Assembly (NCBI GenBank): GCA_963828195.1
Contig: CAWHDT010000001.1
Span: 320,001 to 384,000, forward strand
Reading direction: 5' to 3'
DNA length: 64,000 nucleotides
DNA from: Candidatus Bathyarchaeota archaeon
Lineage (GTDB): Archaea; Thermoproteota; Bathyarchaeia; Bathyarchaeales; Bathycorpusculaceae
Positions 1-64,000 of the stretch are shown here, piece by piece (position 1 is the stretch's first letter; the number at the start of each line of letters is the position of its first letter). A program made the translations under genes and the position numbers. Under the pieces are notes generated by a model. That model did no database searches. It was given only the letters and a program-made list of their open reading frames with translations, and was not told where the DNA came from.

Positions 1-1195
1 TGCCTTGGTCGGATCCGAAAAACCCATAATCGAAGGCATCCGCGACATAGTGGAGAAACGTACAGGCATACCGGTTATTTGCCCGAAGCAACACTGCGCC
101 ATTGAAGTCAGCAAAATTGAGCAGCGCCTGCTATTCCAAGAGATTGCCCCCGAAGCCAATCCACGTTTCAAAATCTTTGATCCAGCCGACTACAAAGGCG
201 AAGCGGAGGTTAAAAGCGCCGTGTATCGTTGGCTAGATGAACTTGACAATCAAGCAGTTGTGAAGCCTGATAAGCCTGCTTTGGGAAAGGGCGTGGGCGT
301 CTGGGGCGACCACTTCGCAACGCGTGAGCAGCTTTTTGAGAATTTCATGTCCAATTTCAAGTATGGCTCTGTTATTATTGAAGAAAAAATTGATGGGGAA
401 GAATCAAGTTTCATGGCTTTCTGCGACGGCAAACACTTTATTCCTCTGCCAGATACACGCGATTACAAACGCGCTTTCGACGACGATAAAGGTCCAAACA
501 CCGGCGGCATGGGCTCCTACAAAGACGCAGGTTACACTTTGCCCTTCTTGACAGCCTCCGAGCGTGAGCAGGAGCTTGCGTTAGCTAACAAGATTTTCAA
601 GGGTTGGTGTTCCAAAATCAACGATGACACCGCCCTCAGAGGTGTGCCTCTGTATCTTGCTTTCATGCACACCGGCAAGGGCATTAAGGTTCTTGAGATC
701 AACAGTCGCCCAGGAGACCCAGAAATAATAAATTTGTTAGCGCTAATTCAAGATGATTTTGTTGAGTTATGCTTAGAAATGGTTGAGGGCAGCCTAGCGA
801 ACGTCAAATTAAAGAACGCTGCCTCCGTCTTAATTTACAAAGTTCCCTCGGACTATGGAGGCTACGCAGACAATTTCCCAGATAAGATTGATGAGCAATC
901 AATTAACGGTCCAGTTGACCTTTCAAAAGCCCAAGCATTAATTACAAAATACGGCAACAACATCCGCGTTTACCCCGGCTCAATGGAAACAAGAGACGGC
1001 AAAAACTACGCTCTTAAATCACGAGCCGTCGGCGTCCTAGGCATCGGGGACAGCATTGAGGAGGCACGCCAAATCAGCCAAGAAGGCGCCAAAGCAATTA
1101 CCGGCGGAGCATTATGGAACCGAACCAACGTTGCCTCAGAGGAGCACATAGCAAAAAGCATCCGCCATATGGAGAGTTTGAGGGGCAACATGTGA
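1..1195 (+). CDS. purD: phosphoribosylamine--glycine ligase, 5' end outside window
   Basis: ATP-grasp motifs VVKP..GKGV, IIEEKIDGEE, DYKRAFDDDKGPNTGGMGS, EINSRPGDPE. Confidence 0.93.
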   Translation, partial: ALVGSEKPIIEGIRDIVEKRTGIPVICPKQHCAIEVSKIEQRLLFQEIAPEANPRFKIFDPADYKGEAEVKSAVYRWLDELDNQAVVKPDKPALGKGVGVWGDHFATREQLFENFMSNFKYGSVIIEEKIDGEESSFMAFCDGKHFIPLPDTRDYKRAFDDDKGPNTGGMGSYKDAGYTLPFLTASEREQELALANKIFKGWCSKINDDTALRGVPLYLAFMHTGKGIKVLEINSRPGDPEIINLLALIQDDFVELCLEMVEGSLANVKLKNAASVLIYKVPSDYGGYADNFPDKIDEQSINGPVDLSKAQALITKYGNNIRVYPGSMETRDGKNYALKSRAVGVLGIGDSIEEARQISQEGAKAITGGALWNRTNVASEEHIAKSIRHMESLRGNM

Positions 1196-2274
1196 AGCGC
1201 ATCTTCATATCTGACTGCGAGGGACCAATCTCAAAAAATGACAACGCCTTCGAGTTAGCCACCAACTTTATTCCAAACGGCGACAGCCTTTTCGCTAACA
1301 TCAGCAAATACGATGATGTGCTGGCGGATGTGCTCCAAAAACCAGGCTACTCCGCCGGCAGCACGCTAAAATTAATTTTACCCTTCTTCAAAGCCTACGG
1401 CGTAACCGACAAGCAGATGGAAGATTTCTCAGCCAACAACATCGTATTAATCGCCAACAGCCAAACCACCCTGAACCACGTACAAGCCATAGCCCACGCG
1501 TTTATCGTCAGCACCAGCTACCAACACTATATCAAAGCCTTATGCAGAGCACTCAACTTCCCCTACAAAAACACGTACTGCACAAAAGTAACCCTTGACA
1601 AATGCGCCATCACCCCCCAAGAAAAAGACTGCCTGAAAAAAATAGCCCAAGAAATTACCCAAATGCACCTAATCGATATCCCTCAAGACGCAAAAACCCT
1701 TAAAGATTTTTCACATGGTGACCAAGCGGCTATTACGCGTTTAGATGAGATTTTCTGGAGTGAAATCCCAAAGATGTTCATTGGCAAATTCCTCGTGGAT
1801 GTGGTGACGGTCGGCGGGGAACAGAAAGCTGAGGCAATCCACGATGCCGCGAAGCGGTCGGGAGCAGACTTAGCGGATGTCATGTATGTGGGAGACAGTA
1901 TAACGGATGTGGAAGCCTTCAAGCTGGTTCGAGCAAACGGCGGCTTAACCGTATCTTTCAACGGCAACATTTATGCAGTTAAAAATGCTGAAGCAGCGGT
2001 TATGTCGGAAAACAGTCTTGTCACAGCTGTGATTGCTGACTTGTTCTGCAGATTCGGAAAAGAAAAAACAATAAGCGCCGTTGAGTCATGGAGTTACGAT
2101 ATTCTCAAAAAAAGCGGCGTAAACGATGTTTTGTTGAGACAGTTTTCAGGTTTGTATGCTGATGCTCTGCCCAAAGCCCAAATAGTAACTGCCCAAAACA
2201 TGGAATCGCTTATAAAAGAAAGCAGCGAATTCAGAAAAAAAGTTAGAGGCGTAGAAGTTGGGGGGCTCGGATAA
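1192..2274 (+). CDS. HAD-superfamily phosphohydrolase (EhaR/COG4030-like)
   Basis: Motif I variant FISDCEGP, motif IV YVGDSITD. Likely start is GTG 1192, overlapping the purD stop (GTGA), not the track start at 1114. Confidence 0.8.
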   Translation: MKRIFISDCEGPISKNDNAFELATNFIPNGDSLFANISKYDDVLADVLQKPGYSAGSTLKLILPFFKAYGVTDKQMEDFSANNIVLIANSQTTLNHVQAIAHAFIVSTSYQHYIKALCRALNFPYKNTYCTKVTLDKCAITPQEKDCLKKIAQEITQMHLIDIPQDAKTLKDFSHGDQAAITRLDEIFWSEIPKMFIGKFLVDVVTVGGEQKAEAIHDAAKRSGADLADVMYVGDSITDVEAFKLVRANGGLTVSFNGNIYAVKNAEAAVMSENSLVTAVIADLFCRFGKEKTISAVESWSYDILKKSGVNDVLLRQFSGLYADALPKAQIVTAQNMESLIKESSEFRKKVRGVEVGGLG

Positions 2275-3185
2275 TGCCCGTTGAGGCGGAAATAGAAGAT
2301 ACCTTTGCTGAAGCGTTTAGAGGAATCTTTTGCAGAATCATCGTAACAGCAGACGACGTGGAAACTTTGCGTAAGGCCGCTGAAGACTCAACGGCAACTC
2401 CCTCCGTTGTGATCGGCAGGACGGAAGGAGGCGTCGAGAAATACCTCAGCAAAAAAGAAACCCCTGACCAGCGGATAGGCGCATTACTGCAGCTCTGGGG
2501 ACAAATAAACCCCAAAAAAAGTTTTGAGCAGTCTCTGAAAAAATTTGAAACCGAGCTTTCATACCGTATTCGCCAGGACATTTTGGTAAAGCCATTCACC
2601 GCCGTCTACGACGCTTTGCCTAAGGCTGAAGGCAAAATCGACCTGATGGAGACAGTTGGGCACTGCGGCGACGGGTACGAGTGGGTTGAAAAGCGGCATG
2701 GAAGAGAAGTCATCGTTGTCCCGCTGATGGTTCCAGACTTCATCATTGAACAGTGCATAGGTTACAGCTACGGCGTTATGGGCGGCAACTTTTGGGTAAT
2801 GTGCAAAACAAAACAAGCCTTACAGCAAGCAGCAGAGAAAGCTTTGGCAGCTGTCCACAAAATGCCTGGCATAGTTACGCCTTTTGATGTATGCTCAGCA
2901 GGCTCCAAGCCAGAAACGCATTTTCCAAAGATTGGACCAACCACAAACCATCAGTATTGCCCCTCTCTTAAGGCGCATTTAGGTAAAGAATCCCTTGTCC
3001 CAGAAGGTGTTGGTTATATAGCTGAGGTCGTTTTTGATGGTGTTTCTTTAGATGCTGTTAAAGAGGCGACAAAAGCAGGAGTCAAAGCAGTGTTAAGTAT
3101 TGATGGAGTTGTAAAGGTTTCCGCTGGCAACTACGGCGGCAAATTAGGAGACTACAAAATATTTTTGCGGGAGCTTTTTCCATGA
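2274..3185 (+). CDS. ftr: formylmethanofuran--tetrahydromethanopterin formyltransferase family protein (Ftr or EhaS-like paralogue)
   Basis: IEDTFAEAF N-terminus, GVMGGNF, AGSK, PTTNHQYCPSL, VSAGNYGGKLG. TAATG overlap with upstream gene. Confidence 0.85.
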   Translation: MPVEAEIEDTFAEAFRGIFCRIIVTADDVETLRKAAEDSTATPSVVIGRTEGGVEKYLSKKETPDQRIGALLQLWGQINPKKSFEQSLKKFETELSYRIRQDILVKPFTAVYDALPKAEGKIDLMETVGHCGDGYEWVEKRHGREVIVVPLMVPDFIIEQCIGYSYGVMGGNFWVMCKTKQALQQAAEKALAAVHKMPGIVTPFDVCSAGSKPETHFPKIGPTTNHQYCPSLKAHLGKESLVPEGVGYIAEVVFDGVSLDAVKEATKAGVKAVLSIDGVVKVSAGNYGGKLGDYKIFLRELFP

Positions 3186-4096
3186 TTAAATTTGACGTCG
3201 TCGGTTTCGGCGCGCTCAATGTTGACATGCTTTTCAAAGTTGACAAGCTTGCGGGAGCTGAAGAAGAACGCTTCATCGAAGACTACACTGAAGCTTGCGG
3301 CGGCTCAGCAGCGAACACAGTTGTTGGGTTGGCGAGGCTGGGCTGCAAAACAGGTTTCATAGGAAAAGTAGCTAATGATCGAGAAGGCAAAATGCAAATG
3401 GATTGTTTCAGCAACGAAGGCGTCAACACCAGCGGCATCATTGAGGCAAAACAGGGCAAGAGCGGTTCAGTGATGGGTTTCGTGGACAAGAAAGGTGCCC
3501 GGGCGTTGTACATTAACTCAGGCGTCAACGACACAATTGAGCCCCGCGAAATAAACTACAGTTACCTTTCGGAGACAAAATTCCTGCATCAATCCTCTTT
3601 TGTCGGAGAAAAAAGTTTTCGTGCACAAAAAAAGCTTTTGGCAGCTTTGCCCAGCGATGTTAAAATCAGTTTTGACCCTGGCTCAGTTTACGCTCAGAAG
3701 GGTTTTGCAGCCATAGAGCCGCTAATCAGAAGCTCTTATGCCTTGATGCCTAACGCTGTTGAACTTGAACTGTTAACGGGGGAAGCTGACTACCGCGACG
3801 GCGCAGATCTGATGATTGGGCTGGGCGTCAAAATTGTCGCCGTTAAACTTGGAAGCAACGGCTGTTATGTCACCGACGGCGAGCAAAAGCTAAGGATTGA
3901 ACCATTCAAAGTAAAGGTGGTTGACACGACCGGTGCCGGAGACGCTTTCTGCGCTGGTTTCCTCTACGGTTTAATCAACAGCAAAAGCCTCTATGAGTGT
4001 GGTCGACTGGGAAATTTTGTTGCATCCCGAAGCGTCACCGCGATGGGTGCCCGCGTTGGCCTGCCGTACGCGAAGGATTTAGCATTTCTTTATTAA
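3182..4096 (+). CDS. PfkB/ribokinase-family (nucleoside/sugar) kinase
   Basis: GGSAAN...LARLG and VDTTGAGDAFCAGFL signatures. ATGA overlap with upstream gene. Confidence 0.92.
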   Translation: MIKFDVVGFGALNVDMLFKVDKLAGAEEERFIEDYTEACGGSAANTVVGLARLGCKTGFIGKVANDREGKMQMDCFSNEGVNTSGIIEAKQGKSGSVMGFVDKKGARALYINSGVNDTIEPREINYSYLSETKFLHQSSFVGEKSFRAQKKLLAALPSDVKISFDPGSVYAQKGFAAIEPLIRSSYALMPNAVELELLTGEADYRDGADLMIGLGVKIVAVKLGSNGCYVTDGEQKLRIEPFKVKVVDTTGAGDAFCAGFLYGLINSKSLYECGRLGNFVASRSVTAMGARVGLPYAKDLAFLY

Positions 4097-4900
4097 ATTG
4101 TCAATTATGCTTTGGAAAATCAGTTTTCCGTCGCCATACTGCAGCATTTGCTGTTGGCGTGTCCAGTCGGGTTGCTGCCACCAGTACATGGCTCTCTCGG
4201 GATGCGGCATTAAACCGAAGATGTTTCCTTCCCTGTTGCATATGCCTGCGATGTCGTGGAAGGCGCCGTTGGGGTTAGCTGGATATTTGCCGTCGGCGAC
4301 GTTGCCGTTTTTGTCGCAGTAGCGGAAAACAACCATGTCCTCATCTATCAGCCTTGCAAGTATTTCTTCTTCCTTATCTTTTGGAAACAGCAATCTGCCT
4401 TCTCCATGGGCAATCGGCATCTTGACCACTTTTCCAGCTGGAATTTTGCTTGAGAACATGCATTTGCCTTTATTTTCGTGTTTGAGGTAAATCCACTGGC
4501 ACTTGAATCCCGCTGGCTCGTTTGTCGTTAATGTCGCTTCTGGATACTTGCTCATTCCCTCAAGTCCTGGAAGCAAGCCGTATTCAACCAGAATCTGGAA
4601 GCCGTTGCATATGCCCAGAATCGGTCTTCCTTCATCAATAAAGGTTTCAATTTCCTTCCCTAACTTGGCGCTGAGCCACCTTGCAAAAATGACTCCTGAA
4701 CGCACATAATCGCCGAACGAGAAGCCGCCTGGAAAAACCATCACCTGATAATCCAGCAGGTTTTTGCGTTTTATCAATTCGTTAACATGCAAGGTTTCTG
4801 CTTGAACGCCCAGCTCCAAAAAAGCCCTGTGAGTTTCAGCGTCGCAGTTGGTTCCGCCGACACGCAAAACGCAGACCTTGATTTCTTCTTGTAACATCAA
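4079..4900 (-). CDS. purQ: FGAM synthase glutaminase subunit
   Basis: GTNCDAET, PGGFSFGD, LGICNGFQIL, GLMPHPER. Confidence 0.96.
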   Translation of the reverse strand: MMLQEEIKVCVLRVGGTNCDAETHRAFLELGVQAETLHVNELIKRKNLLDYQVMVFPGGFSFGDYVRSGVIFARWLSAKLGKEIETFIDEGRPILGICNGFQILVEYGLLPGLEGMSKYPEATLTTNEPAGFKCQWIYLKHENKGKCMFSSKIPAGKVVKMPIAHGEGRLLFPKDKEEEILARLIDEDMVVFRYCDKNGNVADGKYPANPNGAFHDIAGICNREGNIFGLMPHPERAMYWWQQPDWTRQQQMLQYGDGKLIFQSIIDNLIKKC

Positions 4901-7278
4901 TATTCCCCGCTTAACGTTTTTTTCCAGCTATGCCTCAACTCAGCAAGTGAAGCGTCAACGACTGTTTTTTGGTTTAAACCGTGGATTAGCAGTTTTTGGT
5001 CTTTAGTTACTTTGCCGATTTGAGCACAATTTTTGCCCTTCATTAACGCTTCAAATTGGTGTTTGTCGGTTTCTGAGACTTCAATGAGGAAGCGGCTGTT
5101 AGATTCTGAAAACAGTACAAAGTCATTTCGCGCAAGCTCTCTGCCAAGCACTTTAGCTAAATCCAGCTCCAAGCCCAAGCCGCCTGCAAACGCCATTTCC
5201 GCCGCCGCCACCGCCAATCCGCCTTCAGACAGGTCGTGGCACGACTTGATTAAGCCCAAGTCAATGGCTTTTGTTACGGCTTTGAATGTGCGTTTGGCTT
5301 TCGCTCCCTTCACTTTGGGAACGCTTGCGCCTAAGCAGCCTCTGAGTTTGTAGTATTCTGAACCGCCCAGTTCATTGAATGTTTCTCCGATTAGGTAGAG
5401 CAGGTTGCCGTGTGCTTTCAAATCCATAGATGTAGTGACTTGAATATTGGGAATTATACCTACAGCGGTTATCAGAAGCGTCGGCGTGACGGGACCCATC
5501 GGGGACTCGTTGTAGAGGCTGTCTTTTCCCGAGATAAACGGCGTCCTAAAAGCTGTTGCGAAGTCATAGCAGGCTTCACAGGCTCTCACAAGCGAGCCTA
5601 ACCGCTCCGGTTTCTCTGGGTTGCCCCACGTGAAGTTATCCAGCAGCGAAATTCTTCTTCCGCCGACGGCAACGTTGTTTCTGACTGCCTCATCAATAGC
5701 TGAAGCAGCCATCCAGTAAGCATCAATCTTTCCATAATTCGGGTTCATCCCGCATGAAATAGCCAAGCCCTTCCATGAGTCATCGAGTGGTTTCAGAACC
5801 GCCGCGTCGTTTGGTCCCGCGTACTCACCCTGTAAGGGTTTTAGCGTTGTATTTCCTTTTACTTCATGGTCATATGTGCGAATCACACTTTCTTTGCTGG
5901 CGATGTTTGGTGCAGAAAGAAGCTGCAGCAGGGTTTCAGTTAGGTTTTCTGGCTGCGAAAACTCGGGCTCCAAGAGCTTGAAGGTTTCAATGATTGCTGT
6001 TTTCGTGCTGCTGCAGGGGTTAAACAGAAAAGTCATGTCTATATCGGCTACTTTCTGGCCGTTGAAATTAAGCTGTAGACGACGTTGGGTTGTTAGTTTG
6101 CCTATTGCTGTGGCTTGAACGTCTTCTTTCTCAAAAATTGCCATAACTCGCTCAAGGTTTTCGGGCGGAACTGTTATGAGCATTCTTTCTTGGGATTCTG
6201 ATATGTAAATTTCCCATGGAGCTAAACCCTGATACTTCAACGGCACCTTATCTAGTTCAACGATTGTTCCGCAGCCGAATTTTTCAGCTGTTTCGCCGAC
6301 TGCCGACGACAAGCCTCCTCCCCCGAGGTCAGTTGTTGAAGACGCTAATTGCACGTCACGGATTTCTATTATTGCCCGCTTAACTTTTTCTTCTTCAATC
6401 GGGTCAGCAATCTGCACGGCGGGGCGAGAGATTTCTTCTGATTTTTCGGTTAGTTCGGCTGAGGCGAAGGTTACGCCGTGTATGCCGTCGCGCCCTGTTT
6501 TTCCGCCTGCCAAAACGATTATGTGTTCGGGTTTGGCGTTTTTGACGAATTTGTTTAACGGTAAGAGTCCTATGCACCCGCAGTACACTGTGACGTTGCC
6601 TGTGTAGCTTTCGTCAAAGTAGATTGCCCCGTTGACAGTGGGGATGCCCATGTTGTTGCCATACGCGCTGATGCCTGCAGTGACGCCCATGTACACGTAT
6701 TTTGGGTGTTTTATACCGGCGGGCAACTTTTTGTAATCGTAATCTAGCGGTCCGAAGCCTAAAACGTCGGTGCAAGCGATTGGGTCAGCCCAGACGCCTA
6801 AGATGTCTCGAATTACGCCGCCGACACCTGTTGCTGCGCCGCCGAAGGGTTCAATTGCGGACGGGTGGTTGTGTGTTTCCACTTTTGCCGCTATTCCATA
6901 GCCCTTGTCGAAGCGAACGATACCGGCATTGTCTTCGAAGACGCTGAAGCACCATGGCGCCCTGATTTCTTTGGTGGCTTTTGCAATGTAGGTTTTGAAT
7001 AGGCTGTCGATTTCTCTGTCGCCGATTCGGATTTTTCCTTTGAAGGTTTTGTGGCAGCAGTGTTCTGACCATGTTTGGCTGATTGTCTGCAGTTCCACAT
7101 CGGTCGGGTTCCTGTCTTCCTTAATAAAATAAGCTTGTGTAGCCTTCATTTCGTCTAAGCTTAATCCTAAGGCGAGTTCGCTGCTGATTTCGACTAGTTG
7201 CTGGTCGCTGGCTTTTGCCAACGCAACCTGGAGGAGTGCGCTGCCGGCTTTGCTTTGGATGTAGAGGTTAGCGTTCAT
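4897..7278 (-). CDS. purL: FGAM synthase subunit PurL
   Basis: WSEHCCHK, ETHNHPSAIEPFGGAATGVGG, SESQERML, ISGKDSLYN. Confidence 0.97.
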   Translation of the reverse strand: MNANLYIQSKAGSALLQVALAKASDQQLVEISSELALGLSLDEMKATQAYFIKEDRNPTDVELQTISQTWSEHCCHKTFKGKIRIGDREIDSLFKTYIAKATKEIRAPWCFSVFEDNAGIVRFDKGYGIAAKVETHNHPSAIEPFGGAATGVGGVIRDILGVWADPIACTDVLGFGPLDYDYKKLPAGIKHPKYVYMGVTAGISAYGNNMGIPTVNGAIYFDESYTGNVTVYCGCIGLLPLNKFVKNAKPEHIIVLAGGKTGRDGIHGVTFASAELTEKSEEISRPAVQIADPIEEEKVKRAIIEIRDVQLASSTTDLGGGGLSSAVGETAEKFGCGTIVELDKVPLKYQGLAPWEIYISESQERMLITVPPENLERVMAIFEKEDVQATAIGKLTTQRRLQLNFNGQKVADIDMTFLFNPCSSTKTAIIETFKLLEPEFSQPENLTETLLQLLSAPNIASKESVIRTYDHEVKGNTTLKPLQGEYAGPNDAAVLKPLDDSWKGLAISCGMNPNYGKIDAYWMAASAIDEAVRNNVAVGGRRISLLDNFTWGNPEKPERLGSLVRACEACYDFATAFRTPFISGKDSLYNESPMGPVTPTLLITAVGIIPNIQVTTSMDLKAHGNLLYLIGETFNELGGSEYYKLRGCLGASVPKVKGAKAKRTFKAVTKAIDLGLIKSCHDLSEGGLAVAAAEMAFAGGLGLELDLAKVLGRELARNDFVLFSESNSRFLIEVSETDKHQFEALMKGKNCAQIGKVTKDQKLLIHGLNQKTVVDASLAELRHSWKKTLSGEY

Positions 7279-7526
7279 TTCTGCTCCTCAACGGTTACTG
7301 TGTAGTTGTCTTTAGTTGGGTTTGCCAAAAGGCGCTTGCTCATTTCTTCAGCTTTTTCTTTAGCTTCTTGGAGTTTTGGCGCTTCCAAGGTGACTGTGTA
7401 AACTTTGCTAACATTTACCGCTTGCACTTTGTAGCCGAGTTCTTTCAGCAGGCGCGCGGTTGTTTCCCCTTCAGGATTGCTGTGACCGGGTTTAAGGCTA
7501 ACTTCAATTTTAACGCGGTATTTCAT
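7275..7526 (-). CDS. purS: FGAM synthase subunit PurS
   Basis: LKPG..NPEG and LLANP motifs, 83 aa, overlaps purL start. Confidence 0.93.
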   Translation of the reverse strand: MKYRVKIEVSLKPGHSNPEGETTARLLKELGYKVQAVNVSKVYTVTLEAPKLQEAKEKAEEMSKRLLANPTKDNYTVTVEEQK

Positions 7527-7585
7527 AAAGCCCTTAAATTAAGCAAGAAGATTTAAACGCTTTTGTACTAAAAAAAGCAAAAAGT

Positions 7586-8665
7586 TTATGTCAGCAACAT
7601 CTTTTTGTCTTGATAGCGGATTTCCACGGTTTGTCGAGAAGTTACTTTCCCGATTATTTCAGGTTTAACGCCTTCTTGCTCAAGCGCACTCATGGCTTTG
7701 TCGATTTCTTTTTTATCCACAATTAACCCAAACCCCCAGCCCATGTTGAAGGTTTTGAACATTTCCTCGTCACTGATGCTGAAGCCCAGTTCAGACGCTG
7801 TCTTTTGAATCAACCCGAATATTGGTTGAGGATTGAAGTGGTTGAATTCAAAGCCTATGCCAGGCGAGGAACCTGCAAGATTATTGAATTTCGTGTAGGC
7901 GTCGCCCGTGATGTGTACGGCTGCTTTGACCTTAACTTCGTTTGCCAGCGCAAGGACGGGTTTGACGTAAATTTCTGTGGGTTCAAGAGCTTCAAGAACG
8001 ATTTCTCTGCCTAAGCCTTCTGGGACGTCATCCGGCTCGTATTTTCCGCCCCACTGCTTGAACAATATTTTTCTTGCCATCGTTATGCCGTTGCTGTGCA
8101 ATCCGCTGCTGGGTAAACCTATAATCGGGTCGTCAGGCTTGATGTTTTCGCCAGTTATGATTTCTTGCCTCGCAACTTCACCGACGGAAGCCACCACCAT
8201 GTCAAAACCTGCGTTTTCAGCTAAGCCCTTTATTATTTCAGCTACGTCGCCTGTTTCGCCGCCTGTAACTGGGCATTGGGCTTGAGCGGCGCCCTGCATG
8301 ATTCCTTTCAGCCACTCTTTCACCAGCCCTGGGTTGCTTTCCTGCGCATGAATGTTATCTGCTATCGCAAGCGGTTTAGCTCCTGAACGGATGACGTCGT
8401 TGACCGCCATGGCTACTGCGTCGACGCCGATTGTGTCATATTTCCCCGCCAGCTGGGCTAAAAGAACTTTGGTGCCGACGCCTTCGATGACCAAGTCGAG
8501 ATAGGTGTTTTCTGTAATTGGAAAAATGTTGCCGTATGGCAGATGCATGACGCCGCCGAATAGGCTGTATTTGTAGGTTTCTTTGAGGTTTTTGAGCGCT
8601 TTTTTGGATTCCACGCGTTGCTGGCGGTTTACGCCTGCATCTGTGTATGTGTAGTTTTTAGGCAA
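7586..8665 (-). CDS. purM: AIR synthetase
   Basis: YTDAGV, GVGTK, GGETGD, SSGLHSNG, HITG, TFNMGWG. Confidence 0.95.
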   Translation of the reverse strand: MPKNYTYTDAGVNRQQRVESKKALKNLKETYKYSLFGGVMHLPYGNIFPITENTYLDLVIEGVGTKVLLAQLAGKYDTIGVDAVAMAVNDVIRSGAKPLAIADNIHAQESNPGLVKEWLKGIMQGAAQAQCPVTGGETGDVAEIIKGLAENAGFDMVVASVGEVARQEIITGENIKPDDPIIGLPSSGLHSNGITMARKILFKQWGGKYEPDDVPEGLGREIVLEALEPTEIYVKPVLALANEVKVKAAVHITGDAYTKFNNLAGSSPGIGFEFNHFNPQPIFGLIQKTASELGFSISDEEMFKTFNMGWGFGLIVDKKEIDKAMSALEQEGVKPEIIGKVTSRQTVEIRYQDKKMLLT

Positions 8666-8764
8666 CCTGTTTTTCTCCCCGCTAATGTTTCTCTAAGTTA
8701 AAGATAACACTTATGCTTGTTCAAATCCGAAAGAATAAAAACCATGTGGCTTAACTCCAAAACT

Positions 8765-8885
8765 ATTTCTGAAAGTTTTTGAAAGAAGAACAACAACACC
8801 CGGGAAACAACTGTTGTTCTTCTCGGGCAATATTTTTTCAAAAGAAGAAGAAGCCTGTGAAAAGTTTTTTTCTTCTTCTTTTGCT
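8765..8885. repeat. double-hairpin intergenic element, copy 1 (related copy at about 48164-48260, opposite strand)
   Basis: Perfect inverted repeats AGAAGAACAACA/TGTTGTTCTTCT (8784-8823) and CAAAAGAAGAAGAA/TTCTTCTTCTTTTG (8839-8883). Reverse complement aligns with 48164-48260. Confidence 0.6.
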
Positions 8886-9178
8886 GTCTGTTTCTTTTTG
8901 TGGTTGTTTTTTGGCGCAAATAGTAGGCAGGTCTATAGGTAGGTCGGCGGCTTGGATTCAGGGTTTATTTTGAGCTGATTTTTTGGTTTAGAGCTTGTTT
9001 TGTTTTCAGGCTCAGGCTAGAAAAGACGCAAAAAGATACGGAAAGATTCAGGAAGATGGGAAAAAGATATAAAAAGGCAACTTTCAACACGCCTAAAGCT
9101 ATTATTCATCCGAGAACTAAGCGAACCAATATATTTACGCAAACCCAAAACAAACAGGTCCATAGTGCAGTAGCGTTT

Positions 9179-9282
9179 GCGGTCGTAGTCTAGCTTGGTA
9201 GGACATCAAAGTAACGCTATCATTAACGTTACCATGTAAGCTTCCCAAGCTGACGGCCCGGGTTCAAATCCCGGTGACCGCA
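9179..9282 (+). tRNA. tRNA-Gly(CCC) with 31-nt intron (9209-9239) at position 29/30
   Basis: Acceptor GCGGTCG/TGACCGC-A; T-arm CCGGG-TTCAAAT-CCCGG; spliced anticodon arm TCAGC-TTCCCAA-GCTGA; BHB helix ACAT/ATGT with CAA and AAG bulges. Confidence 0.93.
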
Positions 9283-9433
9283 CCTCAGCACGCCTCAACA
9301 GAAACCAGACAGCCCTCTTCCCGGACACGCTGGACGGGTTGAAAACTCGAACGAGAGTGCCACCACAAGATCAAAGTCATGTGGTTGAGGAAAAGGTAGA
9401 AGCGAAAAAAGGGAAAACTTGGCCAAATGATGC

Positions 9434-9844
9434 CTAAGGGTTTAATTGCTTAGTGTTCGTCGTTGGCTTGTGTTTTATCTTTGGGATCGTTATTTCAACG
9501 ACATTGTTGTTGTGGCACTGAGATACGATGAACAGCATGTTTTCCAGTTGCAGATCTTTTAGGTTTAACGGAATATTTCTGCTGCACACGTCACCGCAAA
9601 CAACTATTTCTGATTCTTTCTTGACATGGCACTGTTCCTTGCAAACTGTTATTCCATCATGATCCTTGTTCACATGAATACTAACTTGCTCTTCTTGACA
9701 TCTACATTGAACCAAAAGCCTAACAGTGTCTTCTTCGTCGATAACATCTATCAAAGGCTCCTCATATTGTTCAAAACTAGTGCTATCTAAGGTGGGTTTC
9801 TTAACAAGCACTTTACAGAGATTAACATCGAAACTATCTTCCAT
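9434..9844 (-). CDS. Hsp20/alpha-crystallin-like small protein, Cys-rich
   Basis: EEPLIDVIDEEDTVRLLV and NNNVVEITIPK resemble archaeal sHSP domain ends. Confidence 0.55.
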   Translation of the reverse strand: MEDSFDVNLCKVLVKKPTLDSTSFEQYEEPLIDVIDEEDTVRLLVQCRCQEEQVSIHVNKDHDGITVCKEQCHVKKESEIVVCGDVCSRNIPLNLKDLQLENMLFIVSQCHNNNVVEITIPKIKHKPTTNTKQLNP

Positions 9845-10215
9845 GTTTTTCGCCTTCTAACAAAGAAGTGTCGCCAAAACGTGCTTTATTCGTGCAAACA
9901 TTGCTGCTCGTTGGCTATTCTCCTCACCACTAACATGATAGTTGGCTGGGTTAGAAACCTTTCGCAACCGGTCAGAGTCCTTGCCATCCTGTTCAGTGGC
10001 ATAAAACCAGAATTTGATTTTACAAAGGTGTGCGCACCTCAGCTGGCGGGCATGTTGCGCTCAACTTCAAAATTTGGGGTCCAAGTAAAATTCTGTGCAT
10101 TACAAATGCACAAGTTTGTATTTCAATAATGCACACTTTCTCCTGTGAGAACTCGGAAATTAATCTGCCAGTCAGGTTGCTCCAGTTGATATAAAAAATT
10201 TTATGAAAGACCCTT

Positions 10216-11166
10216 TTATAATTGTACCGTAACACCGGTGTGGACAAATTCTCCATAGACATCAATAAATAATGAATCTATGTTTTGTCTCGATTTTTTA
10301 TATGCCGATGCGCCTGCACAAAATGTCATTGCCACCATTACTACAATCATTGAAATGATCGCTACAGTGCTGAACTCAGGTACAGAAGTGCTTTGAGTAT
10401 TCACAGTTACTGAGCTGGCAGTCGAGTTCTCAGCTGCTCCAGTGGCATCAGTGACCTGAAGCATGACGGTCCAGTTGCCTGGTGCCATAGACTTTGAGGT
10501 TGTAAAGCTGTAGCAAGAGGAAGTTGCATTGCCAATAAGTGAATAAATGGACGTGCCTGGGGCCTCGCTGAACCATTGATACGTGTAAGGCGTAGCGCCC
10601 GTTGTGACAACGGAAGATAAATCCGAAGTCTGACCCTGAACCAAAGTGCTGGGAGAGGCTGATATGAAGGGCGCAGCCAAAGGATAGGCATCTGATACAA
10701 CCTTGACCGTGTCAGAAACGTAGCCGGTCCAAGAGTTGTCGAAGGAATTGGTCACGAAGATTTCGTTTTTGCCAGAATCATCTGTCACACCTCCTGGCGC
10801 ATCTCCTACAGGTACGGTAGCAACCACGGTATTGCTGCTGTCCGATATAACTGAAACAGTGTCATCACCGACATTGGTCACGAATATTTCGCTTTTGCTC
10901 GAATCGTAAGCTACACCAAAAGGGGAGTTTCCCGCGGGTATAGTAGCAACCACGGCATAAGTGCTATCCGATATAACCGAGACAGTGCCTGAGCCTGCAT
11001 TAGCCACGAATATTTCGGTCTTGTCCGAATCATAAGCCACTCCTTCAGGCATGTTTCCCACCGTTACCGTGGCTGTTACTCCAAGAGCATGAACAACTGC
11101 GCCTGACGAGGCAAGAACTATATTGAGCAAAATTAGAGTAGCTACGATTTTCTTCAAGTTTCCCAT
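10216..11166 (-). CDS. secreted YVTN/YncE-type beta-propeller repeat protein with Ig-like domain and PEF-CTERM anchor
   Basis: Signal peptide; 3 repeats VG..P.GVAYDS.K.EIFV.N...TVSVI; VPEFS + TM helix + KKSR. Confidence 0.85.
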   Translation of the reverse strand: MGNLKKIVATLILLNIVLASSGAVVHALGVTATVTVGNMPEGVAYDSDKTEIFVANAGSGTVSVISDSTYAVVATIPAGNSPFGVAYDSSKSEIFVTNVGDDTVSVISDSSNTVVATVPVGDAPGGVTDDSGKNEIFVTNSFDNSWTGYVSDTVKVVSDAYPLAAPFISASPSTLVQGQTSDLSSVVTTGATPYTYQWFSEAPGTSIYSLIGNATSSCYSFTTSKSMAPGNWTVMLQVTDATGAAENSTASSVTVNTQSTSVPEFSTVAIISMIVVMVAMTFCAGASAYKKSRQNIDSLFIDVYGEFVHTGVTVQL

Positions 11167-11379
11167 ACTTAGTTGTTTGCTACGTTTTCCTTATACAACT
11201 TTCGCAATTATTCTTCTGGCCTAGTTGACAACTCGACAAGTTAGCGCTTACGGCATGAAAAAATTTTCATAAGCAGCAAATAAAATTAGAAAGAAAACTC
11301 TCTAAGTGTAATAGTCGCCCAATTTTTTTTCCAGCTTTTGCAGCTCAAAAATTACTTTTCAACCATCTTTCCGACAATG

Positions 11380-11632
11380 TCACGGCGGAACTATTTCGGC
11401 GTCTGCGCAGCCGCTGCCTATTTCTGTTATTTTGATTTTTAAGTGTTCTTTGGGTTTTGCGTTGCAGATGAAGATTGGGAATCCTTTGATTTTGGCGATG
11501 CCGTCTCCTCTCGGTGTCATATCTTCTATTTCTACTTCGTATTCATCGCCAATTTCGAATGGGTAATCTATGCCTTTTCCGCGTTTGTTTTTTGCGTTTC
11601 TTGGTGCTCGTTTTTTTGGGCTAAAAGTTCAT
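11380..11632 (-). pseudogene. single TRAM-domain protein with +1 frameshift at codon 3 (not in ORF track)
   Basis: Minus strand encodes YPFEIGDEYEVEIEDMTPRGDGIAKIKGFPIFI...KIKITEIGSGCADAEIV. ATG 11632 follows GAGGAAG but is 1 nt out of frame (253 nt span). Confidence 0.75.
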
Positions 11633-11774
11633 CTTCCTCGCTTTCACAATTTGTTAATAGTAAATGAGTGTTCAAGCGCATAAGGGTTTTGTTTCGGTGA
11701 CTTGGGCGCAAAAAAGAAAAAAGCAAGCTTTACCATATTTATGGTGGTGTTGAAAGATACTTTCGGCTTTTATC

Positions 11775-12035
11775 ATGGTTCCCGTTCCAAACTACTCGGG
11801 TTACACTCAATTTTTAAGGTGCCCAAACTGCGGGTCACAAGTGCCAGCGTACTCTAACTACTGCAACATCTGCGGCGTGGCGCTGCACCAACCGATTCTG
11901 CTTAAAATCTGCCCCCGATGCAAAACCAAGATCATCGCCTCAGCTAAATTTTGCCCTGAATGTGGAAAAAAACAAGAAGCTTTGATCCCTAAGCTAAGCG
12001 CGACGTCTACGGTGAAGGCGGCAAACCATGGCTAG
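11775..12035 (+). CDS. double zinc-ribbon protein
   Basis: CPNCG, CNICG, CPRCK, CPECG. Confidence 0.8.
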   Translation: MVPVPNYSGYTQFLRCPNCGSQVPAYSNYCNICGVALHQPILLKICPRCKTKIIASAKFCPECGKKQEALIPKLSATSTVKAANHG

Positions 12036-12501
12036 CTTTCTCACGTAGCCTTTCAAGCCAGATTTGATGCTGCTGCTCCATTCGGTTTGGTCTGAGGGCT
12101 TTTCCAAGCCTTGCAATTCCGCCTCCCTGCGTCTCCTCTGAGAAGACGTTGCAGCCTTGATCAGTTTTCTGAATAAGCCAGGCATGGTAAGTGTTAAGCC
12201 CTGTGCCGTGAGCGTCCCAAGCAAGCCGTTCGTAGGGCACAAATTCAAGAACTGTAGATTCGATGGTTGCACCGAAGGTTTTCCAGCGGAACTTTGTGCC
12301 TAAAGCAAGGTCTGGGGGTTGACCGCTGAGGAACCTGATGTTTGCTGAGTTAGGGTACCATGTTGGCCAAAGTTGCGCGCGAATAAGCCATGCCCAAACC
12401 GTTTCTGGGGTGGAAGCTATCGCCAACTCATTTCGGGCGTGAACGGGACAATTTGCTGGATCATACTCGCTTGGCCAAACGACTTGATTTGTTTTAGCCA
12501 T
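12007..12501 (-). CDS. SRPBCC/polyketide cyclase-like protein
   Basis: IASTPETVW..L..A..WPTW, GTKFRWK, V.EFVPYERLAW. Confidence 0.8.
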   Translation of the reverse strand: MAKTNQVVWPSEYDPANCPVHARNELAIASTPETVWAWLIRAQLWPTWYPNSANIRFLSGQPPDLALGTKFRWKTFGATIESTVLEFVPYERLAWDAHGTGLNTYHAWLIQKTDQGCNVFSEETQGGGIARLGKALRPNRMEQQHQIWLERLREKASHGLPPSP

Positions 12502-12556
12502 TTACAAAACCTCCATAGTAATGAATTGTTTTCTTAGCTAAAAAACTTGCTAACGT

Positions 12557-14928
12557 CTAGTTAGGCTGAGTTGGTTGTGTTTGCGGCGATTGAATGCTAA
12601 ACTGTTGAAGGGGTTGGATTTTTTTCCATTCTACAACTACATTCTTTTTCAGCGACTTCTCAAACACATCTTTTTTCTTGTTTACCGCGTACTCTTCTAA
12701 AACTGGGTTCTCACGAACCGTCGCCAAAAGGGTCACGGTTTCAAGATTTACCCGGGTTTGCACTTCTTGAACTATAGATTGATGTGCAAAGTCCAAGGCG
12801 TCTGCTAAGCGCAAAATTCCAGCCAAAATCGTAACCTTACGCTTTAATTCACGGCTCAGCGACTTAAAGTTATAGTGCTTATACTGTGGAACGTTTTTGC
12901 GGTGATACCGAGCTACGTCCCCTATGACTCGTCTCTCGATAGAGGTGAATGGCAATCGGGTCTCGTTTAGAATTAAGTTTAACGATTTCTTATGGTGTTC
13001 TTTCCGTCCTTGTGACAACCCTATATCGTGGAGAATCGCTGCGCATTCGAGCCAGCAACGTTCCCTTTTGCCGAGTTTGTGTAGGTCCTGCAAGGCGTCA
13101 AAGAGTTCCAGAGCCAATTTTCCCACTTGCTCGGAATGCTGCGTGTCTGGCCAATATTTCTTTGCAACTCTTCGGGCGCTTCTACCCATCAAAGTGCATT
13201 TTCTTTCCATGTCGTTCTCTCGAGCTTTATCCTGCGCGACTATATCCTCAAGAGGTAGCCCGCGAAGCAGCATCTGGGCATAACTTTCGGGAGCTCCAAT
13301 CCTTCTAAGGTTGTCGGCTGCTGCCTCTACGTCATAGCTAACCCTTATCAGCTCTACAGAGAATGGGTTGGCAGTTATCATCGCATAGGCAGCTTGAGGT
13401 TTTCCGTCACCGGGCCTTCCCACGCTTCCTGGGTTAATTAATAAAGCCCCCTCCGCCTTTTTTGTGAATTGCTCACGTGACTGACCCAAAACAATTATGT
13501 CTGCCCCCGCGGTTTTGGCTAATTCTTGGAATTTCTCGTCTGGCGTATCATGGTCAAGCTGTTCGTTAACTGAGTCGAGGGTTTCGTGAATCATGACAAG
13601 TTTTTTGTGAGCGATTTCAAGCTCAAGCTTTGAACGCAAGGTTCGAAGATAAGTTTCATAAGCTTTTGACAAGGTCTCTCTCAAGTAGTGCAGAGCGAAT
13701 TTTTTTGGGTCTTTCCCACGGTTATTTCTGTCCAAGACTTCAAGGTCGAAATTTCCGACTATGCTAAGCGCGCTCTTCAGGTACAGCGTCTGTATGACTT
13801 CGTTAGGAAAGGCTCCGAACCCAATTATGTCGCCAGCGTTTAGAAAAACAGTTATTCCTCGGCGTTCCGCATCCTGCAGTACCGCTTCAAGAGCATTCAG
13901 GTTAGCCTGAATATCCGCCATTACCGCAATTTTCACGTAGGGATTCTCCAACTGTGCCTTCGCTCTATACGCCACGGCTGCAAACCCCGCGCTCGCATTT
14001 TTCCTCAATTCCTCAAAGACGTTTTCGCCCTTCCTTTTATCCCAAAATCTTACAAAGTTTTCGTAATGGTTTTTTCTTTTTTCCTTAATGTAGTTAAGGA
14101 ATTTAAGAAGATCCTGATTGCCCTCAGCAATCGCTTTTTCGTTATGTATTTCATTTATGAATTTTGGAATCTGCTCGATCCACACGTCGCAGTCGTGCAT
14201 TTCGCCAAGCGTGTCCTGAAAATTCTTCATCATTTTTATTTCTTCAGAGAGTTCGTCTTGGTAGAGTGGTGCAAAAGTTTCCATTGTGTATCGGAGCCAT
14301 TTGGCTCGAATGCGCATTGCATGATGTTTAAGAACTTCGTTTTCCTTGTGGACGTACTCTTCCATGGATATGAACTCGTCAAGTTTTGGGGATATCTGCC
14401 AGAAGGCTTTTTCGCGAACAGCGAACAAGTCAAACGAGGTGCTTGTGGTTTCTTTAACGATTTTTTCGCAGTAATAGGCTGTTTGCTGCAAAACCCTTGA
14501 CTCTTCAAGCTCCTGCAACCCGCCAATTATGTTTGATTGCATTTGAGCTCTTTGGTCGATGTACGACTCAAGAAGGGCATCCATCCCCGTTTTGGGCTCG
14601 ATAGGTGAAAGCCGTTCAATATAGTCTTTTATAACGGAGATTTGCACGTCCAAATCTCTTGCGCTGCCTAAGAACTGAGTAACTTTCTTGATTTCGCTTA
14701 GCCATTTTTTGTAGCTTTTTTTGGAAAGCATTCTTTGAAAAGAGGCATGGTGGCTCTTATTCTGCGGGAGGTGACCCGCATTTTATGGACGTATTCTATG
14801 TCTTCGCTTTTTTCAACCCCCGCGATTTGGGCTTCAATGGTTTGAAGAAGTTTCGCAAGGGCTTCAGCTCCGAAGCGGCAGTAGTTAGAATCAGTCGAGG
14901 TACCGTTAAGGTCGAGGCGAGTATTCAT
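12557..14928 (-). pseudogene. CHAD + metallophosphoesterase-like + HD fusion, split by a frameshift at an A7 run (14716-14722)
   Basis: ORF 14698-14928 (CHAD start, HKMRVTSRR) joins ORF 12557-14731 if one A is added, and is then collinear with the paralogue at 18470-20809. Could be a pseudogene, a recoded gene or a sequencing error. Confidence 0.75.
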
Positions 14929-15139
14929 AACAAATTCATCGATATAGTAAGCTACTTATCAAGTTTCTTCTTTCTTTTTAATCCAGCATAACTCACACAA
15001 AACACTCAAAAAAGCAGCTTTCGTGAAAATAGCACTCGCTCGTTCGTTGGAATCTATAGACCATGCGCATTATGCTATATAGTTGCCGTCTCATCTACAT
15101 TGGAAATAGTTAAATCTCTCCTATGATTCCTAGTGAATT

Positions 15140-15739
15140 ATGAATTCTAAAACTTTAATCGAAACAGGTTTCTGCGAATGGGTCCCGCTGAAAACGTTAA
15201 CAGTGTCAAATTTGCCTTCAGATAAAGGTAGTGTCATCGTGATTGTGGATAAAGAGCTATCTGGAAAACCAGAATCAGATATTCTATACATAGGGCGAAC
15301 AAAAAAACCCGCTAAAAGAATTATGGGCGGGTATTTGGCAGGGTATGGTGGAAAAAACACCCAGAAAATCAACCAAATGCTTTTCGACGAAGGTTACATA
15401 GAAAAAGCCGCCATAAGCTGGATCGTAACCGACAAACCAAGAATCATGCAGGAAGAGCTGCTTGCCAAATTCAAAGAAGATCATGGTGGCTTTCCAATTT
15501 GGAACGCCAAAAAGAAACTCAACGTTAAGCCTGAAAAAGCTCCAGTTCTAAAGCCTAAAGCCGCTCCGAAAGCTAAAGCTGCTCCAGCAAAAGTCGTTCC
15601 AAAACCAAAGATTGCGTCAGCAAAGAAACCCGCGGCAAAAAAGGAAACCCCAACTAAAGCCGAGATGGATAGCAAAGGGGAAACTGTCCCAGAAACGCCC
15701 GAAAAGGCAAAAACTTCAGATACTCAAATGGCAACTTAA
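15140..15739 (+). CDS. GIY-YIG-like N-terminal domain with Lys/Ala/Pro-rich histone-H1-like tail
   Basis: ILYIGRT...R motif; tail KPKAAPKAKAAPAKVVPKPKIASAKKPAAKK. Confidence 0.65.
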   Translation: MNSKTLIETGFCEWVPLKTLTVSNLPSDKGSVIVIVDKELSGKPESDILYIGRTKKPAKRIMGGYLAGYGGKNTQKINQMLFDEGYIEKAAISWIVTDKPRIMQEELLAKFKEDHGGFPIWNAKKKLNVKPEKAPVLKPKAAPKAKAAPAKVVPKPKIASAKKPAAKKETPTKAEMDSKGETVPETPEKAKTSDTQMAT

Positions 15740-15763
15740 AACCAAGGCTCTCCGCCAACTCTC

Positions 15764-15783
15764 TTTTTCCTCCCTTTTTCTTT
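15764..15783 (+). terminator. pyrimidine/T-tract archaeal terminator
   Basis: TTTTTCCTCCCTTTTTCTTT just after stop at 15739. Confidence 0.4.
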
Positions 15784-15967
15784 GGGGAAAGTGAGCGTCC
15801 TACTCTTTCAAGAGCCGTTTTTTAAATATGACCATTATTTTTTTGCCGGTTAGAATAGAATACCCGTTTGGTCTGTTTTTAGTTTGTTGCTTAGTTGACT
15901 TACCGCACTCTTAGACACAGTAGCTATTATTAGGCGGCGCAGCTTATTTTCAGTGAGGCTGTTTTAA

Positions 15968-16870
15968 TTGTCGATGGATTCGGAAGATTTCAAGGTGCCG
16001 ACTGGAAAAAAGATTAGTTTAAAGGATTTTGATCCTGCTTGGATTCCGAAATGGGCTGAGAAAAAGGAAGCTGAAGAGGGCAAAAAAGCAACAAAAGATC
16101 AGGGGTCAGCTATTCTTGAGGCGAACAGGCAGAAACTCGTTGAGATGCAGGCGCTGTTTTGGGCAAGTCACACCTATGCTATACTGATTATTCTGCAGGG
16201 GATGGATGCAGCGGGAAAAGACGGTACGATAAGTCATGTGCTGTCCGGAGTTAACCCTCAGGGCTGCCAAGTTACGGCTTTTAAACAGCCGTCTGAGGAA
16301 GAACTGAACCATGATTTCTTATGGCGCAACGCTAAAGCTCTTCCAGAAAGGGGGATCATCGGAATTTTTAACCGATCGTATTATGAAGATGTGTTGATTG
16401 TTAAGGTGCGCCCGGAGGTTTTGGGACGAGAAAAGCTGCCGTTTGAAGCCGAAGGAACGGCGTTTTGGGATCAGCGGTACGAGGATATTAACATGTTTGA
16501 GCGGCACCTAATTCGAAGCGGCACAGTGGTCTTGAAGTTTTTCTTGAATGTTTCAAAAGACGAGCAAAAGCAGCGTTTCCTCAAACGGCTGGAAGATCCC
16601 ACAAAAAACTGGAAGTTTTCGCCAACTGACCTGTCCGAACGCTCTAAATGGGCTGATTACATGGATGCGTACGAAGACATGGTTAATGAAACCAACACAA
16701 AATGGGCACCGTGGTACATTATTCCCGCGGACAAAAAATGGGTTACCCATGCCTCGGTGTCTGAGGTTATAGTTTCGCAAATCGCTAAGCTGGATTTGAA
16801 ATATCCCGCATTGAGCAAAGAGCAGAAGGAAGCTTTGGAAAAGGCTAAGGCTGAACTGGAAAAAGAATAA
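15968..16870 (+). CDS. ppk2: polyphosphate kinase 2 family (class III-like)
   Basis: Walker A QGMDAAGKDG; FNRSYYEDV; KNWKFS; PWYIIPADKKW. Start may be ATG 15974. Confidence 0.93.
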   Translation: MSMDSEDFKVPTGKKISLKDFDPAWIPKWAEKKEAEEGKKATKDQGSAILEANRQKLVEMQALFWASHTYAILIILQGMDAAGKDGTISHVLSGVNPQGCQVTAFKQPSEEELNHDFLWRNAKALPERGIIGIFNRSYYEDVLIVKVRPEVLGREKLPFEAEGTAFWDQRYEDINMFERHLIRSGTVVLKFFLNVSKDEQKQRFLKRLEDPTKNWKFSPTDLSERSKWADYMDAYEDMVNETNTKWAPWYIIPADKKWVTHASVSEVIVSQIAKLDLKYPALSKEQKEALEKAKAELEKE

Positions 16871-16901
16871 AACAAAAACAGTGCATTTGGAGGCTGCCTA
16901 T

Positions 16902-18485
16902 TTACTGGGCACTCTGCGTAACCGTGCATTTAGCCTCTAGCTGCTTCTCGAAGGCTTCATAGAAAGCCTGCCGATTCTGTATGATGCTCCACTCTTCAAG
17001 GCTGCAGTCAGAGTCTGAGCAAAACGAAAGCAGTATCTGGTCTTTGTTGACTTTGACGAATTCTACGTTCTTTACTAGTCCGCTGTGGCTTCGATCAAGC
17101 TTTTCTGCGAATCGGAGAAACGTTGAAAGAATGGCGATAGTCTCGTTGGTTTTTTCGTCTAGTCCTGTGATTTTCAACGCTTTTTTGGAAGGTAACTTTT
17201 TCCTGTGGAAACGTGCTATGTTAGCTATTATCTGGATTTCTTTTGGGTCAAAACCAAGAAGCTCAGCGTGGCAAATGATATAGTGGGAATGAAGCTGATG
17301 ATCGTTAAAAGATAGAAAATCGCCGACATCATGCAATGTTGCAGCATGCTTCAAGAGCTCTTTCTCCGTCTCACCCAGATTGTGTAGCCCAATTTTTTTT
17401 GCGCTATCAAAAAGCTGCAGCGCCAAAGAAGCCACAGTTTCCGAGTGTTTCTCATCAAAGTTGCATGATCTGCCTAAATGCAAAACGCTTCTGTTCCTCA
17501 TAGGCGCCTTTTGTAGCTGTCGGAAGCCCTTAAACTTCGATAAATATTCAACAAGCAGACCATCCCGCAGTTCTCTGTGAGTGATGCAGATTTCTTCCAA
17601 ACCGAACTCTTCCATGATCGCCTCAATTATGGCTGCTCCGGCAATTAAGATGTCAGCTCGATAAGGGTTAATTGCAGGTAGTTTTTTTCTTTCTTCAAGA
17701 GGAAGCGAGTAGAGAATCGGCGCTAACTTTTTGAGGTTCTTCCTTGATAGAGTGAGAACGCCTCCGTTGCCGTTTTTCTTGAAAAGTTTGTTGGCGATTT
17801 CCGCGAGGTTTATGACTGTGCCTGAGGAACCCCACGCCCGCCTGACGCCGTACTTGAGGACTCTTGCTTTAACCGCATGGACCTTTTGGCTAGAGTAATT
17901 TTTTATTTCCTCGTACACGCCGCTTTCTATGGGTCCAGTCCAGCCTTCGCCGATGAATTGAGATGTCAGCCTAATTGCCCCCAACTTAAGACTGTTCACG
18001 TAAAAGCATTCATGCTGATTTCCAATGGCAATTTCGGTGCTGCCGCCGCCTAAATCTATGAAAATAGCTTTTTCTTCGCCTATGTCTATTCCGCTTGAAA
18101 CGCCCAGCCAAATCAAGCGGGCTTCTTCTTGTCCCGAAATCACATCTACTTTGAGTCCTGTTTCCTTGAAAAGTTTCTGAAGAAACTCCGATCGGTTTAG
18201 CGCTTCCCGAATGGCTGAGGTTCCCACGGCTATTATTTCAGTGGCGCCATAAGTTTTGGCTAAGTCAGCGAATTTTCCACAGACAAAAATGGCGCGTTCC
18301 ATGGCTTCTGGTCTTAGTATGCTGTCTTTGAATTCTTGTTCGCCGAGTCTGATAACTTCTTTTTCTTGGCTGATGATAGTGTAAGAGAAATTAGGGTTTA
18401 TCCTCACTACTAAAAGGCGCACTGCGTTTGTTCCAATGTCGACGAACCCGACTACGTTTCCAACAGTTTTCACCGTTGCTTCCAT
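16902..18485 (-). CDS. ppx: exopolyphosphatase Ppx/GppA family with C-terminal HD domain
   Basis: DIGTNAVRL, TSAIREA, SGQEEARL, DLGGGSTE, LRDG, LHDVG. Confidence 0.93.
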   Translation of the reverse strand: MEATVKTVGNVVGFVDIGTNAVRLLVVRINPNFSYTIISQEKEVIRLGEQEFKDSILRPEAMERAIFVCGKFADLAKTYGATEIIAVGTSAIREALNRSEFLQKLFKETGLKVDVISGQEEARLIWLGVSSGIDIGEEKAIFIDLGGGSTEIAIGNQHECFYVNSLKLGAIRLTSQFIGEGWTGPIESGVYEEIKNYSSQKVHAVKARVLKYGVRRAWGSSGTVINLAEIANKLFKKNGNGGVLTLSRKNLKKLAPILYSLPLEERKKLPAINPYRADILIAGAAIIEAIMEEFGLEEICITHRELRDGLLVEYLSKFKGFRQLQKAPMRNRSVLHLGRSCNFDEKHSETVASLALQLFDSAKKIGLHNLGETEKELLKHAATLHDVGDFLSFNDHQLHSHYIICHAELLGFDPKEIQIIANIARFHRKKLPSKKALKITGLDEKTNETIAILSTFLRFAEKLDRSHSGLVKNVEFVKVNKDQILLSFCSDSDCSLEEWSIIQNRQAFYEAFEKQLEAKCTVTQSAQ

Positions 18486-20809
18486 GATAGCACCATTTTT
18501 CTATTGAAGACCGTTTCAAACAAATCCTTCTTTGTATTAAAAGTCTGCTCTTCCAAAATCGATTCAGTTTCCGATGTGCACTCCACAAGCACTTTTTTGG
18601 CATCCGTCTTGATGTTTAAACTTTTCACGTTTGACTGGTGCGTGCAGTCTAAGCCGTCTGCAACACGGAGAAGACTAGCCAAAATCTTTACTTTATGGAT
18701 GTTTGCGCGGTCCAATGTTGCAAGGTTGTAATGTTTCAATTTGGGTAAACCTTTGCGGTGGTATCGCGCTATGCTCGCCACAACACGTCTTTCCTGAGAT
18801 GTGAATGGCAACCGCGTATCATTGAGAATAAGCTTGGCTGACACCTTATGGTGCCCCCCTCTAGCTTTAGATAAGCCTACATCATGCAGAATTGCGGCGC
18901 ATTCCAGCCAGCACCGTTCCCGCTCGCCCAACTGATGAAGGCTAATTAAACCGTCAAAGAACTCTAAAGCAAGCCGCGTAACCTGCATGTAGTGGTCAGT
19001 ATCTTGCCAGTAGCTTTTCGAAATCTTCTCAGAAGCTTCTGCATTTTCTTTGCAGTTTTGAACCATGGCATTCCTTTTGAGGCCGTCTTCCTCCAAAATA
19101 GTATCGAGGGATACGCCGCGCAGCAGCATCTGGGAGAAGCTTTCAGGCAACCCTTTTCTTCTAAGCGCATCAGCGGCAGACTCGACATCGTAGTTTAACC
19201 GAATCAACTCTACATTCAGGGGGTTAAAGCTCAAGATCGCATAAGCCGTCTGAGGATTTCCGTCTCCGGGTCTTCCCACACTTCCAGGATTGACGAAATA
19301 AACTTCGTCTGCCGCCCTCATAAATTGATCATGCGAATGCCCAATGATTATCACATCAGCTTTAGCGGAGTCTGCTAGAACTTTCAGCTGCTCAACCGGC
19401 GTATCATGGTAAATATGCTCTTCAATCGACCGTGGACTCCCATGTGTCACAAACAGTTTTTTACCTGCTACCTTAAGCCTAAGTTCATGAGGAAGAGACC
19501 GCAAATAGCCTTCACATGACTTTGCCAACTCTTTTCTGGCAAATTCCAAAGCTATTTGTTTTTCGCCTTTAGCTTTGGTTTTTCCCCCAATAACTTCTAA
19601 ATCGTAGTTACCAACGATGCTCAACACATTTTTCTCGCATAACAGCTCTATGACTTCATTTGGGTAAGGACCGAACCCTACCGAGTCACCCGCATTCAGA
19701 AAAATTTTTACTCCTCTTACCTCAGCATCTTCAAATACTTTTTCCAAGGCTTGCAGGTTAGCATGAGCATCTGACAAAACTGCGATTTTAACGTCGGGAT
19801 CTGCCAATAACTGTTTTGTCTTTGCCTTAGTCATGGTTAATCCAGCGTCGGTTGTTTTTCTAAGATTAACAAAAAAGTTGCTGTTCATATTTCTATTCCA
19901 AAGACGAACGAATTGGTTGTAGTGTTTTCTTCTCTGTTCTTTTATATAGGATAAAAATTTTAAAAGAGCCTTCTCAAATTTTGACGCTTCTTCTTTTTTG
20001 TTTCCACTGGATTTTATTTTGGCTTTTGCCTTGTCAATGAATTTAGGTATATAATCTGCCCAGACGTCGCAGTCATGCATTTCTCCCAGAACATCTTGAA
20101 AAGCGGTTATTGTTTCTAACTCTTTTGCGAGTTCGTTTTTGTATAATGGCGCGAACGCCTCCATAGTGTAACGGAGTTTCTTGGCGTATATTCTCATTTC
20201 ATGGTGCTTTAGCTTTTTATTTTCCAAGTGCACGTATTTTTCCATCGATAAAAAATCGTCCAGCCTGAAAGATATGTACCAATGAGCCCTTTCCAGCACC
20301 TGATCAGAATCAAAAATAGCGTTTGATTGTTCTGTAATAGTTTCTTCACATAACCTGCGAATTTTCTGCAAGATGTTTGATTCTTCCAGGTTCCCTAAAC
20401 CATCGACAACTGCTGATTGAATGGTTTTTCTGTGGTCTTGACGCTCATTTAACAGTATTTCCAAGCATTCTTTTTCATCTGTAGACTTCAGTTTTTCAAT
20501 GTACTGCTCCATAAAAGCTATTTGAACATCAAAGTCTCTAGCGTCCGCAAGTAGACGCGTGACTTTTTTTAGTTGGTTTGTCCACTTTTTGAATTCTTCG
20601 TCGGAAAAGCAGAATCTGAAAAGCGGAAGCGCAGCCCGAAGCCTGCGTGAAGTGACTCGCATTTTATGGACATATTCAATGTCGTCGCTTCCTTTCACAC
20701 CCTCAATTTGGTCTTCAAAAACTGGGAGAAGTTTTAGGAGCGTTTCAGAGCCGAATTTACAGTAACTTGTGTCGTTTGGGCATGTTCGCGTCTTAACTGG
20801 ATCGTTCAT
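18470..20809 (-). CDS. CHAD + YfcE-like metallophosphoesterase + Ppx-type HD fusion protein
   Basis: CHAD HKMRVTSRRLRA / HEMRIYAKKLRY / QDVLGEMHD; MPP DAHAN, GD, GNYD, HGSP, GHSH, NPGSVG; HD LHDVG, ARYHRK. Confidence 0.88.
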   Translation of the reverse strand: MNDPVKTRTCPNDTSYCKFGSETLLKLLPVFEDQIEGVKGSDDIEYVHKMRVTSRRLRAALPLFRFCFSDEEFKKWTNQLKKVTRLLADARDFDVQIAFMEQYIEKLKSTDEKECLEILLNERQDHRKTIQSAVVDGLGNLEESNILQKIRRLCEETITEQSNAIFDSDQVLERAHWYISFRLDDFLSMEKYVHLENKKLKHHEMRIYAKKLRYTMEAFAPLYKNELAKELETITAFQDVLGEMHDCDVWADYIPKFIDKAKAKIKSSGNKKEEASKFEKALLKFLSYIKEQRRKHYNQFVRLWNRNMNSNFFVNLRKTTDAGLTMTKAKTKQLLADPDVKIAVLSDAHANLQALEKVFEDAEVRGVKIFLNAGDSVGFGPYPNEVIELLCEKNVLSIVGNYDLEVIGGKTKAKGEKQIALEFARKELAKSCEGYLRSLPHELRLKVAGKKLFVTHGSPRSIEEHIYHDTPVEQLKVLADSAKADVIIIGHSHDQFMRAADEVYFVNPGSVGRPGDGNPQTAYAILSFNPLNVELIRLNYDVESAADALRRKGLPESFSQMLLRGVSLDTILEEDGLKRNAMVQNCKENAEASEKISKSYWQDTDHYMQVTRLALEFFDGLISLHQLGERERCWLECAAILHDVGLSKARGGHHKVSAKLILNDTRLPFTSQERRVVASIARYHRKGLPKLKHYNLATLDRANIHKVKILASLLRVADGLDCTHQSNVKSLNIKTDAKKVLVECTSETESILEEQTFNTKKDLFETVFNRKMVLSWKQR

Positions 20810-22913
20810 TCCAGATGCCTCTGTGCTGAATGAGCCACGCTTGAGAGTTGATGATTTTTTCGCCGTCTTTAGGAGTAACTCTCTCGTATGTTCCGTCGGG
20901 CAGTAATCGTCTTGCTTTTACGTTGTCGTGAAGGTGGATTTTAAGCATGTATTCAAGGATAGCGCGGCGCAGCTGAGGGTCAGGCACTGACATGAGAACC
21001 TCGATTCTTTCGTTAAGATTTCTAAACATCATGTCTGAGCTGCCGATAAGAACTTCCTCTTCAGCATCATCATGGAAGTAGTAGATTCGGGCGTGTTCAA
21101 GGAACCTTCCCACAATGGATATCACTGAAATGTTATCGCTTATTCCTTTTACACCAGGTCTTAAGCAGCATAAGCCTCTGACGTTGAGATCAATCTTGAT
21201 TCCCGCCATCGACGCCCTATACAAGGCTTGAATAACTTCCGTTTCTTCCAAGTTGTTAAGTTTAAAAGCTAAGTAGCCCTTGCCTGTTTTCTGGTGAAAA
21301 CTTATTTCCCTGTCAATTCGGCGGAGAATTTCGCTCTTCAACGTTTTAGGCGCCACAAGAAGATGGTTGAATTCTTTTTCCTGAAGCCCATTTATAATTA
21401 TGTTGAAGAGATCTTCAAGTTCAGCTCCCACTTCGGGGTTAGCGGTTAAATAGCCTATGTCCCCGTAGATTTTCGCTGTAACTGCATTATAGTTCCCCGA
21501 CCCTATGTGCGCATATCTTACCAGTTTATCTTTTTCTTTTCTGACGATTAAGCAGAGTTTTGCATGAACCTTAAAATTGGGGAAATTATAAACGGTGTTT
21601 ACCCCGCCCTGCCTTAATTTTGAAACAAGAAGGATATTGTTTTCTTCATCAAATTTAGCTTTCAACTCAACTATTGCAGTTACTTTTTTGCCTTTCTCGG
21701 CAGCCTCTATCAATGCGCCAACAACAGGCGAGTTGTGATCCATCCGATACATTGTTATGCAGATTTCCAAAACATCGCTGTCCCGAGCAGCCTCTTTAAG
21801 CAGATCAACAATTACTTCAAACCCGTCGTAGGGGTGGTATAAGACGAAGTCTTGTTTGTCGATTGTTGCAAACATATCTTTCTCAGGGGTCAGAAGTGGC
21901 GAAATGCAAGGGAGAAAACTTTTGTCTTTAAGGTCGGGGCGATTTATTTTCAGCATTTGCCAGAGATCCACCAACCCGAGGGGTCCATCAAACTCGTAAA
22001 TTAAGTACTCTGGCAAGCCTAATGATGTAGCTATTTCTTCTTTAATTTCTGCAGGCACTTTTCTTTCAAATTCTAGCCTGCTTGGGAGCCCGGCCTTTCT
22101 TGTTGACAGACTCTTCTTAACTGAATTGAGGAAGTCTGCTGACTCATCCATGAGGATGTTTATTTCTCCATTTCGTGTGAGTCTAAACTGGTACGCCGTC
22201 AGGTTTTTTTCGTTAGGAAAAACCAAGTCTAAATTGTTTACCATTAAATCTTCAACGAAGACAAAGTTATACTCTATTTCCTGGCTGTACACGCTCTTCG
22301 GGATTCTTATAAGCCTTCCAAAATCTTCGGTTGGGACATCAACTAAGCAGCAAAAATCTTGTTTAGCAAAACCTGAAACATAGAGCGTTACGTGAAGATT
22401 CTCCACTGCTCCATCCTCGAGACCTTTCCTGTTTGTTCTGACAAGCGGAAGAATGGAGTGCTGAAAGAAGTCGCGAAGGTTTTTTTTGTCTTTTTCTCCT
22501 AACTGATTAAATTTCCAAATGTAGATTTTTTCTTTCGCCAATGCAGGAAGAAGTTCGTTTCTCCAGCAGTCGGCATGCCCTTCAATTAAGGGCAATATTT
22601 CTTTTCTTGTAGCTTCAATCTGCTCGACGGATGTCCTTCCATCCATGGATTTTTCTTCGGATCCTGCCCTAACTTTTTTCATAAGCCTTGGAATTCGCGT
22701 CATGAAGAATTCATCAAGGTTGCTGCCGCAGATGGCGATGAATTTTACCCTCTCAAGAAGAGGATGCCACAGGTCTTGTGCTTCCTCAAGGACGCGTTTG
22801 TTAAATCTTATCCAGCTTAGTTCTCTGTTAATGTAGTAGCTTGGGTTGTCAAGTATTTTTTTTGGATTTAAAGAATTGTTTTCTTCTGAAGCAAGAGTGT
22901 TTGGAGCCGACAA
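20793..22913 (-). CDS. ppk1: polyphosphate kinase 1
   Basis: NRELSW, SNLDEFFM, YHPY, ELKAKFDEENN, KVHAK, GRFLEHARI. Confidence 0.96.
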   Translation of the reverse strand: MSAPNTLASEENNSLNPKKILDNPSYYINRELSWIRFNKRVLEEAQDLWHPLLERVKFIAICGSNLDEFFMTRIPRLMKKVRAGSEEKSMDGRTSVEQIEATRKEILPLIEGHADCWRNELLPALAKEKIYIWKFNQLGEKDKKNLRDFFQHSILPLVRTNRKGLEDGAVENLHVTLYVSGFAKQDFCCLVDVPTEDFGRLIRIPKSVYSQEIEYNFVFVEDLMVNNLDLVFPNEKNLTAYQFRLTRNGEINILMDESADFLNSVKKSLSTRKAGLPSRLEFERKVPAEIKEEIATSLGLPEYLIYEFDGPLGLVDLWQMLKINRPDLKDKSFLPCISPLLTPEKDMFATIDKQDFVLYHPYDGFEVIVDLLKEAARDSDVLEICITMYRMDHNSPVVGALIEAAEKGKKVTAIVELKAKFDEENNILLVSKLRQGGVNTVYNFPNFKVHAKLCLIVRKEKDKLVRYAHIGSGNYNAVTAKIYGDIGYLTANPEVGAELEDLFNIIINGLQEKEFNHLLVAPKTLKSEILRRIDREISFHQKTGKGYLAFKLNNLEETEVIQALYRASMAGIKIDLNVRGLCCLRPGVKGISDNISVISIVGRFLEHARIYYFHDDAEEEVLIGSSDMMFRNLNERIEVLMSVPDPQLRRAILEYMLKIHLHDNVKARRLLPDGTYERVTPKDGEKIINSQAWLIQHRGIWNERSS

Positions 22914-23279
22914 GAACTTCTACCTTAATATTTTCGTTAAGAACAAGTATATATGTTTTAAAAATAGGATTCGTGACTTGTCAAATGATCTTTGTAAAAA
23001 ACAATGCTTTGCTTGACCCGAATTATTTGCTTTCAGCGGTCGTGCTTCCTTGGTAAATCAGATGATTCAACGCATTTTGTTTTGCGAACTGCAAATGTTT
23101 CATATTCGAAGAGGGGAATTTTTTTGTGCATGTTGCGTTACCAATATTTAATTTGAATGGATGTTGTCATTAAGGACTCCGAAAATAGAATATATAGTTA
23201 TAAATAGGGTACATAGTTAGGGGGATAAACAACTCCGCTGAACGCGGCTCATTTATCAACAAACAGCCACGTCCTGCTC

Positions 23280-23840
23280 TTAGATTGACGAATTTGCGCA
23301 TATTTTAGTTTTTTTCTTTTTAAAGGAATAATGGCTGATTAATTCATCAGTAGACCATGGCAGGCAGTCTTTGGCTTGAAACCCTAAAACCGCAGCGTAT
23401 TTGTGGATTAAATCGATGTTTTCGGATTCAATTTCCAGAAGTTCAGGGATGTATCCATAGTTGCCTTTGTAGCAGTCAATATCGAAACGGGTGTGGTCGA
23501 TTATGTAGCTGACTCTGTGTTTCTCCATACTTTCAGTTACCGATAAGCCTATATTTTCCAAGATTTTCTTCATCGTTTCCAGATTTGAAACGTCAACAGA
23601 ATACTCTTCAGCCAGTTTGGCTGTTTCTGTAATATGGACTTTTTTGTATGTTAATTCGATCTTGTCTTGTTCTTTCCTTAAGCGTAACACGTTTTTTGCT
23701 TTATTTATTGTGGCACCTTTGAAGTCAAAAAATAATGTTAGGATATCGTCGTCGAAAATTTTTTTGGCGCCTGAGCTGGCAAGGGTTTCTTCGATTTTTT
23801 TTCTGTTGACTTCTAAAATTTTGACTTCCAGTTCTTTCAT
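23280..23840 (-). CDS. CYTH / class IV adenylate cyclase-like triphosphate tunnel metalloenzyme
   Basis: N-terminal ELEVK, LRLR, LTYK, EKHR, LEIE. Confidence 0.85.
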   Translation of the reverse strand: MKELEVKILEVNRKKIEETLASSGAKKIFDDDILTLFFDFKGATINKAKNVLRLRKEQDKIELTYKKVHITETAKLAEEYSVDVSNLETMKKILENIGLSVTESMEKHRVSYIIDHTRFDIDCYKGNYGYIPELLEIESENIDLIHKYAAVLGFQAKDCLPWSTDELISHYSFKKKKTKICANSSI

Positions 23841-24098
23841 AAACTTTAAGAAAGCTTTTGAGGGTTAAAAGTTTGTGTTTTTGTAAAGCCTCTTCTGATT
23901 TTTGAGGGTGGTTGTCTATTCTTAAAAAACTGAGAATTTGATGTTTTGGCGGCTTAGGCGAATTGCATTGATTTTATAGTAACGCGGGTTGGTTGTTTGA
24001 TGACTTGGTGATCTAGTCCGCAGACTGGGCAGAAAACTATTTCGTAGTTGGAGAAGTTTTCTGGGTATACATCGAATTTTTTTTCGCACCCAACGCAT

Positions 24099-24356
24099 TT
24101 AACTTTCAACTATTGTCACCTCACTTAGTTCGAGCGGATGGGCTCTTTCAATTTGATTAAATTCAAAATATTCGAGCAGAAGCGCCTGGCCTTTTCTGAA
24201 AGTCATGAAGTTGACACCGCATATTGGACATGACACCAACTGGTATTCGTCAACAGGGTCAAACTCGAAAGTTTCTTTGCAGCCTGGGCATGTGAAAGTT
24301 ATCGACGTATTCAATTTTTGCATTTGCTTACGCTCTCTCAGTAAATACTTTAACAT
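24099..24356 (-). CDS. LysW-like zinc-ribbon protein lacking the EDWGE tail
   Basis: CPGC..x..CPICG with LysW-like spacing. Confidence 0.55.
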   Translation of the reverse strand: MLKYLLRERKQMQKLNTSITFTCPGCKETFEFDPVDEYQLVSCPICGVNFMTFRKGQALLLEYFEFNQIERAHPLELSEVTIVES

Positions 24357-24527
24357 GGAACCAATTAAGAAATGCCTTAGTAGTTTTTGTTAACTATATA
24401 GATTCTTCCCTGTTTCTATACTGTTTAATTGCTTTCCGAAAGTAACTTTGCCTTTTCCTCGTAAATTAATAAGGAATCTGTGAAAAAATCTTAACTTCAG
24501 TCTTGCACTTGAAAAAAAATCTACTTT

Positions 24528-24644
24528 TTAATTTGCTTTATCCTGTTGGCCACAATTAATGCACTTACGTGTACCGTCCACTTCTATCCTAAACCATCTG
24601 CTGCCACACTTGCATGGAGCGTCACGCATTGTACAGGTACTCAT
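24528..24644 (-). CDS. 38-aa zinc-finger microprotein (not in ORF track)
   Basis: MSTCTMRDAPCKCGSRWFRIEVDGTRKCINCGQQDKAN: CxCG ... CxxCG. Confidence 0.6.
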   Translation of the reverse strand: MSTCTMRDAPCKCGSRWFRIEVDGTRKCINCGQQDKAN

Positions 24645-24886
24645 GTCCTGCACTTGATTAACTCGAAACACATAAAGTCTCTTAACATAAACTAACAAAA
24701 AAATTAGTGACTATATAGAAAACGTCGGAAGTTTGCGCATATTTTTAGGCTTTTCATAAAAGCGAACTTATTTGTTGCATTTATAAACGAAGCTTTAAGT
24801 AAATTTTTCAAATCAAAATGAAGCTTAAATCCCTTTGGTCTGAAATTTTGCCTAATTGGAGAAAGATTATTTTTGCCCTTCGCACA

Positions 24887-25060
24887 CTAAATAGATTTTG
24901 CAGAAACTATTGCAGCAACGTTTTCTATATCGGCAAGTGTCAAATACGGATTGCCTTATAGAATAGACTTGGAGAAAAAGGAGAAGGCTGAGTGAGCAAG
25001 AGTTCCATTACCTTTACGCCATTTTTAATTTTGGTAATGGCAACTTTTCCTCACTTTTAG
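24887..25060 (+). pseudogene. orphan promoter copy followed by 22-codon signal-peptide remnant (GTG 24992-TAG 25060)
   Basis: Same CTAAATAG / CTAT / TATA layout as neighbouring surface-protein genes; MSKSSITFTPFLILVMATFPHF resembles the leader MNKSRLGIFLIVVMVSS. Confidence 0.5.
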
Positions 25061-25168
25061 GGGAACGTCCAATCATTTTTTGGTAAGATGAAAGCGGCGG
25101 TTTTTCCTTTTTTTGTACGGACTAATAAGACTTGAATGATGCGTTTTCAACCGTGTTTGAATTGAATT

Positions 25169-25229
25169 CTAAATAGTTTTCAAAAAATCTTGTAGCCGCA
25201 TGTTTTCTATGGCGAAAGGTGTTTTATAC
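25169..25229 (+). promoter_or_regulatory. conserved upstream motif CTAAATAG-N30-CTAT..CG followed by BRE/TATA
   Basis: CTAAATAG also at 24887, 29682, 31626, 34386, 60493; CTAT follows 38-39 nt downstream (degenerate at 34386). Confidence 0.6.
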
Positions 25230-25246
25230 TTCCTCCATAGCCCAGC

Positions 25247-26746
25247 ATGACTAGGAGAAAGGCGAAAATGGGAAAAATAGGAAAAGGAACAATCATTATA
25301 GTAGTAATGTTAATCGCGTTTTTTAGTGCGTCATTCATTGCTACCGTACATGCACAGACACAAAACGTAACAATAAACAACACTGTGCAAGTAGAAGATG
25401 GCTCAGGCGCGAATCTTCCAATGAACTTCGAAGTCAACGGAGTACAAACTGACATCACATCGTTCAACTGGGAGATTGGAAGCATTTATACCATAACTCA
25501 GCTTGTAACAACATTTAATGACCAGTATCAATTGGTCCCAGATGGCTTTCAATATGGCGATAACATCACACCCGGCGATACACTTTCATACACAGTTACT
25601 TCAGACCCAGATCAGACAATCACGTTTACTCCAGACCTCTATGTAGGCGTCTATGTACTTACAAACGGAGTAGGTTCAGTCAGTCCCGACGGTTTTCAGT
25701 GGATATACTCGCCTGCATATGCAGACGGTGGCAATCAGCTGCAAATTACCGCAACTCCAACAAATCCAAATCAAGTCTTCGAAGGCTGGACAATAACCGA
25801 TCCTAATGGAGCCGGAAACAGTATAGATGACTCAAGCGCAACAAGTACCATTGCAGAAATCTGGGATTACGGCACTATTACAGCTGACTTCTATCAACCT
25901 CCGCAAGTAAATGTTGGAATAACCAGCGTCTCGTTAACACCAGTCACGGCGCCAGTCGGAGATTCCTCGCTACAAAACGTTGGTGTAACTGTTGATTTGC
26001 AAAATGATAATCCTTATGTAGAGCTGCTAAACATCACTCTGACCACTGGTTCAACTTGGCTGGCTTGGATGAGCACAAGCATAGGTGCCTCTGCTTCTGC
26101 CACAAGTAGCTTCAGCGGCTTGGATTTCTCTAGTTTTCCAGCTGGAACATATACAATCACTGCATATGTCACCACAGTTGGATTAAATCTGTCACCAGCC
26201 ACGATGACTACAACTCAAACAGTCACTATAACTCAACCTCAACCGTCAACTCCAGTCCAAATTGACAGCGTGCAAGTTCCATCTATAGCAACTCAAACGG
26301 GTTTCACGATGCCGATAAATGTTACTTTAACCAACCCGGACACAGTTCAGGAAACAGCAGATATCCAAGTGACAATGAATGCAACCTCAGTCTTTAACAC
26401 AACAGTCACTCTGAATGCATTACAAACTGAAGCAGTTCCCTGCTACTTTAACACCAGTACATTAGCCATCGGTAACTACACTTACACTGTAACAGTGACA
26501 ACTACAATCCTAACGGGCTCTCCCGTAATCACAGCCACTGGAACAACAGGAGTAACTTACTTAGGCGACCTTAATGGAGACTTCAAAGTAAACTTCTCAG
26601 ACTTAATGCTATTCGTTCAGGACTACATCGCTTTTAACACTAATGGCATCTATAATTCCGCGGCAGACTACAACAATGACGGCAGAATCAACTTCCAAGA
26701 CATACAACTGTTCGTTAGCGCATACATCGAGTTTTCAGCTTCGTAA
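25247..26746 (+). CDS. secreted Ig-like/CARDB-like repeat protein with C-terminal dockerin
   Basis: Signal peptide; InlB-B-like segment (ITATP..NQVFEGW); dockerin GDLNGDFKVNFSD...ADYNNDGRINFQD. Confidence 0.85.
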   Translation: MTRRKAKMGKIGKGTIIIVVMLIAFFSASFIATVHAQTQNVTINNTVQVEDGSGANLPMNFEVNGVQTDITSFNWEIGSIYTITQLVTTFNDQYQLVPDGFQYGDNITPGDTLSYTVTSDPDQTITFTPDLYVGVYVLTNGVGSVSPDGFQWIYSPAYADGGNQLQITATPTNPNQVFEGWTITDPNGAGNSIDDSSATSTIAEIWDYGTITADFYQPPQVNVGITSVSLTPVTAPVGDSSLQNVGVTVDLQNDNPYVELLNITLTTGSTWLAWMSTSIGASASATSSFSGLDFSSFPAGTYTITAYVTTVGLNLSPATMTTTQTVTITQPQPSTPVQIDSVQVPSIATQTGFTMPINVTLTNPDTVQETADIQVTMNATSVFNTTVTLNALQTEAVPCYFNTSTLAIGNYTYTVTVTTTILTGSPVITATGTTGVTYLGDLNGDFKVNFSDLMLFVQDYIAFNTNGIYNSAADYNNDGRINFQDIQLFVSAYIEFSAS

Positions 26747-26901
26747 AACCAAAATAACCCCAAAATATCTCTTTTTTCTTTTTTGTATTAAAAAACTCTA
26801 TTCTTACGGAAAATGACAAAATATCCGTGAATAAAAGTTAAAAAAGTTTCTAAGCAGTCTTAATTATCACAGCGATGCACTTTTATGTATATTATTATCT
26901 T

Positions 26902-27390
26902 TCAGGTGAATTGCTCTGATGTTATTTGCCCTTGCTGTCTGTTTTTTCTCCTTTTAACTAAAATTACCACTATTGTTGAAGTTATTATTACCGTAGAGAT
27001 CGTGGCTAAAGCTTCTTCTATGAAAGTTTGTTGGGAGACAAATGTTTGCTCTTTTTCAGACGCATTGTCAAGTAAGTTAGAAGCGTTCTGTAAATCTGTT
27101 GTTGCCGCTTGCCATTGACTCTGGTTAGCTAACGAAGTTGCCTGGTTATACTCTTCCGTGGCGTTTTGAAGGAGTGATTTTGCGTCGGCGTTTTGATAAT
27201 TGGCTTTTTGGGCTTCAGCTATTTTGTTTGTAACTTGGGGTAGCAGCTGAACATATGTTGCCTCAGCTTCAGTATACACCTGTATTGTTGATGGTTGGGA
27301 ATTCCATGTAACGTTTTGAGGCGTTTGTTCCTCTTCTACCCCCTCGACGTGGACATAGTATGTATGTGGACCAACGGTTTCTTGAGGGGG
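26902..27390 (-). pseudogene. 3' remnant of a membrane-anchored surface protein
   Basis: Helical domain + C-terminal TM + KRRKNR tail but no signal peptide. The 5' part of track ORF 26902-27519 is the antisense of a more plausible + strand gene. Confidence 0.5.
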
Positions 27391-27396
27391 AACATA

Positions 27397-27567
27397 GTGA
27401 GAAATTATATCCTGACCGGCAGCGAAAGACACATAGTCAAAAGGTATCTTAAAAAAGGCGAAAAGCTCGATGGTTACAGAACGCTTTTGGCACGTTGCCG
27501 ACATGTGGACACTATCCAAGAAGACATCGCGTTAATCAGCAAACTTCTCGAAAGAGCAAACCAATAG
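27397..27567 (+). CDS. small basic hypothetical protein (56 aa)
   Basis: GAGGGGG SD then GTG; MRNYILTGSERHIVKRYLKKGEKLDGYRTLLARCR... Confidence 0.55.
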   Translation: MRNYILTGSERHIVKRYLKKGEKLDGYRTLLARCRHVDTIQEDIALISKLLERANQ

Positions 27568-27772
27568 CTGAAAAAAAATCGCTCCAATCCCGACACCCTA
27601 AGTTGTAGATGTGCCGCGGTTTGTCATAAATCAAGGAATTAGGAAGATATTTTCGGTTGAATCTTACTATTTTTTTTCTCTGGGTGCTCGTAGAACTATG
27701 GATGCGACAGAGTCGTATATAATATATGAAGAAACAATCTTTAAGGTAAGCCATCTAATATAAATAAAAATT

Positions 27773-29431
27773 ATGGCTCACTTAACCTCAAAGAAGATCA
27801 CAACATTTCTCTTGATCATTGTCACTTTATCTTTATGCATATACACTCCCTCTTCACTTGTAAGAGCAGATTCATCCCCGCTTAGGATTGTTAACGTTCA
27901 AACGGTGTGCGGCAATGGTCAAAGCTGTTTCTATTTTCGCAGAGGATTCGATGTCGTCGGATTTAACGTTACGGTTGCAAACGATGGGTCATCAGTTGCT
28001 TTGGGTCAAATAACTCTAAGCATGGTTGACAATTGCAGCGTGCCGATTGGAGATTTGACCTCGACAATTTTTTCTGTTAATCCGGGCCAAAACAATAGAA
28101 TTCAAGTAATCAGCAATGTAATACCGAGTTATGCTTTTGTCGGGACAGCGACTGCCACTGTAGTTCTTGAGGATCCATCGACGGGGCCCATAGATTTTCA
28201 GATGGTGAATTTTTACATCCATTCATTTTCAAGCATAACTGTAACTCCGTCCATTAACTCAGTGACAGCTGGAAACCTTGTAAGTTACACTGCAAATTCT
28301 ACGGATGCAAGCGGAAACAACGTAGATATCACTTCTTGGGTAAACTGGAGCATAAGCAGCGGTGCCGGCGGCGCTTGGTCAGGAAACATGTACTCTTCTG
28401 CGAAAGCGGGCAGTTGGACTGTTACTGCTTCACTGGGAAGCTTGTCAGCTGCAAGTCAGTTGAATGTAGATCACGCTTCAATTGCCACGATTGCTCTATC
28501 ACCGCAAAACGCCGAAATTCTTGCTGGACAAACCCAAGCCTTCACCACCTCTGCATATGACGTTTACGGTAACGCTTGGGATGTCAGCGCTTCAACCGCT
28601 TTAAGCATTGGTTCCGGTGCAGGTGGTTCTTGGAATAACAACTCCTATACCGCTTTTAAAACAGGACTTTGGAACGTGACAGGAGTGCTAGGAAGTTTAA
28701 CGAACTCCACGTTACTGACCGTTAATCACAATTCAGCCGTTAGCATGACGATTTCTCCAAAAATCTCCTCTTTAACAGCCGGTTCAAGTCAATCTTATAA
28801 CGTTTCAGCGTCGGACCTTTATGGTAATGTCTGGGATGCCACTAACTCAACAGTTTACACCATTGATGCTGGTGCGGGCGGCTCTTGGCTGGACAGTGTC
28901 TATACTTCTGCACTAGCGGGAACCTGGCATGTAAAAGCTACCGTTGACGGCGTTTCAGACTATGCATCCTTATCCGTTACACACGGGCCTATCAACAGCC
29001 TAACTGTTCTCCCTGAATCTACAAATTTGACATCTGGTTGCTCACAAGTCTTTAATGCCACCGCTTTTGATTCTTACGGAAACAGTTGGGACACAACAAA
29101 TTCCGCAGTTTTCAGCATTGATCCTGCCGCTGCAGGCTCTTGGTCAGCCAACAATTATTATACTTCAGCAAACCTAGGAACATGGACGGTTACGGCTGCT
29201 TATTCTGGCCTGCAGGGGATAGCTCAACTATCGGTGTTTTACCCGTTAGACTTTTACTTCAATGGCAGAGTGAACTTTCACGACCTTGCATACTTCGTAG
29301 TTGCCTACATAAACTTTAACCAAAATGGAGTTTTAAATCCAGCTTGCGACTTAAATCACGATGGACGAATTAACTTTCTTGACTTGCAACTCTTCGTGAC
29401 ATATTACGTCGCATTTGGAAGTACAATGTAA
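27773..29431 (+). CDS. secreted protein with four about 85-aa Ig-like repeats and C-terminal dockerin
   Basis: Repeats D.YGN.WD....I..GAGGSW...YTS...G.W.VT; dockerin DFYFNGRVNFHD...CDLNHDGRINFLD. Confidence 0.85.
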   Translation: MAHLTSKKITTFLLIIVTLSLCIYTPSSLVRADSSPLRIVNVQTVCGNGQSCFYFRRGFDVVGFNVTVANDGSSVALGQITLSMVDNCSVPIGDLTSTIFSVNPGQNNRIQVISNVIPSYAFVGTATATVVLEDPSTGPIDFQMVNFYIHSFSSITVTPSINSVTAGNLVSYTANSTDASGNNVDITSWVNWSISSGAGGAWSGNMYSSAKAGSWTVTASLGSLSAASQLNVDHASIATIALSPQNAEILAGQTQAFTTSAYDVYGNAWDVSASTALSIGSGAGGSWNNNSYTAFKTGLWNVTGVLGSLTNSTLLTVNHNSAVSMTISPKISSLTAGSSQSYNVSASDLYGNVWDATNSTVYTIDAGAGGSWLDSVYTSALAGTWHVKATVDGVSDYASLSVTHGPINSLTVLPESTNLTSGCSQVFNATAFDSYGNSWDTTNSAVFSIDPAAAGSWSANNYYTSANLGTWTVTAAYSGLQGIAQLSVFYPLDFYFNGRVNFHDLAYFVVAYINFNQNGVLNPACDLNHDGRINFLDLQLFVTYYVAFGSTM

Positions 29432-29787
29432 CTCAAAAATTGGGCATATTTGATAAAAAGATTCATGTTGATGCCATAGCGTAGTACTTGAACCATGATG
29501 GAAAACTCTAATCTCACATCTCAAGCTTTTCGTAAGCGATTACAAGGTGTTCGGCTCCGGCAGATAGTGCAAAGCCTTTTGCCTCAGAGAATCTGCTTTT
29601 AAATGCAATCATCTTCATCACTATTGTCAATCGCATAATCGCTTTTTTGCTACTCAAAAAGAAGTCAAAGAGGTGATCCATCTAAATAGAGTCTGTAGTT
29701 GCCAATTGCTTAACCGATTTCTATTACGGGAGGTGTTAAATACATCTTAGTTGCAACGTTCTCTTGTGCTTAAAGAAGGCCGAGCGG

Positions 29788-31569
29788 ATGAATAAATCGC
29801 GTTTAGGTATATTTTTGATCGTCGTAATGGTTAGTTCGATAGTTCTATTTAGCATTGCTAATTTATCCACCGCTCAATTTGAAAGCGGTACAAACGTTAA
29901 TGGCGTAATCACTTCAGACACCATGTGGACGCAAGAAAACAGTCCATACAACTTGACTGGCAATCTGCTTGTAAACAATAATGTGACTTTAACTATTCAG
30001 CCAGGAACTACTGTAAACATTAATAACTTTTACATAGAGATTAATGGGACGCTGCAAGCAATCGGTAATAGCAGCAACCAAATTTATTTCAACGGCGGAA
30101 GCATCAGTTTTGCCCCGACAAGTAACGGTTGGGATGAATCCACTGACACTGGATGCATTATTGATTACTCAGTTTTGGATTCATATTTAGATGTTAACTG
30201 TTCAGCAGAAATAATCAATAATGAAATAAACTCTGGAGTGCAGGCAAATGCTGAAACAACAATTTCCAACAATACAATCACCGATGGAGTATCCGCATTT
30301 GGAGACGCAATAATTACTGGTAACACAATTTCGGGGCAAGGAATTGAGTTATATGCAAACGCAACCGTCGTTTACAATGCTATAGAGGGGTGCAGTACAG
30401 GAGTTGAAGCATTTACGCAGTTTTGGGATCCCTCTAACCCAAATGCGTGGCTCAACACAACCTCGCTTATAGAAAACAACTTGATAATTAACAACGGTAA
30501 TGGTATTGAAATTTTGGCTTGGCAAGGGTCATATCCTGGCAACCCAATAATTCAAAACAACACCATAACAGGAAACACAGATGGAATTTATGTGGCAGAG
30601 GATTTAGGAGCACCCTCTCCAACCGTTATTTACAATAACATATACGGAAACAATTATAATGTTAAATTAGCGGTTTCAAACAACGTAAATGCCACATACA
30701 ACTGGTGGGGAACAACTGACGCATCAGCAATAAACCAGGCAATTTATGATTACAAAGATGATTTTAACTTAGGAACAGTTACATTTGCTCCTTTCTTAAC
30801 TGCATCAAATCCTGAGGCACCAGCATATAATCAAACCCCGCAACCGACCCCCAGCCCATCACAAACCTCAACTCCTTCGCCTTCCCCAAGTCCAACCCCC
30901 GCTCCCACTTCAAATCAAAGTCCAATCGACTTTTACCACGACGGCGCAGTAAACTTTAGGGACATTATCTACTTTGTTTGTGCTTACATTCAGTACAATC
31001 AGTATGGCACACTTAACCCAGCTTGCGACCTAAATCATGACGGCAAAATAGACTTCACAGACATCCAACTTTTCGTCGAAGATTACACGACTTATTACAG
31101 CGAAGCACTCATTAGCGTTGACTCTGCTACCCAGCAGTTTTCTTCAGCTCATGTCGGGAACACTATTCAAATCAACATTACAGTTAGTAATGTGCAGGAT
31201 CTCTGGTCATGGGACATCGCTAACCTTACATTTAATCCAGCGATGCTGAATTTGACGCAGGTGACTGAAGGCCCATTTCTCCAGCAAGCAGGACAAACAA
31301 TCTTCATATGGACTTCTGGTTCGACTCAAGCATTTAGCAAAGGTTACATTCCTGACATGTCCGATACTTTACTTTCCATAAACAGTGTCAACGGCAGCGG
31401 AGTCATTGCCACTTTAACTTTTACTGTTCTATCTCTTGGCACTTCCCAAATCACATTCAACCAAACAACCCTATTAAACTCGCAACCCTCCCAAAATTTG
31501 CCACCACCACAAATTGGCAATCCAATCGGCAGCACCGCCATCAACGCAAACATAACAGTAGGGCAATAA
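29788..31569 (+). CDS. secreted parallel beta-helix protein with P/T/S linker, dockerin and C-terminal cohesin (adaptor)
   Basis: Asn-ladder repeats (I.NN.I), NATYNWWG; dockerin DFYHDGAVNFRD...DLNHDGKIDFTD; cohesin VGNTIQINITVSNVQDLWSW...GSGVIATLTF. ATG 29788 preferred. Confidence 0.85.
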   Translation: MNKSRLGIFLIVVMVSSIVLFSIANLSTAQFESGTNVNGVITSDTMWTQENSPYNLTGNLLVNNNVTLTIQPGTTVNINNFYIEINGTLQAIGNSSNQIYFNGGSISFAPTSNGWDESTDTGCIIDYSVLDSYLDVNCSAEIINNEINSGVQANAETTISNNTITDGVSAFGDAIITGNTISGQGIELYANATVVYNAIEGCSTGVEAFTQFWDPSNPNAWLNTTSLIENNLIINNGNGIEILAWQGSYPGNPIIQNNTITGNTDGIYVAEDLGAPSPTVIYNNIYGNNYNVKLAVSNNVNATYNWWGTTDASAINQAIYDYKDDFNLGTVTFAPFLTASNPEAPAYNQTPQPTPSPSQTSTPSPSPSPTPAPTSNQSPIDFYHDGAVNFRDIIYFVCAYIQYNQYGTLNPACDLNHDGKIDFTDIQLFVEDYTTYYSEALISVDSATQQFSSAHVGNTIQINITVSNVQDLWSWDIANLTFNPAMLNLTQVTEGPFLQQAGQTIFIWTSGSTQAFSKGYIPDMSDTLLSINSVNGSGVIATLTFTVLSLGTSQITFNQTTLLNSQPSQNLPPPQIGNPIGSTAINANITVGQ

Positions 31570-31732
31570 TACTTCGCTACTATTCACAAAAAACCGTTAA
31601 GCGTGGAAACAATGCTCTCAAGCATCTAAATAGAGCTTGTAGTTGCCGCTTGTTTCACCGTTTCTATAGCGAAAGATGCTAAATACGTCTTTCTTCAATG
31701 TTTTTTGTGCTTGATCGAAAGGAGAAAGTTAA

Positions 31733-34267
31733 TTGAACAAAACAACTTTAGGCATTTTCTTGATAGCGCTAATAGTTAGTTCCACAATTGTACTTACAAC
31801 AGTTCATTTCGGCAAGGCTCAAGGTGAAACTCAAGTAGCGCTCGTACAGGGTCCATTCCGTGGTACTTCAACTCTAAATCGTCTTTATGTAACTTTAGAT
31901 TCCTCTCCTCAATCTGGAGACATATTAATTGCGTCAATAGGCGCAAGAAACTCGGTAAATGCACCTTCAGTCGCTTATATAACAGAAGATGGCGTAAATT
32001 GGACACGGCAAACATACAACAACTCTTTCAGCCAGGGCAGCGATGCTGAAATATGGGCTGGAGTTGTAGCACAAGGCGCTTCTAAGAACATTACCATCAC
32101 ATTTTTTGATACAGAAAACAGGGGAGCAGAAGCAGATATTTGTGAATATTCAGGAATAGCAACAAGCAATTTCTTAGACGCAACAGCTACTGCTCAAGGC
32201 GGGCCAGTAAATCAAAGCGACACGGGAACTATCGAAACTACAAGGTCTGCAAATGAATTATGGATAGGGGCAGTAGAGATGGCAAACTATGGTCAAACTA
32301 CTCCAGCTAAGAACTCCTTTACTTTATTTGATGGTAGTCAATTTCAGGAAGGAAGTTTAGCTTACCTTCAATATTTTGCAAACTCTGCTGGTCCAGCTGA
32401 CTCTGGAGCCATCGCGGGTGGCTCAGATTATTATGTCGGCTGCATCGCTGCATTCTTTGAGCAGACGGGTACTATTGTATCCTGCGCTCCCAATCCCGCA
32501 CTCGCCAACTCTGCAGTAACTTGCACAGCCATAGTGTATGGTTCTAATCCAACAGGAACAATAACTTGGAGCACAAACAGCAGCACAGGCAGCTTCAATT
32601 CCGATACAACCGAACTTGCCTCAGGATTTTCAACAACAACTTATACAGACACAAACGCAGGAACAGTAACAGTTACAGCATCTTACAGTGGAGACTCAAA
32701 CAATCCCCCTTCAGTTATAAACACAACTTTAACAATTAATCCTTCATGGCAACTAATTATATCTTCAAACGGCGCTTCAGCTGGAACAGTAAGCTTGGCA
32801 TCGGGAATATACAGTTTAGCTCCAATGCCTATAGCCGCATTTCCCAACTCAGGGTATCAATTTCTCTATTGGGTAACTGCAGGCGGCGCAGTTTTAGCAT
32901 CCAACTCTTCAACTACAACTGTTGCCGGTTCAGGAAATGGCGCCATAGAAGCATTCTTTTCACAGCGTTATTTAATCAATTCACGCACATTGACCATAGC
33001 TGGTTCAAGCACAGTTCTTCCAATTGCCAACGAAGAAGCAGGTCTATGGCAACCATACTGGAATAACTTGGTATCTCTAAACCCAAATTGGGGAGCTTCG
33101 CAATGTACTTCGCCTGTTCTTCCAGTAGGTCTAGGCAGTGGCACAGCAATCCCTGAATTGTCCGCCGGCATAGCTGACATCGGAGAAATGTCAAGACCAC
33201 CGTACAACGCAACCAACGAGTGGCTCGCACCATCAATGAGTGGCATGCAGCTATGGGCAGTCGGCATCGATAGTATCGCGATCGTTTTGAGTGCTTACAT
33301 GAATTGGTTCCCAACTAATTTGACTACATTGCAAGTTGCAAACCTATTTGCATCAAATCCAACTACCGGAGCACAATATACTACTTGGAATGACTTTTTA
33401 ACTGCAAATGGTTTTTCGGCTGTTCACCCACAAGGAGATGCTGACATTAACCGTGCGGTTATGGATCCAACATCTGGAACTTTCGACTGTTTCAACAATT
33501 ACTTTGCCGTACCAAACGGTTTCCAATTTGAGCATAATGCCAACGGCACAGTTGATGGTTCACAGAACATGGCACCGTATACCTACTGCCAAGAAGACAT
33601 TAACATGTACAACACAATAGGGGGACCTAACTATATTGGTTTTATATCCTTAGGGTACTTCCAAGTGTACGGACATATGATCGGCCTTAACGTTTCATAC
33701 AACATCGCTAATCTTCCAAGCTCAACTATCTCTGTTGTTACACCAGCAGTCTGGGGGCCATACGTTGCACCAACACGGGACAACGTTATCTATGCACTTT
33801 CAGACTACAAAGACACTGCAGCTACCGGTCAATACTTTGCATGGACATATCTTTGGGAAGTTACTCCAAGCACTATTCCTACTTGGGGTCCACTGTTAGA
33901 AACAGGAGTCTGGATTGCATACATGAAGGAAGGAAACACCACCCAAGGCGGCACAAGCGACTTTGTCAACGACCAAGGATACATCGAGCTTGACCGTGAC
34001 GACATAGCTGGCGGAACAGTAATTGACGGTGCCCTGCAACCACACGGTATCGGTCAAGGTTTAGCTGCAACTCAGACTCAGTCTATTCCCGACGGCAAAG
34101 TTAACTTCCAAGACTTAACATACTTCGTCTCCGCATACATCGCATACTACGACCGAGGACTATACAATCCATATGCAGACATGAATGCTGACGGCAAAAT
34201 CAACTTCAACGACCTCAAACTCTTCGTATCAGAATACATAACATACTACACAACATACGTACCTTAA
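31733..34267 (+). CDS. pstS: multidomain PstS-type phosphate-binding protein (beta-sandwich + Ig-like + PstS + dockerin)
   Basis: IAGSSTVLP, GSGTAI, DIGEMSRP, DPTSGT, IGFISLG; dockerin PDGKVNFQD...ADMNADGKINFND. Confidence 0.82.
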   Translation: MNKTTLGIFLIALIVSSTIVLTTVHFGKAQGETQVALVQGPFRGTSTLNRLYVTLDSSPQSGDILIASIGARNSVNAPSVAYITEDGVNWTRQTYNNSFSQGSDAEIWAGVVAQGASKNITITFFDTENRGAEADICEYSGIATSNFLDATATAQGGPVNQSDTGTIETTRSANELWIGAVEMANYGQTTPAKNSFTLFDGSQFQEGSLAYLQYFANSAGPADSGAIAGGSDYYVGCIAAFFEQTGTIVSCAPNPALANSAVTCTAIVYGSNPTGTITWSTNSSTGSFNSDTTELASGFSTTTYTDTNAGTVTVTASYSGDSNNPPSVINTTLTINPSWQLIISSNGASAGTVSLASGIYSLAPMPIAAFPNSGYQFLYWVTAGGAVLASNSSTTTVAGSGNGAIEAFFSQRYLINSRTLTIAGSSTVLPIANEEAGLWQPYWNNLVSLNPNWGASQCTSPVLPVGLGSGTAIPELSAGIADIGEMSRPPYNATNEWLAPSMSGMQLWAVGIDSIAIVLSAYMNWFPTNLTTLQVANLFASNPTTGAQYTTWNDFLTANGFSAVHPQGDADINRAVMDPTSGTFDCFNNYFAVPNGFQFEHNANGTVDGSQNMAPYTYCQEDINMYNTIGGPNYIGFISLGYFQVYGHMIGLNVSYNIANLPSSTISVVTPAVWGPYVAPTRDNVIYALSDYKDTAATGQYFAWTYLWEVTPSTIPTWGPLLETGVWIAYMKEGNTTQGGTSDFVNDQGYIELDRDDIAGGTVIDGALQPHGIGQGLAATQTQSIPDGKVNFQDLTYFVSAYIAYYDRGLYNPYADMNADGKINFNDLKLFVSEYITYYTTYVP

Positions 34268-34479
34268 ACTTTTTCAACAAAATAGAACACAGTTTTATAT
34301 CTTAAACATTGTTTTTTTTGCAGTTTTTTAGGGCAGTTTGTAATGTTATTTCTGGCTTAACATTCCCTTTTTAATCTGCAAGGTACTAAATAGTTTTAGT
34401 GGGAACTATTTGTATCCCTATTTTTTACGAGGGCAAATATCATATATCTTCATATTCATTTAGATAGTGGAGAAGGACA

Positions 34480-35541
34480 ATGAATAAGAAAACAGCTTTT
34501 GCAGGACTTTTAATTTTTTTCTTAATAGGCATGATGTTTTCAACTTTTAATGGAATGTCGAGCATCGCCAAAGCAGATACTCAAGGCGATTCAAATGGTT
34601 CCTCTTCTGATATAGTTGTTGACAACGTCACTTGCTCACAAATTTTTGTGGACCAAGGAATGCAAGCAAACCTGCAAGCTGGTGTAGAAAATTTGGGGTC
34701 GCTTCCCGCCAACTTTAACCTTACCTTCTACGGTAACGGCGTTCCTCTAAACACGCAGCCGGTTGCGTTAGCCGGTAGCAGTTCATCGCTGGTTTCATTC
34801 TTATGGAATACGACAGACTTCGCTTTGGGCAATTATACTTTGAGTGCGAGTGCTTGGTCAGTTACAGGTGAAGCAAATGTGGCTTATAGCAATTGCACCG
34901 GAAGCACTCTACTAGTTTCTTGCGCCGGCGATATGATCGGTCACTGTGCAGTTGACTTTTCAGACCTAACTTGCTTTGTTAGCGCTTACATAAATTATAC
35001 CGAAACTGGAGGAAGTTCATACTATCCTATTGCGGACTTGAACCATGACGGAAAAATAGACTTTTTGGACTTACAGCTCTTTGTCGCCGATTATATTTCG
35101 TTCTATAGTAATCCAACGCCGTTTGGGCACTGCGGGTTAGCGGTTACAACCACTTTCGAACAGACCACGTACACTCAAGGCGAACCAGTCAACTTTACAA
35201 TAAACATAATCAACCTAACCGACAAAACAATAACTTTTACCTACATGCCTTCGACCTTTGACTTCATAGTTTACAACGCTACAGGAATAATCTACCGATA
35301 TTCATTCGAAAGAGCATATCCGATGTGGGCTGAAATATATTCCTTGACGCCAGGCGCAACTTTATCCAACGAGTTTGAATGGGACCAAACCTCCAACCAG
35401 TATTACTCACCAGTGGCTTCGCCATTAGCACCTTCGGCTTCTTGTCCTGAATTTCCGGTATCGCCCGGAACCTACTATATCGTCGGTGAAGCGCTTGGAA
35501 TGCAAACCGTTCCCCAGCAAATTACCATAACTTCAGGATAA
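34480..35541 (+). CDS. secreted CARDB-like + dockerin + BsuPI-like (proteinase inhibitor) protein
   Basis: Dockerin GDMIGHCAVDFSD...ADLNHDGKIDFLD; C-terminal domain YTQGEPVNFTINI.N...FDFIV...YRYS...L.PG...WDQ...PGTY. Confidence 0.75.
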   Translation: MNKKTAFAGLLIFFLIGMMFSTFNGMSSIAKADTQGDSNGSSSDIVVDNVTCSQIFVDQGMQANLQAGVENLGSLPANFNLTFYGNGVPLNTQPVALAGSSSSLVSFLWNTTDFALGNYTLSASAWSVTGEANVAYSNCTGSTLLVSCAGDMIGHCAVDFSDLTCFVSAYINYTETGGSSYYPIADLNHDGKIDFLDLQLFVADYISFYSNPTPFGHCGLAVTTTFEQTTYTQGEPVNFTINIINLTDKTITFTYMPSTFDFIVYNATGIIYRYSFERAYPMWAEIYSLTPGATLSNEFEWDQTSNQYYSPVASPLAPSASCPEFPVSPGTYYIVGEALGMQTVPQQITITSG

Positions 35542-35771
35542 CCTGCGAGCCAAAAAAATCCCCTTAGTTTGGCAGTTTCTCTTTGCCGATTTAAAAAGCT
35601 CAAAAACTTTAGAGAAAAAGTTCTTGAGTGTTTACTTCATTTTTGAGTTAGCTAGGCGCCTTCGCAGAAAATTAAGTACACAAGCAAATATTGAAATTAA
35701 AAAAAATTAGCCGAAACCCAACTATTTGCTTAATGTTTATATGTTTCAAACTCCGGCAGTAATTAGCTTTC

Positions 35772-36353
35772 TTAACTAAGTAGTTGAGTTACGAATTCCG
35801 CGCTTTCTGCTTTGTCTTGCTTTGCATTTATTTCAAGAGTTTCTTTGATTAGTAAGCTGCTTCCTGCGGGTAATGGTGCTATTTGGTCATTTGACGTGTT
35901 CGAAGTGCCAACTCCAAAAACACCTATTTGTGTTCCGTTAGCGGGTGTGAGGTTTTCTAGGAATGATTGGACTGAACTTGATGCTTTTCCATCTTCTAGG
36001 GGGCCTCCAACCACTATAACTTGGTATTGAGTTAGGTTGCCATTTGTCGTTTTGCTGTCTATACCCGCTAAATCGACGAAGTATCCTTGTGCCTGTAGGT
36101 TGCTCGCAATCTGGTCGGCTACGCTTTTTGTTGATCCCGATGAACCGGGGTCATAAGTGACTAATGCGTTTCCCCCTGCTGAACCAGCAGGAAAACTCGT
36201 TGGGGTTAATGATTGAGTCGCTTTCGCCGCAGACGGCGCTGCGCGAACCAACAAAAAGCCCAATACCGCTGCCACAACGATGATTGCCGATAAAAGTACA
36301 ACGACAATTTTTGTGAAAAATTTAGTAGGGTGTTTTTTCCTATTTTTTCTCAA
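35772..36353 (-). CDS. membrane-anchored flavodoxin-domain protein
   Basis: N-terminal TM; VTYDPGSSGSTKSVA..IA, IVVGGP. Confidence 0.75.
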   Translation of the reverse strand: MRKNRKKHPTKFFTKIVVVLLSAIIVVAAVLGFLLVRAAPSAAKATQSLTPTSFPAGSAGGNALVTYDPGSSGSTKSVADQIASNLQAQGYFVDLAGIDSKTTNGNLTQYQVIVVGGPLEDGKASSSVQSFLENLTPANGTQIGVFGVGTSNTSNDQIAPLPAGSSLLIKETLEINAKQDKAESAEFVTQLLS

Positions 36354-36761
36354 ACAGCTTTTCCCTTCCTCAAAGCATCGCGCTTAGAACATGAAGCTTT
36401 GTTAATTACTCTTCCCTTGAATAATATTTATTCTATATAGAGCTGCTTTATATTCTCACAACTTAAGTAACGATTTCTGGTTTCATTAGCTTTCTATGTT
36501 CTTTGCGAACAATTGTTTTTTTTTTAAAAAAGATTAAGTTGAGATGCGGAAAGACTTGGTTTTCGTCATCTTGTTGTTGCTGGCCTTTAATGTTCGTATC
36601 TCTTTGGCAAAGTGTTTTCGTTTACCTGAGAACATGCTGAGGAGGCTAAAATCTATTCCTTGTGCCCAGTTATTAATTGGATGACTCACCATATCTGAGG
36701 TAATCTTGAGACATAATTGGAAAGTCAATTGAAGAATCCAAATCTTTTCTAATGCGAGAGA

Positions 36762-37013
36762 TTATTTGGTATAAAATGTGTCTGAACGTTTTGTTGTCGT
36801 AGTTATTTTGGATCTTTGGCCAACGCCATTTTCCGACTTATCCATCAGATTTTTTAGGGCTATTACTTCATCTTTTAGCGCAGCAACTTCACTTTCTAAA
36901 GCAGTGGCTTTCGCATCAGCCATTTCTTCGAGTTGATAGATTTCAACTAAAAGATTTTTCTTCTCCTGTTCTAAGTCCTTTATAGTTTCAACGATATCTT
37001 TTAGCTTACTCAT
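36762..37013 (-). CDS. small coiled-coil protein, paralogue 1
   Basis: LEQEKKNLLVEIYQLEEMADAKATALESEVAALKDEV shared with the next two genes. Confidence 0.75.
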   Translation of the reverse strand: MSKLKDIVETIKDLEQEKKNLLVEIYQLEEMADAKATALESEVAALKDEVIALKNLMDKSENGVGQRSKITTTTKRSDTFYTK

Positions 37014-37506
37014 TTTCCGCTCCCTTCTGACTGTAAATAAGTTTGTTATGAACTTAAAACTTTTGCAATCGCATTAATGAAAATCCGCTCAGGCCATGTC
37101 AGTAGCGGTTGGTTTCTTTTGGTGCAGCGCAGCACAGTGACAGGTCTTTTAGGGTTCAGTGTGCTAGTCAGGCCTAAAATTTTAGGTTGATGTTCAAATA
37201 TTTCAACGCCATTGCAACTGTCGGCCATAGGAAAACGCTGACCGAATGAGGGCTCAACTGAAAAGTTTTTAGGCTTAGTCAAGAAATCTTTAATAGAAAA
37301 AGGCTGGAAAGAACCCTTTCCTCTCTTTACAACGCAATAGCAAACTGGAAAAACGAATGGAAATACGGGTTTGCCTTGATGCTTGCTTGTTTCCCTGATG
37401 GTTTTATGAGCAGTTTCTGTTCTTCCCGTTAAGCGGGCATTAGTGTGTTAGTCAGTTTGGGTTTGGGGATAACATTTTAGTGGTTTAGAAACCCAAAAAA
37501 TGGGCG

Positions 37507-37917
37507 TTATCTATGATTTCCTTTGAATGCAGGGGCTGTCCTTTTTTCGGGGTCTGGTTCTGACATATTCATTAAGATTTTTAGTGATTTGATTTCATCG
37601 CGTAGTGCCGCAACTTCGTTTTCTAAATCGGTAGCTTTCGCTGCAGCCAACTCTTTAAGTTCATCTATTTCAGTTATAAGACTTTTTCTTTCTGCCTGTA
37701 AATTTCTTAGTTTTTGTATCATATCTTTGAAACTTTGATTCTGAGGAGACCTTGGCTTTTCAAACATTTCTTGAGAGCTTTCACATTGCATATTTCTTGG
37801 TTTTTCAGCCTTATCTTTGGAATTTTCAGATTCCAAATTTCTTATTTTCTCCACTGAATCTTTGAGGTTCTTTAAATGCTCGTCAATTTCTTCCATTTCT
37901 ACATGCCCCGACAACAA
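37507..37917 (-). CDS. small coiled-coil protein, paralogue 2
   Basis: LQAERKSLITEIDELKELAAAKATDLENEVAALRDEI. Confidence 0.75.
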   Translation of the reverse strand: MLSGHVEMEEIDEHLKNLKDSVEKIRNLESENSKDKAEKPRNMQCESSQEMFEKPRSPQNQSFKDMIQKLRNLQAERKSLITEIDELKELAAAKATDLENEVAALRDEIKSLKILMNMSEPDPEKRTAPAFKGNHR

Positions 37918-38176
37918 TTATAAATCTTCTTTCTTAATAAATCACTTGTTTCAAAAATAAACATATATCCAAATTCGATGCATCCCAAATTCAATCAGTC
38001 TCCTTTTTTATTGCAACTTGAGTTTTAATAAAACTTGGCGTTAAACTCGCTCCGTCTAATGATGGCACATTACGCGAAAGATTACACTCAATCGTAACCC
38101 TAAGGCATCGCCGCATGGAAAAGTATCCGTGGAATAATCAATAATTTGTAGAAAGATCACTGCTGATTTGGCAGAG

Positions 38177-38536
38177 TTAGAAAACGAAGTCGCGTGCACG
38201 CTCCCAAGAATCAGGACTCGGAAATCTTACAGAAGGCCCCTCCTTCCAAAGAGAATCGTAAACTTTGATAAATTCTTCGCTTGAGAGACGTTTCTGCCTC
38301 TTGATCTTTTTCATAGCCTTAGCAATTTTCTTATCTAGAATTTCCATAGATTCCAAAGCTCCCAATAGTTTCGATTGAGCAGAAAAAACCTCATTTTCCA
38401 AAACAGCTGTTTTTACTTCTGCCTGTTTCTTAAGCTCATCAATTTCAATTAGAAGGCTTTTTCTTTCCGCTTCTAAATATCTCAGTTTCTCAACTGTACT
38501 TTTTAGATTTGACCAGCTCGAATCCTTCTCCAACAT
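38177..38536 (-). CDS. small coiled-coil protein, paralogue 3
   Basis: LEAERKSLLIEIDELKKQAEVKTAVLENEV. Confidence 0.72.
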   Translation of the reverse strand: MLEKDSSWSNLKSTVEKLRYLEAERKSLLIEIDELKKQAEVKTAVLENEVFSAQSKLLGALESMEILDKKIAKAMKKIKRQKRLSSEEFIKVYDSLWKEGPSVRFPSPDSWERARDFVF

Positions 38537-38788
38537 CTCGATTTACCCAAGCGGATAAAGGTTATTTTTTATAAAACGCTTATTTCAAAAGCAAACATAT
38601 TTCTAAATTGAGAACCATCCTAAAACGGTATATTTTTCCTGGCTTGGAAGTTTGGAAGTCTCCTTAACACTTCTCGCACATCTGATTTTGGAATTTTTTT
38701 TGAAGTGCACATTTGGGAAATATAGATTCTAAGTTCAGAAGGCTCTAATTGTGAATCGCCTATTGTTGTACAATTGGAGTGAATACTA

Positions 38789-38850
38789 GTGGCTCGGCTG
38801 ACGTTTCATAGAGGCGTCAATGAGGCTAGTGGAAACAAGGTTCTTTCAGA
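38789..38850 (+). pseudogene. N-terminal remnant of an MBL-fold/RNase J-like gene
   Basis: MARLTFHRGVNEASGNKVL resembles the LTFYGGVNEIGGNK start of archaeal beta-CASP/MBL proteins; the rest of the ORF does not look homologous. Confidence 0.4.
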
Positions 38851-39029
38851 TGACATTGCACAGTTTTTACCTTTCAGCTTCGCAGCTTCTGTTTTTTGGA
38901 TTCAGCGAGGCTATCTTCTTGGAAACAGCTTTGACTTTGAGCAGTCGTTAAAGACAAAAAATTTTTATTCGCAACATATCTGCAGGTACTTCAATATGAA
39001 ATTGCGCGCCATTTACAGCGGGATAAAGC

Positions 39030-39704
39030 ATGCTTGACCAAGCCATCGAACACTACAAAGAAGCACTAAAGATACGCCGAACATTAGCCGAAATAGACCC
39101 AAACTTCAAACCAAAGCTAGCCAACGCAATAAACAACCTTGCCAACGCCTACCATAGTGGAGGAATGATTGACCAAGCTATCGAATACTATAAAGAAGCT
39201 CTAAAGATTCGGCGAGAACTAGTTGATGCAGACTCAGGATCCAAAACAAAACTTGCCAACGCCCTTAGCAACCTCGGCCTCGCGTATCGTGGCAAGGGGT
39301 TTTTCGATGAAGCCATCGAAAAATTTAGGGAAGCTTTGCAGATACGGCGTGAATTAGTTGAAATTGATGCAAGTTTCAAACCAAAACTTGCCAATTTGCT
39401 CAGCAACCTTGCCAACGCATATTACAGCAAGGGTTTGCTTGACCAAGCGATCGAGTTCTACAAAGAAGCTTTGAAATTGCGAAGGGAATTAGTCGAAAAC
39501 GATTTCACGGTTCAATTCACGTTTTCCCTTATTTTGCTCGGAATCGCTTTTGGCACTCGAGGATTGGAAGATGATAAGACTCGTGCAAAGAATTTGTACA
39601 ATGAAGCTAAATCGATGATGCAGGAGCCTTCAGTTATAAGGAGCCCCCAGTATCCAGACATGGTAAATTTGGCGGAAATTCTCTATTCGCTGGTTGCCAG
39701 ATAA
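39030..39704 (+). CDS. tetratricopeptide-repeat protein
   Basis: About four 41-aa repeats LANA.NNLA.AY...G..DQAIE.YKEAL.IRREL. Confidence 0.9.
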   Translation: MLDQAIEHYKEALKIRRTLAEIDPNFKPKLANAINNLANAYHSGGMIDQAIEYYKEALKIRRELVDADSGSKTKLANALSNLGLAYRGKGFFDEAIEKFREALQIRRELVEIDASFKPKLANLLSNLANAYYSKGLLDQAIEFYKEALKLRRELVENDFTVQFTFSLILLGIAFGTRGLEDDKTRAKNLYNEAKSMMQEPSVIRSPQYPDMVNLAEILYSLVAR

Positions 39705-39831
39705 AAGCTTTTTTTGGGACATCCACGAGTTGTGAGGAGTTAAAAAAAAAAATAATGCCTTAATCAAATGGTTATCCCCATTTCTTCACCCGTTATTTAA
39801 GATGGCAGATTGCACTTGGATGCTTTGGATG

Positions 39832-41661
39832 TTACTCTTCATTGCTTAAATAGGTCTGCAGTTTTTCAATTTCTTGGCTCAGCATACCGAAATAGTTTTT
39901 GAGTGTTTCTTGGCGTTCTTCAATATGTCTGTTGAATTCTATTAGCAGTCGGTCAAACTGTTCCTTTTCCAGTTTAAGCGCTGTACTTAATGCTTGGATT
40001 ATTTTTTCGTTGTCTGCGATTCGGTTTCTGTAAGCTATAATTGCCTGTAACGTTGGTTCTTGAGGTAGATCGCCTGCCAAATTAGGTTTAGCAATAAGAT
40101 CTGATGTGTCTTCGATATCAATTAATTTCGTCTTTGCATTTTCCATTTCTTCACGAACCGATCCGAAGTAGTTTTCAAGTGTTCTCTCTCTCTCATCCAC
40201 CAGTTTATTTAGTTCTATCAGGTCTTGGGCAAGTTGCTCTCTCTTAGACTTAAGCGCGGTTTTTATAGCGTGGATTCTTTTCGCGGCACTTGAAACGCGG
40301 TTTAAATGAGCCAAAGTTTCATCAGCTGTCGGCTCCTGAGCTGAGGCAGGTTCTAAATCGGGTTTACCTACTTCTATAGTGGCTGCGAATTTGGATTGAG
40401 GTTCCATTATTTCTTTTAGGTTTGTTTTCGACATAATTGTCGCTTCCATTACTTTTTCTTGGGCTATTTTTGGAGTTGGGGCATTTAATTGCAGCGCTGG
40501 TTGTTGAGTGGTTTCTTGAGGTACCGTTGACGAAATAAGCACTGGCGTTGCTGACTGACCATTTTCTGGAGTGGATGTTTCTGGGTTAAGTGTTGAGGCT
40601 GTTGAAGATTGAGTGGTGGGTGTTTCATCGGTATTTGTAGAGTGATTTCTTCTCAAGAACAACGTGAGAATTGTGAATGTAAAGATTCCTGTTGCTATTA
40701 GGAGCCATGAGAAGAGGCTTACGGTATTTTCCACACTGTTAGGCGTTGGGGTAGGTCCAGATGTTGGCGTTGAAGAAGACGAAGGCGTGGGTGTCGATGA
40801 GGAAGTGGGTGTAGGAGTGGGATTGGTAGTTCCATCACTACTGGCAATTGTGAAAGTTGCGGTTTGGTTTTCTGCCATTGGTATGTTTATGCCGGCATAG
40901 GTTCCTGAGTTTATTGCTACGCTGATTTCGGCTTGGCCTGCGGTTGCGTTGTCGGGAATTTGGAGGATGGTTGATAACTGAGTTTGATTGGAGTTTGCTA
41001 TTTGGCTGTTTTGAATTTCTGTTTGGTTAATTATTTGACCCGTAGAATCTTGCAAGCTGAAAGTAACGTTTGCTGTTTGGGCTTGTCCTGGATTGTTTAT
41101 TGTTGCGTTAATTGAAACAAAGTCGCTGGGGGAAAAGACGGTATCGTTTTGGCCTTGTGAATTTGCGAGGTTGATGGCAGTAGTTTCAAGGTCCCATTGA
41201 GCTGTAAAGTTTAGACTTTTCTGAATAATGCCGTTGGTTGTTTGTATGGTTGCTATGGCTTGCCAAGTGCCAACCAGTAAGCTTTCATTTTCGCTTGCAA
41301 TTGGAAGACGGAATGAAAAACCTGCTTCCCCAGTGGTGTTTGTTGTTTCTATTCTGGTGATGGCAGTTTGGGAATTAGAATTTTGGGGGCCAGTTACGTT
41401 AAAGTAAACTAAGATGTCCGGTTGGGATGCATTGCCGTAAGTTACCGTTGCTAGGAGTTGAATTTGGTCGAAGGGTGCAAAGGTTGTGGTTACGTTGTTT
41501 TTGTTATTTTCTGCGGTAAGGCTCATTGCCCATTGGTTGTTTGATGTGTTATTTTGAGCGTGGGCCACGTTTAATGTTTGAGTTATTGCAAGTGAAAGAA
41601 TTAAAATTAGGAGAACGTTTAAAATCCGGTAGCACGCCTTTGAATTCTTCTGTCTTCTCAT
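39832..41661 (-). CDS. single-pass membrane protein: extracellular Ig-like pair, P/T/S linker, TM, cytoplasmic duplicated coiled coil
   Basis: Signal peptide; TM LFSWLLIATGIFTFTILTLFLRR; two repeats ..TALK..REQ...L.E.N...ER..TL.NYFG; 10 bp after pstA. Confidence 0.8.
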   Translation of the reverse strand: MRRQKNSKACYRILNVLLILILSLAITQTLNVAHAQNNTSNNQWAMSLTAENNKNNVTTTFAPFDQIQLLATVTYGNASQPDILVYFNVTGPQNSNSQTAITRIETTNTTGEAGFSFRLPIASENESLLVGTWQAIATIQTTNGIIQKSLNFTAQWDLETTAINLANSQGQNDTVFSPSDFVSINATINNPGQAQTANVTFSLQDSTGQIINQTEIQNSQIANSNQTQLSTILQIPDNATAGQAEISVAINSGTYAGINIPMAENQTATFTIASSDGTTNPTPTPTSSSTPTPSSSSTPTSGPTPTPNSVENTVSLFSWLLIATGIFTFTILTLFLRRNHSTNTDETPTTQSSTASTLNPETSTPENGQSATPVLISSTVPQETTQQPALQLNAPTPKIAQEKVMEATIMSKTNLKEIMEPQSKFAATIEVGKPDLEPASAQEPTADETLAHLNRVSSAAKRIHAIKTALKSKREQLAQDLIELNKLVDERERTLENYFGSVREEMENAKTKLIDIEDTSDLIAKPNLAGDLPQEPTLQAIIAYRNRIADNEKIIQALSTALKLEKEQFDRLLIEFNRHIEERQETLKNYFGMLSQEIEKLQTYLSNEE

Positions 41662-41671
41662 CTTTTTACAC

Positions 41672-43081
41672 TTATTGCCCCGTGATTTTCTTAGTTAAAT
41701 AGTTTCTTGCAATTAACGCAACAATGCAGATTGCTAAATATATCAAAACAAGATAGAATGCAGCCGCGCATACTACACCGTATTGCAAAAAAGCGGCGTT
41801 CGTATTAGGAGGCCCGGCGCCAAAGATCATTAAACTTGGTGCCTGCCAAATGAATACAGGCAAGTTTGGAATTTGCGTATGTAAACCAAACAGTTGGCTT
41901 AATGGTGGCAAAATCGTGGCTTTTCCGTTATCACCTATTACTCCCGCTTGGCTAACGTTCCCTACTGGGGTCCAGCTGGCGGTTAATGCTACAACTATTG
42001 TTTCTCCGATAGCTGATCCGAAGCCCAACAAAATTCCAGTTATTATTCCAGGTAACGCAGCAAAAAGTACTGCGTGTCGTGTCGTCTGCCATTTTGTTGC
42101 TCCAAGTGCAAAGGAGGCTTCTCGATAAGAGCCTGGTACGGATCGAATTGATTCTTCCGCTATTCGAATGTTCCATGGTAGAATCATGAATGCCAACGAT
42201 ATTGATCCTCCTATCAAAGTAAATCCCCAATGTAGAAATATGACAAAAACTGCCGCTCCTACTAAACCAATCACAACTGATGGAACTCCAGCCAGAGTTT
42301 CGACAAAATATCGGATAGTGATCGTAAATTTATTTTGACTTGCGTATTCTGAAAGGTATATAGCGGCTCCTAAACCTAGTGGTATAGCTATAAATTCACA
42401 AAAACCCGCAAGAAGTAAGGAACCTATTGCATACGGCAGTAATCCCCCAATGGAACCTTTGTTTACGCCTTCGATTACTTTAGTGGTCCAGGTAAATCCC
42501 CAATTTGAACTTGTGAAAAATGTCCAAGAAAGATAAGGTGATGCTCTCACTGCTAAGTAGGTGATCATACCTATCAAGATGCCTGCACAAATTAATCCCG
42601 ATAACCTTAAACCGAATTTTGCCAAGTTTTCTGTAACTATTGGCAGGTCTTTTGATTTAACTGAGGTATTTCTTCTTTTGTTGATTTCAATTGCAGCTGC
42701 TACAGCGGATAAAACAGTAATAATTAGGGCAAATTCGATATTTAAATTTCCTGAGACTGCCAATAATAGCGCTGTCACGCTGGACAATATTGACAATTTC
42801 CATCCATACGAATGCCCTTCCAAAAGAAGGTAACCTGTGGCAAATAAAATTAATGCTGGCCCCATTATCAGCAGCGAGTATGTTGTGTCAGCAACTAATC
42901 TATCAATAGTTGTTTGACCGAAGCCCTCTATTTGGATAGAATTAATAAGGTGAATTGCACCGGGCAAAGCCACAGCTACTCCTGCAGCAAATAGCAGGGC
43001 ACCTGCTACAAGGTTTTCCTTTTTCCTTTTCTTTAAATATCCCCATAGTTTCGTTGTTTCTTTTTTTAAGTTGTAATTCAT
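41672..43081 (-). CDS. pstA: phosphate ABC permease PstA with N-terminal multi-TM extension
   Basis: AIYLSEYA, LAGVPSVVIG, EESIRSVP..YREASFALGATKWQT, AIGET. Confidence 0.9.
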   Translation of the reverse strand: MNYNLKKETTKLWGYLKKRKKENLVAGALLFAAGVAVALPGAIHLINSIQIEGFGQTTIDRLVADTTYSLLIMGPALILFATGYLLLEGHSYGWKLSILSSVTALLLAVSGNLNIEFALIITVLSAVAAAIEINKRRNTSVKSKDLPIVTENLAKFGLRLSGLICAGILIGMITYLAVRASPYLSWTFFTSSNWGFTWTTKVIEGVNKGSIGGLLPYAIGSLLLAGFCEFIAIPLGLGAAIYLSEYASQNKFTITIRYFVETLAGVPSVVIGLVGAAVFVIFLHWGFTLIGGSISLAFMILPWNIRIAEESIRSVPGSYREASFALGATKWQTTRHAVLFAALPGIITGILLGFGSAIGETIVVALTASWTPVGNVSQAGVIGDNGKATILPPLSQLFGLHTQIPNLPVFIWQAPSLMIFGAGPPNTNAAFLQYGVVCAAAFYLVLIYLAICIVALIARNYLTKKITGQ

Positions 43082-43106
43082 TTGCGTACCATTTCCTTGG
43101 GGATAA

Positions 43107-43973
43107 CTATCCTTTTGTTTTGTTTCTGCTTGCTGTGAGAGTTCTTATTACCAAATTGGTAAGTGCACACATGATGAAGAGAATAATTGCGCCCCCGAAA
43201 ACTAGACTGTAAATCGAGCTTCCGGGTTCGAAAGTGTCTTGTGTAGCTCTCGTCGCGATCCATGCGGTGAGGGAGTTGGTTTGGACAAATGGACTGAGGT
43301 TAATTGACGGTGGAGTAATTTGGCCGATTACCCATATTACGGCCATTGTTTCTCCTATGGCATTTGCGAAGGCTAGAACAATTGACGTGATTATTCCAGA
43401 CGATGCGCTTGACATTAGGACTCGAGTTGTCGTCTGCCATTTTGTTGCTCCCATTCCTAGAGATGCTTCTCTTAAATCTCCGGGTACTGCTCTTAAAGAA
43501 TCTTCTGAAACGCTTGTAATTAGTGGTAACGACATTATTCCAAGAACTATCCAGCCAACTAAAGTGCATTTTTCCGCATTCACGATTCCGAAGACACTTA
43601 AGTTAGCACATAAAATGATGAAACCTAAAAAACCGATGATGACTGATGGAAATCCGTTTAAGACTTCTAGGGTTGGTTTTATGATGTTTCTTATTCTTTT
43701 ATCAGCAAACTCCGCCAAGTATATTGCGCAGGGAATTCCGATAGCTACTCCTAATATTATGCCGCCAACGGCCAGGTATAACGTATCAAACATGTAAGGA
43801 ACCATCGGGTATATCGGGGAGCTGTTAAATCCATTAGCGATAAACTCGAATATTGTTGAGTACCCGTTAATTATTAAAAAAAACACTATGAAGAAAACTA
43901 TGCCGATTGAAGAGACAGCGCAAGAAAGCAAAGCTGCTTTGATCAAGTTTTCTTTAAGAAGCTTTTTATTCAT
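43107..43973 (-). CDS. pstC: phosphate ABC permease PstC
   Basis: AIYLAEFA, IKPTLEVL.GFPSVIIG, SEDSLRAVP.DLREASLGMGATKWQT, AIGETMAV. Confidence 0.92.
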   Translation of the reverse strand: MNKKLLKENLIKAALLSCAVSSIGIVFFIVFFLIINGYSTIFEFIANGFNSSPIYPMVPYMFDTLYLAVGGIILGVAIGIPCAIYLAEFADKRIRNIIKPTLEVLNGFPSVIIGFLGFIILCANLSVFGIVNAEKCTLVGWIVLGIMSLPLITSVSEDSLRAVPGDLREASLGMGATKWQTTTRVLMSSASSGIITSIVLAFANAIGETMAVIWVIGQITPPSINLSPFVQTNSLTAWIATRATQDTFEPGSSIYSLVFGGAIILFIMCALTNLVIRTLTASRNKTKG

Positions 43974-44037
43974 GCCTCCCCGTTTTCTCCTTTCTTCTGT
44001 GCGTCTAAAAAGTTGGAAACTGCTAAGATAATGCTTT

Positions 44038-44115
44038 TCTATTTATAATTCATAGTCTAATTAGAAACACCTGTGCTCACAGGTTATCGCTTCCCAGATC
44101 AATAGACTAAATTGT
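44038..44115. promoter_or_regulatory. divergent pstC/pstS promoter region with CTAATTAG palindrome (44057-44064)
   Basis: CTAWWTAG variant next to TTATAAATAG (minus strand); AATAGACTAAATTG at 44101-44114. Confidence 0.45.
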
Positions 44116-44211
44116 TTACCATAAATTACATCGACAAGCTAGATATTCACTCGACACAAAGGTATTGTCTGAACGAGTAATCGTTCAAAGATCTAGAAAG
44201 GAGAATAAAAA

Positions 44212-45684
44212 ATGAATAGTAAACAAAAAACAATAGTATCTATGTTGATATTAGCATTGCTAGCACTTACGACAGCTGCAACTTTTGTAAATGCATCGGG
44301 CTTACCTTTCCAAAACAACCAGTTAGTCAATTCAAACACATTGACCATTTATGGCTCAAGCACAGTTCTTCCAATTGCTAACGAAGAAGCAGGCCAATGG
44401 CAAACATACTGGAACAACTTGGTCACTCTAAACCCCAGCTGGGGCGCAGATTCATGCACCACACCAGTTACTCCCGTAGGTCAAGGCAGCGGAACAGCAA
44501 TCCCCGCATTGACAGCCGGAACAGCTGATATTGGTGAAATGTCTAGACCACCAAACAATCAAACCACTGAATGGCTCTCAACAACGGTGCCCAGCCTGCA
44601 GATTTGGGGCGTCGGAATCGACAGCGTCGCAATCGTTTTGAGTCCTGACATGACCTGGTTCGTAACAGAACTCGCCACATTAGAAGGCACATCTAATCCA
44701 GGCCTAAACACTGCAGAAGTCGCTGCACTATTCGGAAATGGCGTGGTTGGCAGCCCTAACATTGGTGGACTACCGACAACAACATTCAACACTTGGAATG
44801 ACTTCTTCAACTACTACTTCCCAACCAACTACACAGCAGTTCCACAAGGAAGCAACACCATTAACCGGGCAGTGAGAGATCCAACTTCAGGAACATTCGA
44901 CTGCTTCAACAACTACTTTGCAGTACCAAACGGCTACCAATTTGAACACAAAACCAACAGTATCGTTGACGCTTCTCAGAACATGGCAGCATACACTTAC
45001 TGCGAAGCAAACATTGACATCTACAACACAGTACACGCTGGAACTAACTACATCGGCTTCATATCCTTAGGCTACCTCCAAGTCTACGGCGGCATGATTG
45101 GCATATCCGTCTCATACAACACTGCGAGCCTTCCGAGCTCAACTATAGCGGTCGTTACTCCAGCAGTATGGAGTACATACGTTACGCCAACACGAGACAA
45201 CGTAATCTACGCACTCTCAAACTACAAAGACACTGCAGCCACAGGTCAATACTTCGCATGGAGATACCTCTGGGAAGTAACACCTAGCACAATCCCATCC
45301 ACTGGTCCACTCTTAGAAACAGGAGTCTGGATTGCATACATGATGGAGCCAGGCACAACTGGAAACAGCACTAACCCAAGCAACTTCGTTAACGACCAAG
45401 CCTACATTAGTCTTGACCGTGACGACATGGCCGGCACACCAACACTCAACGGCGCATTAGGCGTACAAACTTCAAGTCTACAACCAGGTCAGACCACAAC
45501 TATCCCAGACGGCAAAGTTAACTTCCACGACTTAACCTACTTCGTCTCTGCTTACATCGCATACTACAACCAAGGAACATACAACCCATACGCAGACATG
45601 AACGCTGACGGCAAAATCAACTTCAACGACCTCAAACTCTTCGTATCAACATACATAGCATACTTTACAACATACGTACCATAA
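44212..45684 (+). CDS. pstS: PstS-type phosphate-binding protein with C-terminal dockerin
   Basis: IYGSSTVLP, GSGTAI, DIGEMSRP, RDPTSGT, IGFISLG; dockerin PDGKVNFHD...ADMNADGKINFND; divergent from pstCA; SD GAAAGGAG. Confidence 0.9.
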   Translation: MNSKQKTIVSMLILALLALTTAATFVNASGLPFQNNQLVNSNTLTIYGSSTVLPIANEEAGQWQTYWNNLVTLNPSWGADSCTTPVTPVGQGSGTAIPALTAGTADIGEMSRPPNNQTTEWLSTTVPSLQIWGVGIDSVAIVLSPDMTWFVTELATLEGTSNPGLNTAEVAALFGNGVVGSPNIGGLPTTTFNTWNDFFNYYFPTNYTAVPQGSNTINRAVRDPTSGTFDCFNNYFAVPNGYQFEHKTNSIVDASQNMAAYTYCEANIDIYNTVHAGTNYIGFISLGYLQVYGGMIGISVSYNTASLPSSTIAVVTPAVWSTYVTPTRDNVIYALSNYKDTAATGQYFAWRYLWEVTPSTIPSTGPLLETGVWIAYMMEPGTTGNSTNPSNFVNDQAYISLDRDDMAGTPTLNGALGVQTSSLQPGQTTTIPDGKVNFHDLTYFVSAYIAYYNQGTYNPYADMNADGKINFNDLKLFVSTYIAYFTTYVP

Positions 45685-45696
45685 AAAAACCCCATC

Positions 45697-45710
45697 TTTT
45701 CTTTTTTTTT
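45697..45710 (+). terminator. T-tract between pstS and scaffoldin gene
   Basis: TTTTCTTTTTTTTT. Confidence 0.45.
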
Positions 45711-45738
45711 ATGATAACATGAAAGGAGAACAAAAAAA

Positions 45739-47937
45739 ATGAAAACCAAAATATTTAAAACCAAATCAGTAATAGCTTTGGCACTGGTCCTTTTTATGGT
45801 CGTGCCAATGCTGTTTGCGGCTTTACCAGGTGTTAAAGCCCAAACCACGCCAGTGCTCAGCGTTGTTCCTGATGGCCAACCAGGCGCCACCATGACAACA
45901 ATGATAGCTGGCTTGGCGGTCGGCTCAACATTCACGGTAGACATCCGCGTCGACGACATAGGCGACATTAGCCAAGGCATAAACGGCTTAAGCTACAGCA
46001 TAACCTACAACGCAGCAGTCCTCCAACTAACTGGACACGCAACAAAGAACGCATCATTCTGGGGTGCCAACGTAGGTGACGTCACATCTATCGTCACTAC
46101 AAGCAGCGGCGTCTTCACAGAATCCGCAATCATCGTTCCATCCGGAGCACCAGACGAATCAACAAACACACCAGGCGTTGCAACAACCTTAACCTTCAAA
46201 GTACTAACCACAGGACAAAGCGACATTAACTTCCAGCCAAGCGACGTCGGAGTAGCATACTTAACCTACCCAGATGCAGTGGGAAATAGCCACGACGTAA
46301 CTGCCAACGTAGAGAACGCAATATACAACCAATTAACCACCTCAATCAGCGCATATCAACATGGCACAGCCAACTCAGTCATCCAATTCGCTCCAAACAC
46401 TGACCCAATAGGCAGCACCTTCACAGTAGACGTCAACATCACCAACCAATTAGCAGAGCCCATATGGGGATACAATGTCGGCGTCAACTGGAACCCAGCA
46501 GTACTCCAACTAGAAACAGTGACTGAAGGAACATACCTCAACAGCGCACCAGGCCTATATGATGGCAGCTCAACACTCTTCATTGCAGGATCAATAGACA
46601 ACGTCCACGGAGACATCCCACAAGGCGTCAGCGACGTATACCTGACAAACGAGACAACCACATCACTGTCAGGCACACTGTTCAACTTAACCTTCGAAGT
46701 AATAAACTACGCCAACAGCAGCATAAACTTAACCCCAGGCAATCCAACATTGATCGACAACCTTGGAAACAGCCAATCAGTCACCCTAAACAGCGCACAA
46801 TATGTCACCCTAGCACCACCAGCACCTACCTCACCAGTTGCAGTTATATCTCCTCCAGCATCAACAATGTACCTCGCAGGAGCACCACTATCCTTAACAG
46901 GAATAAACTCTCAACCAGGAGTTGACTACATTCCAAACGCACAATCGCCAATCTTCCCAATCACAACATACACTTGGACCGTACCAGCAGGTATCACCAT
47001 TACTGGCCAAGGCACAGCCACAATAAACTTCACAGGACCAACCCCAGCAGCTGATATCACAATCGGATTAACCGTCTCAACCGCAACAAACCCATCAGAC
47101 CTATCATACGTTAACGTAAGCAACGAAACAACAATCATACTATCACCAGCATTCACCAACCCAACCACTGCAGGCGCACAAATAGACGTTTACGTAGTAG
47201 CACCCTTCCCATACGCAGGATTCGCTCCCATTAGCCAAGGAATCTTCAACAACACAAACCCAGCCGCTTCCTTAGTAGACACCTACGCACCACAACAACT
47301 CATGAGCCTAGAAGCATACGTCGGATATAACGGAGCAACAGTAGCAGACAAACTGGTAACATTCTACGTAACAGCCTACAACAACCCAAGTGATGTAATC
47401 GCAACATTCGTAGGATACACCAATGACAACGGAATCATAGACACATCCTATCGCCTACCAAACTATAACAGCTCTGTCATGCCCTTCGGAGAATACACAG
47501 TAACCGCAACCGTTGATGTCGCACAAGTACAAGTAACCGACTGCTTTAGCTTCGAATACAACTATATCCTGAACTTCGCATCAGTAACAACACCCGCAGA
47601 AACAGCCCGAGGCCAAGCAGCAACCTCACAAATAACCATAGCTAACAACGCATTCACAACCCAACCATACTACCTAACCTACACCGTCACAGACAACAAC
47701 AACGTACCAATCCTTTCAGGTTCAGCCAATGGAACAGCTACAATTGTTGCAACTCCAATTAACGCCCAAGGAATTAACACAGCATTTACAATCACCTTGA
47801 ACCTTCCATCATACGCTTTCGTTGGAACAGCAACCCTACACGTAGACCTCTTCAACGCCAACCCAGCAACTCAAAACGGCCTACCATACTGCCCAGAAAA
47901 CGACCAAACATTCACCATCGCAATCCCAGCAGCATAA
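45739..47937 (+). CDS. scaffoldin-like secreted protein: two cohesins, PKD-like domain, C-terminal Ig-like pair
   Basis: Cohesins VGSTFTVDIRV...GLSYSITYNAAVLQ and IGSTFTVDVNITN...VNWNPAVLQ...EGTYL; no TM anchor. Confidence 0.82.
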   Translation: MKTKIFKTKSVIALALVLFMVVPMLFAALPGVKAQTTPVLSVVPDGQPGATMTTMIAGLAVGSTFTVDIRVDDIGDISQGINGLSYSITYNAAVLQLTGHATKNASFWGANVGDVTSIVTTSSGVFTESAIIVPSGAPDESTNTPGVATTLTFKVLTTGQSDINFQPSDVGVAYLTYPDAVGNSHDVTANVENAIYNQLTTSISAYQHGTANSVIQFAPNTDPIGSTFTVDVNITNQLAEPIWGYNVGVNWNPAVLQLETVTEGTYLNSAPGLYDGSSTLFIAGSIDNVHGDIPQGVSDVYLTNETTTSLSGTLFNLTFEVINYANSSINLTPGNPTLIDNLGNSQSVTLNSAQYVTLAPPAPTSPVAVISPPASTMYLAGAPLSLTGINSQPGVDYIPNAQSPIFPITTYTWTVPAGITITGQGTATINFTGPTPAADITIGLTVSTATNPSDLSYVNVSNETTIILSPAFTNPTTAGAQIDVYVVAPFPYAGFAPISQGIFNNTNPAASLVDTYAPQQLMSLEAYVGYNGATVADKLVTFYVTAYNNPSDVIATFVGYTNDNGIIDTSYRLPNYNSSVMPFGEYTVTATVDVAQVQVTDCFSFEYNYILNFASVTTPAETARGQAATSQITIANNAFTTQPYYLTYTVTDNNNVPILSGSANGTATIVATPINAQGINTAFTITLNLPSYAFVGTATLHVDLFNANPATQNGLPYCPENDQTFTIAIPAA

Positions 47938-47983
47938 ACAGTACTACCATAAACAAACAAAACATAAAACAAAAAACCAATCC

Positions 47984-47997
47984 TTTTTTCTTTTTTT
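47984..47997 (+). terminator. T-tract terminator
   Basis: TTTTTTCTTTTTTT after stop at 47937. Confidence 0.5.
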
Positions 47998-48163
47998 GCA
48001 AATACCTATTTTCTATAGTAAATTGACTTAATTGACTAAATTTGTATTTAGCAATCGGAGAACTACTGAAAGCTTCGATGAAGTGGAAGTAACTAACTTG
48101 ACCTACAATTTGCAATTTGCTTCTTGGTGTAACCTTTGTTTGACAGAAAAATCGGTTTTTTTT

Positions 48164-48260
48164 CAAAAGAAGAAGAAAAACGTTTTCTCCGACCTTCTTC
48201 TTTCTGAGAGGATTGTTCTCTTTGTTTCTCAGATTGTCTTTTTCAAAAATCTTTGAAACT
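48164..48260. repeat. hairpin intergenic element, copy 2
   Basis: AAAGAAGAAG/CTTCTTCTTT, TCTGAGA/TCTCAGA and TTTCAAA/TTTGAAA inverted repeats; similar to the reverse complement of 8765-8885. Confidence 0.55.
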
Positions 48261-48617
48261 AAACACGCGCGCAATTGCTAAATTACAACGTTATAAGTTG
48301 ACCCAAACAAGAAGCCGTTATAAATTTCCTGCTTGGATTAAATTAGATTATAAGAGAAAAATGATTGCATCTTTTTTAAATTGACTATTGACTGCTTTAA
48401 GAGTTATTCAACAATTTGAGAACAAAACTCTTTAGCATCTAAGAATCGCTATGTGCAATATATAGAATAATTTGGTTAGCTAAAATAACGTCTATGCTGA
48501 CAATACATTTGATAAGGAGGAGGTCTCTGTGAACTTCGTAAAAACTCATTGCGCCTTAATGTTATAAAATATTTTGGCGAAATCACGAAATTAACAGAAG
48601 ACTGAGGGGGAAATAAT

Positions 48618-50813
48618 TTGGGGTTCAGAAACTTTTTTTGTTTTGTTCTCATTCTTATTTTAGCTGTGTCCTTTTTTTCTTTATCGATGAGTTTTACCCA
48701 TGCAGTCAGCAGCGGACCTGTACTCAGTGTAGTGCTTTCAGGAACTATTAATGATTCGACTCTTCCTACTGTGGCAGTTGGTTCCACCTTTAGCGTAGAT
48801 GTGCGAATAGACAACACAGGCAGTGTAAATCCTGGCATTAACTCAATCAGTTTCACATTAACTTGGAATCCTGCGGTGTTGCAGTGCATTAACGCAGCGG
48901 ATGGAACCTTCCTGCCAAACCAATCCAATTCAGGAGATCGTTCACCCGATAACAACGTTGGAAATGTCACATATGGCCTCAGTGTTCTCGATGCAAGCAA
49001 CCCAATGGATTGCGAGCCAGGGGGAAGTACCGGAGTGGTTGCCACTGTTACATTCCAAGTGTTGGAATCGGCTCAAAGCGGGCTCAACATTGTACCCAGC
49101 AGCCAAAACGTCGTATACCTTACATACCCTAACGGCAGCGGAAATAGCTTAAATGTGACCAACACACAAATTGTTGACGCCCTATTCAACCAAATGCTTA
49201 CCTCAATTAACGTCTACCAACTTAACACAAGCAATTCGACAATCCAATTTCCCTATGGAACTGATCCGATATACAACACCTTCACTGTAGATGTAAACAT
49301 CACTAATGCTGCGGCAGAACCCATATGGGCTTGGAGCATTGGCGTCTACTGGAACCCACAAGTGCTCCAATTGGACACAATAACTCAAGGAAACTACTTG
49401 ACAAATGTTGGCGGTCTCTATGACGGTAGCCCTACATTGTTCATTGCTGGCCCGATAGACAACACCGCAGGTCCTTTCCCAGTTGACAACGTTCATGGCA
49501 CAATCGATCAAGGAATAAGTGATGTGTACCTTTCGAACACTACAACCACCAAGCTGTCCGGTAGCCTATGCATCTTGACTTTCCAAGTTATCAGCTACGG
49601 CAATAGCTACATTAACATAACAACGGGCAATCCAACTCTAATTGACAACTTGGGCAATTCACAACCAGTTGTTTTAAACGAGGGACAGTACGTAGGTGTG
49701 ACTCCGCCACCACCAAAAGCACCAACTGCAATAATCCACAATGAAGCGGCAACTACAAGTTTTCTACCAGGAGCAACAATCACATTGGACGCGTTTAGTT
49801 CAACGCCTGGATCGGATGTTACTCCAAACCCTAATACACCGAATTTTCCAATATTATCTTACACATGGGCTGTCAGCGGAATATCTGGGTTTACTATACC
49901 CTCAAGCGGCAGCTCAATTACTTTTCTAGCACCGAACCCGGCAAGTTCATTCCTCGTCACCCTGACCGTTTCCACAGCACCTAACCCCGCAGACCCAAAC
50001 TATGTGAGCACAGACAGCGCCTCTATTGAGTTCGACCCTGCATATCAACAGCTGACAAGTGCTGGTGCTCAAATTGATCTGTACATAGTTAATCCCAACC
50101 CGACAAACACGTCGTACCCAATTAAATTTCCAACCAGCCAAGGAATCTACAACAACACTTCTCCGACCGGTTCTTATGTTGATACATTTTCTCCAGAGGA
50201 AGAGTTGGATCTCCAAACGTTCATCGTGTACAACGGTGCGGCAGTGCCAAATACGCTAGTGACCTTTGTTGTAACCCCTGAGAATAATCCGTCAGATGTC
50301 CTAGCAAACTTTGTAGCATATTCTAACGATAATGGGTATGCAACAGCAACATACCGTCTTCCGACGTATAACGACGCCGATATGCCCTTCGGTAATTATA
50401 CAGTCACTGCTTTTGTTGACATAGCTCAGGTGAGAGTAAGTGACTGCTTTACCTTCCAATTTAACTACGTGCTCAATATATACTCAGTAACGCAACCACC
50501 GGAAACTGCAAGAGGACAACAAACGAGCTTCACAGCAACCATACAATGCAATTCTTTCATAGAACAAAATTACTTTTTAAGCTGGACTTTAACGGACAGC
50601 AACAACGTGCCAATCATTTCAGGTGAGACTTCCGGAACAGCTTTTCCAGGCAGCGGAAACATCCAATACGTAACATTGACTATTCCAACATACTCCTACA
50701 ATGGAACAGCAACCCTGCACGTAAACTTGTTCAATGGTAACCCCGAGTTTCTGTCTCAAGATGCTCTACCATACTGTCCGGAAAGCGATCAGTCCTTAAC
50801 AATATTGCCCTAA
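48618..50813 (+). CDS. scaffoldin-like secreted protein, paralogue of 45739-47937 (two cohesins)
   Basis: Collinear with 45739 (GLYDGS.TLFIAG.IDN, GNPTLIDNLGNSQ, SQGI.NNT, LPYCPE.DQ). Confidence 0.82.
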   Translation: MGFRNFFCFVLILILAVSFFSLSMSFTHAVSSGPVLSVVLSGTINDSTLPTVAVGSTFSVDVRIDNTGSVNPGINSISFTLTWNPAVLQCINAADGTFLPNQSNSGDRSPDNNVGNVTYGLSVLDASNPMDCEPGGSTGVVATVTFQVLESAQSGLNIVPSSQNVVYLTYPNGSGNSLNVTNTQIVDALFNQMLTSINVYQLNTSNSTIQFPYGTDPIYNTFTVDVNITNAAAEPIWAWSIGVYWNPQVLQLDTITQGNYLTNVGGLYDGSPTLFIAGPIDNTAGPFPVDNVHGTIDQGISDVYLSNTTTTKLSGSLCILTFQVISYGNSYINITTGNPTLIDNLGNSQPVVLNEGQYVGVTPPPPKAPTAIIHNEAATTSFLPGATITLDAFSSTPGSDVTPNPNTPNFPILSYTWAVSGISGFTIPSSGSSITFLAPNPASSFLVTLTVSTAPNPADPNYVSTDSASIEFDPAYQQLTSAGAQIDLYIVNPNPTNTSYPIKFPTSQGIYNNTSPTGSYVDTFSPEEELDLQTFIVYNGAAVPNTLVTFVVTPENNPSDVLANFVAYSNDNGYATATYRLPTYNDADMPFGNYTVTAFVDIAQVRVSDCFTFQFNYVLNIYSVTQPPETARGQQTSFTATIQCNSFIEQNYFLSWTLTDSNNVPIISGETSGTAFPGSGNIQYVTLTIPTYSYNGTATLHVNLFNGNPEFLSQDALPYCPESDQSLTILP

Positions 50814-51044
50814 CATGGATACAGCACAAAACCACATCTTTTTTGGACTATTAACCCTGAATATGTCTAAGATTTTAGACTTTGTTTAGGCGTAAACTGA
50901 GTAGAGCGATAATTGAGGAGGACATATAGATAGCGAGAAAAAATAGGCGAGCGGGATTGATTTAATTGATTAATAAGCTTTTTTTCTTCAAGTTTGGAGC
51001 TTTTAATAAGGCAGAATTTGAGTGCCCCATCCTCAAAGCAACTT

Positions 51045-51095
51045 CTATATAGATTCTTTAAATCTCAATACACTATTTTGGATAAGCTAAATAGT
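51045..51095 (+). promoter_or_regulatory. CTATATAG-N20-CTATT.(T)CG/GG followed by TATA-like element
   Basis: Same layout at 53519 and 55882 (28-nt offset). Confidence 0.55.
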
Positions 51096-51130
51096 CCTTT
51101 TGCGAAATACAAACGCAGGAAGGGAGCAAA

Positions 51131-52135
51131 ATGAAAAAATTAATAGTATCATTTCTTTGTTGCTTACTGATAGTTTCCGCTTCAATAGCTTTGGTTAGTG
51201 CAACCTCGCAATTGACTTTGACAGCCACTTGTGATAGTGCTTTATATGATCGAAATACCACTTTAACTTTTAGTGGAAGTATGGTGTATAACAATTACGA
51301 ATATCTACAATATCCAAGCGACGGCTTAGTCGGTATACAAATCGTGGACCCGACCGGATATACAACAGTAATAAGAACCCTGAGAACGGGGACTTCAATG
51401 CCTAACAACATAACCGCTTACATAGACTCAGCATATTTATGCAATGTTGCTGGCAACCCGCAGACAAGTGTTCTTCTGCCAACCGCAGACAACGGAGAAG
51501 TCCCATATTACTATATTCAAGTTCAGAATAACGCTGCTATAGGAGTCCCAATGTTGCTAACAATGAACATATTTGACAGCAACGGAATTCCAATCACTTC
51601 AACGTATCAATGGGTAACGCCGGGCGCCTATTCCACATCCTTCGTCCAAACAAACTTCAATATCGACTCAGATGCGCACTACGGAATAGCAACCGCCTAC
51701 GTCAACGTCTACTCTAATTGGCCCAGCCTAGGAGGAATCCCGTATGGTTTGGAACAATCATTCCAGTTCACCATAACCGGCGGTCCAGCATTTACAGGAA
51801 ACCCCAGCATGACTACAAGCGGAAATGGCCTCTACTCCTTAAACTATACAGTGCCTAAAATTGCAAACTTGGGCACCTACACAGTGTACACCACAGCCAA
51901 CTACCTGGGCGCTCCCGCTTCAGCAAGCACCACATTCCAAGTTCAACAATTGGGCGATTTAAACGGCGACGGCAAAGTAAACTTTACTGATCTAACAATT
52001 TTTGTTGCCGACTACATAGCCTACTATAATAGTGGCGTATATAATCCGCTTATAGACCTTAATCACGACGGAAAAGTAAACTTTGCCGACTTACAAGCCT
52101 TCGTACATGATTACATAGTGTATTGGAGTTCATAA
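51131..52135 (+). CDS. secreted Ig-like protein with C-terminal dockerin
   Basis: GDLNGDGKVNFTD...IDLNHDGKVNFAD. Confidence 0.85.
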   Translation: MKKLIVSFLCCLLIVSASIALVSATSQLTLTATCDSALYDRNTTLTFSGSMVYNNYEYLQYPSDGLVGIQIVDPTGYTTVIRTLRTGTSMPNNITAYIDSAYLCNVAGNPQTSVLLPTADNGEVPYYYIQVQNNAAIGVPMLLTMNIFDSNGIPITSTYQWVTPGAYSTSFVQTNFNIDSDAHYGIATAYVNVYSNWPSLGGIPYGLEQSFQFTITGGPAFTGNPSMTTSGNGLYSLNYTVPKIANLGTYTVYTTANYLGAPASASTTFQVQQLGDLNGDGKVNFTDLTIFVADYIAYYNSGVYNPLIDLNHDGKVNFADLQAFVHDYIVYWSS

Positions 52136-52140
52136 AATAG

Positions 52141-53487
52141 ATGAAAAAAACAGCAGCATGTCTATTAGTACTCTTAGCCCTCGCTTTCTTAATTTTTCCA
52201 TTAACCAATCTGGCTAAAGCTCAAAACGGGCCAACAGTGACCCTTACACCTTCACAAGTTACTGTAAGCCAAGTAAACCAAATTTTCGCAATTAGCATCA
52301 CAATATCTAATGTTCAAAACCTATTTTCGTGGGAAGCAGATGTGTATTGGGACCCGACAGTTCTTAACCTGACAAGTACTCCTGCGGAAGGCAACTTTCT
52401 GTCAGATTCAGGAGCGTATAACACCGAATTCATTCCAATAAGTATAAACACTGTACATTATCCGCCGCCTTCGAACATACCCAACGATGCAGGCGAGGAC
52501 ATTTCAGGCATAATTCTTTCTCAAGGTGGCGTCAATGGCACTGGAACTTTAGCTACACTTCAATTCCAAGTAGTAGCCGAAAGTGCATCAACCACAATAT
52601 ACCTCTATATCGTCGGCCTCAGTGCATACTCTCTAGCTAGTAATGGTGCAGGGGTCGACATTACTCCAACATCGAATTCCGCAACCGCAACCGTCTCATT
52701 TGCCTCCACAGGAGCACCATCAGCAAATGCTGGCCCAGACCAAACAGTTTCAGAAGGCTCAACCGTAACCTTTGACGGATCAAAATCGATTTCCACAGGC
52801 TCCAACCCAACTTACAAATGGACCTTCAACGACACCACACCACAAACACTTACCGGCGTGACTCAAACCTACACATTTAACACTCCAGGAATATACCTTG
52901 TCACCTTAACTCTCACAGACTCATACGGTACCAGCACCTCCACAGTAACTATAACGGTGCAAAGCAACTCCCCGCCAGTCGCAGAAATCACAATTGAGGG
53001 ACTTACTCAGGGACAAAATGCCGCAACGGGACAACCAATTACCTTCGACGGGTCAGGAAGCTACGAAGCGAACAACGGAACCATAGCAAAGTACATCTGG
53101 GCAGCTTCTTCAGGAGCCGCAGACGACTTAGTCGATACGACACAAATAGGCTCAGATGTCACAATAACTCACACCTTTTCAGACCCGGGAGAGTACAACA
53201 TAACTTTAACGGTTTTCGATGCGACAAATCTTACCGCCACAAACTCAACCACACTTACAGTCGTGAAAGGCACAAGCACTAGTCCTTCTCCCACTGAAAC
53301 CTCAACTCCAAACACAGGCTCAAGTCCTTCTCCTGCAACCTCAAGTTCAAACACAAGCTCCCCTACTCCAGTCCCAGACACCACCATACAATCATCTGGT
53401 GTGCCCCCAGACATTTTAGCTATCTTGATAATAGTTACAATTGCTGTTTTGGCAGGCTCAACCTTCTGGCTACGAAAAAGAACTTGA
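52141..53487 (+). CDS. membrane-anchored cohesin + two PKD domains
   Basis: Cohesin ITISNVQNLFSW...WDPTVLN..EGNFL; PKD ANAGPDQ..VTFDGS..Y.W; S/T/P linker; C-terminal TM + RKRT. Confidence 0.85.
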   Translation: MKKTAACLLVLLALAFLIFPLTNLAKAQNGPTVTLTPSQVTVSQVNQIFAISITISNVQNLFSWEADVYWDPTVLNLTSTPAEGNFLSDSGAYNTEFIPISINTVHYPPPSNIPNDAGEDISGIILSQGGVNGTGTLATLQFQVVAESASTTIYLYIVGLSAYSLASNGAGVDITPTSNSATATVSFASTGAPSANAGPDQTVSEGSTVTFDGSKSISTGSNPTYKWTFNDTTPQTLTGVTQTYTFNTPGIYLVTLTLTDSYGTSTSTVTITVQSNSPPVAEITIEGLTQGQNAATGQPITFDGSGSYEANNGTIAKYIWAASSGAADDLVDTTQIGSDVTITHTFSDPGEYNITLTVFDATNLTATNSTTLTVVKGTSTSPSPTETSTPNTGSSPSPATSSSNTSSPTPVPDTTIQSSGVPPDILAILIIVTIAVLAGSTFWLRKRT

Positions 53488-53606
53488 GACACAAAAATTT
53501 GCTGCTCTAAAACATTTTCTATATAGATTATACAGAACACAATATACTATTTTCGATAACCTGAATAATTCCATGGCTGACAGTAGTGGGCGGGAGAAAA
53601 ATTTAC

Positions 53607-54383
53607 ATGAATAAACCGCTGATAGTAGTGTTTTTAATCGCAATCACATTGACAACCATATTTGCATTAAGCGTTGCAAACGCCGCAGCTACAACGCCAA
53701 CTGTCGGCGTTGATTCAGCTACTCAGCAGTTTCCTTCCGCGCAAGTCGGAGATTTAATTCAAGTAAATATTACCGTAAGCAACGTCCAAGACCTTTGGTC
53801 ATGGTCCATGGTTAATCTTACATATAACCCTAGAATCTTAAATATAACTCGAGCAACTGAAGGTCCTTTTCTTCAACGAGCAGGACAAACAGAATTCGTT
53901 TGGCCCTATAATCCTGCAGGCGTCAGCATGGGCTTGATTCCAGAAATAGATAACATACTGCTTGAACAAGCGTCTGAAAGCGGTAGTGGCGTGCTTGTAA
54001 CATTAACCTTCCAAGTAATATCTTTAGGCACTTCTCCACTTTCCTTCGGTCAAATGGTAATGTATAACTCCAGCCAAATTGCCAACATTGAAAACCCCAT
54101 AGCAATGAACGTCAACGCAGTCAACGCAAACATAGTAGTTGGAAGCTCATCCAATCCAACAGCTAGCGCTTCATCGACTAATCCGACTCAAACCCCTTCA
54201 AACTTGGCACCGGAATTCCCCCTGACTGTCATGCTTGCATTGTTGATTATTGCTGTAACCGCGACGACTCTGTTTATTGTTCGAAACAATAGACACGGAA
54301 AAAAAACTAGCAACTTTACCTTCTTTGTCAACACAGCAAACTTTTCAGCTATCATGTCGGCACTTCGAAACCTTTCCATTTAA
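53607..54383 (+). CDS. cohesin protein with PEF-CTERM anchor
   Basis: Cohesin type B; APEFP + TM + basic tail; ATG 53607 preferred. Confidence 0.85.
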   Translation: MNKPLIVVFLIAITLTTIFALSVANAAATTPTVGVDSATQQFPSAQVGDLIQVNITVSNVQDLWSWSMVNLTYNPRILNITRATEGPFLQRAGQTEFVWPYNPAGVSMGLIPEIDNILLEQASESGSGVLVTLTFQVISLGTSPLSFGQMVMYNSSQIANIENPIAMNVNAVNANIVVGSSSNPTASASSTNPTQTPSNLAPEFPLTVMLALLIIAVTATTLFIVRNNRHGKKTSNFTFFVNTANFSAIMSALRNLSI

Positions 54384-54596
54384 CAGTTTAGTGTTTATCT
54401 TTAATTCAATGCCTTTGCTCTGTTGATTAAGCGATTATCCGCAAAAATGGGGGACATTATCTCGATCTACACAAATTACAAGTTAAGGTTAAAGAAATCT
54501 TACCTGCTTTACATAAACGGAAGGGAGAGTTTTATGCGTTCTACAAGAAGTGGCACATTTCAATGTGGCTTAGTTCAAAGTGATAAAGCGAGGGCA

Positions 54597-55439
54597 CTGA
54601 AGCGTAAAACCTCACTTTGTTCACTCTTAGTTATCATTATTGCAATATCGGTCTTTTCCATGGAATTCCACCTTGTTAGCGCTGACAACACCTCCACCCC
54701 GGTGCTTAGTGTTGTTCCAACAGGCGCACCTGGTGCCACTGTTAATTCAACCCAGATACCTGCTGTTGCTGTTGGTTCAACGTTTACCGTAGATATTCGC
54801 GTCAACAATATTGGAAATGTTACCCCTGGTATCGACGGTTTAAGCTACTCTCTAACCTACGACCCATCAGTACTTAACGTGACGGCCTTCCAAACAAAAC
54901 AAACATCATTTTGGGGTTACGACAGCAGCGACATTACATCAATCGTCACCCAAGTGCCAGCCGGCACCTTTACGGAGAGCGCTATTATCCTTCCTTCTGG
55001 TGCTCCTGATGAAGCCACAAATACGCCTGGGGTTGCGACACAAGTAACTTTTACGGTGCTTGCGGCTGGTCAGAGCAATATTACTTTTGCGCCAAGTGAT
55101 GTGGGAATTGCTTTTTTAGATTATCCAGACAGCGCAGGCGTTGGCCACGATATAGTCGCCAGCACAGTAGACGCAATCTACGGGGTTTTGCCTTCTCCAA
55201 CACAGACTCTATCCCCTTCTCCCACACTGATTCTAACTCCTTCACCTAAACCGACTTTAACCACTACTCAATCAGAAACAGCCTCAACTACAGTTTCACC
55301 TTCGTCTACCTTGCCGAGAGAAGTTTTATCAAACTCAACACCGGAATTTCCTGTAACTCTTATACTGGCTTTGCTGATCATTACCGTAACATTATCAACC
55401 CTGAAATTTTCCAAAAATAGAAAAGCTAGAAAGAAATAA
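54597..55439 (+). CDS. cohesin protein with PEF-CTERM anchor (start uncertain: CTG 54597 or ATG 54534)
   Basis: Cohesin type A; TPEFP + TM + KNRKARKK; LKRKTSLCSLL aligns with paralogue starts. Confidence 0.82.
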   Translation: MKRKTSLCSLLVIIIAISVFSMEFHLVSADNTSTPVLSVVPTGAPGATVNSTQIPAVAVGSTFTVDIRVNNIGNVTPGIDGLSYSLTYDPSVLNVTAFQTKQTSFWGYDSSDITSIVTQVPAGTFTESAIILPSGAPDEATNTPGVATQVTFTVLAAGQSNITFAPSDVGIAFLDYPDSAGVGHDIVASTVDAIYGVLPSPTQTLSPSPTLILTPSPKPTLTTTQSETASTTVSPSSTLPREVLSNSTPEFPVTLILALLIITVTLSTLKFSKNRKARKK

Positions 55440-55968
55440 CAGCTTTCTTATTTTTTACTCGGACAAACTCTTGCAAATCATTAAACGATTTGCAATTACT
55501 AGTAATTTCAGTCAACAAAGAGTTACAAAGGCTGAATAGATTCTGCCCGAATATTTAAGGAGATAATAGCTAGCTGCTATCTTTGATACTCATGGTCATT
55601 AGTCCGGAAAAAAGCATTGCTGTTGTTAACATCGCAGTTTATTGATTAGTTACAAACAGGTAATTCTACATCAGTAACATTAATTGCTCTTTGAATAACT
55701 TGGAGTGTAGTTGGATTTGTTTTAGTTGAAGCTTGGTCTTGTAGAAAAGCCGACAGCACTCCATTACTTCAACCATCAAGTATTAGTTGAAATCAAGCTG
55801 GGTAGCCTTCAAACTGTATCTAGTCAGGAAATTCAGCAATAGTCCTAAATAAAATACAGTGGGTTAATAATAGAAAATTTTCTATATAGTTAATACAGAA
55901 CTCAATAGACTATTATCGATAACCTGAATAATTGCCAGTAAAACATTAGCGCAGAGAAGGAATTAACC

Positions 55969-56760
55969 GTGAAAAAATTGGCTCTATCCTTGCTTTTTGT
56001 AGCAGTCATGCTAGCAAGCCTCATCATGATAAACCCAACACACGCCAGTGTTACGCCAACAATAACCGTTGATCCAGCTACTCAACAGTTCCCTTCCGCA
56101 CAAGTCGGAAACACAATTCAGGTTAACATCACCATAAGTAACGTCCAAAATCTATGGGCCTGGGGAATAGACTTAATCATTTATAACCCTACAATTTTGA
56201 ATTTAACAAGTGTAGCAGAAGGTCCTTTTCTTCAGGAATCGGGACAACAAACACTTTTCATAGCGGATTATACGGCATACTATAGCGAAAATTATGGCTA
56301 CATTAATCAAACTAACGACATAATTGACAGTTCTTATACTGGCGTCAACGGAAGCGGTGTTCTTGCGACTTTGGGCTTTCAAGTTTTATCTATAGGAACT
56401 TCACAAATTGATTTTACCCCGCCAAACCTTAGAGATTCAAGCCAAAACCCCATCACATGCAATGCAGTTAACGTAACCTTAACCGTAGGAACCCCATCGA
56501 ACCCCACCGCTAGCCCATCCCCGACTCCTATAACAACTGCTTTGCCAACACCTACACTAACCACTTCACCTACACCCACAACTTCACCGACCCAATCAGA
56601 CAGCACCTCACCCGCAGCTTCAGCATCTCCCTCCCCGACTCAAAGCCCACCAAACTCAGCACCCGAATTCCCAACGGCCTTCGTGCTGCTTTCATTAATC
56701 CTTGCTGTAACGATTTGCACTCTATTGATTGCCCAAAACAATAAACACAGAAAAAAATAG
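55969..56760 (+). CDS. cohesin protein with PEF-CTERM anchor
   Basis: Cohesin type B; P/T linker; APEFP + TM + KHRKK. Confidence 0.85.
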   Translation: MKKLALSLLFVAVMLASLIMINPTHASVTPTITVDPATQQFPSAQVGNTIQVNITISNVQNLWAWGIDLIIYNPTILNLTSVAEGPFLQESGQQTLFIADYTAYYSENYGYINQTNDIIDSSYTGVNGSGVLATLGFQVLSIGTSQIDFTPPNLRDSSQNPITCNAVNVTLTVGTPSNPTASPSPTPITTALPTPTLTTSPTPTTSPTQSDSTSPAASASPSPTQSPPNSAPEFPTAFVLLSLILAVTICTLLIAQNNKHRKK

Positions 56761-57054
56761 CGCTCCTTCACCTTTTTTATTACCCGTATCAAACTATTCA
56801 GCTTAAGCGTTGCCAAATAACAAAAGTTTTATTGAGATCAATGCTTATTCCTGATTCAATATTTCCACATTCGTCAATCGTAACAGATTATAGTAAAAGG
56901 GGAAAACTATATTGACTATACTAATTATTTAGTTAACGTTAAAAAACCCCGACCACTTACTCCATCATGAAAGGAGAGAATTCTACGAGGTCTACGAAAA
57001 GTAGCTCCAGCCCTCATCAAGCTGGATTTGTTCAAATTCATAAAGGTGAGCTAA

Positions 57055-58725
57055 GTGAAACATAAAAGCGCACTTTGCTTATTCTTAGTTATAATTATAG
57101 GCATATCCGTTCTTTCTATGACATTCCATCTCATTAGTGCCGACAACAGCACTGAACCTATTTTAAGTGTTGTTCCAACAGGCGCACCTGGTGCCACTGT
57201 TAATTCAACCCAGATACCTGCTGTTGCTGTCGGTTCAACATTTACTGTAGACATTCGCGTTAACAATATTGCCAGTGTTACTCAAGGGATTAATGGTTTA
57301 AGCTACAGTCTAACTTATGATCCAACGGTACTCCAGTTAACGGCACATACCACAAAACTAGCATCATTCTGGGGTGACACAGCTGGCGACGTTACATCAA
57401 TCGTCACTCAAAGCAGCGGCGTCTTCACCGAAGCTGCAATCATCATTCCATCCGGAGCGCCAGATGAATCTACAACCACACCAGGTGTTGCAACACAATT
57501 AACCTTCACAGTGCTAACTACAGGACAAAGTAACCTTAACTTCCAGCCGAGCGATGTTGGTGTTGCATACTTAGGCTATCCAGATAGCGCAGGAGTTAGC
57601 CACGACGTAGTTGCTAACCCAGTAGACGCAGTATACGGGGCTTCGTCTTCTCCGACCCCAACTCCAACAACTAGTCCCTCACCAACTCCAACTCCCACAC
57701 CAACCACTCCCCCTACATCCGGCTCGATTCAAGATCCAAAAGCAATAATTAACATCCAAAATGGAACAACATATCAACTTGGCGGCCAAATAGCGTTAGA
57801 CGGGAGCTCCTCAACTCCAGGCTTCGATGGAACTCCATGTCCTATATCCAATTACGCTTGGTTAGTTCAATATCAAAACAATTCAGTATTAGGGGTTTAT
57901 AGTGGTCCAACGGTATCAATTACACCAACCGGCATCGCTGCTCTGAATGTAACCTTAATCGTAACAGCTATGGACCTTAATCCTAGTCCAAGTCCAAGTT
58001 ACACAAACACTTCTTACGCTACGGTTTGGATAAATGTTGAATCACCTCAGCAGTTAACACAGATTGATGTTTTCACAAATAACGGCGGAATCGGACAAGA
58101 TGTTGCCAGTGGTCCCTTTGCCCCACAACAACTAGTTCAAGTATACGCCTATGTTACTTACGGCGGTGCTTCCGTAGCAAACAAGGACGTAGCCTTTACT
58201 GTTCTTAGCCCTAACGGCACAATTGTTGCAGTCGAATCTGCCTTAACAAACTCAACTGGATACGCATATATTGCTTATAGGACACCTTGGCTTGATAACG
58301 CCCCTACAGATTTCGGCATTTGGTCAATCATCGCTACAGTTGACATAGCCCAAGTTATAGTAACTGACACAGTTACATTCGATTACAACTACTTGGTCAC
58401 AATCAATGGTATAACATTGCCCCAATCCGTTGACAGACAGTCTCCAATAACCATCAGTGTTGCTATCCAAGACACAGACAACACAACACTTCCAATAACT
58501 GTTACCTTTACAATATGTGACGCAAACCAAGTGCCAATAGACACGTATATTTCCAATCCAATTACTATAACGCAAAGCACATCAGTTACCGAAACATTCA
58601 CAATTCCTTCATGGGCATTCGTCGGAACAGCAACAGTTTATGTCAATGTTTTGACTACTACTCCAGGAGGTACTTCAGTCCCATATTCACCTGAAGAAAC
58701 AGCAACCTTCCAAATACTCTCTTAA
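57055..58725 (+). CDS. secreted cohesin + PKD-like + C-terminal Ig-like pair
   Basis: Cohesin type A; PT linker; FAPQQLV...ATVDIAQV; IPSWAFVGTAT. Confidence 0.83.
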   Translation: MKHKSALCLFLVIIIGISVLSMTFHLISADNSTEPILSVVPTGAPGATVNSTQIPAVAVGSTFTVDIRVNNIASVTQGINGLSYSLTYDPTVLQLTAHTTKLASFWGDTAGDVTSIVTQSSGVFTEAAIIIPSGAPDESTTTPGVATQLTFTVLTTGQSNLNFQPSDVGVAYLGYPDSAGVSHDVVANPVDAVYGASSSPTPTPTTSPSPTPTPTPTTPPTSGSIQDPKAIINIQNGTTYQLGGQIALDGSSSTPGFDGTPCPISNYAWLVQYQNNSVLGVYSGPTVSITPTGIAALNVTLIVTAMDLNPSPSPSYTNTSYATVWINVESPQQLTQIDVFTNNGGIGQDVASGPFAPQQLVQVYAYVTYGGASVANKDVAFTVLSPNGTIVAVESALTNSTGYAYIAYRTPWLDNAPTDFGIWSIIATVDIAQVIVTDTVTFDYNYLVTINGITLPQSVDRQSPITISVAIQDTDNTTLPITVTFTICDANQVPIDTYISNPITITQSTSVTETFTIPSWAFVGTATVYVNVLTTTPGGTSVPYSPEETATFQILS

Positions 58726-58834
58726 GGTGAACATAAGCTGCTCAAAACAAACACGAGGATAACAGCGACTGAAAAAATCAGAAGCGTTCAATTAAGTCTA
58801 TTTCAGATGTTACGATTTTTCCGGGGTTGCACAA

Positions 58835-60445
58835 ATGAAACATAAAACTTTACTTTGCATACTTCTGGTTATTCTTATCGGCATTTCTGGTTTTTCCATG
58901 ACGTTTCATCTTATCAGCGCCGACGCCAGTACCACGCCTATACTTAGTGTTGTTCCAACTGGCGACCCTGGTGCCACTGTTAATTCAACCCAGATACCCG
59001 CTGTTGCTGTTGGTTCAACGTTTACTGTAGACATTCGCATAGACAATATTGGCAGTGTGACCCCGGGCATTAATGGCTTGAGTTACAACCTAACCTACAA
59101 CCCGTCGGTACTAAAGATTAGTGCTGACCACTCAAAACAGGCATCATTCTGGGGAGCAACAAGCTCTGACGTTGCATCAATAATCACTCAAATTCCTGGA
59201 ATATTAACCGAGAGTGCCCTCATTGTTCCCTCAGGTGCTCCCAATGAAGCTACAAACACGCCCGGGGTAGCAACACAAATAACCTTTACAGTCCTTGCAG
59301 CTGGTCAGAGCAATATTAGTTTTGCGCCAAGTGATGTTGGTGTTGCATACTTATGCTATCCAGACAGTGCAGGGAATAGTCATGATGTAGTGGCCAACAC
59401 CGTAGACGCCTTATATGGGTCGTCTGCAGGTTTAGTTTATGGTCCCACAGCTAACTTTACACCTGCTGACGGATCATCCTTTGCAGTGGGCTCAACAGTA
59501 AACTTAGATGCCAGTTCATCACAACCCGGCTTTGATGCACAAACATGCAACATAACAAACTACTCTTGGAGCGTCGAATATTTCAACGGAACAACATTCA
59601 CTTCGTTGACAGGAGAAACCGCAACATTCAAGGCTTCAGTTGACGGGATCTTTAGAATTATCCTAATAGTAACCGCGAACGATACCCAAGTCACTCACAA
59701 CCCAGAATATATAAGCACAAACAGCACAAGCGCCCTGATCAATGTCGTTTCCAGCCTTCAATCAGTTAACTTTGACGTGTTTACCAACCAAGGTGGAATT
59801 GGCCCTGGAGCAAGCGGTGGCCTATATGGGCCTCTTCAGCTTGTACAGATATATGCTTCCATGACAGACAGCAACGGGTTACCTATAACTGACCAAAATG
59901 TACTTTTCACAATACAAAATTCGAATAGCACGGTCATAGCAGTTATACAAGGAGTCACAAACGAAACAGGCTTAGCCTCCTGCAGCTTCAGACTTCCCAC
60001 CCCTGATCCTAATGCACCGCAAAACAACTTTGGAAAGTGGTCCATAACTGCGACGGCTAACGTTACGGGGACTCTGGTAAGTGATACCGCGAACTTCATT
60101 TTCAGCTATCAAAGCGGAATCGAAAACGTCACGATACCCACTAGCGTTCAAATATCAGAAACGCTGCCTATTCAGCTAACGATAAACAACCAGCAACTCT
60201 CTTCACAGTTGACGCAATTAAGCATCACTATATTTGATCAAGCAGGCATACCCATCGGGTCAACCACCATTGCTACAACTCAACAAACGCAAAATATCAC
60301 TGTCATAGACGCCGCTATCACCATCCCGCCGTGGGCATACACTGGACAAGCAACCGCTTACTTCTGCCTGCTAACAAACACAACAAACACACAATACATC
60401 CCGATAGCGCCAGAAACCTCAGTCACCTTCCAAATAATGCCTTAA
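58835..60445 (+). CDS. secreted cohesin + PKD-like + C-terminal Ig-like pair
   Basis: Cohesin type A; YGPLQLV; IPPWAYTGQAT. Confidence 0.83.
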   Translation: MKHKTLLCILLVILIGISGFSMTFHLISADASTTPILSVVPTGDPGATVNSTQIPAVAVGSTFTVDIRIDNIGSVTPGINGLSYNLTYNPSVLKISADHSKQASFWGATSSDVASIITQIPGILTESALIVPSGAPNEATNTPGVATQITFTVLAAGQSNISFAPSDVGVAYLCYPDSAGNSHDVVANTVDALYGSSAGLVYGPTANFTPADGSSFAVGSTVNLDASSSQPGFDAQTCNITNYSWSVEYFNGTTFTSLTGETATFKASVDGIFRIILIVTANDTQVTHNPEYISTNSTSALINVVSSLQSVNFDVFTNQGGIGPGASGGLYGPLQLVQIYASMTDSNGLPITDQNVLFTIQNSNSTVIAVIQGVTNETGLASCSFRLPTPDPNAPQNNFGKWSITATANVTGTLVSDTANFIFSYQSGIENVTIPTSVQISETLPIQLTINNQQLSSQLTQLSITIFDQAGIPIGSTTIATTQQTQNITVIDAAITIPPWAYTGQATAYFCLLTNTTNTQYIPIAPETSVTFQIMP

Positions 60446-60588
60446 AGAAATGGTCTAAGTCTGCCACCGATGTCCTATACGCCAAATTGCACCTAAATAG
60501 TTTGAATAAAAAATATTGTCCCTCTGTTTTCTATAGCGAAAAATATCAAATACCATCTCACTATTCTCAATACATCGGAGAACGTATT

Positions 60589-61728
60589 ATGAGAAAAAAA
60601 GTAATATCAATTATTTTTTTATTAATTCTTAGCCTATCAGCTCTTTCCATGGCAATTCATCTTATCAGCGCAGATTCCACCACACCAGTGTTAAGTGTTG
60701 TCCCTACGGGCGACCCAGGCGCTACTAGCACAACAGATATACCGGCCGTCGCAGTCGGTTCAACCTTCAGTGTGGATATCCGCGTCAACAATATCGGCAG
60801 CATTAGTCCAGGCATTAATGGCTTAAGCTATACTCTAACATACAATTCGGCGGTTCTTAACGTGACTTCTTATCACACTAAGCAAACGTCATTTTGGGGT
60901 TCTACAGCAGCAAGCGATCTTACATCAATCGTTGTTCAAAAGCCCGCTGGCACTTTTACTGAGTCCTCTATTATCGTTCCATCCGGTGCTCCTGATGAAT
61001 CTACAAATACTCCTGGTGTTGCAACGCAAATAACTTTCACGGTGCTTTCGACGGGCAGTAGCAACATTACTTTTTCGCCAAGTGATGTCGGTGTTGCCTA
61101 CTTAACTTATCCAGACAGCTTAGGAAATAGCCACGACGTAGTGACCACAACAGAAAACGCAATATACAATCTGCAAGCTTCACCTACTCCATCTCCAACT
61201 CCTATTCCTACATCCTCTCCAACGCCTACTCCTACCCCCTCTCAAACGCCGAACCCAGCTCTTACAACAACAACTACTGGTATCACTTTTTCACCTAATC
61301 CTGCTAACGCCAATACATCAATAACTTTTACGGCAACAGTAACCGGTTCCTCGCCATCAGGGACAATAACCTGGTTCACAAACAGCACTACAGGAACTTT
61401 TACTCCCAGTACTAATCAAACTTCATTAACCGCTGGCACTTCGTCAATAACATATCTTGATTTACAAAAAGGCAACATAACTGTAACGGCAAACTATAGC
61501 GGAGATTCAAACAATAATCCCAGCAGCAATACCATTAATGTAACCATATATCCAGTAGACGACTTCTTACACAACAACGAAGTAAACTTTAAAGACGTAG
61601 TATTTTTTGTTGTTGCTTACATAAACTACAACCAATATGGCATTTATAACCCTGCATGCGACTTGAACCACGACGGAAAAATAAACTTCAACGACCTGGT
61701 ACTCTTCGTTGAGGCATACTCAGCCTAA
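60589..61728 (+). CDS. adaptor: cohesin + linker + Ig-like + dockerin
   Basis: ATG 60589 gives signal peptide MRKKVISIIFLL; cohesin type A; dockerin DFLHNNEVNFKD...CDLNHDGKINFND. Confidence 0.85.
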   Translation: MRKKVISIIFLLILSLSALSMAIHLISADSTTPVLSVVPTGDPGATSTTDIPAVAVGSTFSVDIRVNNIGSISPGINGLSYTLTYNSAVLNVTSYHTKQTSFWGSTAASDLTSIVVQKPAGTFTESSIIVPSGAPDESTNTPGVATQITFTVLSTGSSNITFSPSDVGVAYLTYPDSLGNSHDVVTTTENAIYNLQASPTPSPTPIPTSSPTPTPTPSQTPNPALTTTTTGITFSPNPANANTSITFTATVTGSSPSGTITWFTNSTTGTFTPSTNQTSLTAGTSSITYLDLQKGNITVTANYSGDSNNNPSSNTINVTIYPVDDFLHNNEVNFKDVVFFVVAYINYNQYGIYNPACDLNHDGKINFNDLVLFVEAYSA

Positions 61729-61941
61729 GAATAAAACGTTAATGTAAAAGGAAAAAAAAAGAAATCAAACTTTTTTCCCCAAATTCTTTTTTTTAACAAC
61801 AATATAGTTTATTTTTGTTTAAAAAACAATATTATCTATTAAGACACAATTCATTCTAATGAACTTATCCAATAATCTATTGATAATATTTAGAAAAGCG
61901 CTAAATACCTTATTGACAGCCTCGCTTGGGAGAAGGTAAAC

Positions 61942-64000
61942 ATGAGAAGGCTGTCCAAAGTAAATGCCCTGTTAGCGCTTGCTATGACATTTATCATACT
62001 TTTTTCAAGCATTAACTTGGAAGGAGCATTAACCTTGACCCACAAAACGGTTTTGCCACCCCAAACAGCAAACATTATGACCTCTGTTGCTTCTTATACC
62101 TTCACGATAACTGGAGCCCCGTCTTCAGCGATTGCCGGTCAAAGCTTCAGCGGCATAACAGTAACCGTCTATAACTCCAATGACAAAGTTGCAACCGGCT
62201 TCAAAGGATGCGTTTATTTCACATCAACCGATCCTAAAGCAACCTTGCCATACACGGCTCAATGCGAATACACTTTTACAACTGGTAGCAAGGGCGATAA
62301 AGGGGTTCACACTTTTTCAGGTTTTAACCTAGTGACTGCTGGCTCCCAAACCATAACGGTAACCGACGTGTCAAGCTCCGCAACCACAGGAGCAATAACA
62401 GTAAACGATGCTTCTCCTGTCAGTATTGCAATTTCTCCGGGAACCGCAACAGTTACTGCAGGGTCAAAGCAAACATACACAGCGACAGCCGAAGACTCCT
62501 ACGGTAACCCATGGAACATAACATCATTAGCAACTTGGGGCATAAGCACTGGCGCCGGCGGTTTATGGTCAGGGAACGCCTATACTTCCGCTAAAAACGG
62601 AACTTGGACTGTTACCGGCAGCTACTCAAGTTTATACGCCTACGCGTCCCTGACCGTAAATCCTTCATCAGCCACAAGCATTACGCTGTCTCCTCAGTCG
62701 GCGACGATTGTTGCTGGTTCTTCGGAGGCTTTTACGGCTACTGCAAGCGATAACTATGGCAATACCTGGGTCGTATCTGGTTCAACGGGTTGGGGTATAA
62801 GCTCAGGTGCCGGGGGATTATGGACTAACAACGTATATTCTTCCCAGAAGGCAGGACTTTGGACGGTCACAGGCACTTTTGGAACTTTATCTGCCTCAGC
62901 CTCTTTAAACGTTACCCATGGTTCAGCTTTCAACATTACAGTATTTCCGCAATCAGCAACAATTGCTGCTGGTTCTCCGCAAGCTTTTACGGCTACCGCA
63001 AACGATAATTTCGGTAACACTTGGGATGTCACTAATTCAACAACTTGGAGTATAAGCTCTGGTGCTGGCGGTTCATTTTCCTCTGGTAACTACACTTCCG
63101 CCATTGTGGGAATTTGGAACGTAACAGGTACCTATAGCGGGCTATCTAACTCCGCAACCTTAACGGTTGGTTACTGTCTCACATTTAAAATCGCAATCAC
63201 CCCACAAACTTCGACTTTAACAGCTGGCGCTTCAGAAGCATTCACGGCAACTGCATCCGACATTTACGGCAACGTATGGGACGTAACCTCTTCAACCGAT
63301 TGGACCATTAGTGGCGGTGCCGGCGGCTTATGGTCGGGGAACACCTATACTTCATCAACATCTGGCACCTGGACCGTCACAGGTACGTATAAAGAAATTT
63401 CGGATTCAGCTACCCTGACGGTTAATAACGGTTCGCCGATCAAAATCGTCATCGGAACGGCAAATGGCTCAGTTACAGCCGGATCAAACGTAACCTTCAC
63501 GTGCACTGCAATAGATAGTTGCGGCAATGAATGGGATGTTTCTACTTTAACATCATGGAGTATAAACAGCTCTGCTCGCGGTACATGGTCTGCCAACATC
63601 TACACTTCAGCCACAGCCGGTACCTGGACAGTAACGGGCACGTTCGGAACACTATTCAATACATACTCATTAACAGTCATTCACTCATCGCCCGTCAGCA
63701 TCATACTCTCCCCTCAAACTTCAACTCTAACAGCCGGCTCTTCAGAAACTTTCACAGCTACTGCCAGCGATAACTACAGTAACAATTGGGACGTTTCTGG
63801 CGCCACTGTTTGGAATATATCTTCAGGCGCAAATGGTTTATGGTCTGGCGACGTTTACACTGCAGCTAAGGCGAATGCATGGATTGTGACCGGCATATTC
63901 GACGGGCTATCAGGCACATCGTCCTTAACGGTTACTCATGGGTCTGCGACTTCGATACTGGCAAGCCCAAAAACATCAACTATCACGGCGGGGACAACTC
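61942..64000 (+). CDS. large secreted Ig-like repeat protein, runs off the window (not in ORF track)
   Basis: MRRLSKVNALLALAMTFIILF signal; at least six 255-nt (85-aa) repeats like those of 27773-29431. Confidence 0.85.
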   Translation, partial: MRRLSKVNALLALAMTFIILFSSINLEGALTLTHKTVLPPQTANIMTSVASYTFTITGAPSSAIAGQSFSGITVTVYNSNDKVATGFKGCVYFTSTDPKATLPYTAQCEYTFTTGSKGDKGVHTFSGFNLVTAGSQTITVTDVSSSATTGAITVNDASPVSIAISPGTATVTAGSKQTYTATAEDSYGNPWNITSLATWGISTGAGGLWSGNAYTSAKNGTWTVTGSYSSLYAYASLTVNPSSATSITLSPQSATIVAGSSEAFTATASDNYGNTWVVSGSTGWGISSGAGGLWTNNVYSSQKAGLWTVTGTFGTLSASASLNVTHGSAFNITVFPQSATIAAGSPQAFTATANDNFGNTWDVTNSTTWSISSGAGGSFSSGNYTSAIVGIWNVTGTYSGLSNSATLTVGYCLTFKIAITPQTSTLTAGASEAFTATASDIYGNVWDVTSSTDWTISGGAGGLWSGNTYTSSTSGTWTVTGTYKEISDSATLTVNNGSPIKIVIGTANGSVTAGSNVTFTCTAIDSCGNEWDVSTLTSWSINSSARGTWSANIYTSATAGTWTVTGTFGTLFNTYSLTVIHSSPVSIILSPQTSTLTAGSSETFTATASDNYSNNWDVSGATVWNISSGANGLWSGDVYTAAKANAWIVTGIFDGLSGTSSLTVTHGSATSILASPKTSTITAGTT

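Follow-up and report, generated by a model that had tools for sequence, protein, structure and literature searches.

Which enzyme formylates glycinamide ribonucleotide (GAR), the third step of purine synthesis, in archaea that lack both PurN and PurT? The accessible text of one paper leaves the GAR formyltransferase unidentified in Archaeoglobi, Methanopyrus kandleri, and Methanothermobacter thermautotrophicus and its relatives (PMC3261824), and the accessible part of another describes ANME-1 as being without PurN and PurT (PMC9012536). The question is raised again by a 64,000-nucleotide stretch of a Bathyarchaeia genome (the window), in which purD is joined to the genes for a HAD-superfamily hydrolase, a divergent paralogue of formyltransferase Ftr (Ftr2), and a PfkB-family kinase. 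With this trio, the long-missing step gains a testable candidate, consisting of a second, divergent methanogen-type formyltransferase accompanied by a phosphatase and a sugar kinase. A literature search found no prior assignment of the trio or of Ftr2 to GAR formylation.

Gene order and junctions

The window opens within purD (positions 2 to 1195, plus strand; GARS_A, 122 bits), which encodes the GAR synthetase of step 2 and is truncated at its 5' end by the window start. The full gene (G000:C1:319777-321195) matches TIGR00877 at 240.9 bits over model positions 3 to 422 (cutoff, 288), and upstream of it lies purF (TIGR01134, 313 bits; cutoff, 350); CODH/ACS genes are also found upstream of the trio, about 5 kb away. 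On the same strand as purD follow an EhaR-like HAD hydrolase of 360 amino acids (1192 to 2274), with a match to PDB 1Y8A and the motif I residues D8-x-E10-G; Ftr2, of 303 amino acids (2274 to 3185; FTR, 148.8 bits; FTR_C, 179.9 bits); and an EhaT-like PfkB kinase of the ribokinase family, of 304 amino acids (3182 to 4096; PfkB, 178.9 bits, full length). Read directly from the sequence, the junctions are a GTGA overlap between purD and the HAD gene (1192 to 1195), TAATG between the HAD gene and Ftr2 (2272 to 2276), and an ATGA overlap between Ftr2 and PfkB (3182 to 3185). The longest open reading frame for HAD begins at an ATG at 1114; the aligned orthologues begin MKR(I/V)F(I/V)SDCEGP, so the start is the GTG at 1192, as the original prediction had taken it.

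The stop codon of PfkB (4094 to 4096) falls at an 18-nt overlap with the 3' end of convergent purQ. The minus strand carries purQ (4079 to 4900; GATase_5, 230.8 bits), encoding the glutaminase subunit of the step 4 enzyme FGAM synthase, purL (4897 to 7278; AIRS, AIRS_C, and FGAR-AT_linker domains) and purS (7275 to 7526; PurS, 73.8 bits) for the same step, and purM (7586 to 8665; AIRS and AIRS_C domains) for the AIR synthetase of step 5. A translationally coupled operon, purF-purD-HAD-Ftr2-PfkB, is thereby observed to converge on purQ-purL-purS-purM. Domain matches and overlapping stop and start codons agree with the families, reading frames, and coupling to purD originally predicted, and the opposite-strand genes from 4079 to 8665 bear out the predicted convergence.

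This arrangement is nonrandom across the class. In 80 Bathyarchaeia loci whose Ftr2 is 68 to 85% identical, HAD lies directly upstream of Ftr2 in 73 of the 76 with room for it, and a 74th locus (L085) has it beyond a 1.8-kb insertion. PfkB is downstream in every locus with room (75/75), purD is upstream in 70 of 72, and 58 of 70 have a convergent purQ no more than 3 kb away.

Formyltransferase content of the source genome

A profile search of the source genome, which is 96% complete, recovered no PF00551 match, and hence no PurN anywhere in the genome and, as had been predicted, no purN in the window. PurT was not found in the genome either: the best match to the PurT model is CarB (46.6 bits; cutoff, 502), and the second, at 39 bits, is an MfnD-like ATP-grasp protein (ligase) adjoining an MfnA-like decarboxylase. 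PurH and FTHFS were looked for in the same genome and not found, and two tandem PurP-like genes are present. A canonical Ftr1 is encoded at C5:662092-663183, apart from the purine locus, so the Ftr gene in the window is not the sole copy; Ftr1 scores 306 to 315 bits to the solved archaeal Ftrs versus 167 to 184 bits for Ftr2. The original proposal, that the Ftr paralogue formylates GAR or its riboside, was to be abandoned if the genome encoded purN or purT, if this ftr was the only canonical copy, and if the linkage to purD was not kept in relatives. None of the three holds, the last on account of the 70 of 72 loci given above, and the proposal is supported, with the formyl donor and the riboside route remaining inferences.

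Distribution of the trio and of PurN and PurT

Within a sample of 151 Bathyarchaeia genomes, Ftr2 occurs in 59, all of which (59/59) also encode HAD. A Formyl_trans_N (PF00551) protein accompanies Ftr2 in only one of these (G130) and a true PurT in none, the sole match to the PurT model (G001) being a PurK adjoining purE. The 92 genomes without Ftr2 comprise 58 with PF00551, 11 with a PurT-like gene, and 23 with neither, and purD is also missing from 20 of these 23. HAD is absent from all 87 genomes that are without both Ftr2 and a divergent PurN-like enzyme, including those with canonical PurN or PurT only. Two of the 20 (G014 and G148), from families that otherwise bear Ftr2, have lost the trio jointly with purD and kept Ftr1, and many other Ftr1-bearing genomes are without the trio.

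Among the 301 Thermoproteota genomes of a phylum sample, 36 outside Bathyarchaeia bear an Ftr. PurN is present in 13 of the 36; a PurT-like gene is present in 18 of the remaining 23, located beside purD in 14 of the 18; and a further 3 are without purD. The only two genomes with purD but neither PurN nor PurT (G377 and G397) are also the only two with a full-length Ftr2. In G377, HAD and Ftr2 overlap by 4 nt and CODH/ACS genes lie beside Ftr2/Ftr1; in G397, PfkB and HAD are adjacent and Ftr2 is elsewhere. Neither genome keeps the three genes as one contiguous set, and the trio persists in this other class despite rearrangement.

The profile of the trio against absence of purN and purT, which the original prediction had put forward as a check, is thus observed to be strongly complementary in both samples. 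Because the genomes share ancestry, they represent few independent gains and losses; those that can be pointed to are in the mixed families f2, f11 (seven genomes with a PurT-like gene, two with Ftr2, one with PurN, and one with none), f20, and f21 and, in another class, family f47. A PF00551 match is not proof of PurN, since many of the matches in family f18 are PurN-like at about 80 bits and, in the one locus inspected, were not beside pur genes. Nor is exclusivity absolute, given G130 and, in the available portion of Chadwick et al. (PMC9012536), the co-occurrence of Ftr2 with PurN in ANME-2a/2b. Three genomes that are 98, 90, and 94% complete (G041, G050, and G095) have purD and no step 3 candidate that we could find.

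Displacement of Ftr2 within the module

Five genomes encode HAD without Ftr2, and each has a divergent PurN-like enzyme instead. In three (G034, G028, and G124) the gene order is purF-purD-PurN'-HAD-PfkB, the top PDB matches of PurN' are GAR transformylases, and in the two such loci long enough to show it, FolD is next in line after PfkB. In the other two (G002 and G010), the PurN-like gene is beside purD, with HAD and PfkB elsewhere in the genome. Ftr2 is therefore seen to be displaced by a PurN-like enzyme inside the same module. Because HAD and PfkB accompany a folate-type enzyme together with FolD, their function does not hinge on H4MPT chemistry in itself, which complicates the rationale of the original prediction.

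Features of Ftr2, HAD, and PfkB

Ftr2 and the characterized Ftr/FhcD enzymes (PDB 1FTR, 1M5H, 1M5S, and 6S6Y) belong to the same two-lobe fold family, at about 36 to 40% identity. The window copy scores 333 bits to NCBIfam PRK02114 (cutoff, 297), and E251, at the catalytic Glu position, is retained in 19 of 19 Ftr2 sequences. In contrast to Ftr/FhcD, Ftr2 is set amid purine genes rather than C1-pathway genes and falls in a separate clade, parted from Ftr1 by a branch with SH-aLRT support of 99. It has 13 specific conserved residues, such as C131 (F in Ftr1) and G221-P222, and R100 is invariant in Ftr2 and mostly G in Ftr1. Judged from these sequences, Ftr2 is an ancient paralogue of the Ftr of methanogenesis and the Wood-Ljungdahl pathway. 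The accessible part of PMC9012536 places a divergent Ftr2 clade in ANME-1, ANME-2a/b, Archaeoglobales, M. kandleri, and M. marburgensis.

HAD matches the Pfam HAD models weakly (25 to 28 bits) and PDB 1Y8A (Archaeoglobus fulgidus AF1437) at 107.7 bits; D8, E10, G11, S107, G208, G209, K212, G234, D235, S236, and D239 are invariant among 21 sequences. The best NCBIfam match of PfkB, whose translation contains a GAGD motif, is ribokinase, at 166 bits and under the cutoff of 299.65. Catalytic residues are retained in all three proteins. Against PDB entries, PfkB scores up to 101 bits to ribokinases and 62 and 69 bits to 1TYY and 2C49, which we take to be the Salmonella aminoimidazole riboside kinase and the Methanocaldococcus jannaschii nucleoside kinase MJ0406. 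These two kinases offer precedent within the family for rephosphorylating riboside forms of purine-pathway compounds, although PfkB is closer to ribokinases and its substrate is not established.

The resemblance to the genes that close the Methanothermobacter eha operon, also part of the original prediction, holds at the level of families. Homologues of HAD carry the JGI name "energy-converting hydrogenase A subunit R," and the ESM Atlas has a matching cluster from Methanobacteriota under the name "EhaR." For the other two, the portion of Kaster et al. (2011; PMC3087415) available likens EhaS to Ftr and EhaT to ribokinase, both cotranscribed with ehaA-R; orthology of Ftr2 and PfkB to these proteins has not been shown. 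Unlike its Methanothermobacter counterparts, the trio is attached to purF-purD and has no hydrogenase genes in its vicinity.

A proposed third route for GAR formylation

The module quite probably constitutes a third, nonhomologous solution to step 3, with Ftr2 as the catalyst; this reaction is inferred, and no protein of the Ftr2, EhaR-like, or EhaT-like kind has a measured enzyme activity. That the operon as a whole provides steps 1 and 2 plus a noncanonical step 3 is likely; what is catalyzed, which donor is used, and what HAD and the kinase act on are all inferred. Standing in for PurN and PurT, Ftr2 would take the formyl group off a C1 carrier of the organism itself (N5-formyl-H4MPT is the most probable donor, formyl-methanofuran a possible one) and pass it to the glycinamide amine, in the position otherwise held by methanofuran's aminomethyl amine. 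HAD and PfkB would be fixed partners of this transfer, and the role we favor for them, tentatively, is a dephosphorylated shunt: HAD would convert GAR to glycinamide riboside, Ftr2 would formylate the riboside, and PfkB would use ATP to convert the product to FGAR, the substrate of the PurLSQ encoded next door. For a central pathway such a bypass would be out of the ordinary, and we regard it as doubtful.

PurN (PF00551), the folate-dependent GAR transformylase, performs the reaction proposed here, and sister lineages carry a PurN-like gene in the same operon slot behind purD, but its fold is unrelated to that of Ftr2 and its donor is N10-formyl-tetrahydrofolate. PurT solves the same step without folate, is likewise found beside purD, and spends one ATP, the cost also expected of the riboside route, but has an ATP-grasp fold and draws on free formate. 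PurP, the archaeal formate-dependent AICAR formyltransferase, sets a precedent for replacement of a folate-dependent purine formyltransferase by an unrelated enzyme; it differs in being an ATP-grasp enzyme that acts at step 9 with free formate.

Alternative explanations

A variant that differs only in the roles of the partners, and that we consider a substantial possibility while stopping short of preferring it, has Ftr2 formylate GAR ribotide itself, with HAD and PfkB serving repair of misformylated or dephosphorylated intermediates, supply of ribose to R5P/PRPP, or control of the purine pool. By the established thermodynamics of the Ftr reaction, formyl transfer from amine to amine, or from N5-formyl-H4MPT, should be near equilibrium and could be pulled by the ATP-dependent PurL; where the two partners occur with FolD and a PurN-like enzyme of the folate type, an ATP "pull" is unneeded, leaving the riboside route without a thermodynamic reason. 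The dispersed genes in G377 and G397 and the top match of PfkB to ribokinase also fit direct formylation, but that match is far below its cutoff, and stop/start overlaps flank Ftr2 on both sides. HAD tracks the formyltransferase type so exactly (every Ftr2 genome, none of the 87 without Ftr2 and PurN-like enzyme) that a general housekeeping role is unlikely.

It is improbable that the trio serves something other than step 3, such as synthesis or modification of the C1 carrier or pentose phosphate supply, with GAR formylated by an unrecognized enzyme such as a PurP paralogue (a formate- and ATP-dependent ATP-grasp enzyme). HAD phosphatases and kinases are plausible candidates for unassigned late steps of H4MPT biosynthesis, and the genome has its PurP-like pair. 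The accessible text of Brown et al. (PMC3261824) gives no demonstrated function for PurP cluster II proteins, but it also has cluster Ib and II pairs coexisting with PurT in Pyrococcus and Sulfolobales, so such pairs do not act like a stand-in for PurT. Genomes with Ftr1 are H4MPT users, and the absence of the trio from many of them argues against cofactor synthesis. The loss of the trio with purD from two that retained Ftr1, and the presence of a PurN-like enzyme in the operon slot of Ftr2, also count against a role outside step 3. We give still less weight to Ftr2 as a mere second formylmethanofuran:H4MPT isoenzyme of the Wood-Ljungdahl pathway, near purD by historical accident: it has both Ftr lobes, the subfamily score, and the catalytic Glu, with CODH/ACS genes in the neighborhood, but it belongs to an ancient clade apart from every solved Ftr, and its distribution goes with purD and with missing PurN/PurT rather than with Ftr1 or the Wood-Ljungdahl pathway. 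Least credible of all is that the trio contributes subunits to an energy-converting hydrogenase of the Eha type, as the Methanothermobacter names and cotranscription would imply: no locus that we annotated has hydrogenase genes beside the trio, whose neighbors are purF, purD, purQLSM, CODH/ACS, and, in some loci, FolD, and the three proteins belong to soluble-enzyme families with their catalytic motifs intact.

The trio and its place in the purine locus

The window corresponds to C1:320001-384000 of the source genome (G000; 2.83 Mb, 96% complete), which carries purD at window positions 2-1195, followed by genes for a HAD-superfamily hydrolase of 360 amino acids (aa) (1192-2274), a divergent Ftr paralog of 303 aa, termed Ftr2 (2274-3185), and a PfkB kinase of 304 aa (3182-4096). 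The overlapping stop and start codons that were predicted to join these four genes could be read at all three junctions (GTGA, TAATG, and ATGA), and the trio converges, as had also been predicted, on purQ, purL, purS, and purM, which occupy 4079-8665 on the opposite strand. Outside the window, 5' of purD, lie the CODH/ACS genes cdhA to cdhE, one ATPase gene, and purF, with 56 bp between the end of purF and purD. With purF and purD on one side of the trio and purQLSM on the other, the locus covers purine synthesis steps 1, 2, 4, and 5. These genes and CODH/ACS are the trio's neighbors in this locus; the trio does not terminate an eha operon here. The CODH/ACS cluster (L087, G000:C1:306001-321300) is complete, with cdhA, the epsilon subunit, cdhC, cdhD, and a cdhE-like gene, accompanied by two CooC/ParA-type ATPases, and lies ~5 kb upstream of purF-purD.

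This arrangement is conserved across 80 loci with close relatives of Ftr2, in which Ftr2 is 68 to 85% identical to the window's protein, and identities fall to 51% for the HAD protein and 57% for PurD and PfkB. Where the contig leaves room, PfkB lies downstream of Ftr2 in 75 of 75 loci and the HAD gene upstream in 73 of 76, to which can be added L085, where it sits behind a 1.8-kb insertion. The linkage to purD, central to the original prediction, is also retained in relatives (70 of the 72 loci with room), and a convergent purQ occurs within 3 kb in 58 of 70. In two loci (L043 and L055), the upstream HAD gene and purD are both missing. All 80 loci come from Bathyarchaeia-type contigs, one of them (L010, DATIXS010000302.1) a HAD-Ftr2-PfkB contig binned within a "Candidatus Acidoferrum" (Acidobacteriota) metagenome-assembled genome (MAG).

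Features of the three proteins

Ftr2 possesses both lobes at full length (FTR, PF01913, 148.8 bits; FTR_C, PF02741, 179.9 bits) and passes the cutoff for NCBIfam PRK02114 (333 bits; cutoff, 297), while scoring 236 bits, under the cutoff of 292.6, against the fhcD equivalog model. It falls outside the clade of characterized Ftrs: the branch to the 38 sequences of canonical Ftr (Ftr1), including those of G000 itself and of genome G377 as well as Planctomycetota- and Lokiarchaeota-labeled proteins, has an SH-aLRT support of 99. E251 of Ftr2 aligns with the Glu of Archaeoglobus fulgidus Ftr, and a glutamate occupies the catalytic position in 19 of 19 Ftr2 and 30 of 37 Ftr1 sequences. The catalytic glutamate of M. 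kandleri Ftr is Glu245. In FhcD, it is Glu252 (PMC6926001). At 13 positions, the residue conserved in Ftr2 is rare in Ftr1, among them C131 (F in Ftr1), G221-P222, W75, and R49, and R100 is invariant in Ftr2 and mostly G in Ftr1. No informative partners of Ftr2 were found among the longer Ftr-domain representatives, all of which are FhcA- or FhcC-type or lack a second Pfam domain. Prediction of a complex between an Ftr2 dimer and the HAD protein gave a score of 0.00, which is evidence neither way.

The HAD protein is homologous to the uncharacterized A. fulgidus protein AF1437 (PDB 1Y8A), and 21 sequences share its four catalytic motifs (D8, S107/T108, K212, and D235/D239). Motif I reads D-x-E-G, not D-x-D; the D-x-E form also occurs in enolase-phosphatase E1. 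The cap contains the invariant acidic residues D17, D41, D42, and E154. Its predicted likeness to EhaR is borne out at the level of annotation: among the 120 homologs listed, all those with JGI names are called "energy-converting hydrogenase A subunit R," and in the ESM Atlas, a Methanobacteriota "EhaR" cluster ranks fourth for this protein, with a score of 0.98. The kinase matches PF00294 over residues 5 to 295 (178.9 bits) and has the GAGD anion-hole/catalytic Asp motif, visible as TTGAGDAF in the translation, but falls under the cutoff of every NCBIfam equivalog, the best being ribokinase TIGR02152 (166.4 bits versus 299.65).

The source genome lacks a recognizable enzyme for the first formylation

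The original prediction had missed PurN and PurT, the known enzymes for the formylation of GAR to FGAR (step 3), in the window only; they are missing from the genome as well. No Formyl_trans_N (PF00551) match occurs in the trio or anywhere in G000, and no protein exceeds the TIGR01142 cutoff of 502 for PurT, the best matches being CarB at 46.6 bits and, at 39 bits, an ATP-grasp protein of 409 aa. Searches for PurH and FTHFS in G000 also found neither. A separate canonical ftr does exist (Ftr1, C5:662092-663183), so the window's Ftr is not the sole copy: Ftr1 scores 306 to 315 bits against three solved archaeal Ftrs, as opposed to only 167 to 184 for Ftr2. Two tandem PurP genes (G000:C5:338708-340347; 252 and 225 bits to DUF1297) are also present. 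This gene content leaves the organism with a canonical Ftr1, a formate-dependent PurP for the second formylation, and a first formylation without a recognizable enzyme.

The PurP-like pair probably corresponds to the cluster I/cluster II pair treated by Brown et al., of which the second type has no known function. The 409-aa ATP-grasp protein was rejected as a PurT, being MfnD-like and adjoining an MfnA-like decarboxylase. In its locus (L004, G000:C5:118350-121982), the MfnD-like ligase lies between this PLP decarboxylase and a hydantoinase_A-family protein; the locus is likely a methanofuran biosynthesis cluster and indicates that the organism makes methanofuran.

Ftr2 and the known enzymes have complementary distributions

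Among 151 Bathyarchaeia genomes at least 80% complete (G000 included), matches to the window's Ftr2 are bimodal: one group starts at 46% identity and 260 bits and was called Ftr2, and the other does not exceed 42% identity and 214 bits. By this measure, 59 genomes encode Ftr2 (in one, G058, as a fragment at a contig end), and all 59 also encode the EhaR-like HAD protein. The suggested anticorrelation of the trio with purN and purT is upheld: a PF00551 protein occurs in only 1 of the 59 (G130), beside FolD and 5-formyl-THF cyclo-ligase, and a true PurT occurs in none. The only match to the PurT model within this set, in G001, is PurK, located beside purE.

The 92 genomes without Ftr2 comprise 58 with PF00551 matches, 11 with a PurT-like gene, and 23 with neither. 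In 20 of these 23, purD is also missing. Two of the 20, G014 (family f2, 98% complete) and G148 (family f20), retain Ftr1, and every other sampled member of their families has Ftr2. The other three (G041, G050, and G095) have purD but no candidate gene. In family f11, which is mixed, seven genomes have a PurT-like gene, two have Ftr2, one has PurN, and one has none. Not all PF00551 matches are proven PurN, and since the genomes are related, independent events of gain or loss are few.

The pattern was also assessed in 301 Thermoproteota genomes, in which 36 outside Bathyarchaeia have an Ftr match. PurN is present in 13 of these, and 18 of the other 23 have a PurT-like gene, which by coordinates is no more than 1.4 kb from purD in 14 genomes. 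Three further genomes with neither PurN nor a PurT-like gene lack purD, leaving two, G377 and G397, in which purD is present and both known enzymes are absent. A full-length Ftr2 (359 and 241 bits) occurs in these two alone among the 36. G234 gave a third Ftr2-like match, but only a fragment, which continues in frame into a thermosome gene on a 6-kb contig (L090, G234:C129) and was excluded as an assembly chimera; this fusion and the Acidobacteriota placement of L010 look like assembly or binning artifacts. In several of the purD-linked PurT-like genes, the match to the model is split in two inside a ~470-aa frame (e.g., G280:C1:155462-158373), suggesting an insertion.

A PurN-like enzyme can take the place of Ftr2

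The HAD protein occurs without Ftr2 in five Bathyarchaeia genomes (G002, G010, and G034 of family f8; G028 and G124 of family f21). In three of these, the operon reads purF-purD-X-HAD-PfkB (L091, G034:C8:1-16000; L092, G028:C17; L093, G124:C162), with FolD after PfkB in L091 and L092, the only two that extend far enough. G002 and G010 differ in having HAD and PfkB elsewhere in the genome, away from purD and its neighboring PurN-like gene. X is a divergent PurN-like protein of 281 to 330 aa, scoring 42 to 61 bits to PF00551 and 74.5 bits to TIGR00639 (cutoff, 150). Its best PDB matches are Escherichia coli GAR transformylase, and it keeps the catalytic stretches NLHP and LDxGP. The N-terminal loop reads SSGRD, where E. 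coli PurN has GNGSN. Hence, either of two unrelated formyltransferase families can follow purD, with the same two partners. Of the genomes with neither Ftr2 nor the divergent PurN-like enzyme (87, including all those with only a canonical PurN or PurT), none encodes HAD, and HAD and PfkB track the noncanonical formyltransferases exactly. The PurN-like proteins form their own subfamily, with the N terminus IGWFSSGRD and a C-terminal extension, and L091 also contains a divergently oriented PurH1-like gene.

Relatives outside Bathyarchaeia

In G377, a very divergent HAD-like gene of 361 aa overlaps the Ftr2 start by 4 nucleotides; its product resembles the window's HAD protein in the motif III/IV region (E = 3e-5) and reaches 288 bits against the HAD profile. 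Ftr1 and CODH/ACS adjoin this HAD-Ftr2 pair, with Ftr2 and Ftr1 directly beside cdhC/D/E. In G397, Ftr2 stands alone, and PfkB and HAD are adjacent on another contig; a metagenome scan recovered two loci of this lineage, both with Ftr2 alone, as in locus L089.

Relatives on the Ftr2 side of the tree are labeled in NCBI as ANME-1 "Methanospirare," Syntropharchaeum, Hydrothermarchaeota, Altiarchaeota, and a Methanocellales MAG. The two checked, from Methanocellales and Methanospirare, score only 190 to 213 bits to solved archaeal Ftrs. In the ESM Atlas, Methanobacteriota is the commonest phylum in the second-nearest cluster to Ftr2, which is a lead only. Atlas clusters of EhaR-like HAD proteins occur in Bathyarchaeota, Methanobacteriota, and Thermoplasmatota (88 members) and also in bacterial Thermodesulfobacteriota (94 and 100 members). 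The link to Euryarchaeota rests on passages in the literature, source labels, and the Atlas lead, without data on EhaS or EhaT orthology.

A candidate for the missing step

The operon position of the trio, its complementary distribution, its loss jointly with purD, and its displacement by a PurN-like enzyme point to GAR formylation as its task, in the absence of any biochemistry. Ftr reversibly transfers a formyl group between N5 of tetrahydromethanopterin (H4MPT) and the aminomethyl amine of methanofuran, and we infer that the glycinamide amine is a plausible, similar acceptor for this chemistry.

The simplest single pathway to employ all three enzymes is the dephospho shunt of the original prediction, which remains possible at best. 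In this scheme, the HAD protein would dephosphorylate GAR to its riboside, Ftr2 (or, in some lineages, the divergent PurN-like enzyme) would formylate the riboside from a carrier-bound formyl group, and the EhaT-like PfkB would rephosphorylate the product, at a cost of one ATP, the same as for PurT. We keep this assignment tentative because the same partners serve a folate-type enzyme that needs no thermodynamic push and because a role of HAD and PfkB in repair or supply cannot be excluded. That the shunt, and no direct formylation of GAR, is the missing step 3 in Bathyarchaeia as well as Methanobacteriales, Archaeoglobi, Methanopyrus, and ANME-1, with EhaR/S/T a purine branch drawing formyl groups from the pathway replenished by Eha, is likewise a conjecture that we regard as doubtful.

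How archaea without PurN and PurT formylate GAR has been unresolved since the work of Brown et al. (2011; PMC3261824) or earlier. Available parts of a more recent study (Chadwick et al. 2022; PMC9012536) restate the gap for ANME-1, Archaeoglobales, and Methanobacteriales, which are reported there to lack both enzymes, and report that an Ftr2 clade of divergent sequence is represented in ANME-1, ANME-2a/b, Archaeoglobales, M. kandleri, and M. marburgensis; those passages leave the two observations unconnected. EhaS is described as Ftr-like and EhaT as ribokinase-like, and both as cotranscribed with eha, in excerpts of Kaster et al. (2011; PMC3087415), which are inconsistent in that another passage gives the Ftr-like protein as EhaT. 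We found no literature assigning Ftr2 or EhaS to GAR formylation, most subscription journals and supplements being outside the search. M. stadtmanae, M. smithii, M. ruminantium, and M. thermautotrophicus all belong to the Methanobacteriales. They are termed "Methanomicrobiales" in the accessible text of PMC3261824 and are cited as Methanobacteriales in that of PMC9012536.

The comparative evidence turns this gap into a concrete and cheaply testable candidate, an Ftr paralog and its two constant partners. Should the assignment hold, a third, unrelated enzyme family performs a universal step of central metabolism, purine synthesis is tied directly to the methanofuran/H4MPT C1 pool, and three "hydrogenase subunits" of a model methanogen are reexplained. 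Thousands of genes at present named Ftr, HAD hydrolase, or ribokinase would also have their annotation corrected, altering metabolic reconstructions of Bathyarchaeia, ANME, and methanogens.

Other gene clusters in the window

Cellulosome-type modules occur in this archaeal genome as a dockerin protein (25247-26746) and a cohesin protein (29764-31569), within a region (25247-31569) in which the adjoining large open reading frames have no Pfam match. A polyphosphate gene cluster at 12557-22913 encodes PPK1 (20793-22913), PPK2 (15968-16870), Ppx/GppA (16902-18485), and two proteins that fuse CHAD, metallophosphoesterase, and Ppx domain III/HD modules (12557-14731 and 18470-20809).
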